Shown: positions 1 to 64,000 of the stretch, one piece after another
Numbering within the stretch: position 1 is the stretch's first letter
How the letters are laid out: each line of letters opens with the position of its first letter
Source of the DNA: an uncultured virus (IMG/VR IMGVR_UViG_3300024301_001491)
Lineage: Duplodnaviria; Heunggongvirae; Uroviricota; Caudoviricetes
Direction: 5' to 3' (one strand)
Length of the DNA: 64,000 bases
IMG/VR virus record: IMGVR_UViG_3300024301_001491
Program-made: the position numbers and the translations under genes
Notes under the pieces: generated by a model
What the model was told of the DNA's origin: nothing
Database searches by the model: none
What the model saw: the letters and a program-made list of their open reading frames with translations, nothing else

Positions 1-260
1 ATACCAGTTGCTTTCAATGCTTGATTAATAGCAATAGTCTGTGACACCAATGCATTGCCATACGAAAACATAATCGTATTGGTCGTAGTATCAAATAGAG
101 GACCACTGCCAGAGATAGACGCACAACAGCCGCCTGGATCGGCACCATAAGTGATACCTTCCCAAGCTTGTTGATCTATGAGGTTTTGGCTGGTATCTGC
201 TTTAGAGACCGATAAGCAGGAGAGTAACAATACCCCAGCCAATATACGCAGTATTTTCAT
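1..260 (-). CDS. Secreted hypothetical protein, partial (runs off the window edge)
   Basis: Manual translation from ATG at 260: MKILRILAGVLLLSCLSVSKADTSQNLIDQQAWEGITYGADPGGCC..., signal-peptide-like N-terminus, open to position 1. Confidence 0.7.
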   Translation of the reverse strand, partial: MKILRILAGVLLLSCLSVSKADTSQNLIDQQAWEGITYGADPGGCCASISGSGPLFDTTTNTIMFSYGNALVSQTIAINQALKATG

Positions 261-735
261 TCTTATCCTCAACAACTGGTTCTACGCTACTAGTCTTGCC
301 TGCTTGCTTCCAGGCTTCTTTAGCTTCAGGACCAATCTTACCTTCGTACGGACATGGCGTTCCTGCCATCAACATTGCATCAAAGACTCTTGGGTCTTGG
401 CATAATGTAGAAATGGCAGCAACCTTCATACCCATATCGTAAAGGGTCTTGGATAACTTTAATCGTTCGCAATTCATATCACGCACAGTAGTGGCACCCG
501 AGATACCTAGTATCTGAGTCTGTACTGCGCCTGATACACCGACCGTACATAGGTCAGTGTTACTAGCATTTATTGATGGTGATATTGCACTTGGTGGCGG
601 AGACTTGACGGTAGTCTCGGCCTTTGATGTCGAATTTACTGTGCTGCTTGAAGTCGAATCAGTGACGATTGGTTGAGCAATCGTGATGGATGTAGAAATA
701 ATAAAGCTAACAGCAATTGCTAGCTTCTTGTACAT
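202..735 (-). CDS. Phage protein with signal peptide, Cys-rich domain and C-terminal hydrophobic segment
   Basis: 177-aa ORF; motifs PPPSAISP, NCERLK, LCQD, GTPCP; follows a TATAAATA late promoter. Confidence 0.75.
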   Translation of the reverse strand: MYKKLAIAVSFIISTSITIAQPIVTDSTSSSTVNSTSKAETTVKSPPPSAISPSINASNTDLCTVGVSGAVQTQILGISGATTVRDMNCERLKLSKTLYDMGMKVAAISTLCQDPRVFDAMLMAGTPCPYEGKIGPEAKEAWKQAGKTSSVEPVVEDKNENTAYIGWGIVTLLLIGL

Positions 736-774
736 TATGTTTCCTTTAATGCAAATAAAATATAGGGTTCATCT

Positions 775-808
775 TATTTATAAAAAAAGGAACCTTAAGG
801 TTCCTTTT
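775..808 (-). terminator. Intrinsic terminator fused to T4-type late promoter TATAAATA
   Basis: Inverted repeat aaaaggaacc-ttaa-ggttcctttt; on the minus strand the U-tract runs directly into TATAAATA. Confidence 0.75.
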
Positions 809-989
809 ATTGTTTTTTCTGGGATTCCAGATAATCCTCAACGTTATCCTTTAATGTTTGAGGCAACGGTTGTCCGTTCTTTTTAGTTTCGTTACCATCG
901 CGACCAAATATTGCGTCCCATCGTTCAGCATATTCCTGATTACTTACACTGAATGGTCGAGGTGCTGAACCTTTTCCACCATCTGACAT
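807..989 (-). CDS. Small hypothetical phage protein
   Basis: 60-aa ORF (GGKGSAPRP...WDAIFG) with AGGAG RBS. Confidence 0.7.
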   Translation of the reverse strand: MSDGGKGSAPRPFSVSNQEYAERWDAIFGRDGNETKKNGQPLPQTLKDNVEDYLESQKKQ

Positions 990-1023
990 AGTATTCTCCT
1001 TTAAAATATAGACTTATTATATA

Positions 1024-1776
1024 TCAAAAATGAAATGGGCACTTGCTTTTAGATTCCATTGCAATTTTTGCTTTTTTAGACCTATTATATGTGCCACCAA
1101 ATGTATTCATCATGGTCGTTATCCTAGAATATTCTAGGCTGTCTACTAGATGACACCGCATTTCGACTTCGTCTTCCGTCTGAGGAATTATATAATACAT
1201 CGGCGTTCCAGCAATAATATTAAATTGCGGAATGTCATTCTCAACGAATACGTTAATATTTGTTGCATTCTGATAGTAGAAATTCAATGTACCTGGAAGA
1301 ATAGTCATCTTGTTCCAAATATTCATTGTATGATACGTTGCTGGTAGCATTGTAAAATATGTTTTACTTTTAGAAGAAGCTAACCACGGTGATGTAAATT
1401 TATGATGTTTTTTAGATCCAAAATAAGGTTTATCGATAATATCATACTGCAATTCCGGATGCGAAACACCATGAGTATTGCCCTGACCATCTGAAACCTC
1501 TAGTCCTGTTTCATTTGTTGCGATTGCGACATCTGCCCAAAATGGAAAAATCCAAGTATTTGCAAACATCGTATTGATGCCTTCGCACTTTTTGATGGAT
1601 GAAGTTTTTGAAACAAGTGAAGTTCCAGATATAGGTTGCGTCAAAGTTGCTGGAAGACGTTTCCACCAACCAGGATAATCATCTTTGCCAAACTTTCTAA
1701 TCTGGTGGAATGTGTACACAGCCTTATCTGTAGTATACCAATCTACTACTACTTTTTTGCGTTTAAACCAAAACAT
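1024..1776 (-). CDS. Hypothetical protein, possibly a dUTPase-like beta-clip fold
   Basis: 250-aa ORF with SIKKCEG, KFTSPW, ILPG, AGTP and a C-terminal KCPF. Confidence 0.6.
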   Translation of the reverse strand: MFWFKRKKVVVDWYTTDKAVYTFHQIRKFGKDDYPGWWKRLPATLTQPISGTSLVSKTSSIKKCEGINTMFANTWIFPFWADVAIATNETGLEVSDGQGNTHGVSHPELQYDIIDKPYFGSKKHHKFTSPWLASSKSKTYFTMLPATYHTMNIWNKMTILPGTLNFYYQNATNINVFVENDIPQFNIIAGTPMYYIIPQTEDEVEMRCHLVDSLEYSRITTMMNTFGGTYNRSKKAKIAMESKSKCPFHF

Positions 1777-1790
1777 CGTATATTCATCCT

Positions 1791-2000
1791 TTAATATATT
1801 TTAGTTGGAACAACATAACTTTTTTTATTTAAAATTAGTTTATTCTTATCATCTGTAATTTCAAAATCTTTAATCTGACTAATGCCATGTAAGTGTTTTG
1901 CCCAACTATTTATACGTTGATTAGATGGGAACATCATTTTTGTTGTGTATTCAAATCCATGTTCCCATTGAACAAATATATTTACGTATTTTGCATCCAT
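1791..2000 (-). CDS. Hypothetical protein
   Basis: 69-aa ORF filling the gap between the tRNA and the next gene. Confidence 0.45.
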   Translation of the reverse strand: MDAKYVNIFVQWEHGFEYTTKMMFPSNQRINSWAKHLHGISQIKDFEITDDKNKLILNKKSYVVPTKIY

Positions 2001-2013
2001 GCTTTAATATTAT

Positions 2014-2090
2014 TGGTACACCCACTAGGACTTGAACCTAGGACCAATGGATTATGAGTCCACTGCTCTAACCAACTGAGCTATAGGTGT
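2014..2090 (-). tRNA. tRNA with CAT anticodon, probably Ile2 (lysidine type); elongator Met not excluded
   Basis: Cloverleaf with acceptor ACACCTA/TGGGTGT, anticodon arm GTGGA CT CAT AA TCCAT, T-loop TTCAAGT and encoded CCA. Confidence 0.9.
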
Positions 2091-2096
2091 ACTGTA

Positions 2097-3242
2097 TTAA
2101 TCCCTCAGAAGTTTAATCATTCGTTCGGCCAGTGCTTTGAACCATGCTTCGTCATGTCCACGAGTTGTCTCTGCAGCAACTCCAATACGTACACCACTGG
2201 TTTCAACAAAGCCGCGAGTATCACCAGGTACACCATTCTTATTTGCGGTAATACCGTTTGCTTCCAATAAGTCAGCAAACTGACGACCACTATATTTCTC
2301 TTTGTTCAAGTTGATTGTCATCATGTGGCATTGTGTTCCACCTGATACAACATCAACACCGGCATCCATAAATGTTTGTGCCATTGCATGTGCATTGATA
2401 CGTATACGTTTAGCATATAGCTTAAACTCAGGCTGGAGTGCTTCATAGAAACATTGTGCTTTGGCAGCAATAATATGCATCAATGGACCACCTTGAGTTC
2501 CAGGAAATACTGCGCCGTTGATCTTCTTGCTAAAGTCTTCTTCATCCCACATAATCATACCACCACGAGGACCTCGCAATGTCTTATGTGTTGTTGTAGT
2601 CACTACATCTGCATATGGGAATGGACTTGGGTATTCGCCACCGGCAACCAATCCTGAGTAGTGACTGACGTCTGCAAGTAGAATAGCACCAACTGAATCA
2701 GCAATTGCACGGAATGCTTCCCAATCAATGACTTGACTGTATGCACTGGCACCAGCAATAATCATTTTGGGTTGATACAAATTTGCTTTATCAGCAATGT
2801 CTTGGTAATCAAGACGCCCGTTACTATCAACACCATAGCTATAAGACGTAAACCATCTGCCGCTAACGTTGACACCAGCACCATGTGATAAATGTCCACC
2901 ACTTGCCAAGTCCATACCAAGGATAACATCGCCTGGACTCAAGAATGCTTTGAACACTGCTAGGTTAGCATTGGCACCAGAATGAGGTTGGACGTTTGCG
3001 TATTTACAACCAAACAACTCAGTAGCGTATTCAATCGCAAGTTCTTCAACCTTATCAACTTCTTCGCATCCATTGTAATAACGTTTTCCAGGAAGACCTT
3101 CGGCGTACTTATTGGTAAGAATACTACCGCATAGTTCCATTACTGCATCGCTAGTGAAGTTTTCGCTGGCAATAAGTTCGATTGTATCCTGTTGTCTAAC
3201 ACCTTCGTCGGCAACAATTAGTTTAATTCGTGGATCAATCAT
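2097..3242 (-). CDS. glyA: Serine hydroxymethyltransferase
   Basis: LIASEN, NKYAEG, GGHLSHG, TTTHKTLRGPRGG (PLP lysine) and FPGTQGGP motifs. Confidence 0.97.
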   Translation of the reverse strand: MIDPRIKLIVADEGVRQQDTIELIASENFTSDAVMELCGSILTNKYAEGLPGKRYYNGCEEVDKVEELAIEYATELFGCKYANVQPHSGANANLAVFKAFLSPGDVILGMDLASGGHLSHGAGVNVSGRWFTSYSYGVDSNGRLDYQDIADKANLYQPKMIIAGASAYSQVIDWEAFRAIADSVGAILLADVSHYSGLVAGGEYPSPFPYADVVTTTTHKTLRGPRGGMIMWDEEDFSKKINGAVFPGTQGGPLMHIIAAKAQCFYEALQPEFKLYAKRIRINAHAMAQTFMDAGVDVVSGGTQCHMMTINLNKEKYSGRQFADLLEANGITANKNGVPGDTRGFVETSGVRIGVAAETTRGHDEAWFKALAERMIKLLRD

Positions 3243-3544
3243 TTTGTTTTAAGTACCCATTCTGCCAATTCTTTAACCTGGGCATCAGTTAATTGAGGTT
3301 GTGCAGGCATAGGAATTACACCCCATACACCACTACCTCCTGATTTAATTTTCTTAGTCAAATATTCAACTGCGTCTTTGCGTCCTGCGTATTTAGCAGC
3401 CACATCTTTATATGCTGGCCCAACCAGTTTCTTGTCCACAGCATGACAAGCTAAACACATATTTTTTTGTGCAAGAGCACGGGTATCTGCCATAGATACA
3501 GTTGCAGTCACGGCAAGAGCAATTGTTAATAATAGTTTTTTCAT
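3239..3544 (-). CDS. Class I cytochrome c (c551/c552-like) with signal peptide
   Basis: CLACH heme-binding motif, VGPAYKDVA, and GVWG..PMP carrying the axial Met. Confidence 0.93.
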   Translation of the reverse strand: MKKLLLTIALAVTATVSMADTRALAQKNMCLACHAVDKKLVGPAYKDVAAKYAGRKDAVEYLTKKIKSGGSGVWGVIPMPAQPQLTDAQVKELAEWVLKTK

Positions 3545-3553
3545 ATCGATTCC

Positions 3554-4525
3554 TTATGTGATTAAATGACTAGTATATCCGTCTTTAAGACTTCTATTAA
3601 CTTCCCAATCGCCAAGATCGTTCCATTCTCTTTGAGAATTTATAGATTCTGTATTGACGTATTTTAGGTTCCTATTGATCTGTGCATCGGATCCAACATT
3701 AATAAATATCGATCCTGGCTTTGCGTCACGCTTAAATAGATACCAAGCTTTTGCATCATAAGCACCAGTCGTGGGAAATGGCATGGTATCTGCGTCAGGG
3801 GTCTTTGTGAGAAAGGGGATTGTTGCGGACTCTATAATAGCTTCACCCTTCTCGCCATCTTTAATATTGCGAGCAACCGCAACGCCTCTTGGAGTGGCAT
3901 TCGGCCAACCGAGTTGAAGTGCGCGAATCATCGTACCAGTTGATACTGCGCAATAGATTTCTGCAGGATCCTTGCCAAGATCGTTGGACACTGTTCGACA
4001 CATGTTGATGAGTCCAGCGGTAACAATTGGAGTCTCTTTAAATCCAAATGGAATGTATCCATATCCGCGTTGGATAGCCCACTTCTTTGCATAACCATTT
4101 AACATAGGCATTGCTGCTGTCTTAAAGAACCGAACTTCAACGTTCTCATAAGCAAATACAGATCCTTGGTGATCTGATACTTGCTTAGATGCTGGCATAA
4201 AGAATACAACCTTCTTGCCGTATTCACGAGCAATAGCAGCGATTGCGTCGGGAGCGTGACCTTGACGTGGAGCTACGTATACAAATGTATCGCGAGGAGA
4301 ATCAGATATCACGCGCTCACCGCCGAAAGCTTTTAGTCCGCCTGGTGCAAGATCTGCACGTAGAATATATTTGTCTTCATACTCTTCTACTACTGGTGTA
4401 CCAAACCTAGATTTATATGTACCCCACATATCGAGGTAGTAGTCGCGCCCATCTGCACGATCCATACCTAAATATAAATCTTTGTTAGTTTCACTCTGCG
4501 TAACTTGGTATAAAGCTTTACCCAT
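3554..4525 (-). CDS. PLP-dependent fold-type II enzyme of the phage DNA-hypermodification type
   Basis: RADL..GGLK (PLP Lys), AVSTGT phosphate loop, YDAKAW, FINVG; resembles the PLP enzymes paired with amino acid:DNA transferases. Confidence 0.75.
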   Translation of the reverse strand: MGKALYQVTQSETNKDLYLGMDRADGRDYYLDMWGTYKSRFGTPVVEEYEDKYILRADLAPGGLKAFGGERVISDSPRDTFVYVAPRQGHAPDAIAAIAREYGKKVVFFMPASKQVSDHQGSVFAYENVEVRFFKTAAMPMLNGYAKKWAIQRGYGYIPFGFKETPIVTAGLINMCRTVSNDLGKDPAEIYCAVSTGTMIRALQLGWPNATPRGVAVARNIKDGEKGEAIIESATIPFLTKTPDADTMPFPTTGAYDAKAWYLFKRDAKPGSIFINVGSDAQINRNLKYVNTESINSQREWNDLGDWEVNRSLKDGYTSHLIT

Positions 4526-4543
4526 AATTCTACCTTTTATAAA

Positions 4544-4617
4544 TGGAGCGGGATAGGAGAATCGAACTCCTAACGGAAGATTGGAAATCTACAGTTTTCC
4601 CATTAAACTAATCCCGC
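4544..4617 (-). tRNA. tRNA-Gly(TCC)
   Basis: Cloverleaf, anticodon loop TT TCC AA, CCA end. Confidence 0.93.
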
Positions 4618-4618
4618 A

Positions 4619-4695
4619 TGGCCTGCCCTGAGAGGTTCGAACTCCCGACCCACAGCTTAGAAGGCTGTTGCTCTATCCAACTGAGCTAAGGGCAG
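4619..4695 (-). tRNA. tRNA-Arg(TCT)
   Basis: Cloverleaf, loop CT TCT AA, CCA end. Confidence 0.95.
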
Positions 4696-4699
4696 GAAT

Positions 4700-4807
4700 C
4701 TACCTTATACTTATGTTACCTGAAGGAAATCTAACATCCACAGAATATCTAGTGACTGCACAAGAAGCCATCATAAGACTAATAAAAATTATTATAACAT
4801 TTTTCAT
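4700..4807 (-). CDS. Putative 35-aa lipoprotein
   Basis: MKNVIIIFISLMMASCAVTRYSVDVRFPSGNISIR, with a lipobox-like MASC. Confidence 0.45.
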   Translation of the reverse strand: MKNVIIIFISLMMASCAVTRYSVDVRFPSGNISIR

Positions 4808-4879
4808 AATATAATTCAGGGATTATTGAAGTATAGGTGGGGAGTCCGTAGACTCCCCGTGCCTTCACACGGCAGTATC

Positions 4880-5419
4880 TTATACTAGATTTGCTACAGC
4901 TTTTAGATAGTTAACAACTGTATCTGGATGTGTCTCTCCATATGGATCACCTGGTGCAAGATCCATAATACCTGGTTCCACAAACGTACGTTCTACGATG
5001 CAATCTTTGATGACTGCCGCATAACGCCATGAGCGGTAACCAAAGCCGAGATTCTTTTTGCTAACAAGCATTCCCATTCCGGTAGTAAATTCGCCATTAC
5101 CATCCGGTAGCGCTTTCAGCTTTTCTACTTTTTGGTCGATCATCCATTTACGCATAACGAATGCATCATTAACAGATACGACATAAACTTCGTCAATGCC
5201 AAGAGAACGAATCTCCTCGTATGCCGCCTCAAACCCAGGAACCTGGAATGTAGAACATGTAGGAGTAAATGCTCCTGGAAGTGAAAAGATTACTACGCGC
5301 TTATTTAAAAACAAGTCTTTACTTGTTTGCAATTCCCATCGGAAAGGATTATCTCCTCCGATACTCTCATCACGAACACGCATATAAAATGTCGTGTCAG
5401 GCACAAATTTCAAACTCAT
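4880..5419 (-). CDS. Peroxiredoxin (Prx5/redoxin family)
   Basis: PGAFTPTCS, VSVNDAFVM, PDGNGEFT and RSWRY motifs; ATG start at 5419 after GGAG. Confidence 0.93.
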   Translation of the reverse strand: MSLKFVPDTTFYMRVRDESIGGDNPFRWELQTSKDLFLNKRVVIFSLPGAFTPTCSTFQVPGFEAAYEEIRSLGIDEVYVVSVNDAFVMRKWMIDQKVEKLKALPDGNGEFTTGMGMLVSKKNLGFGYRSWRYAAVIKDCIVERTFVEPGIMDLAPGDPYGETHPDTVVNYLKAVANLV

Positions 5420-5432
5420 TATATTCTCCAAA

Positions 5433-5517
5433 TGGTGCGACTGGCCAGAATCGAACTGGCATGACTTGCGTCGACAGATTTTAAGTCTGTTGTGTATACC
5501 AATTTCACCACAGTCGC
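5433..5517 (-). tRNA. tRNA-Leu(TAA)
   Basis: Cloverleaf with long variable arm, loop CT TAA AA, CCA end. Confidence 0.93.
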
Positions 5518-5525
5518 ATTGTTAA

Positions 5526-5654
5526 TTAACGGCCTTGACCGCGATATTTTTTGTGATCTTTACGACATTTATTTGCACTGGCAGTTTTACTACCATTTTG
5601 GCAAGTTCCTTTATGCACCTTGCGGCGTACTTCTTTTCCTTTTACAGCTGCCAT
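5526..5654 (-). CDS. Small basic protein ending in KKYRGQGR
   Basis: 42 aa from MAAVKG, AAGGAG RBS; the longer track ORF overlaps a tRNA. Confidence 0.65.
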   Translation of the reverse strand: MAAVKGKEVRRKVHKGTCQNGSKTASANKCRKDHKKYRGQGR

Positions 5655-5681
5655 TATAACATACTCCTTAATAAAAATGTA

Positions 5682-5766
5682 TGGTGCGGGTGAAGGGACT
5701 CGAACCCCCACGTCTTTCAACGCTAGAACCTAAATCTAGTGCGGCTACCAATTACGCCACACCCGC
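5682..5766 (-). tRNA. tRNA-Leu(TAG)
   Basis: Cloverleaf with long variable arm, loop TT TAG GT, CCA end. Confidence 0.93.
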
Positions 5767-5771
5767 TTTTG

Positions 5772-5885
5772 TTAGTGACGGTTACGAACTTCCGTCGTGA
5801 TTTTATCGTAATCACCGTAAAAATTGACTAGAGTCAACTCGATTTGCACGTTCAACTTTCGTTGAATTACGCTGCGAGGCGTGTA
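5772..5885 (-). ncRNA. Candidate multi-hairpin ncRNA between tRNA-Pro and tRNA-Leu
   Basis: Five consecutive hairpins (ACGC/GCGT, TTCAAC-GAAA-GTTGAA, AGTTGAC/GTCAATT, GTGATT/AATCAC, GACGG/CCGTC); no credible ORF. Confidence 0.55.
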
Positions 5886-5889
5886 ATAA

Positions 5890-5967
5890 TGGTCGGAGAT
5901 GTAGGATTCGAACCTACGATTTCTCGGTCCCAAACCGAGCGGATTAACCAGACTCTCCTAATCTCCG
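5890..5967 (-). tRNA. tRNA-Pro(TGG)
   Basis: Acceptor CGGAGAT/ATCTCCG, loop TT TGG GA, CCA end. Confidence 0.9.
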
Positions 5968-6022
5968 AGGCACTTGCATGGGTTCTTTCTTATTATAACA
6001 CAATTTGTATTATATACATCTT

Positions 6023-6107
6023 TGGTGGAAGTGATAGGGATCGAACCTATTGTGACTTACGTCGGCGGAGTTACAGTCCGCTGCCATACCATTACGGCGG
6101 CACTTCC
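6023..6107 (-). tRNA. tRNA-Tyr(GTA)
   Basis: Long variable arm, loop CT GTA AC, CCA end. Confidence 0.9.
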
Positions 6108-6112
6108 AAAAA

Positions 6113-6188
6113 TGGCTCCTCGAGTAGGGCTCGAACCTACGACCAACAGATTAACAGTCTGCTGCTCTACCAACTGAGCTATCGAGGA
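6113..6188 (-). tRNA. tRNA-Asn(GTT)
   Basis: Cloverleaf, loop CT GTT AA, CCA end. Confidence 0.95.
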
Positions 6189-6189
6189 A

Positions 6190-6264
6190 TGGTGCCGGAT
6201 GTCGGGTTCGAACTGACGACCTACCGCTTACAAGGCGGTTGCTCTACCACTGAGCTAATCCGGC
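6190..6264 (-). tRNA. tRNA-Thr(TGT)
   Basis: Cloverleaf, loop CT TGT AA, CCA end. Confidence 0.95.
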
Positions 6265-6344
6265 TAATCAAAATCAATTATACACTTTTTATTATTTTAT
6301 AGATAATGCATTCTTCAACGTGCGAAATATTTATACACATTTCA

Positions 6345-6638
6345 TCAATAACGTTCGTATACATACACATCGACGTGTGATGCGTTTCTAAGGCCATCGA
6401 CAATATTGCCAAAATAGTCATAAGAGCGCAAAGCATTTTTGCGCATTCCAGTGCCATAAGGATATACGTTGACAGACTTTTTAAAAAAAGGTTTGCGGCC
6501 GCGCATTACAACGCGGTATTTTTTCTTTGAAATTTTATTTAAAGCAGAAATATTTTTTTTCAATTCACCGATTTGAATCATATCAGAAGCAGACATTGTA
6601 TCGGCAGTAAAACGATAAGATGCGGATTGACGAATCAT
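6345..6638 (-). CDS. Hypothetical early protein
   Basis: 97-aa ORF directly behind an early-type promoter, GAGGA RBS. Confidence 0.7.
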   Translation of the reverse strand: MIRQSASYRFTADTMSASDMIQIGELKKNISALNKISKKKYRVVMRGRKPFFKKSVNVYPYGTGMRKNALRSYDYFGNIVDGLRNASHVDVYVYERY

Positions 6639-6668
6639 GTTAATAGTCCTCTGTTTGTCTATGGATTA

Positions 6669-6745
6669 ATTATAACAAAATACCGAATTCTTGTACATAG
6701 TAGTACACTAAAAAAGTATACTATTTTTGTAATACTTAGGTACTA
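6669..6745 (-). promoter_or_regulatory. Early-type promoter (TGTACA-17-TATAAT) with upstream AGTACT/AATACT elements
   Basis: -10 at 6669-6674, -35 at 6692-6697; near-duplicate of 50208-50283. Confidence 0.75.
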
Positions 6746-6770
6746 AAAAGGGGTCCGAAGACCCCTAAAA
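6745..6770 (-). terminator. Intrinsic terminator
   Basis: AGGGGTC-TTCG-GACCCCT followed by a U-tract. Confidence 0.8.
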
Positions 6771-6791
6771 ATTTAATACCCTAGTATTATA

Positions 6792-6911
6792 TTAATCATT
6801 TTTAAGTATCAACAGAGCTAAGTCGCGACGACCTAGTCTGGTTAGTTCAGCGGCAGCTCTAGCTTTACCGATAGACGCAAAAAACGTTTGAACATTACGT
6901 AGAATCTTCAT
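6792..6911 (-). CDS. 39-aa hypothetical protein
   Basis: Manual translation MKILRNVQTFFASIGKARAAAELTRLGRRDLALLILKND; ATGA overlap with the upstream gene. Confidence 0.6.
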   Translation of the reverse strand: MKILRNVQTFFASIGKARAAAELTRLGRRDLALLILKND

Positions 6912-7063
6912 ACGATGAACCCTCCATTTTTGCGCTCGTATATACGAGCCCAATATTCTACTTCTGCAGAAGACTGTGGGTTTTTACTGATAATGAATGC
7001 TTCAAATTGATAGTGGGGTGTCGGCGTTAGTGCCGCCACAATTTTTTTAATTATTGTTTTCAT
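6908..7063 (-). CDS. Small protein, DUF3563-like
   Basis: 51 aa from MKTIIKK; S..P.S.AEVEYW.R.YE pattern; AAGGA RBS. Confidence 0.55.
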   Translation of the reverse strand: MKTIIKKIVAALTPTPHYQFEAFIISKNPQSSAEVEYWARIYERKNGGFIV

Positions 7064-7130
7064 ATAATCCTTTTGAGATTTTACACGCAAAAATGCCTGG
7101 GCAAGGATCACTCACCCAGGCGGCGATTTC

Positions 7131-7199
7131 TTATTTGTAGATGGGACCTGTAGGCTGATTAAACCAAGTTTCCCATTCCTCGTCGGAAACGGGCCACAT
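7131..7199 (-). CDS. 22-aa peptide MWPVSDEEWETWFNQPTGPIYK
   Basis: Manual translation; sits between the 72-aa gene stop and a GCCTGGG/CCCAGGC hairpin. Confidence 0.45.
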   Translation of the reverse strand: MWPVSDEEWETWFNQPTGPIYK

Positions 7200-7201
7200 G
7201 A

Positions 7202-7420
7202 TTAGTCTTTCTTAGATACGAAAGAATAAAATTCCGTAGCCTTTTTCATCAATTCATCGGTCGAATAAGGTGCCAAAGCAGCCTGCATTTCTTCGGCTGT
7301 TTTCTTACCTTGTTCAAACATTTGCTGGGTGAACACATAGTTCATTTCCCACTGTTTGTCCATGTAGTCTTTAGCCATATGAAGCATTTCAGAGCGGATT
7401 TCGAAGGGATTTTTAGACAT
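7202..7420 (-). CDS. Phage hypothetical protein (NPFEIR...KA.EFY.FV type)
   Basis: 72-aa ORF with AAGGAG RBS. Confidence 0.75.
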   Translation of the reverse strand: MSKNPFEIRSEMLHMAKDYMDKQWEMNYVFTQQMFEQGKKTAEEMQAALAPYSTDELMKKATEFYSFVSKKD

Positions 7421-7625
7421 GATCGACTACTCCTTTATTGATTTGCTTAACGATATCAGCTGTTTTTTGAACAACTTCTCCGCCTTTAGCAATCTGATCT
7501 TTATAGAAAGAGTAGGTATATGCGTTGAATGCTTTTTCGAAAGCTTTCCAGCCTTCTACTTTAAGATCAACAAATGAATTGATGAATTCGGCATTGTGCT
7601 GCGCCACAGCTTTTAATGTGTACAT
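7413..7625 (-). CDS. Hypothetical helical protein, possibly phasin-like
   Basis: 70-aa ORF, AAGGAGG RBS, late promoter at 7682-7689. Confidence 0.65.
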   Translation of the reverse strand: MYTLKAVAQHNAEFINSFVDLKVEGWKAFEKAFNAYTYSFYKDQIAKGGEVVQKTADIVKQINKGVVDHV

Positions 7626-7655
7626 ATGTACCTCCTTGTGTGTGTGTATGGAACA

Positions 7656-7862
7656 TTAAGGCTGTTCCTGTGCCTTCATACTATTTATATAATCTGCACC
7701 CTTCCAGAGTACTTCATCAGTAAAATAATCTCGGACTTCAAATAAAGTTATATCAAACTTGTGTTGAAAACATGAATTAATCACATTGTTAATTGCACCA
7801 TAGTCAGACTTGGCCCAACCGACCTCTTTGCCGTCTTTGAATATTTTACTTTTTCTTTTCAT
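7656..7862 (-). CDS. Hypothetical protein
   Basis: 68-aa ORF overlapping the ligase stop. Confidence 0.55.
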   Translation of the reverse strand: MKRKSKIFKDGKEVGWAKSDYGAINNVINSCFQHKFDITLFEVRDYFTDEVLWKGADYINSMKAQEQP

Positions 7863-9160
7863 TTTATATCTGCTTCTGTATCCGGGATCGTTTTATCTTC
7901 TCGAATCTCAATAAACCTGGGAAGGAATAACGACTTCCCACCTTGTTTATTCTCAATCTTGGCATTATATACTACTGCCACAATCCTACCAATGAGATTA
8001 TCACGATCGATCCAAAGACTATCTCTAAGACTATCGCTAAACCCAGAACCAATAGAGACGGTGATAGGGATAGTGTCCGATTGTCTGGAGCTACATATAA
8101 GTGCGCCAAGCTTTCCAACATATTTTCCAGTGCCTTCTTCATAGCCAATTATCTCCAAATCACAGTCAAGTTCGGCTTTGAATTTTAGCTGATGCTTAAC
8201 TCGTTTATCTTCCCATGGACTGTCTATGTCCTTGAGTATAATTCCCTCTTGGCCGTCAGCAAGATAACGGTCAAACGCCGCTCGAGCATCAGCAATCTCT
8301 GAGACAATTTCATGTTCCACCAACCTGACGGAGCTACCATGAATAAAGCTCTTAAGATACGCAATACGATTCCTGTAAGGAACACTACTATAACCACTAA
8401 TAAAATCTTCATAGTCAATCACATCCCAAATAGTCGCACGAACTAATTTAGCTTCTGATGCAGTAATCGTGCCTTTCACTGCTTTGTTGAGGATGCCATT
8501 ACCAGTTTGACGGTCACATACTGCGCCATCATCTGCTTCAATTAAAAGTTCGCCATCGTATACTTTATTCTTATATCCGGATAATGCAATAAAGAATTCG
8601 TCTAGATGTGAAATCCCTTGGATTTCTTTTCCATTGCGACTACGATAATCTACTAAGCCATCTTTTACAATAGCGTTAAATCTCATGCCATCCATTTTAA
8701 GTTGGACCATTGCAGGCCACTTCATCTTTCCAAGTGTTTTCTCATCGGCCGGAGAACATAACATGCATGGGTATTCATGAATTAGTTTAGGCCAGATCTT
8801 ATTTGCTGTAGATGCTGATGCACCGCAACGTAAATCTTTACCTATAACTAATTCAATAACTTTTGCAGTGGTTTCTGGTACATTACATAAAATATTACGT
8901 AAATGCTCTATACCAGCATTACCCGTCACTTTCCTCATAGACAACAGACTAAGTTGATTTAAAGCTTCAGGTAAACCGATATTGACGTTTTCAATTTGCT
9001 TGTATTGTGGAATCTTACGAATATAAAACTGGGTGAAGGGATCGTAAGCGAGACGAAAGACTTCTTTCAAAATATTATTCATACTGTTGGCTTTTAGGAT
9101 AGCTTCCTTCTCCAATCGAGAAGGAGTAGCTTCAATATCCTTAAGAATTTGATATACCAT
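7859..9160 (-). CDS. gp30: ATP-dependent DNA ligase (T4 gp30-like)
   Basis: KMDG adenylation motif, DGEL, EGIILK, LFLPRF. Confidence 0.95.
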   Translation of the reverse strand: MVYQILKDIEATPSRLEKEAILKANSMNNILKEVFRLAYDPFTQFYIRKIPQYKQIENVNIGLPEALNQLSLLSMRKVTGNAGIEHLRNILCNVPETTAKVIELVIGKDLRCGASASTANKIWPKLIHEYPCMLCSPADEKTLGKMKWPAMVQLKMDGMRFNAIVKDGLVDYRSRNGKEIQGISHLDEFFIALSGYKNKVYDGELLIEADDGAVCDRQTGNGILNKAVKGTITASEAKLVRATIWDVIDYEDFISGYSSVPYRNRIAYLKSFIHGSSVRLVEHEIVSEIADARAAFDRYLADGQEGIILKDIDSPWEDKRVKHQLKFKAELDCDLEIIGYEEGTGKYVGKLGALICSSRQSDTIPITVSIGSGFSDSLRDSLWIDRDNLIGRIVAVVYNAKIENKQGGKSLFLPRFIEIREDKTIPDTEADIK

Positions 9161-9362
9161 CTTTAATCTTTCTAATCACTTCAGCGGAGTCTACATAGTC
9201 AGAGGTTAACATCAGCAATTTGTCCATCTGAAATTCAACCTTTTCCAATAGTATCTCTACATACGTCATGTATTCTTCTGGTAAATCTTCCAACCATGCT
9301 TTGAGTTCATTGTCACCCATTGATAGAATGAACTCAAAGTTATTTTGATCTTGGTCTTCCAC
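9141..9362 (-). CDS. Hypothetical protein
   Basis: 73-aa acidic ORF; resembles 35971..36234. Confidence 0.6.
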   Translation of the reverse strand: MEDQDQNNFEFILSMGDNELKAWLEDLPEEYMTYVEILLEKVEFQMDKLLMLTSDYVDSAEVIRKIKDGISNS

Positions 9363-9783
9363 GCTTTTTTTCCTTTACCTGCCTTGCAATGAAACCGTAA
9401 TCTGCTGCAAGATCTGCAGTAATATTCTTGTATAGTTTATCTAACTTCTGGTCTTTAATAGCACATAGTACTTTTGCCTCAGATGGATGCACACTTTCCA
9501 ATAGTTCGATAAACAATGCTTCGCGACGAAGTTGAGCCAATGGCTGAGACTTGGTGAAGATATACAACCTACGAAGTTCCTGATTAAAACTTGCAGGAGA
9601 CATTCCAAGCGGGCCGTCATCCTTTTTAAATGGAGGATCACCTTCAGGCAATTCAAATTTTTGTTCTGGGATAAAGGCGTATTGGAACAAATATTTCAAT
9701 GCGGGATTATCTCTAAACTCTGCTAATTTAGATGGGTCTTTGTTGACCGTATCTAAAATTTCTACTACATATTCTCTTGACAT
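9340..9783 (-). CDS. T4-like hypothetical protein downstream of rnh
   Basis: LPEGDPPF, RREALFIELLESVHP.EA motifs; probable start MSREY. Confidence 0.75.
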   Translation of the reverse strand: MSREYVVEILDTVNKDPSKLAEFRDNPALKYLFQYAFIPEQKFELPEGDPPFKKDDGPLGMSPASFNQELRRLYIFTKSQPLAQLRREALFIELLESVHPSEAKVLCAIKDQKLDKLYKNITADLAADYGFIARQVKEKKRGRPRSK

Positions 9784-9784
9784 T

Positions 9785-10654
9785 TTAAAAATCCTCAATT
9801 TCATTTAGCAGCAAACGACACTTGTTTTTAATCAAGTAATTCATGATAGAATTCATGTCGCCTTGTGCTGGTTTTTCATATTCCGTAATGATAGAAGTTT
9901 TGACTTCCTCAGGTATATATTCAAAATCTACAAGGGTAGAATTGCGATGCCAGTTACGGCGTTCAGTATCATTTTGACAAGCATCAAATCCTTTATCCAT
10001 AAACTCAGTTAAACGCTTAGAGCTTACTGATTTTTGGCGCTCTTCTATAATGAATACATCATCGGCAGACATAATATTAGGAACACCGTCACCGGAATCT
10101 CCCTTAACAATATGTTCAATCATCCATTCACGCAATTCTTTCTTTGACACTTTCATTTGCTTTTTAAGCATAGGACTGAACTGTGCTACATTGTCATACT
10201 TCTGCAATTGCTTAAAGTCTTTATCAGAAGAAATAATCATTACATTTTCGTGCTGACCGAACTCCTGAGTTTGAAGAGCTAATACTGCAATTACATCATC
10301 GGCTTCACACTTGTCTAGGCATACTACCTTATATGGAAAGTGCTGTCGTAAGTCATCACGAATCTCGCCCAAAGTGTCGAAGATAAATTTCCAATCTAAA
10401 TCAGACTTGTCACGATTCTTTTTACGACTAGCTTTATAATTGGGAAAGAAATCTTTGCGCCAGTATCCACGTCCGTCAGATGCGATTACGATTTGTCCGT
10501 AATCCTTGGCATACTTTTTCTTGTATGACTTGATGGATGATAGAGCAATATGACGAATTAGATCTTTTTTCTTGGCGGCATCGTCAGTTTTCAGTTCACT
10601 TTGCATCGTCATGATAGATGCAAGACACACTTGGTTGAAGTCAATTAAAATCAC
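9785..10654 (-). CDS. rnh: T4 RNase H (5'-3' exonuclease, FEN family)
   Basis: ILIDFNQ, YWRKD..P.YK..R, EADD, SSDKDF and GDSGDGVPN motifs. Confidence 0.93.
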   Translation of the reverse strand: MILIDFNQVCLASIMTMQSELKTDDAAKKKDLIRHIALSSIKSYKKKYAKDYGQIVIASDGRGYWRKDFFPNYKASRKKNRDKSDLDWKFIFDTLGEIRDDLRQHFPYKVVCLDKCEADDVIAVLALQTQEFGQHENVMIISSDKDFKQLQKYDNVAQFSPMLKKQMKVSKKELREWMIEHIVKGDSGDGVPNIMSADDVFIIEERQKSVSSKRLTEFMDKGFDACQNDTERRNWHRNSTLVDFEYIPEEVKTSIITEYEKPAQGDMNSIMNYLIKNKCRLLLNEIEDF

Positions 10655-10655
10655 G

Positions 10656-11768
10656 TTAAAATACCTTTACAATAATACATTCTTCATTCAAGCGACCATT
10701 CACTGCAGCTTCTTTAGTCGTTAGACTCTTAAATGCTGATGCAAGTGTTCGCTTGGTCATGGCGGCAAAGTCTTTGATTTGCTCCGGCTTGCGCATTGTT
10801 TTAGAACCAGAAGACGCAACATCATAGTTAACGATACTGGTACCTTTCACACTTAATGCTCCATCACCGAAAGCACGGTACACCATAGCTTTCTTATACT
10901 TTGTATTATACACTAATACTTCTTTTGCACCTACGATTTTCTCTGGACGCTCAGATACGATAGATAATTCATCGAATTGCTTCATGAACTTAACTTTTGC
11001 AGCCAAGACTGATGGTGGTTTCTCCTTACGAGCACGTGGTTTACGTGCTGATTTGGCAGCCACAGCACGTTGAGCGCATGCACCTTCAATCTCTTCAATT
11101 AGTTTACAGATCTTTTTGATCTTGACCTTTTTAATATTGGAGTAACCTTCAACTAGTTGCTTATCGGTTCCTTCAATAAGATCTTGAAGTTCATTCCAAA
11201 AGTTAACAAAGGCTGCTGGAATAAGTTTTGCAACAGGAGCACTAACGTTGTTAGCTTCTAGATATCCACTGAAGTTTGGTTGTTCATCAGATGTAATGAA
11301 ATCATCGATCATTGCATTGAATTCAGCAATGTGCGAACTAGCGGCTTCCGCCATTCGATCTTGAATAGTCACTACAGGTTTTGCCGGTGCCGTATCCACA
11401 ACAACAACTGCTCGTTTGGGGATAAATGAGCTCAATCGCTTGACTTCAGACTCTAGATAGTCGAGTTCACGATCCGCCAAGTACTGATCACGCATTTTCA
11501 AACGTGCAATAGTACCGGCAGATCGGAATTCTAGATCGCTGGCAACATTGGAAAACTTTGCAGCTTCCTTCTTGCCGACATACTCCATAAACCAACGGCG
11601 TTTTTCTTTGTTGTCATTTGATGCGTTGTAGAAATTCAAGGCACTCATCAGCGATTCAACGTAAGCATCCTTGTTAATAATAGGTTCATCTGATCCGTAT
11701 CCATTGCCCAAGGCTTTAAGTTTCTCGCGCTTGTTCTTCAATGCAACTTCTTTTTTAGTCAACGCCAT
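10656..11768 (-). CDS. Hypothetical early protein
   Basis: About 370 aa; follows an early-type promoter; LSVKGTSI..Y, KTMRKP, NGRLN motifs. Confidence 0.75.
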   Translation of the reverse strand: MALTKKEVALKNKREKLKALGNGYGSDEPIINKDAYVESLMSALNFYNASNDNKEKRRWFMEYVGKKEAAKFSNVASDLEFRSAGTIARLKMRDQYLADRELDYLESEVKRLSSFIPKRAVVVVDTAPAKPVVTIQDRMAEAASSHIAEFNAMIDDFITSDEQPNFSGYLEANNVSAPVAKLIPAAFVNFWNELQDLIEGTDKQLVEGYSNIKKVKIKKICKLIEEIEGACAQRAVAAKSARKPRARKEKPPSVLAAKVKFMKQFDELSIVSERPEKIVGAKEVLVYNTKYKKAMVYRAFGDGALSVKGTSIVNYDVASSGSKTMRKPEQIKDFAAMTKRTLASAFKSLTTKEAAVNGRLNEECIIVKVF

Positions 11769-11808
11769 ATGGTTCTCCAAATGAAAATAGGTACTCAGTA
11801 TGGTACCT

Positions 11809-11857
11809 ATTATACACTAATCGGGAATATTCGTACATATAGTACTAAAGTATTACT
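11809..11857 (-). promoter_or_regulatory. Early-type promoter with upstream TAATACTTTAGTACTA element
   Basis: TGTACG-17-TATAAT. Confidence 0.7.
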
Positions 11858-12118
11858 TTATTCCCCGGATTTAAGTTCCACCACCTCAGTATAGAGGGTC
11901 TCAAATTCCTCATGAGACTGTTGCTCATTCTGGAAATTCTGTTTGTGGTATGTACGTGCCATCTTAGAAAGGATTTTCTTAGAGATTTTAAACTGATCAT
12001 TTAATTCAGCAATTGCTTCTTTTTGGAAGTCTTTTTCTGCATCAACACGAGTCATCGAGTTGGAGATTTCTTCCATGGCATCTTTAATTTTTTTGCGGTC
12101 TGCGGGTGAGCTAATCAT
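11858..12118 (-). CDS. dsbA: dsDNA-binding protein (T4 DsbA-like)
   Basis: 86 aa; size and the KMARTYHKQNF...EEFETLY pattern. Confidence 0.7.
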   Translation of the reverse strand: MISSPADRKKIKDAMEEISNSMTRVDAEKDFQKEAIAELNDQFKISKKILSKMARTYHKQNFQNEQQSHEEFETLYTEVVELKSGE

Positions 12119-12121
12119 ATA

Positions 12122-12436
12122 TTATCCAATATTAAATTCAATAGTTTTTACAGATTCGGCGTTGAATGAACGCCAACCGTTGTTTTCCAAATCAAATACA
12201 CGAAATGCACTTCCTTCTTTAATTTCCTTTTCGCCGGAAGGATGCATAGTAACAGGAATCTTAGATAGATTTTTAGTACATTTCATTACACGAGTAGAAC
12301 CATCTTTTTTGGTAAATGTAACTAATGTAGGTGTTTCTTCCATTAGTAATCCATTTAGCCAATCTCGGAATTCTTGGGTTTTTAAGAATTCTTGACGATT
12401 TTCAAATATATTATCGTTTTCAGTAATATCAATCAT
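12122..12436 (-). CDS. WYL_2/SH3-like beta-barrel protein
   Basis: VTFTKKDGSTRVM.CT...VFDLENNGWRSF. Confidence 0.75.
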   Translation of the reverse strand: MIDITENDNIFENRQEFLKTQEFRDWLNGLLMEETPTLVTFTKKDGSTRVMKCTKNLSKIPVTMHPSGEKEIKEGSAFRVFDLENNGWRSFNAESVKTIEFNIG

Positions 12437-12656
12437 TAATAACCTCAACTTTCACTTTAACAATCTTCTGATCTCCATTTGAAGCTTTTGCGACAGCTTC
12501 AGTGGGATAGATTCTACATGTACGTTGATTGAGGGATCCCAAATCCGAGTATACAATATATCCAAATCGATATCCAATCTGGACCGATATAGTAGCTTCA
12601 TCGGTAGTAGCTACTTTTGCTTTAAACAGTGCAGGCACTTGTCGTACTCCTTCCAT
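12429..12656 (-). CDS. Hypothetical protein
   Basis: ORF with GAGGTG RBS before MEGVRQ. Confidence 0.55.
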   Translation of the reverse strand: MEGVRQVPALFKAKVATTDEATISVQIGYRFGYIVYSDLGSLNQRTCRIYPTEAVAKASNGDQKIVKVKVEVIND

Positions 12657-12703
12657 ATCACACCTCATTAACAAACATGATATCATTGTATCATAGTAAA
12701 GAA

Positions 12704-13630
12704 TTATAATTTTTCGATTTTGAAGTTTTCACCACATCGGATACGTTCACTCATTTTTAACCGAGTGCCGGCATCTTTAGTTTTTTTTTCTTCTACTAAC
12801 ACCGGTTCCAGAATAGTCTCTAGAGTTGGTTCTATAGACTCTGGTTCCGGTTCCGTTGTAGTTTGAACTACTTCAGGAATAGACTGTTCTTTTTCTTTAG
12901 ACCGCATTACCGTCTGATTGTATCCTATGAACATCAGTACAGCTAATGGATCAAATACTCCTACGATCATCAGTGTGACAATACGTACAGCCTTTTCTAA
13001 GAAGCTAGGATCAGTCTGTTCGCCGTAAATTAAGGCTGCGATGTACCTGATTGGTCCGATTTCCGCTTCGACCTTGCGCGCTTCTTGGGCAAGGGGGATT
13101 CGCTGGTTGGTGTACTCACTGACTTTGGCTTGCGCTTCCTCGATGGTTTTGTAGGCTGCGGCTCGTTCATCTCTTTGGGAGTCTCTTGCTTTAACTCCTT
13201 TTGTAACGGCACCGAGCTCGGTGTATTTTTCAATTTGTTGATCCAGTTGATCAAGCGTTGCACGAGCGTCATTAATAATCTCCCTTTGATACTTAATTTT
13301 TCCGTCAATCAGTTCTATCTTAGACAGAACATCACCAGTAATCATTCCCTGATCACTATGAGCCTTTGAAAGATATCCAAAGATTCCCATACTGGTCAAA
13401 CACATCAATACGATAATGGCTGTGACAAAATAAGTTTTTAATAAAATTGAAGTCTCTTTCCAGTTTCTGTATAACCAAGAAGCGACAACAAGCTTCGATA
13501 ATTCCAATGCGCCGCCCATAATTGCTATGGACATTGCAGCACCAGAAAAGATTGCCATCAACCCCATGATGGCGTAATATGCAGCAATCGTTGATAACGA
13601 TACAGCCGACAAGAAAAGTAGAGTTGTCAT
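12704..13630 (-). CDS. Membrane protein with coiled coil
   Basis: Three N-terminal TM helices, TSMGIFGYLSKAH, EIGPIRYIA, VFDPLAV. Confidence 0.8.
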   Translation of the reverse strand: MTTLLFLSAVSLSTIAAYYAIMGLMAIFSGAAMSIAIMGGALELSKLVVASWLYRNWKETSILLKTYFVTAIIVLMCLTSMGIFGYLSKAHSDQGMITGDVLSKIELIDGKIKYQREIINDARATLDQLDQQIEKYTELGAVTKGVKARDSQRDERAAAYKTIEEAQAKVSEYTNQRIPLAQEARKVEAEIGPIRYIAALIYGEQTDPSFLEKAVRIVTLMIVGVFDPLAVLMFIGYNQTVMRSKEKEQSIPEVVQTTTEPEPESIEPTLETILEPVLVEEKKTKDAGTRLKMSERIRCGENFKIEKL

Positions 13631-14025
13631 AACTTTACGTGAGTCCTATGAATTCTGCACTGAATTTGGCCGTTATACCATTCAGCTGGTTTTTCTAATA
13701 CTTCATAATGAAATTGAAGTTTAGCTTCTAGGTAAGTCATCGTACCTTTATTGATACAAAGATGCAATATTTCACGTGTAAAATTATTTTCCCCAAGTTC
13801 TGCAACATCTTTCTTGACATCATCCGAAGATGACCAATAGGTCTTCCAATCAGACGGTACCTTTTCTTTCTTCTTTTTTCCTTTAACTTGACGAGTCTTG
13901 CTAAACCAAAAAAGCTTCTTTCCAATGTAACGCCGATTGGTTGTCTTATTGACTATAAGATAAACGAATCCGATATTTTTTTCAATCAAGCCTTCATCAA
14001 ATTCTACATCTTTATATAACCACAT
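13627..14025 (-). CDS. denA: GIY-YIG endonuclease, T4 endonuclease II (DenA)-like
   Basis: GFVY...YIGKK, Y.SSS and conserved E; about 130 aa, downstream of nrdB as in T4. Confidence 0.7.
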   Translation of the reverse strand: MWLYKDVEFDEGLIEKNIGFVYLIVNKTTNRRYIGKKLFWFSKTRQVKGKKKKEKVPSDWKTYWSSSDDVKKDVAELGENNFTREILHLCINKGTMTYLEAKLQFHYEVLEKPAEWYNGQIQCRIHRTHVKL

Positions 14026-14110
14026 ACTATACCCATTTTTGTTTAGATATAGTATTTATTCAAAGAGTTTCATCAACCCCCTAATAGTATTGAGGCGATG
14101 TATGATCAAC

Positions 14111-14275
14111 TTAATCCTCTGAGTCCGACTCATCTTGGTCATAACGTTCATCTTCATAAATGTCTCCACCACAAAACGGGCAGTACGCAACCTCACTGGT
14201 TGCAATACCGCTTTGCTCTTTAAAAGTGATTTTGCCGTGGGCTCCACATGAATCACAATCAAAATGTCGTATCAT
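14111..14275 (-). CDS. 54-aa zinc-ribbon protein
   Basis: Manual translation MIRHFDCDSCGAHG...YCPFCGGDIYEDE...; start overlaps the nrdB stop. Confidence 0.7.
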   Translation of the reverse strand: MIRHFDCDSCGAHGKITFKEQSGIATSEVAYCPFCGGDIYEDERYDQDESDSED

Positions 14276-15261
14276 TAGGCTTTCCCCCAAACATCATTCC
14301 ATGTACCAGACAAAGCTCCCTTTGCGTAGTCAGTAACACGGTTCTCAAAGAAGTTGCCATGAACTGGCGCGTTAATCATTTCTTCAACCCATGGCAATGG
14401 ATTCTTCTTACGTTTGAAGATACCTTTCATACCCATGGAGATCAAACGGCGGTCAGCAATATAACGGATATATTCCTTAACATCGTGTGCACTCAACTCT
14501 CGCATATCACTACTTGCGAATGATAAATCGATGAACTTATCTTCTAGTTCAACCATCTTTTCTGCAATGGAATAAATACGACCTTTGAGTTGGTCATTCC
14601 AAATCTCTGGATTTTCTTTAACATAAGTCTTAAACAATTGGATCATTGACTCTGCGTGCATAGTCTCATCAACAATAGACCACGTGACAATCTGACCCAT
14701 ACCCTTCATCACACCATGGCGAGGAAAGTTCAATAACATAATGAATGATGAGAATAATTGCATACCTTCAGTAAAGGCAGAGAATACCGCAATATGTTCA
14801 GCGGTAGATTGAATCGTACCGTTGTTGGATGATAACTCTAACACGTAATCGTGCTTGTCTTTCATTTCTTGGTATTCCAAGAATTCTTGATATGTTGACT
14901 CAGGCATTCCCAAGGTTTCAATCAAGTGAGAGTAAGCAGCAATGTGTAGTGCTTCACGGGCGGCAAAACCTGATAACATCATACGAACTTCAGGCTGTGG
15001 GAAGTACGGCAGATAGTTTTTAACATAACCACCAGCAACATCGATATCTCCCTGCGTGAAGAATCTAAAGATATTTGTAAGGAACAACTTCTCTTCAGCA
15101 GTTAGTTTCTTTTTCCAATCTTTGGAATCTTCCATCATTGGAACTTCTGTATGTAACCAATGTGCTTGTTCATGCTTCAACCACGCATCGTATGCCCAAG
15201 GATAGGCAAATGGTTTGAAGTAATTACGCTCGTCCGTGAGTCTAGTTTTAGATTTTACCAT
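14275..15261 (-). CDS. nrdB: Ribonucleotide reductase class I beta subunit
   Basis: FFTQGD, REALH..AY, EGMQLFSSF, DETMH, NFFE. Confidence 0.97.
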   Translation of the reverse strand: MVKSKTRLTDERNYFKPFAYPWAYDAWLKHEQAHWLHTEVPMMEDSKDWKKKLTAEEKLFLTNIFRFFTQGDIDVAGGYVKNYLPYFPQPEVRMMLSGFAAREALHIAAYSHLIETLGMPESTYQEFLEYQEMKDKHDYVLELSSNNGTIQSTAEHIAVFSAFTEGMQLFSSFIMLLNFPRHGVMKGMGQIVTWSIVDETMHAESMIQLFKTYVKENPEIWNDQLKGRIYSIAEKMVELEDKFIDLSFASSDMRELSAHDVKEYIRYIADRRLISMGMKGIFKRKKNPLPWVEEMINAPVHGNFFENRVTDYAKGALSGTWNDVWGKA

Positions 15262-15262
15262 A

Positions 15263-15523
15263 TTATTCTTTCAAGCCAAAAGCTTCTAGTAGTTGTGAAC
15301 GAGTCATACCGTTACCAGTAATGCGACGTATTACTTTGTTATTGTTATCCAACAGAATCAAAGTAGGAACACTGCGAACACCACGGTTCACAACTTCATT
15401 ACGGTTTTCTTCTTCATCGATATCGATTGCTTCAACCGGCCATGGCAAGTTCATCGTCTTTAAAGTTTCTCCCAATTGCTTACATGGTTGACACCATGAT
15501 GCTTCGAATTTTAATAGTTTCAT
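15263..15523 (-). CDS. Thioredoxin
   Basis: WCQPC motif and VRSVPT cis-Pro loop. Confidence 0.9.
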   Translation of the reverse strand: MKLLKFEASWCQPCKQLGETLKTMNLPWPVEAIDIDEEENRNEVVNRGVRSVPTLILLDNNNKVIRRITGNGMTRSQLLEAFGLKE

Positions 15524-16176
15524 TATAGTTTTCCTGATGCTAATACGATTTTACAAATATGCTCTAATCTCTCTATGTGCTCATAAGCACGCCATGGCGA
15601 AGAATCAATGGCAACGACGCCGTGTCCTTTAATACCAATTATATCATATTCAATATTTCCGTTCCTATTAAGTCCGAGGTTTTCGAAACAGTTATCTGCC
15701 AACTCTTGACTAATAGGTGGAACATCTGGTACATTCTTTGCAACTCTTGTATATCTATTCAACTCTGGAAAGTCCTTGCAGACATTCGATAAATCGATTC
15801 CAGCATGCATAGCTGCAACACAATAGGTAGGATGAAAGTGCATCACTACACGAACATCCAAACCTTGTGGTAATTCTTTCTGTAAACCAAAATGAAGAGG
15901 AATCTCTCCACTAGGTTTTAAGTTCTTGCTAATATCAGTATATTCGGCTTCTTGCCAACAATATAATAACGACGCACTACCTACTCCACTATTGATACCA
16001 GCGATAATATCGATCTTTTTAAATTGATCTGGCTGTAGTGTTTGTTTACGTACACCGCTTGGTGTAATATAAAAATGATTTCGATCGTGATGGCGGATAG
16101 AGACGTTTCCATCCCTACTAGTAATCCAATTGCGCTTGTACGCTTCCATCATTGTGTCACATATAGTTTCTAACAT
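15523..16176 (-). CDS. Class II aldolase/adducin family protein
   Basis: GNVS, ITPSG, PSGE..LH, HFHP and GHG zinc-site motifs. Confidence 0.85.
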   Translation of the reverse strand: MLETICDTMMEAYKRNWITSRDGNVSIRHHDRNHFYITPSGVRKQTLQPDQFKKIDIIAGINSGVGSASLLYCWQEAEYTDISKNLKPSGEIPLHFGLQKELPQGLDVRVVMHFHPTYCVAAMHAGIDLSNVCKDFPELNRYTRVAKNVPDVPPISQELADNCFENLGLNRNGNIEYDIIGIKGHGVVAIDSSPWRAYEHIERLEHICKIVLASGKL

Positions 16177-16180
16177 ATTT

Positions 16181-16357
16181 TTACCAATGTCTGATAACAC
16201 CAGCCATGATGAACATATTTGTTACAACATAGCATAATATTATTAATGTTCTAATTAGAGCGATGGTATCAGCTTCTTGTACGTTCTTTCCTGATTTCTC
16301 ACCAATCGCTCTTGCCCAAAGTCTCCAGAATTTCCTTAACCTTCGCAAGCGATACAT
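16181..16357 (-). CDS. 58-aa membrane protein
   Basis: Manual translation ...WRLWARAIGEKSG...EADTIALIRT...AGVIRHW. Confidence 0.65.
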   Translation of the reverse strand: MYRLRRLRKFWRLWARAIGEKSGKNVQEADTIALIRTLIILCYVVTNMFIMAGVIRHW

Positions 16358-18147
16358 ACATCACCATCACCGGTTAATGCAGACAAGTCAAGTTCATTAA
16401 TGACTTCTCGCTCAATACGTTTCGAAACTCTATCAGCTTTTGCAATTTTATCAGAACGACAATAGTACATAGTCTTCAAACCTTGCTTCCAAGCTTGGAA
16501 GTGGACTGCATGGATATACTTAATATGTGAGTCAGGTCTAAAGAACACATTCAAAGATTGTGCTTGATCGATATATTCTTGGCGATCTGCTGCATGTTGA
16601 ATAACCCACTGCTGATTGATTTCCATACCAGTCTTATATACATCTTTATCCCAATCGTTCATCCATGCTAAATGCTGAACTGAACCATCATGAGCAATGA
16701 TAGAAGACCACTGTTCTTGAGCCCAAGCATCTGGATGATTTTCTGCTTCCTTTTGAATGATCTTATCTAGATGGCGATTCTTATTTAGCGAAGAACCCGA
16801 TAGAGTGTCTTGGCGATAAGCATTGGCGCGATAAGGTTCAATAGAAGGGCTAGTATTGCCCATGATAATGGAAGAAGAAGCATTGGGAGCAATAGCCATG
16901 AGATGACTAAAACGATTACCAGTACCCTCTGCATCTGGAGCTTCACCTCTCTCCATCCCCAATAATTTATTAGCCTCATCTAAGTGCTTCCTCACATGTG
17001 AAAATATTTTCTTGTTCAATCCAACCGCCATTGGGTTTTCCCATGGTAGATTCTGTTTTTGCAATAGTGCATGCCAACCTAATGCACCGATACCAATAGA
17101 ACGCTCACGCATAGCAGAGTACTTTGCACGTTTAATTTGCTTAGGGGCATTATCAATGAAGTACTGCAATACGTTATCGAGCATTTCTGCCACGTCTTTT
17201 AGGAACATCTTGTTCTTTTTCCAATCATCATAGTGTTCCAAGTTCAATGAAGATAGGCAACATACAGCTGTACGTTTCTCATTGGTTGGTAGGATAATTT
17301 CAGAACACAAGTTTGATTGATTAATGCGTAGGCCTCGATCCTTTAACCATTGCGGCATTGCACGGTTACTTGCATCGATGAAGTGGATATACGGTTCACC
17401 TGTCTGCATACGCATTTCCAGGATACGCTGCCATAGTTCTTTTGCCGATACTGTTTCACGAACTTCATTGGAAGCTGGATCTACTAAGTCCCATGAGTCA
17501 TCCACATTATCATCCAACATGGCTCGTTCAATAATTTCCATGAATCGATCTGGAATATTAATACCATGGTGCATATTCAAACAACGCATGTTCTGATCAC
17601 CTGTTGGCTTACGCATTTCCAAGAAGTTGATAATGTCTGGATGATCGATATCTAGATATGCAGCGTAAGATCCACGACGAGTGCGGCCTTGACGATATGC
17701 CAAAGATGATGCATCATACATCTTAAGGTGTGGCATGACTCCAGTGGATTTATCATCAGCAGAACGAATGCCAAATCCTACACCAACACCGCCTCCTAGC
17801 ATACTAAGCCAGTTCGTTTCCGACAAGTTTTCTACTAAGCCCTCGGCGGTATCTTCGATGTAATTGAGAAAACATGAGATAGGTAAGCCACGCTTACTAC
17901 GGCCGAAAGATAGAATAGGAGTAGAATAGCTAAGCCAATGCTTGCTAGCATAATCATACAACCGCTGAGCATGCTCAGGATTGCTACCAAACTTCGAACT
18001 AACATAGGCAAACCTTTCCTGAGGAGAAGTTTCGTCCTCTTTCATATATGACTCTTTAAGGCGAGTAATACCCAAACTATCGAACAGACTATCTCTACTG
18101 TAATCTACTTTAATTCCATGAACAATATTCGTCATGCTTTTCTCCAT
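16336..18147 (-). CDS. nrdA: Ribonucleotide reductase class I alpha subunit, no ATP cone
   Basis: ISCF, SNLCSEI, APNASSS, KTMYY and C-terminal CIACEG. Confidence 0.97.
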   Translation of the reverse strand: MEKSMTNIVHGIKVDYSRDSLFDSLGITRLKESYMKEDETSPQERFAYVSSKFGSNPEHAQRLYDYASKHWLSYSTPILSFGRSKRGLPISCFLNYIEDTAEGLVENLSETNWLSMLGGGVGVGFGIRSADDKSTGVMPHLKMYDASSLAYRQGRTRRGSYAAYLDIDHPDIINFLEMRKPTGDQNMRCLNMHHGINIPDRFMEIIERAMLDDNVDDSWDLVDPASNEVRETVSAKELWQRILEMRMQTGEPYIHFIDASNRAMPQWLKDRGLRINQSNLCSEIILPTNEKRTAVCCLSSLNLEHYDDWKKNKMFLKDVAEMLDNVLQYFIDNAPKQIKRAKYSAMRERSIGIGALGWHALLQKQNLPWENPMAVGLNKKIFSHVRKHLDEANKLLGMERGEAPDAEGTGNRFSHLMAIAPNASSSIIMGNTSPSIEPYRANAYRQDTLSGSSLNKNRHLDKIIQKEAENHPDAWAQEQWSSIIAHDGSVQHLAWMNDWDKDVYKTGMEINQQWVIQHAADRQEYIDQAQSLNVFFRPDSHIKYIHAVHFQAWKQGLKTMYYCRSDKIAKADRVSKRIEREVINELDLSALTGDGDVCIACEG

Positions 18148-18149
18148 TA

Positions 18150-18710
18150 TTATCTTGAAAATTCAACCCAACCGGTGATTATATACTTATCATTGCTAAG
18201 TGGTGGATTGCCCCTATGCGTGTGCGTATAACCCGCCGGCCAAATAACCAATCTATTGCGAATAGCATGAATTCTCTTTTTTAAGTATAAGAATTCAGTC
18301 TCTCCGCCCTGTTCAACATCATTCATATACCAAAGAAAGACTCCGAATCTATTACCAGAGTCGATAGAACCTTGCTCAGTATGCCAAATATGATACCCTT
18401 CTCCCGGTCTAGTGCGCTGAATTTTAACTCCATGTACAATAGGCGGACCAAAATCTTTTAATGTAGAATACTGGTTTGCATAATCATCCCACTTAGGCCA
18501 AAAATTATTTAAGAATACTTCAGCTTGACTTCGATCTAGGCTGATAGACAAATCATCTTTAATATGTCTATCTTCTGGTCTATACCAACCTTGACTATTT
18601 TCATATTCAGCAAACATCTTTTCATAATGCTCTATAACCGCTTCGTCTAGTGCATTATCATATATGCCAACGAAGTCGTCTGCAGTATTATTATACTTAG
18701 GTTGTGCCAT
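18150..18710 (-). CDS. 2OG-Fe(II) oxygenase
   Basis: WHTE, YMNDVEQGGETEF, HRG, KYIITGW. Confidence 0.88.
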   Translation of the reverse strand: MAQPKYNNTADDFVGIYDNALDEAVIEHYEKMFAEYENSQGWYRPEDRHIKDDLSISLDRSQAEVFLNNFWPKWDDYANQYSTLKDFGPPIVHGVKIQRTRPGEGYHIWHTEQGSIDSGNRFGVFLWYMNDVEQGGETEFLYLKKRIHAIRNRLVIWPAGYTHTHRGNPPLSNDKYIITGWVEFSR

Positions 18711-18711
18711 A

Positions 18712-19383
18712 TTATTCTTCTAGAAGAGTATTGGTTAACGGGAAAATATCGGCAATTACCTTAGCACAGGCCTTAGCAATTTCCATATGTTCTTTTTGTG
18801 TACCATTTGCTGCACGTAACTGAATATAGTGAATCCAGCTGCGAATAGTACCATTCATATATACTCGTGTTTTCGTTAGACCTTCTGGTAGAACTGCACG
18901 AGCCTGTTCTTTTGCAACACCGTTATCGATTGCCCATTTATAAGCACTCTCTGCGGCTTCAATAACTTTTCTCTGCTGAATCATCCATTCACGCTTCAAT
19001 TCTGAGTCTTCGGTCTCTACGGAATTTTGGCGATTCTTAGCATCTTGTAAACGAGCTTCACGAAATGTAAACATATCACCAAGTTCTCCCACATTAGCAT
19101 AACGCTGTGAGAATTCTTGAAACGAGAAAGAGCGATGTCTTACGATCTGGTGAGCAATGTCACGTGTCGTATCAATTTCAATACATGCATTTGCCATCTC
19201 AAGAGGTGACCAATGAGCATGTTTGATTAGATATCCGATTAATTTTTCTGAGGTTTCAGTGTTAAACTGATTTGCTGGGTTAGAAACACGGGCACAATAT
19301 GCCACTAGTTCCTGAACATCGTATAATCCCTCTTCAATAAGTTCACGTGAGGGTTTTGTATAAGAAATAAGACGTACTTGCAC
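18712..19383 (-). CDS. thyX: Flavin-dependent thymidylate synthase
   Basis: H.SPLE, RHRSFSFQEFSQRY, EQAR.VLP; GTG start. Confidence 0.96.
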   Translation of the reverse strand: MQVRLISYTKPSRELIEEGLYDVQELVAYCARVSNPANQFNTETSEKLIGYLIKHAHWSPLEMANACIEIDTTRDIAHQIVRHRSFSFQEFSQRYANVGELGDMFTFREARLQDAKNRQNSVETEDSELKREWMIQQRKVIEAAESAYKWAIDNGVAKEQARAVLPEGLTKTRVYMNGTIRSWIHYIQLRAANGTQKEHMEIAKACAKVIADIFPLTNTLLEE

Positions 19384-19489
19384 TGCGCTTCTCCATAAAT
19401 GTATTCAAGTGGTCTACTATATATAGACAACTGGTGACGAAAATGGGCTTTTTCAAGCCCATTCAAAAATATATTTCTTTAATAAACTT

Positions 19490-19924
19490 TTAAGGTTTTA
19501 TTAAGGGTATCAGATTGGATAGGGCATAACCAATGGCTGCTCCAGCACCCATTATATACCATTTCCATTTTTCTAGTGTACGAATTCGATCTTCCATTTC
19601 TTTCATATCACCTTGGATTTCATTTTTGATATCATTATGTTGTTGTGTTGATACCACTGCAGCGTGCTTCATACGTTCTTCGATACGCTTTTCCATGGAT
19701 TCCAATTTTTCCAGGATTTCTCGTGTTTGCGTGGTGATACGTGAGTGTAATTCATCGATTTCACGATCGCGTTTGTCACTGACCTTTTCTAAAGAATTTA
19801 GGCGTTCGTCATGGACTGCTAGGAGTTTCCCAATACTATTGGATACTTCAGATATCTTTTCTAAAGAGGAGTCTAGTTTTCCAACCACACTCTTAAGTAC
19901 TTCTAGTTCAGTTTCCAACGCCAT
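19490..19924 (-). CDS. Coiled-coil protein with C-terminal TM segment; possible holin or lysis accessory
   Basis: LAVHDERL, LEKWKW plus hydrophobic tail; follows the spanin-like pair. Confidence 0.6.
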   Translation of the reverse strand: MALETELEVLKSVVGKLDSSLEKISEVSNSIGKLLAVHDERLNSLEKVSDKRDREIDELHSRITTQTREILEKLESMEKRIEERMKHAAVVSTQQHNDIKNEIQGDMKEMEDRIRTLEKWKWYIMGAGAAIGYALSNLIPLIKP

Positions 19925-20303
19925 CTTGAATCCCCGCTTTAGGCTCGTAGTATTCTTTATACTTGATTATTATAACGCGTTGAGCGTTAATGAAATTTCT
20001 AATTTCTGCCATCAACATCGATAGATCCTGATAACCGTCATCCGTTATAGCGAATAATACTTTATTGCCTTCTAAATTAGCAAAAGCTTCATTTACATTG
20101 TCAGGTGTTACAATCAACCACTTGATTGTATTAGTATTTATAGGTAAAGGATTATCAATGTTGAGAGGAGTCTTATCGACTGCCTTAGTTTGTATCTCTA
20201 CCGGTTTAATATTTTCTTTACCAAAAGATGGCAAGAATGCACAACCGCTGCTAGTTACTACTAGTGAGTAAAGAAGGACATTCCTTATTAGTCTCAGTGC
20301 CAT
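19908..20303 (-). CDS. Putative outer-membrane spanin (lipoprotein)
   Basis: Lipobox-like SSGC; overlaps the end of the i-spanin-like gene. Confidence 0.6.
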   Translation of the reverse strand: MALRLIRNVLLYSLVVTSSGCAFLPSFGKENIKPVEIQTKAVDKTPLNIDNPLPINTNTIKWLIVTPDNVNEAFANLEGNKVLFAITDDGYQDLSMLMAEIRNFINAQRVIIIKYKEYYEPKAGIQDGVGN

Positions 20304-20721
20304 TTTTCTCGCCTTCAGTCAAAGGTGAACCAGATGCTAACTCTATACATCGTAAAGCATTCTTGGTTCCAGTATTAATAGATTTTTCTACCAGTGCAGG
20401 TTTTTCTGCAGCTAGTTTTCCAAAATCACGCTTGCTTCCATCCGCAGAGGTGTTGAACCTATCACGTAAGGAATTCATATCTTCTTGTTGTGCTTTAATC
20501 ACGCCGGTTAGTTCACTATTAATCTTACTAATAGCTTCTTGCTCTATACGTATTTGCGTGATTAACTCTTGTTGTGCCTGAACGGCATCGGTCATTTTCT
20601 TGGTATTCTCAAGGCTAACCGCAAGATCGGCCTTGAGAGATGTTACATACCAACCTGCCGCCGCTATGATAACGACTATTACAAGAATAGCGATAGCACG
20701 GATAGCTGCAGTGATTCCCAT
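20251..20721 (-). CDS. Putative inner-membrane spanin
   Basis: N-terminal TM anchor, long coiled coil, C-terminal cysteines. Confidence 0.6.
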   Translation of the reverse strand: MGITAAIRAIAILVIVVIIAAAGWYVTSLKADLAVSLENTKKMTDAVQAQQELITQIRIEQEAISKINSELTGVIKAQQEDMNSLRDRFNTSADGSKRDFGKLAAEKPALVEKSINTGTKNALRCIELASGSPLTEGEKNGTETNKECPSLLTSSN

Positions 20722-21932
20722 TACTTATTCTTTTGTTTGTCTGCAACTTTTTGTAAAGCTTGACGTGCTAGATGACGAGCTGCTGACATGCCATAACCCT
20801 GTTTACCTGGAGTAGCAACTTTCTTTTTAGAATATGGACCATCAAAAGGAGGATCTTCCTTCTTATCAGTATGCATATCTTCTTTAGCCAAACGATCAAC
20901 TGCTTTAGATACACCACTTAGTCTCTTTTCAGCACGTTTTTCTTTAGAGTCCATATTAGCAAACCGGTTTGGTCCTCGTGCACCAGCTTCTACGCCAGCA
21001 GCACGAGTAGCAGATGCCGCATTGCCGGATGCTTTTCTAACGTATGAACCTAATGTAGACTTGCTCAATTCATCAATTTGTTCTGCTGATTTTGACAGCT
21101 CTTCATTCATTTCGCTCATTAAATAATCATGAGCGGTTTGAACATAGTCAGTTGCTAGAGTAATCTTTGACTGAACCCATTCCGGAAGATCTGTATCTTC
21201 TTTCATCATACCCATCATATGTTCACCATGACGGGTTAATGTCTTTAATTGAGTCATAGCCATGGCACCTTCGTAGCCATACTCTTGTTTGTCTTTTGCT
21301 TCATTCATTGTAACTTCTTCTTTATTCAAACGTTTCTTTGCTTTAAGAATGTTTACATTTGAACGTGTAGCAGTTCTTGATGCAGCATTGACATCTTTCT
21401 CTAGTTCACGTTTCTTAGCGTCATGGTCAAATTGATGTTTAAGAGGTGCATCAAGGGAAGGTCTGTTCCTGTTGTGCTGGCGTAGAGCATCACGTGCATC
21501 AATCACACCCTGTCTATTGGACTCATGATCATCCGACTTCTTATCTATGTAAGAACGCAATGTACCTTTGCTTAACTCGTCAATCTGATCAGCTTCTTCT
21601 TTCATACCCATCAATCTACGAACATGTTTTTTAGCCTCATCATCAGACATTCCATGCTTTTTCTTTAAAGCATCAACTCCTTGCTGCATATTCTTGGTAG
21701 GGCCAAGCGTCTTATGTAAATCAGCATCAGAAGGAGTATTTGCTTCTTCAATCTCGACTTCTTCCTTCATTTTCTCTTTAGCCATCATAGCACGAATCTT
21801 GTCGACAGTGCTAGCATCCTTTTTAGTTAAAGCTTTTTTGGCTTCTTGCTCCTTGCGCTTTGCTTCAGCGGCAGCCCACGCAGCATCCGATTCGGCAATA
21901 GCTTCTGTCATAAATTGATTAAACTTTTTCAT
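20721..21932 (-). CDS. Probable capsid-packaged polyprotein with repeated IDELSK modules
   Basis: Starts MKKFNQFMTE (capsid-targeting-like); two QIDELSK.TL.SY..K repeats. Confidence 0.65.
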   Translation of the reverse strand: MKKFNQFMTEAIAESDAAWAAAEAKRKEQEAKKALTKKDASTVDKIRAMMAKEKMKEEVEIEEANTPSDADLHKTLGPTKNMQQGVDALKKKHGMSDDEAKKHVRRLMGMKEEADQIDELSKGTLRSYIDKKSDDHESNRQGVIDARDALRQHNRNRPSLDAPLKHQFDHDAKKRELEKDVNAASRTATRSNVNILKAKKRLNKEEVTMNEAKDKQEYGYEGAMAMTQLKTLTRHGEHMMGMMKEDTDLPEWVQSKITLATDYVQTAHDYLMSEMNEELSKSAEQIDELSKSTLGSYVRKASGNAASATRAAGVEAGARGPNRFANMDSKEKRAEKRLSGVSKAVDRLAKEDMHTDKKEDPPFDGPYSKKKVATPGKQGYGMSAARHLARQALQKVADKQKNK

Positions 21933-22464
21933 ATTCTCCATCCTTCTGTCTGCGGAATAATTTTAGGGTTTTCTTTTTCTTAGGTTTTATTGCTGGATAA
22001 TCAACAGATGTAGCAGTGCCATCACCAACCACATTAGCGATAGCTGCTACAGCATCTTCTTCAAGTGGGTCAATATTTTTTATTAAATCAGCAAAATCCA
22101 ATTCTTCTTCAACCATGCATAAGTTTTTAGATTCTATTGCATGAATAGTTTCAATCAACTCATGTTCTTTAATTGATGTACGTACATTTAGATTTTCTTT
22201 AATCAACCAATATGCTGCCATTACAGAAGCAAACTTAGTTTTTCCACCTGGAACTTTACCTAATAATTTTTTAAGATTAAAAACTAATCTATGTAACGCA
22301 GTATACGAATCTCTTTCTTCAGAGTCATCTAAATCTTTAACCTTCTTTAACGCATTACCATCTTTGTCGATGATTCCGAACTTATACGCATCAGTCTTCT
22401 CAAATGGAGTGACCAACATATATAAGACCCTGAATGCAATTAAATTGTCAGTTGTGGAATTCAT
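21919..22464 (-). CDS. T4-like hypothetical protein
   Basis: TPFEKTDAYKFGIIDKDG...YT.LHRLVFNLK. Confidence 0.75.
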   Translation of the reverse strand: MNSTTDNLIAFRVLYMLVTPFEKTDAYKFGIIDKDGNALKKVKDLDDSEERDSYTALHRLVFNLKKLLGKVPGGKTKFASVMAAYWLIKENLNVRTSIKEHELIETIHAIESKNLCMVEEELDFADLIKNIDPLEEDAVAAIANVVGDGTATSVDYPAIKPKKKKTLKLFRRQKDGEYEKV

Positions 22465-22820
22465 TAAATTTTCCTTAATATACTTACTATGTTCTGATCT
22501 AAAGTGACGTCTGTTAGTTCCGACTCTTCTAGTCTACCTAAGTATACCATGAAAGTCTTTAATGCCGGCCAGTGTTCTTTGTCGACTTTGAATAGCAGCA
22601 TTTCATTTAAACACTCTCCAAAAATATTATACAATACTATTAGATGGTTTAGAATCAATCGCTCTCTAAGTTCGCCCTCCGAATACCGCCTGAAAAGTTT
22701 CTTCAAATAGAGAAACCTTCGTAAATCTTCTTCAAATTCCTGTACACTATGGCACTGTGTATTATCATAGTGCTTCATAGCATACAGGATGAAGTTGTCA
22801 TCAGTCAATTTAAAATTCAT
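22464..22820 (-). CDS. T4-like hypothetical protein
   Basis: NF.LYAMKHYDN.QC...EF.EDL.RF.YLK, RLILNH. Confidence 0.8.
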   Translation of the reverse strand: MNFKLTDDNFILYAMKHYDNTQCHSVQEFEEDLRRFLYLKKLFRRYSEGELRERLILNHLIVLYNIFGECLNEMLLFKVDKEHWPALKTFMVYLGRLEESELTDVTLDQNIVSILRKI

Positions 22821-22850
22821 AATATACGCGGGTAGTTAACCCGCATTTAA

Positions 22851-23432
22851 TTAAGGTGTAGCTACAGTTAGTGTAGCAGCATCAGAAGTTACATCAGAGG
22901 CGCCGTCAGTAGAAACTACACAACGGAACTGATATCCATTTAGATCGCCAGCGCCGCCGCCTAGATCGACATCAGCATTAGCGATGGTGATTTCAGCAGT
23001 ATTAAATCCTGTTGCCCATTCTGGTTGTGCATCATCCCATGTAGAACCACCGTTTTCAGAGAATTCCCATGCGTATACTAATGTTGAAGAACTTGCAGGT
23101 GAAACTGATGCTGTTACTGAGAATGCAACTGTCTCTTCATCGCCTAGAACGGCAGATACATTAGCCGGTTGACCGCTAATAGTAATAGTGCGTGTCTGTG
23201 TAGTAAGTACTGAATCACCATCAGTACTCATTGAACCCATTGCGACCATTGTTTCATATGTAACACGACCAGCACGACCGCCGGTACCTTCAGTTTTTAG
23301 AACCCAACCTGCAGTCACACCGGGCGTGGCGGCAGTCTCGGCGGCATCAGCGCCGTATGTATTTGCCTTATCGGCGTCTGACAAGTACTTTGGCTTACCA
23401 GCTTCCTCGTCTTTATTTGTCCATAGTGCCAT
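22851..23432 (-). CDS. Virion decoration protein with C-terminal Ig-like domain
   Basis: ITISGQP...FSVTA...Y.WE.S.NGG.TW...GYQFRCVVS...S.AATLTV. Confidence 0.75.
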   Translation of the reverse strand: MALWTNKDEEAGKPKYLSDADKANTYGADAAETAATPGVTAGWVLKTEGTGGRAGRVTYETMVAMGSMSTDGDSVLTTQTRTITISGQPANVSAVLGDEETVAFSVTASVSPASSSTLVYAWEFSENGGSTWDDAQPEWATGFNTAEITIANADVDLGGGAGDLNGYQFRCVVSTDGASDVTSDAATLTVATP

Positions 23433-23460
23433 TTTATTCTCCTTATTTGGAATGTTATAC

Positions 23461-24312
23461 TTATTTATTGCTTGCTGGTTTACCAGCGTTAGGATTACCC
23501 ATAGATGCTTTCATAGCTTTCTGTTTAGCTTTTTTGGCATCTAATTTTTTCTTGAGCTCAGGATCGGCGTTGATCATCCAACCTGGAGCATAACCCTTGC
23601 CTTCGTCGATATATGATTCAACGAAAGAATCGAGTCCTTCTTCAACTACCTGGTCGAATTGCTCTTCTGTAAGGTCCATTAAAAATTCTAGTGCTTCAGC
23701 AAATTGGTTCTTTTTAGGACGGCCACGCCCGCGCTTAACTTCGGAGTTATCTCTCTTGAACTCTTTGCTCATGCCATCTGGATCACGTTGTTTAGTATAA
23801 ACGGTACCAGTGTCTGTTTTCTTAATATCATGCTTAGTCATGGTAGAAGTCTTTTGCTTTTCAGCATTCTTCTTAACCATCTTTTGCATGTCATCCCAGC
23901 CTTCTTCTACCTGATCTTCTTTCATAGCCATCTTGGTAGCAGTAGCATACATGATATTTTTTGCACGATCTTTGCCATATTTGTCAACGAATGATTTATA
24001 ATTCTTTTTCATGCCTTTGACATAGTCTTCACGTTTTTTCATTTCCGCGTCAGACATTTCTTCTGCAGCTTCAGACATATTATTCTTGCCGTCGTCCTCG
24101 CCGTGCTTAAAAACGATCTTGCCGGCTTTATATTTTTTACCGTTTTTATCTAATTTAAAATCTGAAGTATCAACTACATCGTTGGCGTTTTCATCATTTT
24201 CTTCAGCTTGTAATTTTTTAAAATCATCAGCATCTAGTTTACCATTGCCGTTTTTATCAAGCTTATGTTGATTGCCTTTTAACTTCTGTTCTGAAAATTG
24301 TTTAAAATTCAT
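23461..24312 (-). CDS. Probable capsid-packaged modular protein
   Basis: Starts MNFKQFSE; DKNGNGKLDADDF EF-hand-like motif, MYATATK, AT-hook-like KRGRGRPKK. Confidence 0.65.
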   Translation of the reverse strand: MNFKQFSEQKLKGNQHKLDKNGNGKLDADDFKKLQAEENDENANDVVDTSDFKLDKNGKKYKAGKIVFKHGEDDGKNNMSEAAEEMSDAEMKKREDYVKGMKKNYKSFVDKYGKDRAKNIMYATATKMAMKEDQVEEGWDDMQKMVKKNAEKQKTSTMTKHDIKKTDTGTVYTKQRDPDGMSKEFKRDNSEVKRGRGRPKKNQFAEALEFLMDLTEEQFDQVVEEGLDSFVESYIDEGKGYAPGWMINADPELKKKLDAKKAKQKAMKASMGNPNAGKPASNK

Positions 24313-24313
24313 T

Positions 24314-24769
24314 TTACATTTCCCCTTCATTTAACTTCATTGAAACACGAAGCATCCATTCGTGCTTCTTATGGATATCTAAACGACCTGCCAAGAAATC
24401 AGCAAGTCCTTGTTTGTTCATTTGATTAGCCATATCAAACGCTTCTTGTAAACAACCAATAACAGATGCATTTGCAGCATATGTGCTAACAACCATGGCG
24501 TAACACGTCTGTGGCTTTTCTTTGTCTTCTTCTAGTGTAGCATTATTATACAATTCGCTCAGACTAATTGGAGCATATGGACCTTCGATACGAATCTTTT
24601 CTGCAATAGTGTCTACGGCACCATGGACTTCTTCGTATAGATCACCGAAGAATTTATGATACTGACTAAAGTGAATACCTTCCACATTCCAATGGTATGA
24701 ATGTGTTTTGAAATACATTATGAACGTATTTGCCAGACATTTGTTAAGTGATTTTGTTAATTCGTCCAT
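24314..24769 (-). CDS. dps: Dps family mini-ferritin
   Basis: HSYHWNVEG..F..YH.FF..LYEE...D.IAE.IR ferroxidase motif, K..WML. Confidence 0.92.
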   Translation of the reverse strand: MDELTKSLNKCLANTFIMYFKTHSYHWNVEGIHFSQYHKFFGDLYEEVHGAVDTIAEKIRIEGPYAPISLSELYNNATLEEDKEKPQTCYAMVVSTYAANASVIGCLQEAFDMANQMNKQGLADFLAGRLDIHKKHEWMLRVSMKLNEGEM

Positions 24770-24787
24770 ATTTTAATCCGATCGAAG

Positions 24788-24826
24788 TTTAATTCTGTAT
24801 GTTTGGTATAATGTATCTCTGGATAC
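24788..24826 (+). promoter_or_regulatory. Plus-strand (antisense) promoter-like element TTTAAT-13-TATAAT followed by GTATCTCTGGATAC
   Basis: 21-mer GTATAATGTATCTCTGGATAC at 24806-24826 is identical to 58388-58408. Confidence 0.55.
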
Positions 24827-26470
24827 TTATTTAGTATAAGTACTATGAACCAAACGATCGTTTTCATACTTGCGTACTTTAGGTACCATACGCATAGCTA
24901 ATCTATTGATAACAGATTTACGCTTTTGTACTATTTTTTCTAGTCTTTCTTTTTCACCGACAGACAATTTGTTTAAAGGTCTTTTAGCAATTCGCATCTT
25001 TAAAGCTTTAACTGCTAATCGTCTAGCTCTAGTATTTACCTTCTTAACAGACGATCTAGTTTTTAATGCGATTCGCAATCTACGTTCACGCTTACTCTTG
25101 GTACGAGCAAACCTGATCTTAGACTTGATTCTTTCTTGACGGCTTAATACTTCATTCAAAGTTTCTTCTTTGAGTTCGTCGACCTTCTCGCCAGTTTCGT
25201 CATCGATGATATCTAATTCTTCGTCGTCATATCCGTGAAGCATATGATCGTCATTCATTGAATCGGCTACTTTATCCAAATCATCGTCGGACATTTCTTC
25301 CTCTTCTTCATCATCATCTGCTTCTTCTCCAAGATGATGCTTAATTTTCAAGACGCGCACTGAATTATCACCGCAGTGCAATGACTTTCCAACAACTTCT
25401 TCATCTACCTCAGATTGCTTAAATGCCACGGCAAGCTTCTCATCATATTTGATTCCGGCTTCTTTTGCAACATCTAGCATGTTGGCAACGATTTCTTTTC
25501 CGCGGGCAGAAAATGTCTTATTCTTGATTCTACGTAATGCAGTATTGACAAGAAGTTCCGGATTATTACTAGTAGGTTCTTCTAAGCCGAGAGACATTGC
25601 AATTACTCTTGCGACTTTAATTTTGTCAGATGCGGTATATTTCATTTCGTTTATTTCCTCGGTGACTTCTTGTGCCACATCTTCAAATACTTGTACTTGA
25701 TTTAGCCATTTACTTTCCAATGACCCATCCTGCAATTGGATTAAAACATGGTTAGATCCACGTTTCACGATCTCGCATACCTGCTCCTCAAATAGTACCT
25801 TATCTCCTACGTTGAAGATATTGCCAGAATGGTATGATTCTCTAATTGTATCTCTTTCGAACTGGATAGATTCTTTAATAGCATCGATACCCATACCTTC
25901 ACGGATTTCATTCATTAGACGTTTAGCATCTAACTCAGTAATACCATGTGGCAGACCTTTCTTAAACGCGGCAAAGTTACCTTTCTTGGCAGCTTCACGC
26001 ATCTTAGTACCAGACATTCCCGATGCAGTATCCGAGTCTGGATCACGCTCTCCGGCAGAAACAACTTCGATAGTTTCAAAGTTGAATGTGGTTCCGTTAT
26101 ACTTATCTAATAGTTTCTTATATTCAGCAACTCTATCCGAGCCAGCAATCATTACGAGATGCTTATACTTCTTAGATAACTCGGCAGCCACTTCCATGAA
26201 TGTGCGCATGTTATCGGTTGCCGCCATGAATTTGGCATGGGGAAACATCCGCTTAAGATAATATACCTTGCGGTTAGCTGGAAGTGGATTTGATTTTTTG
26301 TCTTGAGTACGGGATGTGTAAATGACATGATCTGCCTTCTGAGCAGATGCCAACTTAGTTACCGCATTGACTAAAAGTGCGTGACCATTCGTCGGAGGCT
26401 GAAACCTGCCGAATGCGAACACAACCTTTTTTGACGGCAATTCTTTTATGAGTTGCTTATATCTTTTCAT
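24827..26470 (-). CDS. HxGH-class nucleotidyltransferase (cytidylyltransferase-like) with C-terminal extension
   Basis: FGRFQPPTNGH, AGSDR, SAGERDPD, SGTKMR; starts MKRYKQLIKE. Confidence 0.8.
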   Translation of the reverse strand: MKRYKQLIKELPSKKVVFAFGRFQPPTNGHALLVNAVTKLASAQKADHVIYTSRTQDKKSNPLPANRKVYYLKRMFPHAKFMAATDNMRTFMEVAAELSKKYKHLVMIAGSDRVAEYKKLLDKYNGTTFNFETIEVVSAGERDPDSDTASGMSGTKMREAAKKGNFAAFKKGLPHGITELDAKRLMNEIREGMGIDAIKESIQFERDTIRESYHSGNIFNVGDKVLFEEQVCEIVKRGSNHVLIQLQDGSLESKWLNQVQVFEDVAQEVTEEINEMKYTASDKIKVARVIAMSLGLEEPTSNNPELLVNTALRRIKNKTFSARGKEIVANMLDVAKEAGIKYDEKLAVAFKQSEVDEEVVGKSLHCGDNSVRVLKIKHHLGEEADDDEEEEEMSDDDLDKVADSMNDDHMLHGYDDEELDIIDDETGEKVDELKEETLNEVLSRQERIKSKIRFARTKSKRERRLRIALKTRSSVKKVNTRARRLAVKALKMRIAKRPLNKLSVGEKERLEKIVQKRKSVINRLAMRMVPKVRKYENDRLVHSTYTK

Positions 26471-26520
26471 TTTTATCCATCTATAATAAGTAATATGTAT
26501 TATTTATATGACTTAAATAT

Positions 26521-28059
26521 TCATAGTGCTATCTGTGTACAAGTTATCGTTGCTGAAGGAATAGCAGGACTGAATGCTGTTACGTCAGGTGCATCAATTA
26601 TAATAGCAGTATCAGAAGCTGCATACATGATTTGAATGTAATCATCCTTTGCAAGACTAACTGAAAGCGTATAAGCCAAAAGCTGATATACTCCGTTGCC
26701 TGTTATAGACTGACGCTTTGCTGAACGAGGAATGTCAACTCCGTTCTTTCTCATCCATACATAGAATGCCTTAGCAGCCGCGTTAGTCGAAGTCAAAGAA
26801 ATAGTTACATCAAACTTAAAGAAACCTGATTCTTCTGTATAAATCTTTGAATAATCAGGAATAGTTTCTCCATCGGCATGGAATCCACGAGAGATGTCAG
26901 TAACCCCAAATGTAATTGGATAAGCAGTATCGACGGTTAATGGATGTTGGTCGATCTCTGAAGAGAATCTAGCATACTGCATCTCCTGTTCGACAGTAGG
27001 ACGAACTATGATTCGACCAATAACGGCATCTTTATGCACAACCGCTGCAACAGGGATAACATTATTTGGCGCTGTTGGCTTTATATTTGTTAAACCACCT
27101 GGAACTAAAGGATTTGCATAAAGAATATCCCCTTCTTCCCACATGGAAGTGTCAACATCATTGACGTAACCAAATGCTGTTACAAACCCAGTCTCTCCAT
27201 TTACTATGTCTTCTGTCGTTATACCCATAACATAAAGACTTGGGTACGTGCCATTGGCAATCATAGGAGTAATTAGAAGTCTTGCATTATTATCAGATTC
27301 TGCACCAGCAAACATAACCAACGTACCATTCGTAATGGTTGAACCTGTTATGTTTTTAACTGGCGGGTAATATTGTTCTTGACCAATTTGTTGCCTAACA
27401 CTGTTTTTATGATGCAAATTTAATGTGCGATCAAAATTATTCCAGGTGAGAGTTCCCTCACCATGTGTATTATCATCTTCATGAGTAACATCAAATTGAA
27501 CAGAATCTATTGGACCAATATCTTTGGTGAATTGTACTTTCTTTGAAGCAGCATCGTATTCGAGCACCCAATTATCATTACCAGATGTCATCGTTGAACG
27601 CTCAACGTCATCCAAATATCTAAAGTTAACTTCGCCTGAACCTGGACCAGTGGCAGTTATTTTTCCTAGCCATTGTTCCATGAACTTAATTTTATCGGTG
27701 ATAGCTTTAATATCTTTAGATGTGGGTTCTGGATTGGGCTGTGAGAATGGTACAGCATCAGGCTGCTTTTTAAGCAAGCTAAGTACTTCTGCCTGTTTAT
27801 CAGCTTCACTTTTAATTTCTGGAATTTCTTCCTGGATAATATCTTGTTCGATCTGCTCTATAGCTTCGATTTTTTCAACTAGCTCATCGATTTCTTCTTT
27901 TTCAATTTCAAAGTGTTTTGGAGACGCAGAAGCCAACTGTGCAAAGAAGTCATTAACGTCTTCTCTAACAGTTTCCTTAATCTCTTTAATTTTCTGATGC
28001 TTAGGATCTTGGGCCTTAGCTTCAGAAATCAGTTTCAAGAAGTCATTTAATTCGCTCAT
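26521..28059 (-). CDS. Probable structural (fiber-like) protein
   Basis: Coiled N-terminus, GPGSGEVN.RYLDDV, beta-rich/C1q-like C-terminus. Confidence 0.6.
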   Translation of the reverse strand: MSELNDFLKLISEAKAQDPKHQKIKEIKETVREDVNDFFAQLASASPKHFEIEKEEIDELVEKIEAIEQIEQDIIQEEIPEIKSEADKQAEVLSLLKKQPDAVPFSQPNPEPTSKDIKAITDKIKFMEQWLGKITATGPGSGEVNFRYLDDVERSTMTSGNDNWVLEYDAASKKVQFTKDIGPIDSVQFDVTHEDDNTHGEGTLTWNNFDRTLNLHHKNSVRQQIGQEQYYPPVKNITGSTITNGTLVMFAGAESDNNARLLITPMIANGTYPSLYVMGITTEDIVNGETGFVTAFGYVNDVDTSMWEEGDILYANPLVPGGLTNIKPTAPNNVIPVAAVVHKDAVIGRIIVRPTVEQEMQYARFSSEIDQHPLTVDTAYPITFGVTDISRGFHADGETIPDYSKIYTEESGFFKFDVTISLTSTNAAAKAFYVWMRKNGVDIPRSAKRQSITGNGVYQLLAYTLSVSLAKDDYIQIMYAASDTAIIIDAPDVTAFSPAIPSATITCTQIAL

Positions 28060-28496
28060 TAACAATTCCACTTCTTAAGAGCAAGTGCTTTACGTGTTGG
28101 TTTACCGTTCTCGTCCTTCATAGGACCTTCAACGCCGCTCATACGGGCACAGAAAGATTTTCTACGTTTAGCATCCTTACTATCAGGATCCATTTTAGAT
28201 GGTTTCGTAGTTACTGCAGTTTGTAGTTTACTGCCTGGGTTCTCTCTACGAAAAGCATCAACGCCTTTTTGTGTCAATCCACCGGTAGAAGACTTATGCC
28301 CTTTAGCATCGATAGCCGCTTCACCAATTTCTGATTCCTCGTTTGCTGATTTAAAATCGGCATCGGTCGGAGCTCCTTTAGATCCTGGCTTACGCATCTT
28401 TTCATTGGAACCAGCTTTAATACGTTTGCGTTTAGCATGGATATTGGCCCATAGGCCATTTTTTTCTTCTTGTAAATATTCTTTAAATGTAATCAT
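28059..28496 (-). CDS. Basic protein, probably capsid-packaged (DUF6321-like)
   Basis: MITFKEYLQEE; GLWANIHAKR; RRKSFCARM...ALKKWNC. Confidence 0.7.
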   Translation of the reverse strand: MITFKEYLQEEKNGLWANIHAKRKRIKAGSNEKMRKPGSKGAPTDADFKSANEESEIGEAAIDAKGHKSSTGGLTQKGVDAFRRENPGSKLQTAVTTKPSKMDPDSKDAKRRKSFCARMSGVEGPMKDENGKPTRKALALKKWNC

Positions 28497-28505
28497 CGTA
28501 ATATC

Positions 28506-28766
28506 CTATGCTAAGTTATCGTAAGCGTCATGACCTAAGGAAAATCCATGTTTTTTACAATACGTGACCCAAGCGCCGTGTCTGTGTTTTTCTTTTAAGT
28601 CGTTATATGTATCGACCCACTTATACATACGCGAACTTGGATTATCATTCCAACGGTGCGCATATTTTGAAATATTTTTACTTAAAGTTTCTAATTGAGC
28701 AACAATCTTATCATCGGGATTCTTTGCTTCAGATAGCCTTTGTTTAAATTGATCATACCTAATCAT
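28506..28766 (-). CDS. Hypothetical protein, probably capsid-packaged
   Basis: Starts MIRYDQFKQRLSEA. Confidence 0.55.
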   Translation of the reverse strand: MIRYDQFKQRLSEAKNPDDKIVAQLETLSKNISKYAHRWNDNPSSRMYKWVDTYNDLKEKHRHGAWVTYCKKHGFSLGHDAYDNLA

Positions 28767-29995
28767 CTCTGCCATCCCTTGATAATATCAGCTGAAAAGT
28801 TAGCTTTACTAAATTCCATACGATCTACAATTTTAACTGCACCGCCAGATAGGTGGTCTATTGCAACGAATCCTTCGACTCCAGTTACTTTAAAACCGTT
28901 TGCAGTCCTTAAGAAAGTATTTATGTGACCAGCTTTATTCATCTTATCGATAATCATCTGTTTGGCTTCAACAATCAGATTCATCAAATCGAATATGGCT
29001 ACAATCTGATTCTTGTCGTGATGGGCAAAGAACTGAAGAACTTTCTTGCGAGCGTCTTCTTGTTTATTTTTTCCAGCTTCTGTCTTTCTACGGTCAATCA
29101 TACCCTGATACCTGTCATAGATATAATGGTATAGACCTTCTACGTGTGCTTTTGTGTTTGTGATTTTTTCTGCATTACGAACTTTGGAGTTATTGTAGGT
29201 CTTCACAGCAGCTAATAGATCTGCATCTCGTGAGATTGCGTTTAGGGTTTGCGCGCTGATTGACCCAAATAACTTCCCGGCACTCGATAAAACTGCAGTG
29301 ACTCTATCTGTCTCAGCTTTCGTGAACGTCGCTGTGCCAGAATAATCTCTATAATTAGCATCGTCCATCCAAACGGATTGGACCTCGTTTAACTTGTCAA
29401 CTATAGTTTTACCAAAACTTGCTTTCATAGTCTCGAATGTTTTTCCGGAATACGTCGTATGCCAAACAACACCGATCTTTGAACCTCTAATCTTCTTGCC
29501 TAGTTCACTATTATACGGAACAGCATAGACAATAGTATTTGGATGGAAGGTTATATAATCCTGTCCATCGATATTTTCTTTCTTAAGATCGTTCTTGGTG
29601 AACATCAAATCACCTTGGAACACACCTTCTTTTACGCCCAACTTTGAGAATTCTATCAATGCGATCTTTAATTTTGCCGCAAGATCTCCCGAAGTATCTG
29701 CATCAATTTCTGCCGCAGTCTTATATACCTTAGGCGATTTATTGAATACGCCTTTCTTTGCAACAAAGAATTTACCATCTCTTGGATCTACGCCAGCAAA
29801 AACGGCCGGAGCACCATCCCATTTTACCGTTGCAGTAACTTTAGATGTAGAACTGCCGGCTAACATGTCGCGAAGATCGCGTAAGAATAAAATAGATTTA
29901 CGTGCACCCTCAACTCCTTCATTGAAGATCATATCCTCAACGTGTTCCATGTGGGTGTTCTTTTCTTCGGCGATGAATTCTTTAAGCTTTAACAT
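28763..29995 (-). CDS. Ligase-like nucleotidyltransferase (DUF6267-like)
   Basis: TVKWDGAPA (motif I, KxDG), FQGDLMF, EGFV, VKIVDR; starts MLKLKEFIAEE. Confidence 0.7.
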   Translation of the reverse strand: MLKLKEFIAEEKNTHMEHVEDMIFNEGVEGARKSILFLRDLRDMLAGSSTSKVTATVKWDGAPAVFAGVDPRDGKFFVAKKGVFNKSPKVYKTAAEIDADTSGDLAAKLKIALIEFSKLGVKEGVFQGDLMFTKNDLKKENIDGQDYITFHPNTIVYAVPYNSELGKKIRGSKIGVVWHTTYSGKTFETMKASFGKTIVDKLNEVQSVWMDDANYRDYSGTATFTKAETDRVTAVLSSAGKLFGSISAQTLNAISRDADLLAAVKTYNNSKVRNAEKITNTKAHVEGLYHYIYDRYQGMIDRRKTEAGKNKQEDARKKVLQFFAHHDKNQIVAIFDLMNLIVEAKQMIIDKMNKAGHINTFLRTANGFKVTGVEGFVAIDHLSGGAVKIVDRMEFSKANFSADIIKGWQR

Positions 29996-30003
29996 ATATT
30001 AAT

Positions 30004-30050
30004 ATTATACCATATCTTCGATTTGTTGTACATATAATACTAAAGTATTA
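30004..30050 (-). promoter_or_regulatory. Early-type promoter with TAATACT-TT-AGTATTA inverted repeat
   Basis: TGTACA-17-TATAAT. Confidence 0.75.
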
Positions 30051-30998
30051 ACTTGCCTTCATAGTACCAATTTTAGTATTAACTTGTACTCCAGAGAATG
30101 CACCATGAGTCGGTCTGTGTTCAACTGTTGCCACGTGTCTACCTTCGTCGTCGTGGATCTTAACTAGATTACTTCCGGCGGTATGACGCATTTCAAACTT
30201 CTTAGACTTCTCAATAGCTTGAGCGTGATCAAGTTGATGGCTAGGAACTGACTTGTTCTTTTCTCCATTGACGTAGTCATATGGTACTGCAGGTTTTTCA
30301 GATTTCATAATATAACGTAGATGCTTACGTTGATCTTCAATAGAAGCCTTGTTGAACTGTTTACTATGGTGTGCTGCAGCCTCTGCCTGTGTTTCTTTAT
30401 TTGCAGCTTTTACTTTAGGATCATTACGTACGGCTTTAATTTCTGCTCCGCTCTTGCCTTCTAAGCCGGCTTTCTTTTTACCTTTTGCCCATATAGAGCC
30501 AACCTCAGTTTTAATATGACCTTTATTCTGACTGTCGAAAGTACCGATACCGTTATTACTTAGAGTACCTTGCGTTGCCTTTAAAGACGCTCCATGTAGT
30601 TTTCCATCTTTAGTCTTAACAACAACGTCATGCGGGTTTTGAATACGATCAGCTTTAGCATTAATCAAATGATCGATTCCCTTTGAAGTATGATGAACTT
30701 CATGAATATCAGCAGGATTAATCTTGTGATTCTTTTTAAGACTTTCAATATAAGACTCGGCGGATGCTTTAGCTGATTGCAAAGCACGACTCTTTAGATG
30801 ATCAGGAAGCTTGTCAAAAGCAGCTTTACCCTTCGATCCAATCTCTTGCATTCGTTTTTTATGTTCTGGATCGTTGTTAGTCTTAGAACCAGTCATATGA
30901 TGCAAATGCATCGCTGTTGCAGTTTCATATGCAACGCCAAAGTGTTCATTAGAAGAACTACCAGAGGCTTCAGTTAAAAAGTCTATAAAGTTTTTCAT
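30048..30998 (-). CDS. Probable capsid-packaged protein, PD-(D/E)xK nuclease-like
   Basis: MKNFIDFLTEA; G..YE, HDVVV...GASLK. Confidence 0.55.
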   Translation of the reverse strand: MKNFIDFLTEASGSSSNEHFGVAYETATAMHLHHMTGSKTNNDPEHKKRMQEIGSKGKAAFDKLPDHLKSRALQSAKASAESYIESLKKNHKINPADIHEVHHTSKGIDHLINAKADRIQNPHDVVVKTKDGKLHGASLKATQGTLSNNGIGTFDSQNKGHIKTEVGSIWAKGKKKAGLEGKSGAEIKAVRNDPKVKAANKETQAEAAAHHSKQFNKASIEDQRKHLRYIMKSEKPAVPYDYVNGEKNKSVPSHQLDHAQAIEKSKKFEMRHTAGSNLVKIHDDEGRHVATVEHRPTHGAFSGVQVNTKIGTMKAS

Positions 30999-31742
30999 TT
31001 ATACAAAACATCCCAGGTTTAATTTATCTTTTAAAATAGTAACGCTCTTTCCATCAACTGGAGCAATGTTGTATGGAGATTTAGATTTCATACTAAATTG
31101 CATTTCAAACGTAAACTGATAATTTCCAGAGCCCTTGTATTGAACACGGGCTCTATACGTAGCCTTTGCAGAAGCACCGAATGTAGGAACACCTTTTAAT
31201 TTCAGAGGGTTTGCCTTTCCCATTAAATAGAAACCATGCGTGCCAACATTGACATAGTGTGTATCTTTACGATTATAATACTGCTCTATTTTCGTTGCAG
31301 GAATTTCACCACGGATATCGGCAAAGGTATCACGATCTCTTTCATATCTTTGTTTAGGAGTCATCTTACCAGCAGTTGCATTCCATTCAACGTCTTTATC
31401 TCTTTTATACGGTTTTTCTTTCCATTGCTTTTTGATAAGGTCAAACAACTTAACCTCTTTAGCAAGATCAGCAATGAACCTTTTCTCATCCTCGTCGGCT
31501 TTAATATCACCGAACTTCCAAGGGTTTCTCTTATCTTTAGAATCGTATTTTATGACCAATGAACCTGCTGATGCAGCAGTAATCTTAAGCTCACACCCGG
31601 CTTCTTTCTTTTTATGCAAGAGCATTAAGTCAGGCTGGTCATGACCAGCGCCTGCAGGCTTAAACGATTTAGGCACGAAGCCCATTGGTTTAAGCATATT
31701 ACTTGCATTTATTTCGTATTGGAAGCCTTGTTGAGCGGCCAT
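30999..31742 (-). CDS. PD-(D/E)xK nuclease-like protein
   Basis: GFQYE...PDL...CELK; late promoter at 31769-31776. Confidence 0.55.
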   Translation of the reverse strand: MAAQQGFQYEINASNMLKPMGFVPKSFKPAGAGHDQPDLMLLHKKKEAGCELKITAASAGSLVIKYDSKDKRNPWKFGDIKADEDEKRFIADLAKEVKLFDLIKKQWKEKPYKRDKDVEWNATAGKMTPKQRYERDRDTFADIRGEIPATKIEQYYNRKDTHYVNVGTHGFYLMGKANPLKLKGVPTFGASAKATYRARVQYKGSGNYQFTFEMQFSMKSKSPYNIAPVDGKSVTILKDKLNLGCFV

Positions 31743-31768
31743 ATATTACTCCGATAATAACTATATTC

Positions 31769-31799
31769 TATTTATAAAAAAAGGGACCTAGTGGTCCCT
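31769..31799 (-). terminator. Intrinsic terminator fused to late promoter TATAAATA
   Basis: AGGGACC-ACTA-GGTCCCT, U-tract, then TATAAATA. Confidence 0.8.
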
Positions 31800-31803
31800 G
31801 AGT

Positions 31804-32799
31804 TTAATTGAAAAACCCCTCGAGGGAGTCTTGTTTGCCCCAATTATATCGCCTATAATACTCTGGCGATATATGAACACTAGAACTGGCTTCCATATGC
31901 ATCTTGGCATACTTCTCACCATCCATATGGTACCACTCCTCTGGGGGCATTATAACCTTGTTTCCACTATGTGTATTTAGTAGTTCAATAAACCTAAGCG
32001 TAAGTCGGATCCGATCATCACGTGATCCAAAAAATGGAGTACCTTTGAAATATCCAGACTTAGGAAGCTTCCTATCCTCATATTCGACAGGCACTGGTGC
32101 TCCGTAATATACATCCACCCCATATTCACGCTCAAGTTCCTGGCCTTGTGCAACATACTCTGATATCATATTATCTAGATTATCGTCATGACGAAGCAAG
32201 TGATGACGGATATCAATGGAACCAAGACTAAATGTGATCTGTCCTTTAGGTGTCATTCCACGGAATTCATTCTTAAGACCGTTCTTTAATGTACCAAACA
32301 ATGTTTTGCCGTTAGTACGTAACACCACATCATTTGCCTGAGAAAAAGCAGGAGTATGACTGTCACCCACCGAAATGTCATTGAGCCAATCGATATTTTC
32401 TTGCTTTAGAGATGGTACGTTTGATGTACACCAACTAGATAGCATATCACACCACTTTTCAGTGATTCCATCATATGTAGTTGCATTTCCGATACGTTTA
32501 CGCAGTTGTTCACCCCAATTGGGCATGTCGAAATCTAGTGATACAACATTCTTACATTGCATAACACGATCGATTTTCTCAAAAATATCTTGGCCCGCAC
32601 CGCCAAATAGATTAAGTGTTCCACCAAAGTTTACACCATGCTCGATGTACACTAACGATCCGTTAAGTATATTGGTGGAACACTTATGATCCACTTCAGC
32701 GTTAAGCTGTTCCGCCCACACCTGTGACCATCCCCGTACGTGGGAGTTTGCAAGCTTGGGAATATTGCTAATAGGATTTGTAATTACAGGCTTTGACAT
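31804..32799 (-). CDS. Putative DNA-modification enzyme: BGT-like N-terminal domain plus SGNH-like C-terminal domain
   Basis: TLNLFGG loop; GDSH, LGSID and SVH motifs; last gene of the modification operon. Confidence 0.5.
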   Translation of the reverse strand: MSKPVITNPISNIPKLANSHVRGWSQVWAEQLNAEVDHKCSTNILNGSLVYIEHGVNFGGTLNLFGGAGQDIFEKIDRVMQCKNVVSLDFDMPNWGEQLRKRIGNATTYDGITEKWCDMLSSWCTSNVPSLKQENIDWLNDISVGDSHTPAFSQANDVVLRTNGKTLFGTLKNGLKNEFRGMTPKGQITFSLGSIDIRHHLLRHDDNLDNMISEYVAQGQELEREYGVDVYYGAPVPVEYEDRKLPKSGYFKGTPFFGSRDDRIRLTLRFIELLNTHSGNKVIMPPEEWYHMDGEKYAKMHMEASSSVHISPEYYRRYNWGKQDSLEGFFN

Positions 32800-33935
32800 T
32801 TTGCTTTGTATTCTTCTACCGTTAAACCGGCCTTCTTAATAATATAATCATCGGATGGGTGTTTAGTGATACCATTGAATGTATCTACCAATCCTAATTG
32901 TAACATAGCCTCTTGTCTACCAAATGGATGATCTTTAATCTTGCATGAAGACCACACCTTATCAAAGTCCAAATGGTTATACGCTGCTCCAGGTCGAATA
33001 TAGTTCTCTACCCATCGGATGTAATCACAACACACGTCTTCTGCATTATATGGAAACGATCCTGTATCCAAGTAGATTTGTTGCATGACCTCATCAAGGA
33101 ATTGGTCCTGATTCATCTTCTTGGTTGGAGTTGCCAAATAAGAAATACATTCACGAGCATTGGTTCCGTAGTAGAACATAGAGTCGCGATTTACATACTG
33201 AGGGAACCAATCGGCAATATCTGCAACTGTTGCTGCGTACTGAAAGAAGTATTGGCGCAAACCATTCTTCTTATTCCAATCGAGCATAAACCCACCTAGT
33301 TCACGTAGATCTCGCTTACCACCTTTTTCCAACCATTCAGCCATTTCACGTGCAAGTCGTGGAGCATATTCACAGAGGTAGTAATCACCGCCTCGTTTGT
33401 AATCACCACCTTCTGGTGGTTTAGGGAATGCCGGAAACTGGTATCCAACCGAAGTATAGAAAGGCTTGTGATAGATCCTCACGATCCTCGTCATATCTTC
33501 AATGGTCCGACATTCATGAAGATGGAAAATAATAGTATTATGATAGCCTGATGGTTTAGTTGCGTAGTTAATTGCAGAACCAGTTACACGATGTAAAATG
33601 AATAGATAGAGCCATTCCGCCAATTTAAAGTCTGAATGTTTTCCAGTCCAGTCTTTAGCAACAATTTGACGTTGGATGGTGGCATTGCCACTTTCCATCT
33701 TTTTCCAGTATGGGTGTTCTTCAGTCCAACCGTAAAAGCAATCGTTGATGATCTGAGAGAATCCTGCGTACTTACGTTCTACCACATCGTATAGCTCAAC
33801 GTTTTCCATTAGGCTATCACCCATGTTCGACTCACTATGAGGTAACCAACCAAAGTTACAAAGTTCTTGTTGTTTAGTGGCTAACTCAAAGTATCGCAGA
33901 TACTCTTCATAATGTTTGGTTGGTTCAATGTTCAT
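32784..33935 (-). CDS. Amino acid:DNA transferase-like protein (aGPT-Pplase family)
   Basis: FQYAATVADIAD...YGTNA and EDVCCDYIRW resemble the family patterns Q...D...G..A and E..LCE..K; sits in the dCMP hydroxymethylase operon. Confidence 0.6.
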   Translation of the reverse strand: MNIEPTKHYEEYLRYFELATKQQELCNFGWLPHSESNMGDSLMENVELYDVVERKYAGFSQIINDCFYGWTEEHPYWKKMESGNATIQRQIVAKDWTGKHSDFKLAEWLYLFILHRVTGSAINYATKPSGYHNTIIFHLHECRTIEDMTRIVRIYHKPFYTSVGYQFPAFPKPPEGGDYKRGGDYYLCEYAPRLAREMAEWLEKGGKRDLRELGGFMLDWNKKNGLRQYFFQYAATVADIADWFPQYVNRDSMFYYGTNARECISYLATPTKKMNQDQFLDEVMQQIYLDTGSFPYNAEDVCCDYIRWVENYIRPGAAYNHLDFDKVWSSCKIKDHPFGRQEAMLQLGLVDTFNGITKHPSDDYIIKKAGLTVEEYKAKCQSL

Positions 33936-34387
33936 AACTTAATAATATCTACGCCTGATTCTTTAAACATATTTTCAGAAAGCTTTAACGATTTTTCCCA
34001 TATATCAGGAATCACTTCATCAGTAGACCAGTAAACTTTCTTAATACCTACTTGAATGATCCCTTTAGCACACTCAGAACATGCAGGCAATCCCCACACA
34101 AAAAGAGAAGAGTCTGCCAAAGATACTCCGTTATAAGTTGCATTATAAATGCAATTCATTTCAGCGTGAACTACGTATTGATATTTAGTCTCTCTGTTCG
34201 AGTACCGAGATTCATAATCAAATATTCCACGGGGAAATCCGTTATATCCCTGAGACAAAACTTGTCCCTTTTCTCCAATTGCAACTGCACCAATCTTTCT
34301 GCTTGGATCTTTACTCCAAGCAGAAATTTCCTTGGCTAATGAAATATATCTGTTATTCCATTTATTTGTTTGTCGTTTCGAATTCAT
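33932..34387 (-). CDS. cd: dCMP deaminase
   Basis: GYNGFPRG, HAEMN and PACSECAK zinc motifs. Confidence 0.93.
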   Translation of the reverse strand: MNSKRQTNKWNNRYISLAKEISAWSKDPSRKIGAVAIGEKGQVLSQGYNGFPRGIFDYESRYSNRETKYQYVVHAEMNCIYNATYNGVSLADSSLFVWGLPACSECAKGIIQVGIKKVYWSTDEVIPDIWEKSLKLSENMFKESGVDIIKL

Positions 34388-35061
34388 GCTTCTTTTTTAA
34401 TCAAGTGCCAGTGGCGATCATATATGTGCAGAGAACCAGCATTCCACATAATACGGCCTAAACCATATGATGACGAAGTTCGTGCATTAAGTCCGATTAA
34501 CAATTGGGCTTGTACAAACTTTTGCCATGCGTAGTCATTCTTATAACCGTAAATTGCATCGTTACTGCGCATATACACCATCGCATGCAGTTGGCCATTC
34601 CGAAGAACATATTGTACGTTATTTGTGCACATGAAATCGGACATACCGTTCTTATTATAATCAGTATGCATTGAAGGACGAGTATAGATCATATTAGCAC
34701 GTCGAGAATTGGGATCACGTGCTAATTCTTCTAACACATGTTTAAACTGATAACCATTCTCTTCAGAGTAAATACACCATCCATAGTTAGAATTAATAAA
34801 TCCGTCTGGATCTGCAACTTGCGCCCATACGGCAGGTGGTCCGCCTTCAATGTCATTAACATTGAGAGACATTGAACGATACCAGCTCAGTTCTTTTTCT
34901 ACGTATTCTTGATTGACTGTACCAAAAATTTTATCTTCATCTGCAATAAAGGTTGCATTCAACAACTCAATCGTTCGAACTCCTGTATTACGATCTACTG
35001 TAAATTGTTCTGCAAGTAATGCATTATTAAATTCTGTACGTATATCTTCTACTCGAATCAT
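34384..35061 (-). CDS. gp42: dCMP hydroxymethylase (T4 gp42-like)
   Basis: INSNYGW, SRRA.MIYTRPSM, SDFMCTN.VQY, MRSNDAIYGYKNDYAWQ, AGSLHIY; Asp at the dCMP-specificity position. Confidence 0.88.
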   Translation of the reverse strand: MIRVEDIRTEFNNALLAEQFTVDRNTGVRTIELLNATFIADEDKIFGTVNQEYVEKELSWYRSMSLNVNDIEGGPPAVWAQVADPDGFINSNYGWCIYSEENGYQFKHVLEELARDPNSRRANMIYTRPSMHTDYNKNGMSDFMCTNNVQYVLRNGQLHAMVYMRSNDAIYGYKNDYAWQKFVQAQLLIGLNARTSSSYGLGRIMWNAGSLHIYDRHWHLIKKEA

Positions 35062-35417
35062 TTATTTTCTCCTTTAATCACTTTGCGGCCAAATATATCT
35101 TTCTTTGACACATCTTGACCTGGAATCTGCCCACGCATATATGCTGCAAGGAACGATGCATAATTAATCAAATCTAATGCAGAATCTTCAATAGATTCAA
35201 AGTTAGCTTTCCCGCCTTGTTCCATAGTCTCTAGAACAGATACCATGCGAAGATATTTAGCGTTAATAATATCCATAACAGACCACACTCCACGCGGATA
35301 ATAGTCTGCTTGTTGTACTGAGGAATTGGGATTATTATAATCTAATCCTTTACGTTCTTGAAGTTCTGCTGCCTCAAGAAGAATATTTGCTGATGCTCGT
35401 GTATATTGTGTCATGTT
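35058..35417 (-). CDS. All-alpha NTP-pyrophosphatase-like protein (Nmad1/DUF1599-like)
   Basis: Q.RKG.DY...K..R...ESIEDSALDLINYA. Confidence 0.7.
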   Translation of the reverse strand, partial: NMTQYTRASANILLEAAELQERKGLDYNNPNSSVQQADYYPRGVWSVMDIINAKYLRMVSVLETMEQGGKANFESIEDSALDLINYASFLAAYMRGQIPGQDVSKKDIFGRKVIKGENK

Positions 35418-35423
35418 CACCTC

Positions 35424-35978
35424 TTAATAAATTGTTGCATCTCTTAGACCAAAGGCTACACAATCGCCGGTTTTGGTCGCTATACGATGATCGTAATAGT
35501 ATGAACTATTATACTGACTTTTCTGAAAATAGAATTCAAACTTCTTCGAATCCACAATCATGGCAAAGTCGATAATATAGTTATCATCCGATTCATCCAT
35601 ATAAGCCGTGACTAGATAATCAATGTCCATACAGTTTTTGATGTATGTGCCGATTTTCTTGCCAGAGTAGGTAAAGTATTTAGCGCCGGTTTTATGTCGC
35701 TTTACTTCAAACTTCTTACCGTCAACCTTAACGTCCCAAATATACGAGTCTTTGTCTCTAAAGTTAAACTCTTTGGGGTTACGTTCACCGCCTAGAACTT
35801 TTACTAAAGCAAACTCGATCGCAATACGTTTACAGTCTCGGAAGACTTCTTCTTGCGTTCTAGAATCTGCACCACGACTAAAGATCGCCACAGCCATTGA
35901 GGCTATATCGTCTTCTATCTCTTCTTTGGGGATCCGTACTGTTCCGGAGTCTTTTAGCTTTTGCGCAATTTCAATCAT
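35424..35978 (-). CDS. PD-(D/E)xK nuclease-like protein
   Basis: IAIEFA...WDVKVDGKKFEVK. Confidence 0.55.
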   Translation of the reverse strand: MIEIAQKLKDSGTVRIPKEEIEDDIASMAVAIFSRGADSRTQEEVFRDCKRIAIEFALVKVLGGERNPKEFNFRDKDSYIWDVKVDGKKFEVKRHKTGAKYFTYSGKKIGTYIKNCMDIDYLVTAYMDESDDNYIIDFAMIVDSKKFEFYFQKSQYNSSYYYDHRIATKTGDCVAFGLRDATIY

Positions 35979-36234
35979 ACATATACTTTTTCAAAATCTG
36001 ATTTGCTTGTGTAGTATCGATCGCCACGGCATTGTCGCTAAAGAAGTTATGGGCAATATTCAAAATAGTGCTAGCATAGCGTAAGTCTTCTTCATCCACT
36101 TTGCTATACCAATCTAATAAAGTTTCTTCTGAAGACGATAATAGAAACGATAAATTTTCTAAATCGTGTTCACTCATAACTTCATGGTCGAATAGTGCTT
36201 GGAGGATTTGTTCAGCTTTGTTTTGGTCAATCAT
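35971..36234 (-). CDS. Hypothetical protein
   Basis: 87 aa, first gene after an early-type promoter. Confidence 0.65.
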   Translation of the reverse strand: MIDQNKAEQILQALFDHEVMSEHDLENLSFLLSSSEETLLDWYSKVDEEDLRYASTILNIAHNFFSDNAVAIDTTQANQILKKYMYD

Positions 36235-36240
36235 AGGTAT

Positions 36241-36289
36241 ATTATACTATAAGTTCGAATTGTTGTACATATAGTACTAAAGTATTACA
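36241..36289 (-). promoter_or_regulatory. Early-type promoter of the modification operon
   Basis: TGTACA-17-TATAAT with upstream TAATACTTTAGTACTA. Confidence 0.75.
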
Positions 36290-37256
36290 TTGCAGTTTTG
36301 TATGCGTATTCTATGGCTCTGGAAGCTTCTGTGGTCAATGGTCGTTTTTGGTATATATTACTGGTCTCACGATCTAACTGGAGGATCAATTGGGAGATTT
36401 CAGACTCTGTGATTGCATAACCTTGACGAACCGCATTACATGCAATCGACGTCATGATCTTGTAAATCATAGAGTATCTACCAGAACCATCGGTACGTGC
36501 AATTGCCTTATAATCACCGATCAAACGATGATTAATGAATGGGCAATCTGAGTATGAAGTCCAATGGAAACTTCGTGAACTCTCGCGAAGTTTATTCTGG
36601 CGATATGCAACCACTTCTTTCTGCATAGACTCTGGTAGACGATCCATGAAAGAATCTCCAGTACGTTCCGTATACTCGTGCTTTGCTAAAAGACTATCTA
36701 CTTCAATATTAGTGCCAGGATTACTAAAAATGAAATTATTGGCATTAGGATACTTAGCAGGAACATAATACATTCTACTAAGATCTTTTGTTTGTAGATC
36801 TCCAATTGACTCAAGTTCTGTATTGAGTGCAAACCAGAAGTGACGGATTTCATTCGACTGAATATCTCTGGAGAGAGGGAAGACGAGTCTAAACTTAGGA
36901 TGCTCATTCGTACTACTGGCGGTAGAATAACAAACATAACGCCAGTTACCATAACGTTTCTGCAACTCGTCTTTTAGATTTCCCTCAAACACTGCTTGGT
37001 CGACATCTACCGCGGCCCAACCTGCCCACTTAATTACATTAGCGTTGGCGCGGGTGGTTCCTTCTTTGTAAACTGCAGGAGATATCAGCGGAGAAGGAGT
37101 AACCCCTTTCGGGGTATACTCGCCTTTCCGTGCTTTATAACCTGGCTTAGTTGCCAAGTGGTATAAAGCAGTTTCAAACTTATCGAAGCTATCAAAGTCG
37201 ACACTTACGTCAGTCTTGTTATCAAAGATAGATTTGAAAACCGTGAAACCAATCAT
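36285..37256 (-). CDS. AEP-superfamily primase/polymerase-like protein
   Basis: AAVDVD, YSTASS...KFRLVFPL, D.QTKDLSRMYYVP, helical C-terminal domain. Confidence 0.7.
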   Translation of the reverse strand: MIGFTVFKSIFDNKTDVSVDFDSFDKFETALYHLATKPGYKARKGEYTPKGVTPSPLISPAVYKEGTTRANANVIKWAGWAAVDVDQAVFEGNLKDELQKRYGNWRYVCYSTASSTNEHPKFRLVFPLSRDIQSNEIRHFWFALNTELESIGDLQTKDLSRMYYVPAKYPNANNFIFSNPGTNIEVDSLLAKHEYTERTGDSFMDRLPESMQKEVVAYRQNKLRESSRSFHWTSYSDCPFINHRLIGDYKAIARTDGSGRYSMIYKIMTSIACNAVRQGYAITESEISQLILQLDRETSNIYQKRPLTTEASRAIEYAYKTAM

Positions 37257-37675
37257 TTTGTAAATACCTGTTCCAATAAACCAACATTATCTACATGAGT
37301 CGGAGCAGTCCAACCTTCTGGCTTGATCAAGTCTGGAAGTCCTAGAGGATTAGGACGACTTTCTTTAATACCAACAACTTTGGACATATTTGCTTTATAA
37401 ACACGGTTCCATGCTTCATAACCATTCACTCGGAATGCATCAAGTGTACCCAATGCAACCACAGCCAAATCAATCAAAGCATCAACTGTATCATCAGCTG
37501 CACTTTCACCGCCCTCATTATAAGCCTTATTCATCTCATCCAACTCTTCTTGCAAAAAGTCAATACGAAATTTAAGGAACGTTTTTAACTGTTCTGCAGT
37601 TAACTTCTCAATTGCAGTATGTACTCCATAGTGGTCGTGCATATGCGCCATATCTTCAATCAAATTCACACTCAT
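37253..37675 (-). CDS. MazG/PRA-PH-like NTP pyrophosphohydrolase
   Basis: LQEELDE, DALIDL.VV, V.KANMSK, KPEGW.AP. Confidence 0.8.
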   Translation of the reverse strand: MSVNLIEDMAHMHDHYGVHTAIEKLTAEQLKTFLKFRIDFLQEELDEMNKAYNEGGESAADDTVDALIDLAVVALGTLDAFRVNGYEAWNRVYKANMSKVVGIKESRPNPLGLPDLIKPEGWTAPTHVDNVGLLEQVFTK

Positions 37676-37869
37676 TTAATAACTCCTAATACCCAATTTT
37701 CTGCGCAGTCTTCTGCATAATCCAATGTATGTCCTTCAATGATTCGCTCTTCGCGAAGATCAGTTCCTTCATACATCATAACAACATATGAACCATCCAT
37801 GTTATCGAAGACTTCGCTAGTCCTGTTTAACGTACCTGGTTCTGAGAAATATCCACTCACTGGTCCCAT
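37672..37869 (-). CDS. Hypothetical protein
   Basis: 65 aa ending YAEDCAENWVLG; AAGGAG RBS. Confidence 0.7.
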   Translation of the reverse strand: MGPVSGYFSEPGTLNRTSEVFDNMDGSYVVMMYEGTDLREERIIEGHTLDYAEDCAENWVLGVIK

Positions 37870-37900
37870 ATCAATCTCCTTTAGATATATTATACCACAT

Positions 37901-39291
37901 TTAATATTTAAATCCCTCGCCTACTGACTTCATTCTTTGTCCAAAATCTGACTTGTCGAAGATTGGTGTATCGTTTACTTGTCCAGAATCTGAGATATTC
38001 TTTTGTGCAGAATCTTCGACATCGAATAATTTCATCCGAGAACGATCCACGCCGATAACAAAGCGCTTGTAATAAGAAGGATCATTGTAACGATTTTTAA
38101 GCTGCTTAACCATAAGTTGACCCAGGTTTTCGAGCTCCTCCGTTGAAATAAGAGCAAACATAAAATCGACAGTAGCAGGCAATCCGAAAGATTCAGAAGT
38201 ATCAGTAAGTCCCACATCCGTGTTGTCATAGCCGCCTCGAGTAGTTTGTGTTGCTGATAAAATAGGAACATTATACTTAACAGCCATACCACGGATTTCT
38301 TCAGCAATCGATTTAATATATGTGTAAGAGTTAACGTTAGCACCTTGCTTGATTCGAGAAGAAGTACAGATGTTCAAGTAATCAATGATAATCATATCGG
38401 GGAGAAAGTTACGTTTCATCTTCAACTCTTCGATCAAAGCTTGGAAGTGACCAGTGTGTGCAGATGCAGTTGGATATTCCTTGATGATTAGTTTACCGCG
38501 GGTCTTCTTGGCGACACGTTCGAATCGAGTCTCGTAGATGTCCTTATCAACCGTTGCCATTTCTTCCATGGTCATATTCATAAGGTTTGCATCAATACGT
38601 TCTGCGATACGTTCTTCTGCCATTTCCATTGTAATATACAATACATTCAATCCTTGCATTAGAGTTGATGCAGCCATATGACACATAGCCAATGACTTAC
38701 CAACGCCAGTGCCAGCAAGAATTACATTAAGTGTTTTGCGAGATAAACCACCCTTAGTAATCTTATTCAATAGATCAATATCAAATGCAACCTTCTCTTC
38801 TACACGAGTATAAAAATCATATCGAGATTCAAAGTCTTAATGTAATCGTGGCCGATAGCAGAGTCGAATGATACCGCCAATGCATCGGACAAGATAGAAG
38901 GAATTGCATCCTTACTAGTCTTAGTATCTTTGCCATCGATGATACTAATTGAATCTAGAATCGCGTTGTATACTGCACGATCTTTACAGAACTTTTCACT
39001 GGTCTCAACTAACCATTCCATGTTATCAGTACGAAAGTTTAGATTGTCGATGTATGTATCGATACTATCGACTTGATCTCCGTTTAGTTTTTCAATATCA
39101 CGAATCTGGATCTTTAAGATATCCATGCTTGCAGGCTTATTGTACTTTGCAAAAAAGTCCTGCAATGTGTTGAATACAACATTCTCAAAATGATCCGTGA
39201 AGTACTCAGACTTCAGGAAAGGAGAAACTTTTCTGCAAAATTCCTCATTGTGAATGAGGTTTGATAAGATGGTCTGTTGAACGCTCGTTGT
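37901..39291 (-). CDS. gp41: Replicative helicase (T4 gp41), split by a 1-nt deletion near 38838/38839
   Basis: N-terminal part 38800..39291; C-terminal part with AGTGVGKS, MEMAEE, IDYLNI, SATQ; one added base restores IGHDYIxDFESRYDFYTRVEEK. Confidence 0.9.
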
Positions 39292-39589
39292 CATCAATAA
39301 ATCCTAAGTGGTCTTTTTCTAATCCGTAGAATAACAATTGTACCAAAAAATCCCCTAATTCAGCTTCGAATTCGATCTTATCGTATCCATGGCGATATTC
39401 TGGAACTTCGATAACTTCGTATTCGAATCTAAGCTTTAGCTTGTCGTTTTCTTTATCCTCGTCGAAGGAGACATTCTTATACAGAAAGATAATATCTGCA
39501 AAGTCTCCTTCTTCGAGAGATAGCGCATGGGTATCTACGCCATCTATCATTCGACCTAAAACTTTATGCGGCTTCAGTTGCGTCATCAT
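39245..39589 (-). CDS. Hypothetical protein at the T4 gp40 position (possible head vertex assembly chaperone)
   Basis: 114 aa between uvsX and gp41. Confidence 0.5.
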   Translation of the reverse strand: MMTQLKPHKVLGRMIDGVDTHALSLEEGDFADIIFLYKNVSFDEDKENDKLKLRFEYEVIEVPEYRHGYDKIEFEAELGDFLVQLLFYGLEKDHLGFIDDNERSTDHLIKPHSQ

Positions 39590-40643
39590 AGTTTTCTAAA
39601 TCCTTTGTAATGTCTTCATCCTTGATGATATCGCCAAATGAAACTTGATACTTCTTGTTCACGAAATCATTAAATGACTTTGAAGTAACGATAGGCATCC
39701 AGAAATCACGATTATCGATTTCCTTGAGACGGTACTTCTTTTCTTCAATTTCACCACTTTCAATATCTACTTTTGAATACCAACCATTGCTAGGTTTGAC
39801 AACGTGTCCTGATTCGATAGCAATATCAAGCAACCCAGACCAAGTGCTAATGCCACCATTGTAAGATACTGACACAGGGATTTTAGATTTTTCTTTAACA
39901 TATCGAGATTTTTCTACGTTAATAATGAAGTTATAACCAACGATTTCAGTACCTTCTTTTTCTTGCTGACGTCCCAAGATGAAGATGTTATCTGCTGAGT
40001 AGTACGAACCTGTACCACCACCCACAACGTCTTTAGAGTATAGTTCCATGGTTTTGTATGTATGGTTAACAACAACCATTGGGATATCTTTCATCGTCAA
40101 GTGGGGAGTAACCATACGGAACAATGACTTCATTTGCTTTGCGCGACTCATATCTGCAACAGACTTACCATCCATAGCATCTTCAACTTCTTTCTTAGAA
40201 GCCAAGTTACCAATAGAATCCACAACAATAATAACATGATCACCGCGTGTAATATTGGTAAGCTGCTGCATGATATCAAACTTTAGTTGTTCAACGTCCA
40301 TGATAGGAGTATGCAATACACGATCAGTATCGATACCGAATGCATCAAAGTATGATTGAGGAGTGCCAAACTCTGAATCATAGAATAACAATGCAGCATC
40401 AGGATACTTGTCAAGATATGACTTAGCCATCAGCAGGGAGAATGCAGTCTTAAAGTGTTTAGAAGGACCTGCCCACATTGTAAGACCAGGAGTTAGTCCA
40501 CCATCAAGACGTCCACTCAATGCGACGTTGATGATTGGAATAGAAGTTGGAATCATATCTTTCTTTTGAAAGAACTTTGATTGAGCCAACACAGCAGATT
40601 CTTTAATCGTACTGTTCTTTTTAATTTTGTCAAGGATACTCAT
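39564..40643 (-). CDS. uvsX: RecA-like recombinase
   Basis: AGPSKHFKT Walker A, YDSEFG, DSIGNL, GGGTG; start MSILDK. Confidence 0.95.
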   Translation of the reverse strand: MSILDKIKKNSTIKESAVLAQSKFFQKKDMIPTSIPIINVALSGRLDGGLTPGLTMWAGPSKHFKTAFSLLMAKSYLDKYPDAALLFYDSEFGTPQSYFDAFGIDTDRVLHTPIMDVEQLKFDIMQQLTNITRGDHVIIVVDSIGNLASKKEVEDAMDGKSVADMSRAKQMKSLFRMVTPHLTMKDIPMVVVNHTYKTMELYSKDVVGGGTGSYYSADNIFILGRQQEKEGTEIVGYNFIINVEKSRYVKEKSKIPVSVSYNGGISTWSGLLDIAIESGHVVKPSNGWYSKVDIESGEIEEKKYRLKEIDNRDFWMPIVTSKSFNDFVNKKYQVSFGDIIKDEDITKDLENYDDATEAA

Positions 40644-40651
40644 AGAAACTC

Positions 40652-41242
40652 CTATTGATAATGAGCATAGGTCGAAAGGATGTATTTTGATCCGCTTATA
40701 GGCATACAACCACGATGAGGGAACATCCACATTGGGGGGAATACTACTATTCTACCACGTTTAGGTTTTACTGTAAAGTCCGGGACCTTCGAGTAATCAC
40801 CAGAAAATTGAAATTCGGTCTCGCCTCCTTCCTCTACATCATTTAAGTAAAAGAACATAACTAAGAATCTGCGAGCTGATGCGTAATTGCCAACATCCGC
40901 ATGCCAACCAAATTGATCAATTCCATTCGCATCATATCGTTTTATTCGCAGATCTTCGAAACCCATCTTTTCCGGAAAGAATCTACCGCATTCACGATTG
41001 TATCGTGCAAATATATTCTTAGCAACATTATATACCGGATTTATGAAATGATTAAATTCAACTACTCGTGCAATATCAAATTCATAAAACTGACGATAGT
41101 CTAGATCCCATGAATTTTTTGATTGTCGATAGAATGGAGATTTTTGTGGGTTGAATGTTTCAAATGTGTCAATCAGATTCTGGCAAATATTTTCATCCAG
41201 AACATCATCATAAACTTTTATATAATCTAATAATTGGTTCAT
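40652..41242 (-). CDS. 2OG-Fe(II) oxygenase
   Basis: WHAD, YLNDVEEGGETEF, PHRG, KYILST. Confidence 0.88.
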   Translation of the reverse strand: MNQLLDYIKVYDDVLDENICQNLIDTFETFNPQKSPFYRQSKNSWDLDYRQFYEFDIARVVEFNHFINPVYNVAKNIFARYNRECGRFFPEKMGFEDLRIKRYDANGIDQFGWHADVGNYASARRFLVMFFYLNDVEEGGETEFQFSGDYSKVPDFTVKPKRGRIVVFPPMWMFPHRGCMPISGSKYILSTYAHYQ

Positions 41243-43767
41243 CCAAAAAAGTCCTCTAGTGATGATTCCTCTTCAGCCTTCCATCCGATTGAGTCTAAGA
41301 TGATTTTAGCGGGCCCGAGGAATGCTTTGTCAAATTGTTTTGCGTTATCGATATAGCGATGCATATCAAATTCTTTTGGAAGAATATTTTGGAAGCCGAT
41401 AACATCTTCACGAAGTGGATTGCGTGGATTCAGATACACATACTTGATCTTTTCACCCGCACGAATAGGAGCAATGTTTTTCAATCCATGACGATCCAAC
41501 AAGTAGTTATGTAAGATAGCAGCACGTGAATTTATAGGAGTACCTTTGATGTAAGACTTAGTCTTCTTATCTACATACTTCTGAACCGCACTAACGCCAC
41601 GAGGGAAAGACTTCTCTTCAACAGGCAATGAGTTAAACTTCTTACGGAAGTCTGCGATAAACTCTTGAGTCTGTTGCTCAGTACCTGAAATCAAGATATT
41701 AAATAGATCCTTAAAAGCTTCACGACATGGGGCTGGGGTAGAAGACTTAATAGCTTCAATACCCATGATCTTTAGCTTAGGCTTTGTGTAACGAACACCT
41801 TCATTGTCCCATACGTTCAGAATGTATCGCTTCTTGGCAGACCAAATACCACGATCGGCAATACTTTCACGCTTCATGGAGATACGTTGCTTAAACGCAC
41901 CGGTGTTTTCCATCAGCTCCTTGAATGCAACATCGAGTACATCGGTTTCAATCTTGGCACATACCTTATCAAGGAAGTCGACAACTTTATCTTTTGACTT
42001 ACCAGGCATAACTTGATCAACCAGTGCACCTAGACAAACATAGACAGAATCAGTATCGATTGCAATCACATAGTCGTTGTTAGTTTTCATGACGGTGTTG
42101 AGATACGCATTCACGTTCTTCTCTGCCCACTTGATGATGTATTGACCAGTTAGTGTAATACCTTCTGCAATTTCCATCGTAAAGTAACGGAAGTAACGAT
42201 TACCTAACGCACCATAAAGAGAGTTAAGAAGAATCTTAACGGTCATTTGTTGGTTTTCAAATGTCGCGATATCACGTTCGATACGGTATACTTCAGTCTT
42301 GTTAGTCTTGTCGACCTTTTCAAGTTCTTTTTTTGAATCAAGCATCTTCTTCTTGATTTGTACTCGCTCATCGTACATAGCCTCAATAATCTTCGGCATG
42401 AAACCCTGACGAGAATTATCGAAATACTGACCCGAAGCAGCCATAGATTTGTCAGCGTGCGGATTCTTAAATTCATTTAAACACCTATCAACATTCATGT
42501 TTGGTTCAATATCACCTTTGAGAATAGTCTCTGGTGACATGTTCCATTGGACAATAATATTAGGATACAGAGAGTTGACGTCAAACGAAGCAACCCAGTC
42601 GTGTACACCACATTGAGGTTCTTTTACATAACCACCCTCGTAATCGGTCTTGAAACTATCCTTGTTAGGAGGAACGATAATGTTCTGTTCAAGAAGATAA
42701 CGATAGATCAGCGTATCCCATATACCAGTAGTTCCGAATGTGTCATTATAGTTTACGCCAGCTTTATAAGCCATAGTAAAACATAAAGTCATCAAACCGA
42801 TCTTATCTTCTATTCGCTCAACCAAGTTAACGTCACGAATGTTGTAATCGATAAACTTTTGATGATTCTCTTTGTAGAGAGTGTGTAGATCTCCATACTC
42901 TTCATATGATAGTTTCTCTTCACCGAGTACGGTGTTTGCAATGTGATTTAACGAGTACGATTCTTGAGGACCGAATGAATAGCCAAACTTCATGAACAGA
43001 TCCATGTAATCAACCTGAGCAATACCAGTGATCTCATAGATTTGAACTTGACCCTTCCGCATAGTTACCATCTTCTCTTGGACAGAACCCCATGGAGATA
43101 GTGACTTAATTGCATCCTCGCCAAACAATCGATTAATACGGTTAACCAGATATGGAATATCGAATGCACGAATGTTCCAACCAGTTACAACATCCGGAGA
43201 AGTAAACTCATCAGACCAAAACTTAATAAAGCATTTAAGCAAGTGCTGTTCATCCACGCACTTAGTATAGCGGATATTACAATCTTTAATCTTATCGTCG
43301 CGAGCATCAACGTCGTAATCACCCATGGCCCACACAAAATACACATTAGTAATACTATCGTAGATTGTAATTGCAGTTACTGGATGATTAGCTTGATCTG
43401 GTTCTGGAAAACCATCGTCGGATGCTACCTCGATATCGATATCATGGATTCGGATTTTAGATCGATCGAATTGGATTTGTCCTGGGTATTCTTCGGCCAC
43501 AAACTGAGCAATGTAGTTTGTATTACCATATACTTCAAAGTTGCTTACGTCAGAGTAACGTTCCATGAAGTCTTTTGCATCACGCATAGTGTCAAGTTTT
43601 TTAGGTTCGACAAATACGTTATCTAAAGTTTTGAACTGAGTTTGCCCTTTTGCCCTGGTGTACAGCGTCGGACTAAACTTAACTTTACGATTGACACGTT
43701 TACCATCTACATAACCACGTAGAAGGATATTATTGCCATAACGATTCACATTAGTATAAAATTTCAT
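41239..43767 (-). CDS. gp43: Family B DNA polymerase (T4 gp43)
   Basis: DIEV (ExoI), GWNIRAFD, SFDVNSLYP, KILLNSLYG, IDTDS, KKRY. Confidence 0.98.
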   Translation of the reverse strand: MKFYTNVNRYGNNILLRGYVDGKRVNRKVKFSPTLYTRAKGQTQFKTLDNVFVEPKKLDTMRDAKDFMERYSDVSNFEVYGNTNYIAQFVAEEYPGQIQFDRSKIRIHDIDIEVASDDGFPEPDQANHPVTAITIYDSITNVYFVWAMGDYDVDARDDKIKDCNIRYTKCVDEQHLLKCFIKFWSDEFTSPDVVTGWNIRAFDIPYLVNRINRLFGEDAIKSLSPWGSVQEKMVTMRKGQVQIYEITGIAQVDYMDLFMKFGYSFGPQESYSLNHIANTVLGEEKLSYEEYGDLHTLYKENHQKFIDYNIRDVNLVERIEDKIGLMTLCFTMAYKAGVNYNDTFGTTGIWDTLIYRYLLEQNIIVPPNKDSFKTDYEGGYVKEPQCGVHDWVASFDVNSLYPNIIVQWNMSPETILKGDIEPNMNVDRCLNEFKNPHADKSMAASGQYFDNSRQGFMPKIIEAMYDERVQIKKKMLDSKKELEKVDKTNKTEVYRIERDIATFENQQMTVKILLNSLYGALGNRYFRYFTMEIAEGITLTGQYIIKWAEKNVNAYLNTVMKTNNDYVIAIDTDSVYVCLGALVDQVMPGKSKDKVVDFLDKVCAKIETDVLDVAFKELMENTGAFKQRISMKRESIADRGIWSAKKRYILNVWDNEGVRYTKPKLKIMGIEAIKSSTPAPCREAFKDLFNILISGTEQQTQEFIADFRKKFNSLPVEEKSFPRGVSAVQKYVDKKTKSYIKGTPINSRAAILHNYLLDRHGLKNIAPIRAGEKIKYVYLNPRNPLREDVIGFQNILPKEFDMHRYIDNAKQFDKAFLGPAKIILDSIGWKAEEESSLEDFFG

Positions 43768-43782
43768 ATCTCACAAACTAAA

Positions 43783-43823
43783 ACGGACAGGATACATATA
43801 TTATATCCTGTCCGTGAATTAAA
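43783..43823 (-). promoter_or_regulatory. 12-bp stem-loop enclosing a TATAAT box; terminator/promoter upstream of gp43
   Basis: ACGGACAGGATA / TATCCTGTCCGT arms; TTTAAT-12-TATAAT. Confidence 0.6.
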
Positions 43824-43829
43824 GTAAAA

Positions 43830-44120
43830 TTACTTTGGAAGTTGATTTGCCGTTGCTACAACTAATCCAGATCCGAAGATTCTACGATATTCATCTGCCA
43901 TACGGTCATCAATCATAACTTCAGCAATAATTGCCGACGTTTTAAATTTGACAAACTTTGCATATGGAGTAAAGGCAGCAAAACTAGCACTTACTCTACC
44001 ATCCTCGGTCTGTTGCAATATGATTGCTGCAGGTGTTTCGACAGAAACAATGTCACTAGATTCTTCTACTTCACCGATGATTGTTTCACCGGTGATCAAT
44101 TTCAAACATTTAATAGTCAT
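43830..44120 (-). CDS. Sm-like small protein
   Basis: LKLITGETIIG...Y.RIFGSGL. Confidence 0.7.
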   Translation of the reverse strand: MTIKCLKLITGETIIGEVEESSDIVSVETPAAIILQQTEDGRVSASFAAFTPYAKFVKFKTSAIIAEVMIDDRMADEYRRIFGSGLVVATANQLPK

Positions 44121-44134
44121 AACAACTCCATGGT

Positions 44135-44602
44135 TTATTCAGTCAACAACTGTGGTTGATCTGAGGTTTTAATTTCAATCTTCCTTGGTTTTTTGTGATC
44201 AGGCACAATATACTCAAGTGAAATACTAAGCATACCATTAAGCATCTCAGCATCTTTTACTTCAATATGTTCGGCTAGAACAAATGAACGAGTGAAAGCT
44301 CGATTAGAAATTCCTTTGAAAAGGAAAGTCTCTTCTTGTTTATCGCCCACATTTCCCGTTACAGTCAAGGTTCCATCAGCAGTTTCAATACTGATATCTT
44401 CTTGTCGGAATCCGGCCACAGCAATCTCAACTACGTAAGTAGTTTCAGACGTTTTCTTGATATTGTATGGTGGATAGTTTTGGGAAGTTTTTGATAGATC
44501 ATTATGAAGTTTTGACATCCTACCAAATTGGTCATCGAAACCAACCCATAGTTTATCAAAATCTTTAAATGGATCTGAATTGATTCCAGTGAATCGTGTC
44601 AT
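44135..44602 (-). CDS. Small heat-shock protein (Hsp20/IbpA-like)
   Basis: NYPPYNI, EIAVAGF, GIS.RAF.RSF.L, A...NGML. Confidence 0.95.
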   Translation of the reverse strand: MTRFTGINSDPFKDFDKLWVGFDDQFGRMSKLHNDLSKTSQNYPPYNIKKTSETTYVVEIAVAGFRQEDISIETADGTLTVTGNVGDKQEETFLFKGISNRAFTRSFVLAEHIEVKDAEMLNGMLSISLEYIVPDHKKPRKIEIKTSDQPQLLTE

Positions 44603-44607
44603 AGTTT

Positions 44608-44626
44608 TCTCCTTATTAAGCGAGTT
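44608..44626 (-). promoter_or_regulatory. ROSE-like RNA thermometer hairpin occluding the hsp20 SD
   Basis: CTCGCTT-AAT-AAGGAG pairs the U(U/C)GCU anti-SD motif with AGGAG. Confidence 0.6.
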
Positions 44627-44634
44627 AAATGAAA

Positions 44635-44778
44635 TTACTACCCCGAAGGCATAGTAGTCCTGCTTACTTTATACAGGGACAGACTTTCGTGCTGTCAGTG
44701 TAATTACACGTTGTTTATACGAACAAGATCGGACGCCTTTTATCGTAGCATCAAACGATCCCAAGGTAGTGGGATATA
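44635..44778 (-). ncRNA. Candidate multi-hairpin RNA upstream of hsp20, behind a late promoter
   Basis: TATAAATA at 44782-44789 followed by about seven hairpins, including a cUUCGg stem. Confidence 0.55.
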
Positions 44779-44793
44779 ATCTATTTATATAAA

Positions 44794-44994
44794 TTATGCG
44801 GCTTCTTTGCCCTCGGCATCAGCTTTTTCTGCAGCAGCTTTAGCCGCTTCCATCTCTTGCTGTACGCGTGGAAGCTGAGGTTCTGCTTGACCACGAATGT
44901 TACCAATCAGGGCAGCAACCTGGTCAAAAGACTGCTTACCAAGTGCGGCAAGTACCAAGTTAGTTTCGGTTAGAGAAAGTTTGAATTCAAACAT
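44794..44994 (-). CDS. Small phage protein
   Basis: E.N.VL.ALG...F.QVA.LI..IR.QA pattern; AAGGAG RBS. Confidence 0.75.
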   Translation of the reverse strand: MFEFKLSLTETNLVLAALGKQSFDQVAALIGNIRGQAEPQLPRVQQEMEAAKAAAEKADAEGKEAA

Positions 44995-44997
44995 GAT

Positions 44998-45423
44998 TTA
45001 GTTCACTCCTTTTGTAGGCTTTTTGCCAATATTATATTTCGCCACTAGATTCCACTCTTTCTTATCATTGAATGAAACAATTTTTATCTGTGACAACGTT
45101 GCTTGCTCTTCTTGTAGGTCAGAAGAAACAATTTTCAGAAGATCCCAATCTTCCAAAAGCTTTGCGATAGTATTACGTCTACCAATATCGTTTAGTGTGA
45201 TATTAGCTTCCTTACCATCTAGAGCAAATAGCTCTTTAAAATGCACAATGAAATACTTACCCTGCTTATGAAGAATATGACATGACTGATAAAGCGTCTT
45301 GTCTTTCTTTGAAGCCACACCGATACGGGTGAGGGTTTCTTTCACCTTTAAAAAATTGTCCGGCTCAGGTAATGTTACCTCGAGCATAAGCTGGGGTGCC
45401 CAGTCATAATAGATCAACTCCAT
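44998..45423 (-). CDS. regA: Translational repressor RegA
   Basis: FLKVKETLTRIGVAS, LYQSCHILHKQG.YFIVHFKE. Confidence 0.96.
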   Translation of the reverse strand: MELIYYDWAPQLMLEVTLPEPDNFLKVKETLTRIGVASKKDKTLYQSCHILHKQGKYFIVHFKELFALDGKEANITLNDIGRRNTIAKLLEDWDLLKIVSSDLQEEQATLSQIKIVSFNDKKEWNLVAKYNIGKKPTKGVN

Positions 45424-45476
45424 GATACGTTCACTTTCTTGTTATAATTATCAGCAATAATAAAAGCCGAATGATA

Positions 45477-45857
45477 TTATCTACCGCCAGTAGAATACTT
45501 GTTGACTATAGCCTTTAGCTGTTCGTCAGTCAATATATTTATAACATCTAAAGCTTTAGCCTCTGAATAATTATACTCTTTCATAATAAGTTTAATCGTA
45601 TCCGGAGTCTTGTCTTTCTTAGCCCATTTAGAGAATCGTTTACGTTTAGGAATGGCGGCAAGAAAGAAGTCATACTGCCATTCGACCGGAATATCCCTGT
45701 TGACATTCATCTCATTTGCATACAAGATGGTATCTGGGAAATAACTCATTCCACGGTTAACCATGAAAGCTGAGTAGTCTTTCTTGTTCTGAGGATCCTT
45801 GTCAATCAGATTGACTTTGGTATCATTAATACTATTAAGAAAATCAAACGGTGTCAT
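45477..45857 (-). CDS. gp62: Clamp loader small subunit (gp62)
   Basis: Y..FMVNR.MSYF.D...ANEMN, KRFSKW. Confidence 0.9.
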   Translation of the reverse strand: MTPFDFLNSINDTKVNLIDKDPQNKKDYSAFMVNRGMSYFPDTILYANEMNVNRDIPVEWQYDFFLAAIPKRKRFSKWAKKDKTPDTIKLIMKEYNYSEAKALDVINILTDEQLKAIVNKYSTGGR

Positions 45858-46191
45858 AGTTAGATCTCTTTAACATAATATCAATACTTTCCGGATCTGC
45901 AATAAACTTTGTGTCTTTAAAACGCTCTGTCAAATTAATGAGTAACTGATCTGGATCACTGTTATGCGCAAGATACATTCCATCTTCGCCATATGCAAAC
46001 ATAATATCGTCATGAAGTTCGATACGCATTCGCATATAACCTTCAGGAACTTGGTCTGCCACTTCATTTTCGTCTTCAGCATCCTCCAAATTAGATTCGA
46101 TAATTTGGAGGATACGTGCACGTTCATAACGCATGCCGATAAAGAATGCAACAAAAATACAGATTATAGTTAACAGTATTAAGTCAGTCAT
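45844..46191 (-). CDS. Hypothetical membrane-anchored protein
   Basis: N-terminal TM helix; inserted between gp44 and gp62. Confidence 0.65.
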   Translation of the reverse strand: MTDLILLTIICIFVAFFIGMRYERARILQIIESNLEDAEDENEVADQVPEGYMRMRIELHDDIMFAYGEDGMYLAHNSDPDQLLINLTERFKDTKFIADPESIDIMLKRSNYDTV

Positions 46192-47126
46192 TTAAATTTC
46201 ACCTGAGCCATAATTTCAGTTAGTGCTGCCATATTGTTGATTTCCTGATCAGCAACAAAAGCTGCTTTATACTGGTAATCAGCAAGGATCAAAACCAATT
46301 GAGGAATTGAAGAAGGCTCAACTGAATTTTTTGCACTGTCATAGAGTGTACGGAATAACTCTGTTGAATCAGTATCACTGTTCTTGCCAATCCACTTACG
46401 AACCTCGGTAAAGTTCTTATCGGACAGGTTTTTGAACAGTTCTTTGTATGACTCTTCACCCAAGTTTACTAAGATGCCTGAATCAATTTTACCGGAAACA
46501 GAATATCGTTGCAACTCATTTAAGATGCGACGATAATCTGGAAAGTATTTTGTGATTACTTCAGCAACAACTTTGCCATCTGATTCGACCTTCTCGGTTG
46601 AGAGGATGTCGACAACTCGACGGTAAAAACCTGCTGCGATCTTGGCCTTATCTTTGTTCTCGATTTTAAAATCGATTACAGCACAACGAGAGTGAAGTGG
46701 TTCAATGATTCGTGCCTTGAAGTTACATGTAAGAATGAAACGACAATTGTTACTAAACTCCTCGATAAAACCACGCAATGCAGGTTGAGTGGAGTTAGGA
46801 TTCAAATAATCAGCCTCATCGAGGATAACTACTTTCTTGGCATTAGTTAGCGATACTGACGATGCAAATGACTTGATCTTGTTTCGAAGAACATCGATAC
46901 CTGATTCTTCTGAACCGTTGATGAATAGATACTCTGCACCAACCTCATTGCACAGTGCTTTAGCAACCGTGGTTTTACCAGTACCAGCAGTACCGGAAAA
47001 CAAAAAGTTAGGAAGTTCACCAGAATTGATGAACTCCTTAAATGTCTTTTTCAATGATTCGGGCAGAATACACTCATCAATTTTCTGTGGACGGTACTTC
47101 TCGACCCATAAATACTGCTCACTCAT
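46188..47126 (-). CDS. gp44: Clamp loader large subunit (gp44)
   Basis: WVEKYRP, GTAGTGKT, DEAD, SRC. Confidence 0.96.
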   Translation of the reverse strand: MSEQYLWVEKYRPQKIDECILPESLKKTFKEFINSGELPNFLFSGTAGTGKTTVAKALCNEVGAEYLFINGSEESGIDVLRNKIKSFASSVSLTNAKKVVILDEADYLNPNSTQPALRGFIEEFSNNCRFILTCNFKARIIEPLHSRCAVIDFKIENKDKAKIAAGFYRRVVDILSTEKVESDGKVVAEVITKYFPDYRRILNELQRYSVSGKIDSGILVNLGEESYKELFKNLSDKNFTEVRKWIGKNSDTDSTELFRTLYDSAKNSVEPSSIPQLVLILADYQYKAAFVADQEINNMAALTEIMAQVKFK

Positions 47127-47162
47127 ATTAAACTCCATAACAAAAATATATTATACAATAAA

Positions 47163-47822
47163 TTAGAATTTACTGTCGGCTTCAATAGCAACAAAATATG
47201 TGAGATCAATATCTTTATTAGTGAACTTGGAAATCTTCTTAGAAGAAACCTCAACGGTGTAATTTCCTGTTAGCATTTTAAGGTTCTCTACTTTCAAGTT
47301 TGCGGTAAACTCTTTATCAGTAGAACCGATTGTAACTTCATAAGCATTAGATGTATCATTCTTCTTATCGCTAACTTGAACTTTCAACTCACCATCTTCA
47401 CCCTTGATTGCAACATCACTAGCTTTAAGTACTGATGCAGTACGAAGAATCATTGCAATCTGTTCTTGCGAAAGATCGAATGAAACATCGGCCTCTGGAA
47501 ACTTGATTTGAGCTGGAGCAGAACGCACAACGCCTTCACCTGCCGCAAAGTATTTAATCTTTGACGTGCCACCGTCACTAATGGTTACATACTTGTCTTT
47601 AAAATCAAGATGTGTATCATCAAACAAACTAATAACGCCCAAGAATTCATTGACATCATAGATGCCAAAGTCTTGTGGGAATGTTTCGGTAATACTACCA
47701 TTAGCCATGACGTTTTTTGCTTCTGAGATAGTAGAAAGCTTATTGCCTTCTTTCAGCATCAATGATCCGTTGATAGAAGCAAAGTTTTTGATTAGTGTTA
47801 GTGTGTCTTTACTTAATTTCAT
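47163..47822 (-). CDS. gp45: Sliding clamp (gp45)
   Basis: MKLSKDTL..IKNFASIN, FGIYDVNEFL, YFVAIEADS. Confidence 0.94.
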   Translation of the reverse strand: MKLSKDTLTLIKNFASINGSLMLKEGNKLSTISEAKNVMANGSITETFPQDFGIYDVNEFLGVISLFDDTHLDFKDKYVTISDGGTSKIKYFAAGEGVVRSAPAQIKFPEADVSFDLSQEQIAMILRTASVLKASDVAIKGEDGELKVQVSDKKNDTSNAYEVTIGSTDKEFTANLKVENLKMLTGNYTVEVSSKKISKFTNKDIDLTYFVAIEADSKF

Positions 47823-47824
47823 AA

Positions 47825-48154
47825 TTAATCCTTTTTAGAATATTTGACGTCATGCTCGTATAGGAAAGCTAAACAACATGCGGCATGCGCCAAGTGATGG
47901 ATACCAGATTCAGGATCAGTGGTTTCACCCATCTTCCACGCCCACACGTGTCGTTCGAATGCTGCAAAATAACGATCTAGTGCTTCATCTACATGTTGCC
48001 AATTGTTTGGTTTATATTTTGCTGCTCCAAATGTGAGCACTTTCACCATTTCAGCTTGAGCAAGAGGAGGAATCAGATCGTAACGAAGTTTATCGTTATC
48101 GAACTTCATACCTGTTGGAACATCATTGCTCTTCGTCAAAATTCTTTTTTTCAT
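47825..48154 (-). CDS. dATP/dGTP diphosphohydrolase-like protein (DUF5664)
   Basis: G.KFDNDK.RYDLIP, GAAKY..NNW, DPESG.HHLAHA. Confidence 0.8.
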   Translation of the reverse strand: MKKRILTKSNDVPTGMKFDNDKLRYDLIPPLAQAEMVKVLTFGAAKYKPNNWQHVDEALDRYFAAFERHVWAWKMGETTDPESGIHHLAHAACCLAFLYEHDVKYSKKD

Positions 48155-48228
48155 TATATAACTTCTCCAAACTAATATAGGCTGACATATGATATTATAC
48201 ATCAGCCTATATTTAAAATACACTAAGC

Positions 48229-48474
48229 TTAGTTGAATGCGCCAACTGAGTGTGCAGCTTGGATCATTTTCTTGCTTGGAGCACCAACACGGTATTTTGT
48301 GGAGGGAGTACCATCATGTAGTGTAACTTTGTTGCCATAAACACAAACACCTTGACTGCGCAAGGCATGAACTGCGGCAGTAGGATTTGCGATACCGAAC
48401 ATGCTACCAATCTGTTTAGCAGTAACAGTGGCACCGGTTGACAAGTAAGCATTCAAGCGTTCAATTTTAGTCAT
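48229..48474 (-). CDS. Small winged-HTH-like protein
   Basis: T.KQI...FGIANP.A.V..LR.QG...Y..G pattern. Confidence 0.65.
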   Translation of the reverse strand: MTKIERLNAYLSTGATVTAKQIGSMFGIANPTAAVHALRSQGVCVYGNKVTLHDGTPSTKYRVGAPSKKMIQAAHSVGAFN

Positions 48475-48554
48475 AAAAACTCCATTTTAAAATACCATCT
48501 AATAAAAAAAGCTGAGTGGCCGATGGTCAAAACCACCCAGCAAGAAATCCATGT

Positions 48555-48902
48555 TTAAATTATACCACAATCTGCCATTTCTTTGGCAAACGTTTCTTCA
48601 AATTCAGTCTGTTCTACCGTCTTAGCAACCTCAGGAGATTTAATCGCAGAAAGATTCACAACTGCACCTGGACTCGGCCATTGATAGACTCCGCGGGCGA
48701 CTCGTTCACATCGGGTCACGAATGCAGGATAACCAAGCTTAGGATCAGTTTTACGAGCTTGTAGAAACAATTCCTCCAAACGTTGGCGCGAAATACTATT
48801 AGCAGTTGCTAAAGAAGGATCTAGGGCAATAAATGCATCTACAGCTTTACGTTGGATACGTGTCAGTGTAGAGTAGGTGAATGTCATGTCTTTATATTTC
48901 AT
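48555..48902 (-). CDS. Hypothetical protein
   Basis: 115 aa; P.FV....RV.RGVY resembles the N-terminus of the adjacent AAA protein. Confidence 0.65.
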   Translation of the reverse strand: MKYKDMTFTYSTLTRIQRKAVDAFIALDPSLATANSISRQRLEELFLQARKTDPKLGYPAFVTRCERVARGVYQWPSPGAVVNLSAIKSPEVAKTVEQTEFEETFAKEMADCGII

Positions 48903-50068
48903 AGTGTATCTCCATCATCAATTCCATCATTAATAATAACAGTTGCGCTTTCATTAGAAGCAAGTAGATCAGAATCCGGATCAGTACTCACCTTTTCAAA
49001 GAGGTTAATGAAAGCCTGTCGTGTTACTTCATCAAATCGATTGGTACACAACTCAATTGCCTTAGTCTTGTTTTTAAAGATACTAAAGGCGCGTACAATG
49101 TGAATCAGTCGGCGAGTTGTAACACTTTCATCGATACCTCCATCATTGAAGGTTCGACGGATTGCATCAGCCCATTTTACAAGGGATGTTGCAAAGTCTT
49201 CATCGTAACAGTCATATTGACCCATGATATTTTCTACGATTTTCCGTTCAACACCAGTTGAAGGATAATCTTGAGTTAGAGTAATCGCAAAGCGTTCCAA
49301 GAAAGCTTCGTTGAGAATGTTTGTACCGATATAACGGCCATCATCTGAACCTTTGCCTTTGGTATTACCAGTAGCAAAGACGTTGAAACCTTCTGCAGGA
49401 ATAATCAATTCATTCTTCAACTTGAAAAAGTACGGTTTACCTTCAAGGATTGGCTGCAAACACAGCAAAGTATTTGCAGAACCCGCATCAAGTTCATCGA
49501 GCAATAGCGGAATACCTGCGCGCATCGCAATCAATACTGGACCTTCGACAATTTCGATGTTACCATCTACAAGAGTCTTAGTGCCGATCAATTGATCTTC
49601 GTCTGTCATCATGTTTAAGTTAACACGAATCATCGGAGTCTTGAGCTTTGCGCAAGCCTGTTCTACTGCAGTAGACTTACCGTTACCAGTAGGTCCATAG
49701 ATATACACAGGATAAAACTGTCGAGACTTGACGATAGTTTCAACATCTTTGTAAATACCGAAAGGTACGAATGCTGGATCCTTTACAGGAACTAGCGGCT
49801 TAGTGTCAGTAGATTGCACTACTGCCACGGGTTTTGGAACATTCATAGGCACAACATTTGATTTCTTTTGCGCAGTAATAAAATACACGCCACGACTTGC
49901 GCGAGCGTCGGGACGAGTGAGCCACGTCGGCCACTTTTTATCTTTAGTCTTTTTCATATACTCAGTAATCTGAGCGTTAGATACGAGCCCTGATGTAACC
50001 ACGTCAGGGAACATTGCATTTAGGCCCGAAATGAATTCTTGCTTGAATTCGTCAGTCACACGTTTCAT
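48899..50068 (-). CDS. MoxR/CobS-like AAA+ ATPase
   Basis: GPTGNGKS, LLLDELD, ATGNTKG.G, NEAFLERF, TRRL. Confidence 0.9.
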   Translation of the reverse strand: MKRVTDEFKQEFISGLNAMFPDVVTSGLVSNAQITEYMKKTKDKKWPTWLTRPDARASRGVYFITAQKKSNVVPMNVPKPVAVVQSTDTKPLVPVKDPAFVPFGIYKDVETIVKSRQFYPVYIYGPTGNGKSTAVEQACAKLKTPMIRVNLNMMTDEDQLIGTKTLVDGNIEIVEGPVLIAMRAGIPLLLDELDAGSANTLLCLQPILEGKPYFFKLKNELIIPAEGFNVFATGNTKGKGSDDGRYIGTNILNEAFLERFAITLTQDYPSTGVERKIVENIMGQYDCYDEDFATSLVKWADAIRRTFNDGGIDESVTTRRLIHIVRAFSIFKNKTKAIELCTNRFDEVTRQAFINLFEKVSTDPDSDLLASNESATVIINDGIDDGDTL

Positions 50069-50083
50069 AATATAATCCTCAGT

Positions 50084-50179
50084 TTAAGGTTGCATCATAA
50101 AGGCAAAATAGAAGGCAAATGGAGCACCGATCAAGATGGCAACCAAAGTAGCTTGTGTAAGATCAGTCATAAATTTCAT
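50084..50179 (-). CDS. 31-aa membrane peptide
   Basis: MKFMTDLTQATLVAILIGAPFAFYFAFMMQP after a GGAG RBS and early-type promoter. Confidence 0.55.
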   Translation of the reverse strand: MKFMTDLTQATLVAILIGAPFAFYFAFMMQP

Positions 50180-50207
50180 AATATTCTCCGTTGTCTGTCT
50201 ATGGTTT

Positions 50208-50283
50208 ATTATACCAAATCTTCTATTTTTTGTACATAGTAGTACACCAAAAAAGTATACTATTTTATAATACTTAGGTACTA
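50208..50283 (-). promoter_or_regulatory. Early-type promoter, near-duplicate of 6669-6745
   Basis: TGTACA-17-TATAAT plus a shared upstream block of about 50 nt. Confidence 0.75.
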
Positions 50284-50438
50284 CTTTCAATTGCTGTATA
50301 AACCATGTCCCGGGCAACGGAGATATGCATCCCCAAGTCTACCAGTTCCTGTACAACCTCGTCTGAGTCTACCTCGCCAGAAGCAATTGCTTCTACGGCA
50401 TTTTCCAGGTATTCCATGAAGGCTTCTTTTAGTTTCAT
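50274..50438 (-). CDS. 54-aa acidic early protein
   Basis: Manual translation MKLKEAFMEYLENAVEAIASGEVDSDEVV...; GGAG RBS, own promoter at 50467-50495. Confidence 0.6.
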   Translation of the reverse strand: MKLKEAFMEYLENAVEAIASGEVDSDEVVQELVDLGMHISVARDMVYTAIESST

Positions 50439-50515
50439 AACGTTCTCCGTTGTTCGTCTATGGTTTATTATACCAAAACATCCAATTATTGAACATATGT
50501 CAAAAGTATTACTTT

Positions 50516-52567
50516 TTATGCTACTTCTGAGACAAACTGATTGAGCACCACTCGAGATGTTTTATTGGTTCCAATTGCCTTTGCAAATACCCTAGAAGCT
50601 TTTGCTGCCGACATATCACTATTAACTGCAGACAGATCTATATTATTTTCTACACGCAATCCTTTAATATCAATTACATAATAATGATCATATGCACCGT
50701 TTGAAACTTCGACAAATCTATTTGCTCGCAAATCTAATTGCATTTTATGTAAATCAATATCCTTATTTAAAATATAGTATGACAAACGAAATAATTCGTG
50801 ACGACGATTAGAGACTAAATTAAATCCGATATTTGAAACATTATATCGATCTTTAATAATTGTTAATAATACGCGAGTTTGTGTATTACTATCATCAGTA
50901 ATAGTATATTGTTTTCCTGTAATAGGATCTTTTATAAAATTACGCACATTAATATGCTTATTAGATTCAACATTATATTGACGCACATCTAATCTGCGTT
51001 CTCCAACAATTCTGCCACCTTCTCCATCTGTTAATGTAATTAATACCATTTTTTCTACAGATCGTTGTTGGATAAATTTTCCAATATAATCAGTCAAATA
51101 CAACAATGCTTCATTTAAAGGAGTGCCACCTAAACCATAATTACGTGAGTAATAATAGGGGCGTGAAATTAAAAATGTGACCATTTTATTAAATTCTGAT
51201 TCGTTCATACGATCACTAAACAATTCTAATAATGACACATTATAAGCATTGCCTAAGCCTTTAATATTTTTGGATTCGTCATATTCAGGCTTATCGAGGT
51301 GCGAATAAGTACTCCGATATGCAGAAGTAAATGCAAATACTTGAAATGGAATATTAATTCGGCGAGCAAACATTGCAAGATTAATTAGCTGGCCAATAGT
51401 TTCGTTCATATAGTCGCCCATTGAACCAGACCAATCCAGCAAGAAAAGCATTCCGTGTTTTTTGCCATCTTTAATTACAGTTAATTGCTTAAACAATTCG
51501 TCTTTAATTTGATAACCATAAAGCTTCTTTGTATCAATTTGACCTGTTTTTGCTGTGCGAGCACGCTTCCAATTAGAAGCTGACTTACGCATTTCAAATT
51601 CTTTTACCATATTATTAATGATAGAAGCATTATCACGACGCAATTGAGATGCTTTATTGGAATAAAATTGAAATGAATCTTCGCTTATTGAATCTGTTAA
51701 TTCACGTAATACGGTTTTATATTCAACAATAAGCTCATCATCTAAATCGTTTTGATGAAATGCAGGTTCATAATAATTGAATTCTGTATCAACATCTGCA
51801 CTATCTTGCAATTTAGAATCTAATGATTGCATCGTTTCAGATTGCAATTTCTTTTCGATATCATTTTCGCCAGAGTTAATATCTGATTCAGATTCCTCTT
51901 CTTCGCCTTCTTCATCTGAATAGTCGTAATTGCCTTCTAATTGATCATCTAAATCGTCTTCATCTGAATCATCTTCATCATCCAGATTCTGTGTAATTTT
52001 AGACGTTTCAATTTCTTCCTCTGCATTTTGCTTGCAGAATGCATAAAGGCGTTCAGTTAATTCAATTGCATCTTTAATACTATCCGTTTTCTCAATATCA
52101 TATATGAAATTAATTTCAGATTTTGAAAATTTAACGCCACATTTTGCGCCAAGTTTAAAATACAGATTAATTCGATCAATAAAATTATATGCAGTTAAAT
52201 CGCGGCCGGCAATTTCAAAGAAGTCGCGTGCTGCCAAGTCCGCATAACCACCAATAAAGGTTTTGCGGGCACCGGGATACCGGTCTTTCATTTTACGCTC
52301 AATTCGTGCGTCTTCTACAACGTTCAAATAGTGGCCAAATGAACGAGGGTGGTCTTTTTGAGATTCTGCATACTCGTCGGTAGTGAATAGAGCATGACCG
52401 ACTTCATGCAAGATTAGCATCTCTTCAGTCACTGCCTCCAGGTTTTTCCATTGCGGAAGAACTAGAGTGCGTGTGCCAATGTTAAAACTTGCCGTGGTTA
52501 CCTGTCCACGTACAACATTGATGTTCTCGTTGGCTAGTAGTTTAGCCAGGATGTCATTTGATTCCAT
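50516..52567 (-). CDS. Zinc-peptidase plus vWA domain protein (partner of the MoxR ATPase)
   Basis: HEVGH, NVVEDARIE, acidic linker, LLDWSGSM (MIDAS), GGTPL, TDGE. Confidence 0.85.
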   Translation of the reverse strand: MESNDILAKLLANENINVVRGQVTTASFNIGTRTLVLPQWKNLEAVTEEMLILHEVGHALFTTDEYAESQKDHPRSFGHYLNVVEDARIERKMKDRYPGARKTFIGGYADLAARDFFEIAGRDLTAYNFIDRINLYFKLGAKCGVKFSKSEINFIYDIEKTDSIKDAIELTERLYAFCKQNAEEEIETSKITQNLDDEDDSDEDDLDDQLEGNYDYSDEEGEEEESESDINSGENDIEKKLQSETMQSLDSKLQDSADVDTEFNYYEPAFHQNDLDDELIVEYKTVLRELTDSISEDSFQFYSNKASQLRRDNASIINNMVKEFEMRKSASNWKRARTAKTGQIDTKKLYGYQIKDELFKQLTVIKDGKKHGMLFLLDWSGSMGDYMNETIGQLINLAMFARRINIPFQVFAFTSAYRSTYSHLDKPEYDESKNIKGLGNAYNVSLLELFSDRMNESEFNKMVTFLISRPYYYSRNYGLGGTPLNEALLYLTDYIGKFIQQRSVEKMVLITLTDGEGGRIVGERRLDVRQYNVESNKHINVRNFIKDPITGKQYTITDDSNTQTRVLLTIIKDRYNVSNIGFNLVSNRRHELFRLSYYILNKDIDLHKMQLDLRANRFVEVSNGAYDHYYVIDIKGLRVENNIDLSAVNSDMSAAKASRVFAKAIGTNKTSRVVLNQFVSEVA

Positions 52568-52656
52568 AATAATCTCCGGTATAGGTGTATTGTACAATAA
52601 AATACCAATTATTGTACATATAGAACCAGAGTATTACTTTTGGCCAGAAATTAGTA

Positions 52657-54369
52657 CTAAAGTATTACAGAAAAGTCGTTTTTCTTCTCTACACGTATTA
52701 CACTATGAAACTTATCGAACAGTTGATCTCCCTTGTGACTAATGACGAACACGTTGGTTTTGTCCTGTAGAGCGTTCATGATAGTGAGGAAGTAGTCGGT
52801 ACCTGCAACATCGAGTGATGAATCAAAGATTTCATCCAGGAGTAACAGGTTGGTATTGACAGAATTTTTCATCTTTGCGATCTGACGCCATGTGAACAAG
52901 ATGGCAAGATCGATACGCATCTTTTCACCCTCCGAGAATGAAGCATAGGTAAACTCATCACGATACCTAGACTTGATAACCTCATTGAATGATTCGTCCA
53001 GTTCAAAGTGAACATAGAAGTCCATTGCACTCAGGTAACCGTTAATCAACTTGTTCATGACTGGCAGATATTCACGTATGATTGCAGTCTTTACGCCAGT
53101 GTCTTTGAGCAAAAGGGTTGCAACATCTTGTATCTGTTTAGCGTCAAGTAGTTCGTTCTTACGATTTACTAGGGTCATTGCTTCCTCGGCAATCTCCCTG
53201 AGCTTTGCTTTCTCAACATCAATATTCACAGTATCATCTTGGGTGTCTTGGATATCTTTCTTAAGCTTCTCGTTCTGCTTTACAAGATTACTAATAGACA
53301 TAGTCAAAGCATGAGCTTGTGAATTTAATACTGTGATTTCTTTATTAAGCTTGTTAGTTTTCTTCTGTCGTTCGATCAACTTAGAATGTGCATCTTCGAT
53401 AGTTGCAATTTGAGCTTCAAGCTCTTCCTGATCGGTCGATAAAGTAGAGACGATGGATTCCTTGTGGGTATGAGGAATTCCTTGAGAACATGATGGGCAT
53501 GTTTCATTTTTTGCAAAGAATTTTAAAGTTTTCTCATTGCGTTCCATTGTAGAAGAGAACGATGATTTTGCACGAATCGCGGCAGCAATCCAAGTATCTA
53601 GATCATCGTTATCTTCAATATCGACGGAAATGGCTTTAATTTTCTTATCGATATCTTTAAACTGTGTTTCAGCCTTTGCAATATCGGCAATGTTATCAGA
53701 GATTTGTTTTTCGATCTGAGATACTTGATCTTTCTTAGAAGAGACTAAGGTATCGATCATGCGTTTTTGAACATTGACTGCGTTCTTAGAAATAGTAATA
53801 CGATTATCCACTGCTTGGATTTCGTCTTTAGTATTCGCAATCTTTTCTTTAAGAATGGTGTTCATGGTGGAGAACACACTGATGTCCAAAATATCTTCAA
53901 TTACACTACGTCGTTGTGCCGCAGGCAATTGCATGAATGGGACAAACGATGCAGAACCTAAGATAACAACTTGGGTGAATGTTTTGTAACTAAGCTTTAG
54001 AATCTGTCGCTCTAATACATCTTGATAGTCTTTTGCAGCGGCATCCTGATTCATCAATTGGCCGTTACAATAAACCTCGAAGATACCAGGCTTAATACCA
54101 CGAATAACCTTGTACGAAACACTTCCAATATCGAACTCTACCTCTACCAGACAATTCTTTCCATTGATAGAGTTGACTAGTTGAGGTTTGTTAATATTAC
54201 GGAAAGGCTTGCCGAATAATGCAAAGGTGATTGCATCCAATACAGTAGACTTACCTTCACCGTTCTTACCTACAATGAGTGTAGATGCAGAACGGTTTAA
54301 TTGGATTGTATTTGCAGAATTTCCTGTTGATAGAAAATTCTTCCAAGATATTTGCTTAAAGTTAATCAT
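52657..54369 (-). CDS. gp46: Recombination endonuclease ATPase subunit (gp46, Rad50-like)
   Basis: GKNGEGKS, CPSC hook, FSEGEK, LDEIFD. Confidence 0.96.
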   Translation of the reverse strand: MINFKQISWKNFLSTGNSANTIQLNRSASTLIVGKNGEGKSTVLDAITFALFGKPFRNINKPQLVNSINGKNCLVEVEFDIGSVSYKVIRGIKPGIFEVYCNGQLMNQDAAAKDYQDVLERQILKLSYKTFTQVVILGSASFVPFMQLPAAQRRSVIEDILDISVFSTMNTILKEKIANTKDEIQAVDNRITISKNAVNVQKRMIDTLVSSKKDQVSQIEKQISDNIADIAKAETQFKDIDKKIKAISVDIEDNDDLDTWIAAAIRAKSSFSSTMERNEKTLKFFAKNETCPSCSQGIPHTHKESIVSTLSTDQEELEAQIATIEDAHSKLIERQKKTNKLNKEITVLNSQAHALTMSISNLVKQNEKLKKDIQDTQDDTVNIDVEKAKLREIAEEAMTLVNRKNELLDAKQIQDVATLLLKDTGVKTAIIREYLPVMNKLINGYLSAMDFYVHFELDESFNEVIKSRYRDEFTYASFSEGEKMRIDLAILFTWRQIAKMKNSVNTNLLLLDEIFDSSLDVAGTDYFLTIMNALQDKTNVFVISHKGDQLFDKFHSVIRVEKKNDFSVIL

Positions 54370-55411
54370 GTTCTGTTGTATTCAATGCTTCCATATACAA
54401 AGACTTCATAAATTTCTTAATCTTTTCTTTGTCGCTATCAGTCTCAAGTGATTCAATATAATCCATCAATACAGATGATGTATCTTCTAAATTGATATTT
54501 TCATCGACTTCTCCATCGGTAAACTCTGAGAAGTCCTCTACAATTTTAACATCTTGAGGATTACTTTGATACAGTCCATTGATGAAAAGATCGAATTTAT
54601 ATAGATCAGTCTTGTTTACAACAATGATTTTAACATACTTGTCAGTGAATCGTGAAAAATCATTAATGACTTCTTGTGTATCATCGTACTCGTAACGCTC
54701 AAACATGGTGTAAGGATTTTGAATGAATTCTAACTCACGAGTCTGCAAATCAAAAATATGAAACCCACGTGGATCATTGTAGTCTTGCCATGTTAGCTCA
54801 TACGGGTTGCCCAAATAGTGGATATTGCCTTTAGAAGATTTGTGATGGTAGTGGCCTGAAAATACTGTATCAAACTTGTTGAAGATTGAAGTATCTAGTC
54901 CATCCTGAGACTCATGTCCACGGTACATCGTAAAGCCTGCGATTTCAAGGTGGCCCATACAGATTTCTGCTTTGGTATTCTTGATTTCCTCTAAGCTTGC
55001 TTGATAGTTATCAGCGCAGATCCATGGAAGCATACACACATATACGCCATCAATAATCGTGGTAGGACTATCAATAATCGTGATATTTGAATATTCAACC
55101 AAAAGAAGATCTGGTGAATTGACCTCATTGGTGTTTTTAAAGTATGTGTCATGATTACCTGCAATCATCACTACAGGCATATCCATTTCTTGAAGCTTGT
55201 CAAAAAACATTTTCTTCGCGCGAGCAAGAGTATTGAAGTTGACATACTTGCGACGATCGAATGTATCACCTAGGATGTATACAGATGATACACCCTTCTC
55301 CACTATGGAAGGGAAGAAAACATTATCATAGAATTTCTGATAGTAATCTAGACACTGTCCACTATCACCACGCGCACCAAAGTGTTGATCAGTTATTACT
55401 GCTATCGTCAT
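54362..55411 (-). CDS. gp47: Recombination endonuclease nuclease subunit (gp47, Mre11-like)
   Basis: DQHFG, GDTFD, GNHD, SGHYH. Confidence 0.96.
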   Translation of the reverse strand: MTIAVITDQHFGARGDSGQCLDYYQKFYDNVFFPSIVEKGVSSVYILGDTFDRRKYVNFNTLARAKKMFFDKLQEMDMPVVMIAGNHDTYFKNTNEVNSPDLLLVEYSNITIIDSPTTIIDGVYVCMLPWICADNYQASLEEIKNTKAEICMGHLEIAGFTMYRGHESQDGLDTSIFNKFDTVFSGHYHHKSSKGNIHYLGNPYELTWQDYNDPRGFHIFDLQTRELEFIQNPYTMFERYEYDDTQEVINDFSRFTDKYVKIIVVNKTDLYKFDLFINGLYQSNPQDVKIVEDFSEFTDGEVDENINLEDTSSVLMDYIESLETDSDKEKIKKFMKSLYMEALNTTEHD

Positions 55412-55952
55412 TTACAGGTTCTCCATCATCAATAAATTTTACTAAAGACTGATCATCTTTAGTAACTGGTTTTTTCTTTTCCTTCTTACGAATGAAAGAA
55501 TCATCAAAATTGGAATGAGTCTGAACGAATGACAAATAGTTATTAATGAATTCGCCTTCGTCGTGATCTTGAGTCTCGAAAGAATCAAATGGCATTTCCT
55601 GAATCATCTTGCCTTTGATGTAAGATTGCTTCTTTTCTTTTTGGATACGACGCAAAAATGCGTAATAGATTACCTGAGTAAAATATGCAAATGGATTAGA
55701 AGATTTTTCAGGATTGAAACTATCAATACACATAACACAGTTTTCAATACCATCGCTAATCATATCATCACGATACGAATAGTTAATAAAATTTGGTTTA
55801 TGCGATAGTTTTGTTGCAATCATAAGTACACACTTACCAAGGTACTCAGGTATCCTTGGATGTGTTGTATCATTTTCTTTAGCCGTCTTGAGTGCTAGCT
55901 TATATTCTTTAATAGCCGCAAGCATTTCCGCGTTGTTTACGTAATGTGCCAT
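55389..55952 (-). CDS. gp55: Late-transcription sigma factor (gp55)
   Basis: HYVNN, NF.NYSY.DDMISDGIE, NPFAYFTQ....AF.RRI.KEK. Confidence 0.95.
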   Translation of the reverse strand: MAHYVNNAEMLAAIKEYKLALKTAKENDTTHPRIPEYLGKCVLMIATKLSHKPNFINYSYRDDMISDGIENCVMCIDSFNPEKSSNPFAYFTQVIYYAFLRRIQKEKKQSYIKGKMIQEMPFDSFETQDHDEGEFINNYLSFVQTHSNFDDSFIRKKEKKKPVTKDDQSLVKFIDDGEPVNDDSSNN

Positions 55953-55992
55953 ATGTGTTCCTTTATCATATATTATATACTATATTTGTATA

Positions 55993-56385
55993 TTAATGCA
56001 TGATCTTTTTTGAATTTTGAAGAACTGCGTCGATATCAATACCTTCTTTTTTCTCTTCCTCAGAACCAGCTTCAAAGTCTTTTATAGTGATAGCATTGAT
56101 ATCAACGTTATACATTTCATCCGAGGTCTTAATATAAAAATCTGCAATCTTGGAAAGAGCCTCTACACAGTAGAGTATATGGTCTCCGCGGAAGTCAAAT
56201 ACTTCTTCTTTAGCAAACTGACTGTACATTGAAATTACTGGGTTCTCCACGAGTTGACCGCCAACAACGCTAGGAGTCATTTTAACTTCAAGAGGTCGAT
56301 TGATGGAAATATACACTTGGTCTTTATCGATATATTCACCAAGTAATGTTTCTCCGTTTATAAGTTTAATTATTACGACTTTCAA
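55993..56385 (-). CDS. Sm-like hypothetical protein
   Basis: IIKLINGETLLG; lies between uvsW and gp55. Confidence 0.65.
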   Translation of the reverse strand: MKVVIIKLINGETLLGEYIDKDQVYISINRPLEVKMTPSVVGGQLVENPVISMYSQFAKEEVFDFRGDHILYCVEALSKIADFYIKTSDEMYNVDINAITIKDFEAGSEEEKKEGIDIDAVLQNSKKIMH

Positions 56386-57860
56386 AGATCTATCTCCATA
56401 AGTTTATACTTAAACTGTTCTTCAGAATATATCTTAAGACGTTCAGTTAGGTGGTTTAATGTGTGGTTTTTCTTAGACTTCCAAGAAAGATCATCGGAGA
56501 TATCAAACAAGTTACAGTGGGTCTTTCCGTTCTTCAGGCGTAGACCACGACCAATCGACTGGAGGTTACGAATCTTAGACTTCGATGGTGAAGCAAAAAT
56601 AACGTTCTCAATCGATGGAATGTTAATACCAGTAGAGAATACTCCGTATGATGCAATAATTATAACATCATCATTCTTTTCCGTGATCCTACGAGCTTCC
56701 TCTCTTGCCTCAACATCGGTACCGCCATAGACAAAATAAATTTTACGAGTATCACCGACCTTATCACGAATCATGTCATGTAAGATCTTGCCGTGTTTTT
56801 CTACGTATTGAAACAATAACAACGTATTGCCTTCACAATTTATAGTGAGGTTACGTATAAACTTATTACGCTTTTCATGCTGCACAATGAAGTTCATCTC
56901 ATTCTGATAGCTAGCACCCTTGAGCAATTTACGTGACTCGTCATCATACTTCAACATCAAGCACTTGATTTTTAGAGCTGCAACCTGGTTGTTGTCCATA
57001 AGCTCTTTGGTTGTAATAACCTTGTGAACTGGTCCAAATACACCTTCAAGAACTAGCTTGTTTGCGTTCTTTGCATCAATAGTTCCAGTAGTACCGATGC
57101 GGTATCTAGTCTCGCTCATCTTATCCATGGCAGAAGTCAATGACTTTGCTTTAAACAAGTGGGCTTCATCACCGAAACACACATCAAACTGTTTAAACCA
57201 CGCTGCTGGTTGCTTATAGACAGATTGCCATGTGGTAATCAACACGTTAGAACTTACATCGCGAGTAAATCCGCTATAAAGTTTTTGGCAATGTTTCTCT
57301 ACATTCCATCCGTTTCCAGTAGAGTAATCTACAAAATCTGCATACATCTGTTCAACAAGACTGGTTGTTGGAACTATGATGATACACTTTCTATCGTGTT
57401 CCAAATGATAGCGCATAGTGCTGTAAATGATGAGAGACTTACCTGATGCAGTCGGAGAGAGTAACAAAGCTCTTTCATTCTCAATAGCATGGTGGACAGC
57501 TTCTATCTGGTAATCACGCGGAGTGATTGGTACACCACGAGAGCATGGATTCAACCACTGTATGAATTCCTGCACTTTAGGTAAACCAATATCGGTCTTA
57601 GTTAGTACCTCACCATCGTGCGCATACTTATAGCCGTTCTTTTCACAAAACTTAACCACGTAGTTATACAGACCTTTTTGCAATGTCTTGCGGTGTATAT
57701 CATACATGCGAATCTTTCCATCCCACATCTTGGCTTTATACATTGGAGTATAACGAGCACCAGGAACGTCAAACGTAAAGAAGTCTCTGAGCTCTTGTTC
57801 AATGCTATCATCGCCAATAACACGGATAGTTGATTCGTTAAGTTTAGTAATTGTAATCAT
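56382..57860 (-). CDS. uvsW: SF2 DNA helicase UvsW
   Basis: PRDYQ, PTASGKS, DEAH, TGT, QSIGRGLR. Confidence 0.95.
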   Translation of the reverse strand: MITITKLNESTIRVIGDDSIEQELRDFFTFDVPGARYTPMYKAKMWDGKIRMYDIHRKTLQKGLYNYVVKFCEKNGYKYAHDGEVLTKTDIGLPKVQEFIQWLNPCSRGVPITPRDYQIEAVHHAIENERALLLSPTASGKSLIIYSTMRYHLEHDRKCIIIVPTTSLVEQMYADFVDYSTGNGWNVEKHCQKLYSGFTRDVSSNVLITTWQSVYKQPAAWFKQFDVCFGDEAHLFKAKSLTSAMDKMSETRYRIGTTGTIDAKNANKLVLEGVFGPVHKVITTKELMDNNQVAALKIKCLMLKYDDESRKLLKGASYQNEMNFIVQHEKRNKFIRNLTINCEGNTLLLFQYVEKHGKILHDMIRDKVGDTRKIYFVYGGTDVEAREEARRITEKNDDVIIIASYGVFSTGINIPSIENVIFASPSKSKIRNLQSIGRGLRLKNGKTHCNLFDISDDLSWKSKKNHTLNHLTERLKIYSEEQFKYKLMEIDL

Positions 57861-58294
57861 TGGCCAGTGATGAATTTCTTCCATTCAATGGAGTTGCGGA
57901 TCTGCCAATCACGAGCTTTAATTTGATTCATCATAGACTCTACGCCTTGGATCATATTTTCCAAGTATTGACACTTAATCGTAATTTTGTTCAAGTCGGC
58001 ATCGCCATCAAGGAACTCGTTCATGTCAGACTTAAGTGGCTTAACACCTTGCCACTGTTCCCATCCATATTGTTCGAGCTCAACTTTGCCCATCTCGCCA
58101 CGATAGTAACGAAATTTAGTTTGTCGTAGGGTACTGTATTCCACCTTCAATGCAGACAACTTCATCTTGTAAGTCATCATGATACGAAGGTATTTGGAAT
58201 GTATGTTGGGTGTACGTATAGACTCTCGATCGAGGTTGTCCCCGTCGACTGTACTATCTTTTTCCCATTGATCAATTAGTTCATCTAAAGTCAT
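57857..58294 (-). CDS. uvsY: Recombination mediator UvsY
   Basis: HSKYL, YYRG, R.WQI.N.IEW.KF..G; adjacent to uvsW. Confidence 0.9.
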   Translation of the reverse strand: MTLDELIDQWEKDSTVDGDNLDRESIRTPNIHSKYLRIMMTYKMKLSALKVEYSTLRQTKFRYYRGEMGKVELEQYGWEQWQGVKPLKSDMNEFLDGDADLNKITIKCQYLENMIQGVESMMNQIKARDWQIRNSIEWKKFITGQ

Positions 58295-58369
58295 AATTTT
58301 CCACTATCCATAACGAATAACCATATTATATCACAAGGAGGAATATTCTAATTCATCCACTTCGAGTAG

Positions 58370-58408
58370 TTTAATAGGCTACTCACAGTATAATGTATCT
58401 CTGGATAC
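58370..58408 (+). promoter_or_regulatory. Plus-strand (antisense) promoter-like element, second copy
   Basis: TTTAAT-13-TATAAT-GTATCTCTGGATAC; matches 24788-24826. Confidence 0.55.
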
Positions 58409-58418
58409 AAATAATTAA

Positions 58419-58952
58419 TTATGAAAATGTATATATCGTGTATGCAAAAGTTGCAGCACCAATCATGACTTGTACATCATCAATAGTAGATGAGAAAGTC
58501 AATGACTCTATGTTTAAAGGATAACAATCTTTGAATGTAACAGTTGCACTTTTATTGTTATTATTATCTAATATGGCTAAAGTGGCATCTGACACCATAG
58601 ATGATACATCAGTAGTTTGAAACGTCTGTTGCGCTTTAAAAGAAGTAAACTGTAAATTATCTTCTGGGTAAGCAATACCAGTCAACCAACTATAAACAGC
58701 TTGATAGTTAAGCATACCCGTATCAACCACGAACTCTATCCGTAATGGTTCGAAGTCTAAAGTATCTCCAGGTACTGGTACTCGAACCAATGGGTTCATG
58801 AATTCAGTATTTCCTAGATTAATAGATGGCAATGATACCTGCTGACAGAAGTACGTCAACTCTGGCAATTTTTGAATGTTGAACATGTATCCCGCTGGGG
58901 ACAACGAGTTTATTCCAGCTGGTAATGGACAGGCTAAAGTTCTGATGGTCAT
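58419..58952 (-). CDS. gp3: Tail tube terminator / tail completion protein (gp3-like)
   Basis: YFCQ.V.LP.I, F.VD....NY...Y.W, D.TL.IL, F.DCYP; late promoter at 58974-58981. Confidence 0.8.
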   Translation of the reverse strand: MTIRTLACPLPAGINSLSPAGYMFNIQKLPELTYFCQQVSLPSINLGNTEFMNPLVRVPVPGDTLDFEPLRIEFVVDTGMLNYQAVYSWLTGIAYPEDNLQFTSFKAQQTFQTTDVSSMVSDATLAILDNNNNKSATVTFKDCYPLNIESLTFSSTIDDVQVMIGAATFAYTIYTFS

Positions 58953-58983
58953 ATGATTATCCTCATGATACACTATTTATAAT

Positions 58984-59013
58984 AAAAAAAAAGGGATCCC
59001 GAAGGATCCCTTT
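58984..59013 (-). terminator. Intrinsic terminator after gp23
   Basis: AAAGGGATCC-TTCG-GGATCCCTTT plus a long U-tract. Confidence 0.9.
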
Positions 59014-59041
59014 AAATACCTATCTACGTAGGTTTCGTCAA

Positions 59042-60286
59042 TTACATCAAGTTAGTAACTGTTACCTTGCGGTAGTAAACGTTAGCGCCAGCTGACAAGC
59101 TAGTGAATGGGTTTGCAACCATACCGTAGCGAGTCTTGAAGCCAATCTTTGGCTGGAACGTAGCTGGATCGATAGCACGAACTTTCTCCAATGGAACGTA
59201 CGGGCAGTAGAACATACCAGCGTCGAATGCAGAAGTACCCTTGTAACCAACCAAGAAGAATTGGTCAGCAGCAGTTGTGCTGAAGTATGGGTCAACATAC
59301 ACTTTGTACTTGCCGTTCAACACACCAGCGAAGGTTGTTGAAGACTCGTCAACGTTCAAGCCAGTAGACAATGCAGGAGTGTAATCCAACACGCCGGCCA
59401 TGGCCAAGGCAGAAGCTACGTCAGCAGAAGTAACGATGAAGTTACCACGGCCACGACGTGTTTCTTTGGCGATCAAGTTAGCTTCGCGTTCGATTTGGAA
59501 CATCAAGCCCTTGAACTTCTCAACTGACCAACGGCCGCTAGAGTCAACGTCTAGGTTGAATGTACCAGCAACGGCTGTACCGTTTTGTGCACCAACTTTA
59601 GCAGCTGTGTACATTGTACGAACAACTTCACGGTTGATTTCTTGGGTGATCTCTGTTGAGAGAATGTTGCTCAATTCGCCTTCGGCGTCTAGACCGTGAA
59701 CAGCCTTCAAGTCTTGAGCAAGTTCAACAGTGTACTCAGCACGCAATGCACGTGTCTTAGCAACAACTGATGTACGCTCGATTGAGAAAGCCATTTGACC
59801 GAACGTACCGTTCTCGCCTAGGTCTTCAGAAGAAGCAGTAGACATACCAGTACCAGCTGGATGAGCACCTGTACCAGCGAAACCAGTATCGGCTTCGTTG
59901 AACAATGCTTCAGCACCTGCTTGGTCTTCGTAACGGCTCTTCATTGCGAAGATCAAACCGGTAGGTTGTGTCATTGGCTGAACACCGCAAATGTCATAAG
60001 CGATCATTTGTGGAGCTGCACGACGAACCAAGCTGATTAGAACTGGATCGTAGCCGTCAACGCCTGAACCAGCTGCATTAGCTTGTCCACCAGCGATAGA
60101 ACCACCACCTTGGTTAGCGATAGAAGAAGTTTCGAAAAGTGCTTGAGCACCTTCATGCATCGCACGCTCTTGGTTTTCCAAGAGTTGAGCGGTAACTTCA
60201 CGACGGTATTGGTCACCAATTTTAGAAACGCCTTCCGCTTCTAGGATTGGGGACCACTTTTTCAATAATTCTGGACGTGTTGCCAT
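59042..60286 (-). CDS. gp23: Major capsid protein (gp23)
   Basis: KW.PILE, LLENQ, CGVQPM..PTG, ELAQDLKAVHG, FYCPY, GFKTRYG. Confidence 0.97.
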   Translation of the reverse strand: MATRPELLKKWSPILEAEGVSKIGDQYRREVTAQLLENQERAMHEGAQALFETSSIANQGGGSIAGGQANAAGSGVDGYDPVLISLVRRAAPQMIAYDICGVQPMTQPTGLIFAMKSRYEDQAGAEALFNEADTGFAGTGAHPAGTGMSTASSEDLGENGTFGQMAFSIERTSVVAKTRALRAEYTVELAQDLKAVHGLDAEGELSNILSTEITQEINREVVRTMYTAAKVGAQNGTAVAGTFNLDVDSSGRWSVEKFKGLMFQIEREANLIAKETRRGRGNFIVTSADVASALAMAGVLDYTPALSTGLNVDESSTTFAGVLNGKYKVYVDPYFSTTAADQFFLVGYKGTSAFDAGMFYCPYVPLEKVRAIDPATFQPKIGFKTRYGMVANPFTSLSAGANVYYRKVTVTNLM

Positions 60287-60316
60287 TTTATATTTTCCTT
60301 TAAAAGATTTAATAGA

Positions 60317-61228
60317 TTACTTAGATGACCTAAACGCTGTTAAGTATCTTTCCATGCGAGGGTCGATTTGAGCTTTTACGCTCTCGTCTAATTGCTCGAC
60401 TGGTTCATCAGTTACGACAGTATCAACTTTGGCAGTTTGCTGCTTCTGGCCGAAATAGTTTTCTTTGATAGTTTCAAGCTTTGTTTTAAAAGTTTCAGAG
60501 TCTTCAAAAGATAACTCTTCGGCTAAAGCTTTGAACTTTTCAGCGTCTGTATCTGCTAACTGTGAAGAAACTTCATCAATTGCAGAAACTCGTACCATCT
60601 GGTTCAACTTGGCGGACAAATCTACGTTAGTAGATAGTTGCTCGTCTAGCTTAGATTTCATGTCAACAATCTCTTGCTGCATATCACCTAAGATGTCAAA
60701 CTTGTCTTCAGGTACTTCGATATAGTGCTCTTGGAACAAACCCTTCATGCCGCTTACGAAGCTTTCTAGGATTTCATTCTTTAAGCCATTTTCAAGGGCG
60801 ATTTCATTATCAGTCATCCACTGCTCAACAACGTAGTTGAGATATCCATCAACTTTTTCAACTAACCCATCTTTGATTTCTTCAACTTGTTCAGCAAGTT
60901 GAGTTTCAAACTGTTCTTCGAGTTTAGCCATTTCTGACTTAACACGAGTTACCACAGCAGCTTCGAAAATCGTAGCAGCTTTGGTTTTAAATTCTTCGCT
61001 AAGTTCTTCGCCGTTAACTAAAGCAGCAACGTCAGCAGAAACGTCAACTGATAACTCAGCGGTTTCTTCTTGGGCTTCTTCAGCAACAACTTCAACTTGC
61101 TCTTCCGTAGCGGCTTCTTCAGCTACTACTTCTTCAGTTGCCTCTTCAGCAACAACTTCTTGTGACTCTTCAGCCTGGAGCTTTTCAGACTCTTCCATTA
61201 GCTGAGCGATTTTTTGATCAATTGACAT
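60317..61228 (-). CDS. gp22: Prohead core scaffold (gp22)
   Basis: LSEEFK.KA.TIFEAAV, VD.YL.YVVE.W, IKENYF. Confidence 0.92.
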   Translation of the reverse strand: MSIDQKIAQLMEESEKLQAEESQEVVAEEATEEVVAEEAATEEQVEVVAEEAQEETAELSVDVSADVAALVNGEELSEEFKTKAATIFEAAVVTRVKSEMAKLEEQFETQLAEQVEEIKDGLVEKVDGYLNYVVEQWMTDNEIALENGLKNEILESFVSGMKGLFQEHYIEVPEDKFDILGDMQQEIVDMKSKLDEQLSTNVDLSAKLNQMVRVSAIDEVSSQLADTDAEKFKALAEELSFEDSETFKTKLETIKENYFGQKQQTAKVDTVVTDEPVEQLDESVKAQIDPRMERYLTAFRSSK

Positions 61229-61277
61229 GTGTAATCTCCTATTGATTGGATATATCCAATGGTGTTAATATTATTTA

Positions 61278-61931
61278 TTACTTTAAAGAATTCAAGAATT
61301 TTTCAAAAGCAACAGCTGATACTTCAGTCAAGTGCTTTGTTGAAGTACTTTTGATTAACTTTCGAGTTTGTTCTATCTGCTTTTCCACGTATTTCCCATC
61401 GACATAAACCCATTCGTGACCTTCCATGATACCTCTTACGAAAGCATCAGGCGCTGAAGGATCAGCGACAATATCAGCAGCAGTAGAAAGGACAAAATCG
61501 TCTTGTACGACTTGTATTCCATCCCTGTTGGTTTTTAACGAACCGAGCGCTCTGCTAGATACACCAAGATTAGCACCGCCATCTAGTAAGCCACGAGCAA
61601 TCTGTCCCATAGGAGTTGCAAGTACTTTAGCTTTACCAATCCAATTTGTACCTTCTTTTCTCAAATCTGTGATAATGTGTGACACACGATCTAGATTGAT
61701 ACTTGGTGTATCAGGATGACCTAATTCACCATAAGCACGTTTTTGGTTAACGTAATTTTCCACATAACTCTTAACCGCATTATCCATCGTAGGCTCTGGG
61801 TACATACGACCATTACGGTTTTTTAATTCTGATTGAAGAAAAATACCTTCGATGAAGTATTCTTTTTCTTGTCCTAGTTTGTTTTCCGTAATTAAATTTA
61901 CGGATTCAACTACTTCTCTAATAAGTTTCAT
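61278..61931 (-). CDS. gp21: Prohead protease (gp21)
   Basis: NRNGR.Y, GELGHP, GVSSRALGS, D.VADPSAP.A. Confidence 0.96.
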   Translation of the reverse strand: MKLIREVVESVNLITENKLGQEKEYFIEGIFLQSELKNRNGRMYPEPTMDNAVKSYVENYVNQKRAYGELGHPDTPSINLDRVSHIITDLRKEGTNWIGKAKVLATPMGQIARGLLDGGANLGVSSRALGSLKTNRDGIQVVQDDFVLSTAADIVADPSAPDAFVRGIMEGHEWVYVDGKYVEKQIEQTRKLIKSTSTKHLTEVSAVAFEKFLNSLK

Positions 61932-61943
61932 GAAATACTCCTA

Positions 61944-62342
61944 TTAGTATGGAATAGTTGTGTACTGCTGAGGATCGGCGGTTGAGTAACCATCATCTTT
62001 TCTCAACAATAAGTATACTTGCATATCGCCACTAGTGACAATCTTGATATCTTCCGTCGGAGTAACCGATTCAGAAAATTCAGATCCAGCAAAATTGATA
62101 GTGGTTGCGCACTCGCCTTGAACAATTGCAATCGGCACTGCGGAAGTGCCACGCGTGATTGTGGCGTATGCTCCCGCAGCTCCCATCCATGTGATTGATA
62201 GAATGCTAACTGATTGTGTTTGATCAATAGTTTCAGCTGCTAATTTGCAATCGGACGCCAACGTAATTGTTTCAGTTACGTCAGTCCCGTTTACTTTAAC
62301 GGCAACCTTCTTGTCTGTTAGTTTTAAAATGTGTTTTGCCAT
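61944..62342 (-). CDS. Hypothetical head-module protein
   Basis: 132-aa beta-rich ORF upstream of gp21. Confidence 0.65.
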   Translation of the reverse strand: MAKHILKLTDKKVAVKVNGTDVTETITLASDCKLAAETIDQTQSVSILSITWMGAAGAYATITRGTSAVPIAIVQGECATTINFAGSEFSESVTPTEDIKIVTSGDMQVYLLLRKDDGYSTADPQQYTTIPY

Positions 62343-62344
62343 AG

Positions 62345-62854
62345 TTATCTTCCAAGTTCTTGTATTACAGCAACAAAGTTGTCTTTAGACTGTTTCATAA
62401 AATCTACTAATTTATATTTATCTACATTTAAAGATAGCAATTTTTTGATAGTAGATTCATTGATTGCGACCACAGAATTATCATTTAAGATAAATTCGGT
62501 TTTACCGTAAATAGAAGATTTACCTTCTTTAAGTTCTAATACAACCGGATCTAGAGTAAATTCTCCTGCAAGAATTAACTCTTTATATGACTCTACTAAT
62601 GTATTCGTCAGCTTGATTCCATGGTGTCGCATCGCAGTATTTACGATAGACTCCGTAGTAACAACTTCGGCAGTCTCTAAAACGACTATAGAATCAATGT
62701 ATGACTTAGCATACAATTTACCTGCACCATTGCTGATGCAGTCTTCTAATATTAGTTCCGAATCGACATATACGTTATTTTCGGATATAGTGATGACATG
62801 GCCTTTATATGCTACGTCATCACTTGGTTTTCTCATGGAACTAATGAATTTCAT
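62345..62854 (-). CDS. Hypothetical head-module protein (prohead core region)
   Basis: 169 aa at the gp67/gp68 position. Confidence 0.6.
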   Translation of the reverse strand: MKFISSMRKPSDDVAYKGHVITISENNVYVDSELILEDCISNGAGKLYAKSYIDSIVVLETAEVVTTESIVNTAMRHHGIKLTNTLVESYKELILAGEFTLDPVVLELKEGKSSIYGKTEFILNDNSVVAINESTIKKLLSLNVDKYKLVDFMKQSKDNFVAVIQELGR

Positions 62855-63045
62855 TATTCTGTTTCTTCTGGGGCAATAGCCTCTACAGCTTCGGGTGCCG
62901 GATTGAACATACTATTAGCAATGCTCATCTTCATGGCATCTAGGCCGCCTGAAATACGTTCTGACATTGCTGCATCAAACGTAGTTTCGATTGACAATGA
63001 ATCTCCGCTAATTAAAGCATCAACTAAATTACGGGTTGTAGACAT
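62854..63045 (-). CDS. Prohead core protein, gp67-like
   Basis: Small acidic ORF immediately after the portal gene. Confidence 0.55.
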   Translation of the reverse strand: MSTTRNLVDALISGDSLSIETTFDAAMSERISGGLDAMKMSIANSMFNPAPEAVEAIAPEETE

Positions 63046-64000
63046 CTTCACCTCCTAATTGTGTATTATCTGTATTATCTGATTCTGGCTGCTGTTGCTG
63101 TTGCCCTTGTTGCATTTCGAGCTGTTGCCTTTGCAGTTCCATTTGCTGTTTGTTATACTCTTCGTTCTCTTCATCCATCTCTTCAATTTCTTCATCAGTT
63201 AGTTTCAAGATATTTTTCTTGATCCATGTTGGAGAGTAGTACTTACCGGCAAATTGATCTACGGTCTGAAGTATATTCAATCTAGACTGCGTAATCTCGG
63301 ACTCTTTAATTTCCGCAAAGTAGTTATCTTTTTGGAAGTCAAAGCGGATATCTTGCGACATATCATCCCATTCTTCTGGGTTGATAATGCCTTTAGCAAT
63401 CAATTGAACTCTTAGCGCATCTAAAAATATATTAGAGAACTTCTTACGAATTCGTTGAATGAATTTAGTAAACTTTATTTCGTCACGAGTAATTTCTGAC
63501 GAACGACCTAAGTTAAATCCTTGTTCGCCCTTTAGACGAGAGGCTGGAACATTTAAAGCCTGGAATAGTTTATTCTGGAAGAATTCAATATCTTCGATTT
63601 GTCCAAGCGTCTGACCACCCGGCAACGTTGTAATTTCTGTACCCTTGCCGCCTTCACGACGTGGCATCCAGAAGTCTTCCATCATTGATAAGTGTTTACG
63701 ATCATCTCGTACTTCACCTGTGGTTGCATCATATACAACCTTGTTCTTAAACTTATTCATCAAGTCGTTGACGTATTGTTCCGCCTTCATCTTAGGAAGG
63801 TTTCCAACGTCAACGTAGAAAATACGACGCTCAGGCGCACGACTGATACGATAGATGACTAATGCATCTTCCATCATTTTTAATTGATTGACTAATTTAA
63901 TAGCTTTGTGTAGGTATGATAATGCCATACCTGTATTTTGATCTGTGATTCCAGATGGAACGTAAATTACTGAATCTATTGGTAATTTAACGCCCTTTAC
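63029..64000 (-). CDS. gp20: Portal protein (gp20), 5' end outside the window
   Basis: EDALVIYRISRAPERRIFY.DVGN, EDFWMPRREGG.GTEI.TLPG; frame open to the window edge. Confidence 0.97.
   Translation of the reverse strand, partial: VKGVKLPIDSVIYVPSGITDQNTGMALSYLHKAIKLVNQLKMMEDALVIYRISRAPERRIFYVDVGNLPKMKAEQYVNDLMNKFKNKVVYDATTGEVRDDRKHLSMMEDFWMPRREGGKGTEITTLPGGQTLGQIEDIEFFQNKLFQALNVPASRLKGEQGFNLGRSSEITRDEIKFTKFIQRIRKKFSNIFLDALRVQLIAKGIINPEEWDDMSQDIRFDFQKDNYFAEIKESEITQSRLNILQTVDQFAGKYYSPTWIKKNILKLTDEEIEEMDEENEEYNKQQMELQRQQLEMQQGQQQQQPESDNTDNTQLGGEDVYNP

Follow-up and report, generated by a model that had tools for sequence, protein, structure and literature searches.

As far as the published accounts drawn on here describe it, hypermodification of 5-hydroxymethylpyrimidines starts either with glycosyl transfer (hmC and hoC) or with phosphorylation by 5-HMUDK (hmU). 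The DNA analysed here, a 64,000-nucleotide stretch from an uncultured virus (the window), raises the question of whether there is another way to start: in a cluster with a gene for making hmC, an SGNH enzyme, T331, sits where the activating step should be. T331 is an uncharacterised two-domain enzyme of a marine T4-like phage that is tied to hmC-DNA genes by gene order and by fusion, and it probably helps to build a DNA base modification without the kinase used in known pathways. Literature searches returned no paper on the T331 family or on any hmC/AADT-type pathway.

Gene content and gene order of the T331 module

The genes of the window that bear on this question are the following:

2097..3242, minus strand: serine hydroxymethyltransferase (PF00464, E 1e-145), beside the PLP enzyme
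3554..4525, minus strand: PLP-dependent fold-type II enzyme, M6 gp52-like (phrog_7093, E 3.4e-55)
31804..32799, minus strand: target gene T331, 331 aa, two domains, phrog_13881, without a Pfam family
32784..33935, minus strand: partner gene (383 aa), whose helical product, of unknown family, carries an invariant E-D-V-C-C motif
33932..34387, minus strand: dCMP deaminase (PF00383, E 1.1e-16; phrog_174, E 1e-39)
34384..35061, minus strand: gp42-type dCMP hydroxymethylase, a ThyA homologue (55% identity to T4 gp42, E 2e-91)
35058..35420, minus strand: small MazG-like/all-alpha NTP pyrophosphohydrolase-like protein, 120 aa (phrog_18404, E 4.5e-16)
35424..35978, minus strand: DenB-like endonuclease IV homologue (phrog_1360, E 7.5e-9)
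37253..37675, minus strand: MazG-like nucleotide pyrophosphohydrolase, candidate dCTPase (PF01503, E 1.6e-5; phrog_671, E 5.8e-19)

T331 is located among replication genes, and the dCMP hydroxymethylase is encoded 1.6 kb upstream. This ThyA homologue has Asp at two diagnostic positions, retained at the equivalent of E. coli D169 ('RSND') and present at that of N177 ('NDYAW'). Two other activities were rejected for it: 5hodCMP synthase, because the D169-equivalent residue is Asp and not Asn, and dUMP hydroxymethylase, because the N177-equivalent residue is Asp as in T4 gp42. Near T331 homologues in IMG/VR loci, 48 of 54 TS genes match 'MRSND...ND', and four more show RSND...ND on inspection. 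The resemblance to T4 gp42, specificity residues included, supports the first-pass annotation in its choice of 5hmC as the substrate. The DenB endonuclease IV of T4, to which another gene of the cluster is related, is specific for dC-DNA.

The T331 family has 493 homologues in a word-index search and 389 representatives in a HMMER search, and 580 viral-contig matches confirmed by tblastn indicate that the module is widespread. Among cultured phages, homologues are present in 43 of 50,697 records, mainly those of the Aeromonas 44RR/31/25 groups. The ATG of T331 overlaps the stop codon of the upstream 383-aa gene by 16 nt. A 383-like gene is present in 70 of 80 T331 loci and in all 35 that have at least 3 kb on both sides; each of the ten loci lacking one has less than 1.1 kb on one side. 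In fusion proteins of other phages (P0201, P0202 and P0212), members of the 383-aa family are fused C-terminally to T331 homologues, and the 383-aa protein aligns with residues 410-772 of the 790-aa fusion P0202 at 31% identity (BLASTP E 1e-48). By adjacency, end overlap and natural fusions, T331 is genetically coupled to this helical protein. A complex prediction for the pair gave a score of 0.00, a mark of 0.32 and no verdict.

The neighbouring gene had earlier been taken to encode an AADT, an assignment that was not borne out. The 383-aa protein, which has 954 homologues, gave no Pfam match at E values up to 10, no PHROG match, no tblastn match in 50,697 phage records and no match in a profile search of the PDB; Pfam searches with 12 diverse relatives found nothing relevant, the ADDT and HMUDK_hel profiles included. 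In hhalign, the family reached non-significant probabilities of 0.1-0.3% against each of M6 gp51 and M6 gp55, and less than 1% against both an 18-sequence HMUDK_hel alignment and the C-terminal domain of a 44RR fusion protein; M6 gp51 itself matches PF18724 (ADDT) at 1.4e-46. The only detectable relative of the 383-aa protein is its 324-aa paralogue (probability 69%, E 4.4e-5). Language-model (ESM) features alone give a pointer, placing the protein nearest to clusters that bear HMUDK_hel or ADDT, where 11-36% of members carry HMUDK_hel.

A second genetic coupling links T331 to a PLP enzyme of the M6 gp52 family: of 65 loci with a gene for such an enzyme, 55 have it immediately downstream of T331. 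M6 gp52 falls in the same PHROG (phrog_7093, 2.2e-159) as the PLP enzyme of the analysed phage, where the gene is displaced 27 kb from the T331 module and its product is 59% identical to that of the gene directly after T331 in locus L014. A homologue of the adjacent serine hydroxymethyltransferase is found inside the T331 module in locus L038.

The kinase that the first-pass annotation described as missing was indeed absent from everything searched for a 5-hmdU DNA kinase homologue. The profiles PF18748 (5-HMUDK P-loop kinase) and PF18723 had no match in a near-identical 136.5-kb record (G001); PF18748 was absent from the complete genomes of 44RR2.8t and phage 25 and gave nothing over the cut-off in five further contigs of 83-152 kb; and a tblastn search with the kinase gp54 of M6 matched none of 80 T331 loci, all these searches covering, for G001 and the other contigs, the 26-83% that is present according to CheckV. 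The GT1 (PF00534) and BGT (PF09198) profiles likewise had no match in G001, which carries T331, or in a second record, G002. In the module, a gp42-type synthase of hmC is accompanied by a gp52-like protein and by one that looks like an AADT, and neither a kinase nor a recognisable glycosyltransferase was found; no donor-making enzyme is evident in it. The fold of T331 is that of SGNH proteins and not of a P-loop kinase, and T331 would be at most a functional analogue of 5-HMUDK.

Domains and conserved residues of T331

T331 matched no Pfam family at E values up to 10 and nothing in a sequence search of the PDB. Its AlphaFold2 model (pLDDT 91.1, pTM 0.87) combines a beta-alpha N-terminal part with an SGNH-fold C-terminal part:

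32389..32799, minus strand: N-domain, residues 1-137, Rossmann/flavodoxin-like beta-alpha, with an HGxNFGG-x-LNLFGG loop and S87-L88-D89-x-x-x-P93
31807..32385, minus strand: SGNH-fold domain, residues 139-331, with GDSH 145-148 (Ser147), G164, G193-S-I-D196-I-R198-H-H200, R243, R263, E303 and S307-V-H309

The motifs on which the two-domain proposal had been built are present in the translation (TLNLFGG 61-67, SLDFD 87-91, GDSH 145-148, LGSID 192-196 and SVH 307-309). Their conservation is well beyond chance in an alignment of 125 representatives (150 at no more than 50% identity, minus 25 shorter than 280 aa), to which the counts below refer.

The C-terminal domain of the model has the three-layer alpha/beta/alpha SGNH fold, the blocks are in the fitting order, and the Ser and His are invariant, in agreement with the earlier assignment of this half. 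Foldseek with the T331 model returned six matches at E of 0.001 or lower, all of them esterases and mostly named as GDSL/SGNH-type, and a BFVD fold search returned uncharacterised family members only, followed by generic phage SGNH domains. Block I consists of G145 (124 of 125), D146 (123), S147 (125) and H148 (125), and block II of G164 (111), after the strand at 157-160. Block III reads G193-[N/S]-I195-D196, with Asn in 67 and Ser in 52 sequences at the second position; the block III Asn of SGNH proteins (GxND) was not found in the family, and Ile stands at the canonical oxyanion Asn position in 112 sequences. D196, R198, H200, R243, R263 and H309 are each conserved in all 125. No block V Asp was found, the residue three before H309 being variable (Q in 25, S in 24, G in 24, R in 24 and K in 19); E303 (123 of 125) might stand in for it. 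T331 has no Pfam Lipase_GDSL match, and the homologue P0212 alone gives PF00657, at E 0.02 and below the cut-off. Relative to SGNH hydrolases and O-acyltransferases (4rsh, 3mil, PatB 7tjb and OatA 6vjp), T331 lacks the Asn of block III and the Asp of block V, possesses extra invariant residues (D196, R198, H200, R243, R263 and E303), and adds an N-terminal Rossmann-like domain. The SGNH O-acyltransferases PatB and OatA work outside the cytoplasm, whereas the context of T331 is cytoplasmic DNA metabolism.

The N-terminal half had been likened to the acceptor domain of T4 beta-glucosyltransferase (BGT). In a structure ranking of 48,161 chains, the N-domain found T4 BGT at rank 1; it is structurally closest to T4 BGT and AGT, and the BGT match is to the DNA/acceptor domain. 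N70, F72 and D100 of T4 BGT have roles in base flipping and catalysis. A single local hhalign match (E 0.019, probability 2.4%) pairs N63, F65, G66-G67, D89 and P93 of T331 with N70, F72, G73-G74, D100 and P104 of BGT; in the T331 family, the loop residues are N63 (122 of 125), F65 (94, plus Tyr in 11), G66 (102) and G67 (116), position 89 is Asp in 76 and Glu in 16, and P93 is found in 96. T4 BGT (GT-B; PDB 1c3j) and T331 share an L-N-[FL]-[FY]-G-G loop after strand 3 and a D-x-x-x-P motif after strand 4, both in the same topological place and conserved in both families, and both proteins come from phages with a gp42-type hydroxymethylase. They differ in that T4 BGT has a C-terminal UDP-glucose-binding Rossmann domain where T331 has an SGNH fold (residues 139-322), and there is no significant sequence or profile similarity between them: hhalign of the full T331 family with T4 BGT found nothing (probability 0.8%), and Foldseek of the PDB with the N-domain alone returned nothing at E 0.001 or better. 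With no match to the Pfam BGT profile and a low hhalign probability, the likeness is suggestive only.

Acyl transfer as a possible activating step

The reading that we prefer, to which we give a probability of about 40%, is that T331 is an O-acyltransferase acting on 5hmC in DNA, and that it thereby provides the leaving group for an amino-acid-type hypermodification of cytosine that needs no kinase. We purely infer this chemistry, and O-acylation of 5hmC by T331 would fit the gene context. That T331 is a conserved core enzyme of a kinase-less pathway further modifying 5hmC in the DNA of T4-like phages is proposed just as tentatively. In the suggested order of events, the N-domain would offer 5hmC in flipped form to the active site of the SGNH domain, where Ser147 would become acylated, acetyl from a thioester being the simplest case. 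The acyl-enzyme would pass its group to the primary 5-CH2-OH, giving 5-acyloxymethylcytosine. The carboxylate ester would take the part of the phosphate that 5-HMUDK provides in thymidine hypermodification; by means of its conserved Cys, the 383-aa protein might exchange the ester for an amino acid, and the gp52-like PLP enzyme could decarboxylate the conjugate to an amine-bearing cytosine. Several observations speak against this scheme: the module has no evident enzyme to make an acyl donor; the SGNH site has neither the Asn of block III nor the Asp of block V, and its invariant Arg residues and His200 would suit a phosphate-bearing ligand equally well; PatB and OatA act outside the cytoplasm; the 383-aa protein matches no AADT profile; and in two phage groups, those of Aeromonas phage 25 and Tenacibaculum phage PTm5, T331 homologues occur with no 383-like gene. 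It is doubtful whether T331 also represents the first member of a new class of enzymes that modify DNA, nucleobase O-acyltransferases in which a base-flipping domain of BGT type is joined to an SGNH domain that forms the acyl-enzyme, and in which 5hmC would be activated as an ester instead of by phosphorylation, opening the way to amino-acid-derived cytosine hypermodification.

The 5-HMUDK/AADT/PLP decarboxylase system of M6, ViI and PaMx11 (Lee et al. 2018, 2021) is likewise a post-replicative hypermodification of a 5-hydroxymethylpyrimidine, and it shares with the T331 module a PLP-enzyme PHROG and fusions of activating with downstream enzymes. Lee et al. 2021 (PMC8989533) showed that M6 gp52 decarboxylates amino-acid:nucleobase conjugates in DNA, and reported natural fusions of an activating enzyme with downstream enzymes. 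The two systems differ in the base, which is uracil in the M6-type system and cytosine, given the gp42-type enzyme, in the T331 module; in the P-loop kinase of the former, for which the latter has no counterpart that was found and T331 has not the fold; and in the 383-aa partner, which the M6-type ADDT and HMUDK_hel profiles do not match. The metagenome survey in PMC8989533 used 5-HMUDK as its anchor and would therefore have missed clusters that lack the kinase.

If the preferred reading is true, a new cytosine modification is predicted in marine myoviruses, one example of a product being the cytosine counterpart of 5-NeOmdU or 5-NedU, and with it a new way of activating a nucleobase hydroxyl. 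The modification would be expected both in marine T4-like phages, which are abundant, and in the Aeromonas phages 44RR2.8t, 31 and 25, and T331 would be a tool enzyme for derivatising 5hmC.

Aeromonas relatives and other possible reactions

In Aeromonas phage 25, the T331 homologue follows a UDP-galactopyranose mutase (PF03275, E 5e-54) and is also preceded by a phrog_14998 protein, a probable glycosyltransferase to judge from the annotation of a distant relative, and a 383-like gene is absent; in 44RR2.8t, the neighbouring gene encodes a sodium:solute (sugar-type) symporter. Such neighbours would suit a tailoring O-acyltransferase that adds a terminal acyl (acetyl) cap to hmC or to a hydroxyl of an attached sugar or amino alcohol, with no leaving group, as the first-pass annotation had also allowed, and the usual acceptors of SGNH transferases are primary hydroxyls of carbohydrates. 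We consider capping unlikely: it leaves unexplained the fusions to the 383-aa family, the constant presence of a 383-like gene in the well-flanked marine loci (35 of 35), and how a gp52-like/383-like pathway starts without a kinase.

The same sugar-related neighbours in both Aeromonas phage groups, together with the N-domain's closeness to T4 BGT and AGT, speak for a transfer that is not of an acyl group. The SGNH-fold domain would then be the donor-binding half of a BGT-like transferase that uses a phosphate-bearing donor (an NDP-sugar or activated phosphoester) and moves a glycosyl or phosphoryl-linked group to hmC. Because R198, R243 and R263 are invariant around the SGNH motifs, as is His200, a phosphate-bearing ligand would suit the site equally, and the canonical oxyanion Asn and triad Asp are missing. 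The strictly invariant GDS-H Ser and C-terminal His, however, are the signature of acyl-enzyme chemistry, we know of no SGNH-fold glycosyl- or phosphotransferase, and in phage 25 another protein is already a candidate for the glycosyltransferase, all of which makes this reading improbable.

Nearly all of the best structural matches of T331 are esterases, as would be expected of a hydrolase that takes an ester-linked group off modified DNA or a pathway intermediate in maturation or editing, rather than installing one. This too is rather improbable, since the module has no evident enzyme to make the ester, the missing activation step would not be filled by a hydrolase, and the 383-aa fusion suggests consecutive steps on one substrate. 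Action on a nucleotide, a cofactor or a host lipid or carbohydrate, with co-regulation alone accounting for the position in the cluster, would accord with the great diversity of SGNH enzymes, the frequency of SGNH domains in phage tail spikes and the T331 homologue of Tenacibaculum phage PTm5, which has neither a 383-like nor a gp42-like gene, and is very improbable given the location among replication genes, the tight synteny with gp42-like, dCMP deaminase, 383-like and gp52-like genes, the fusions, and the lack of any tail-spike architecture match beyond the SGNH core.

The arabinosyl and galactosyl 5-hydroxycytosine pathways of RB69, DLP3 and RL38J1 (Lee et al. 2026, PMC13326640) are likewise encoded in T4-like cytosine clusters around a ThyA homologue, and UDP-galactopyranose mutase is common to RL38J1 and the surroundings of the T331 homologue in phage 25. 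In those pathways, the ThyA homologue has the D169N substitution that marks 5hodCMP synthases, whereas the enzymes of the analysed phage and of the Aeromonas phages, in which gp42 homologues were confirmed here, keep Asp at this position; and, unlike these pathways, G001 and G002 gave no GT-B glycosyltransferase profile match.

In 44RR2.8t, a fusion joins the T331 unit to a C-terminal domain, which matches HMUDK_hel weakly (PF18723, E 0.0036, below the cut-off); this domain is unrelated to the 383-aa family. The 358-aa neighbour in phage 25 was considered as a split C-terminal half of the 44RR fusion and rejected, as BLASTP found no similarity. A parallel in architecture to this fusion, which favours the preferred reading, is seen in M6, where the kinase gp54 adjoins a stand-alone HMUDK_hel protein, gp55.

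In the part of Petrov 2010 (PMC2993671) drawn on here, gene 42 alleles are reported for the Aeromonas 44RR/31/25 groups, glucosyltransferase genes are named only for T-even-type phages and CC31, and further modification of Hm-dCMP is left open for RB69 and JS98, which bear gp42 without glucosyltransferase genes. The Aeromonas 44RR/31/25 phages are in the same position as RB69 and JS98, with gp42 and no named glucosyltransferase.

Architecture and conservation of the T331 family

T331, a 331-aa protein encoded at 31804..32799 on the minus strand, consists of an N-domain (residues 1-137) and an SGNH-fold domain (residues 139-331), and the motifs named in the first-pass annotation are all present in its ORF: TLNLFGG (61-67), SLDFD (87-91), GDSH (145-148), LGSID (192-196) and SVH (307-309). 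The protein has no Pfam match even at an E value of 10, is assigned to phrog_13881 (E 4.7e-93) and also matches phrog_17781 (795 positions) over the first third of that profile; the family is unnamed in Pfam and PHROGs, and a literature search found no description of it. It is large and viral: a word-indexed search returned 493 homologues, a full HMMER search returned 389 representatives at no more than 50% identity (82 of them with E <=1e-30), and the ESM Atlas holds an unnamed cluster of 1,311 members. Because nearly all matches span both halves, the two-domain unit itself is the family.

An alignment of 125 representatives of at least 280 aa (from 150 listed, 25 shorter ones being dropped) shows S147, H148, D196, R198, H200, R243, R263 and H309 to be invariant and G145, D146, E303, N63 (122 of 125), G67 (116) and R102 (114) nearly so; position 89 is Asp in 76 sequences and Glu in 16. 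The C-terminal half follows the canonical SGNH block order, as originally claimed, with strand 1 leading to GDS-H, strand 2 to G164 and strand 3 to G193-x-I-D196, and with H309 near the C-terminus. The block III Asn and block V Asp of SGNH enzymes are missing. The Ser/His domain is apparently active. In one 445-aa homologue, P0121, which is extended at the N-terminus, residues 27-74 give a Tudor-like match that stays below threshold (PF21743, E 2.2e-5; 24.6 bits, cut-off 27.2).

The proposed resemblance of the N-domain to T4 beta-glucosyltransferase (BGT) is no more than suggestive. Profile-profile comparison with BGT and five 50%-identical homologues gave one local match (T331 59-93 with BGT 66-104; E 0.019, probability 2.4%), in which N63, F65, G66-G67, D89 and P93 pair with BGT N70, F72, G73-G74, D100 and P104, residues that are kept among the BGT homologues and of which those paired with the loop and D89 have base-flipping and catalytic roles. 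T331 gives no match to the Pfam BGT profile; a BGT-like acceptor domain may serve as the best available structural analogy, short of shown homology.

Linked genes and the 5-hydroxymethylcytosine context

Upstream of T331, on the same strand, the genes are in order:

32784-33935, minus strand: 383-aa gene, its end overlapping the T331 gene by 16 nt
next, minus strand: dCMP deaminase
next, minus strand: ThyA homologue
next, minus strand: small MazG-like protein
next, minus strand: DenB-like endonuclease
still further upstream, minus strand: MazG-type pyrophosphohydrolase

The ThyA homologue shares 55% identity with T4 gp42, the dCMP hydroxymethylase (E 2e-91), and retains Asp at the position of E. 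coli D169 with Asp also at that of N177, which by residue comparison is the gp42 pattern and lacks D169N, described as the signature of 5-hydroxy-dCMP synthases (Lee et al. 2026, PMC13326640). The gene context supports 5-hydroxymethylcytosine (hmC) as the substrate, as first expected. Of 50,697 cultured-phage records, 43 contain a T331 homologue (38 from Aeromonas, 2 from Stenotrophomonas and 3 from Tenacibaculum phages, with no Pseudomonas, Salmonella, Bacillus or Delftia phages). The Aeromonas phages are those of the 44RR2.8t/31 and 25 groups, exactly the groups for which gene 42 alleles are listed by Petrov et al. 2010 (PMC2993671), who, in the passages dealing with glucosyltransferases, mention such genes in T-even-type phages and CC31 only. 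The gp42 homologues of 44RR2.8t and phage 25 are 54-56% identical and have both diagnostic Asp residues.

Linkage was counted by tblastn in the best 80 of 580 tblastn-confirmed IMG/VR matches and in the 35 of these with at least 3 kb on both sides. A 383-like gene lies near T331 in 70 of the 80 and all of the 35 (each of the ten exceptions has under 1.1 kb of flanking sequence to one side), a gp42-like gene in 54 and 31, a dCMP deaminase in 55 and 31, and a PLP-type gene with a weak PF00291 match in 65 and 29. The MRSND...ND pattern was found in 48 of the 54 gp42-like genes and, by inspection, in four more, two being unresolved. The 383-aa protein (residues 6-346) is also homologous to the C-terminal half of the 790-aa metagenomic protein P0202 (410-772; E 1e-48, 31% identity), whose N-terminal half belongs to the T331 family; the same layout is seen in P0201 (719 aa) and P0212 (740 aa). 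A paralogue of about 300-330 aa (hhalign probability 69%, E 4.4e-5) is present in 26 of the best 80 loci, either separating the 383-like gene from T331 or beside the two (L014:9015-9998, L015:9006-9980, L024:9000-10004, L074:5572-6459), and is absent from the window.

The identification of the 383-aa neighbour as an AADT was not confirmed. It has no match in Pfam, PHROG or PDB sequences, and hhalign of its family with phage M6 gp51 (an AADT and true PF18724 member), M6 gp55 and the HMUDK_hel alignment gave probabilities below 1% throughout. The only positive sign of an AADT or HMUDK_hel link comes from its nearest ESM-feature clusters, in which 11-36% of members carry HMUDK_hel and, in one cluster, 12% carry ADDT. 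An acidic-x-x-x-Cys motif near the C-terminus is, by eye, common to the 383-aa, gp51, gp55 and HMUDK_hel families; its form in the 383-aa protein, EDVCC, would be in keeping with the active-site thiolate that Lee et al. propose for AADTs.

Of the 65 loci with a PLP-type gene, 55 have it immediately downstream of T331. These genes belong to phrog_7093 (E 7e-34 to 1e-66), as does M6 gp52 (E 2.2e-159). Lee et al. 2021 (PMC8989533) purified M6 gp52 and reported that it decarboxylates amino-acid:nucleobase conjugates in DNA and depends on PLP. The orthologue in the window (3554-4525; 59% identity to the L014 gene) is beside SHMT, 27 kb from T331; in locus L038 an SHMT gene is inside the module. Directly after T331 the window has a 247-aa gene (phrog_26930) and a 316-aa gene of no family (30048-31742, minus strand), found in only two of the 80 loci (L010 and L011, both identical to this phage). 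In 55 related loci this place is taken by a gp52-like gene, and the two genes have the look of an insertion by which the PLP gene was displaced. The 247-aa protein has a PD...E-x-K nuclease-like motif by eye. A 218-aa protein with conserved YGKCF...THW...D, by eye a possible Cys-His-Asp triad, is inside the module in two of the 80 loci (L064:4761-5417) and is fused to the T331-homologue N-terminus in P0130 (residues 1-217; BLASTP E 1e-16); neither Pfam nor PDB gives a match for it, and the window lacks it.

A possible route from hmC through an ester

The missing kinase held as far as searched. G001, a near-identical 136.5-kb IMG/VR record (83% complete by CheckV), was used as proxy for the window's own assembly; it matches neither the 5-HMUDK profile PF18748 nor the HMUDK_hel profile PF18723. 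PF18748 has no match in the complete 44RR2.8t and phage 25 genomes and none above cut-off in five more T331-bearing contigs (83-152 kb, incomplete), where a single 10.5-bit match is most likely an ordinary nucleotide kinase. M6 gp54 (the kinase), gp55 and gp51 have no tblastn match in the best 80 loci, and the GT1 (PF00534) and BGT (PF09198) profiles have none in G001 or G002. Metagenomic contigs being incomplete, these absences hold for the searched sequence. Lee et al. 2021 (PMC8989533) anchored their metagenome survey on 5-HMUDK, and clusters lacking the kinase would for that reason have escaped it.

That T331 is an acylating enzyme opening hmC hypermodification, as first proposed, is given a probability of about 0.4. 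T331 would esterify the 5-CH2OH of hmC in DNA via an acyl-Ser147 intermediate, an amino acid on the partner enzyme would displace the carboxylate from acylated hmC, and the PLP enzyme would then trim the amino-acid conjugate. Activation of a hydroxyl as an ester for substitution is established biochemistry, as with O-acetylserine and O-acetyl- or O-succinylhomoserine. It is also the simplest chemistry that uses the Ser/His domain, the hmC synthase, the helical Cys-bearing partner and the gp52-like PLP linkage, with no kinase or glycosyltransferase found. Against ester activation count the atypical active site with three invariant Arg suited to a phosphate-bearing ligand, the absence of an evident donor-making enzyme from the module, and the T331 genes without a 383-like partner in two phage groups, phage 25 (where a UDP-galactopyranose mutase and a probable glycosyltransferase precede the gene) and PTm5 (also without a gp42-like gene). 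The same three points feed the rival readings: addition of a terminal O-acyl cap is unlikely, non-acyl transfer and esterase activity are each decidedly improbable, and action on a non-DNA substrate is very unlikely. Post-replicative hypermodification of a 5-hydroxymethylpyrimidine is already known as a kind of system; cytosine as the base, a kinase-less pathway and an SGNH enzyme would be new, and the literature search found no AADT-type pathway on hmC.

Cultured relatives and the source phage

In 44RR2.8t and phage 31 a 795-aa protein joins the T331 unit to a C-terminal domain different from the 383-aa type, with a sub-threshold HMUDK_hel match (E 0.0036); in M6 HMUDK_hel is the stand-alone gp55 beside the kinase gp54. 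An activating enzyme with a helical partner is therefore a recurring layout, in which T331 takes the kinase position. Gene neighbours in two Aeromonas phages are:

L001:4405-8385, 44RR2.8t: phage-encoded sodium:solute symporter (PF00474, E 6e-53; its annotation notes similarity to glucose cotransporters), with the 795-aa fusion gene immediately downstream
L004:2773-6044, phage 25: UDP-galactopyranose mutase (PF03275, E 5e-54), 358-aa phrog_14998 protein, T331 homologue

The 358-aa protein, a probable glycosyltransferase, has distant relatives so annotated, and Erwinia phage FBB1 shows the same pairing with the mutase; the cluster suggests that the phage 25 group makes galactofuranosyl-hmC.

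The 64-kb window comes from the genome of an uncultured, marine myovirus of the T4-like type, with a major capsid protein 58-61% identical to its cyanomyovirus and pelagiphage HTVC008M counterparts, and encodes:

gp23, gp20, gp43, gp44/62/45, UvsW/X/Y, RegA, gp46/47-like, RNR, ThyX, SHMT and several auxiliary metabolic genes

The auxiliary metabolic genes (SHMT, cytochrome c, peroxiredoxin, class II aldolase, 2OG-Fe(II) oxygenase, ferritin) are at 2097-5431, 15523-16200, 18150-18710 and 24314-24769, and a SegE-like GIY-YIG endonuclease (13627-14025) is beside the RNR genes. A gp41/DnaB-like helicase (37901-39297, minus strand) is split over two ORFs in different frames (165 aa with the DnaB N-terminal domain, 289 aa with DnaB_C); since the downstream frame meets no stop as far back as about 38,845, a 1-nt frameshift or an assembly error seems likelier than a pair of separate genes. 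Adjoining the sliding-clamp gene, a 132-aa protein of MazZ/DatZ type (47825-48223, minus strand) has a dATP/dGTP diphosphohydrolase N-terminal domain (PF18909, E 2.4e-34).
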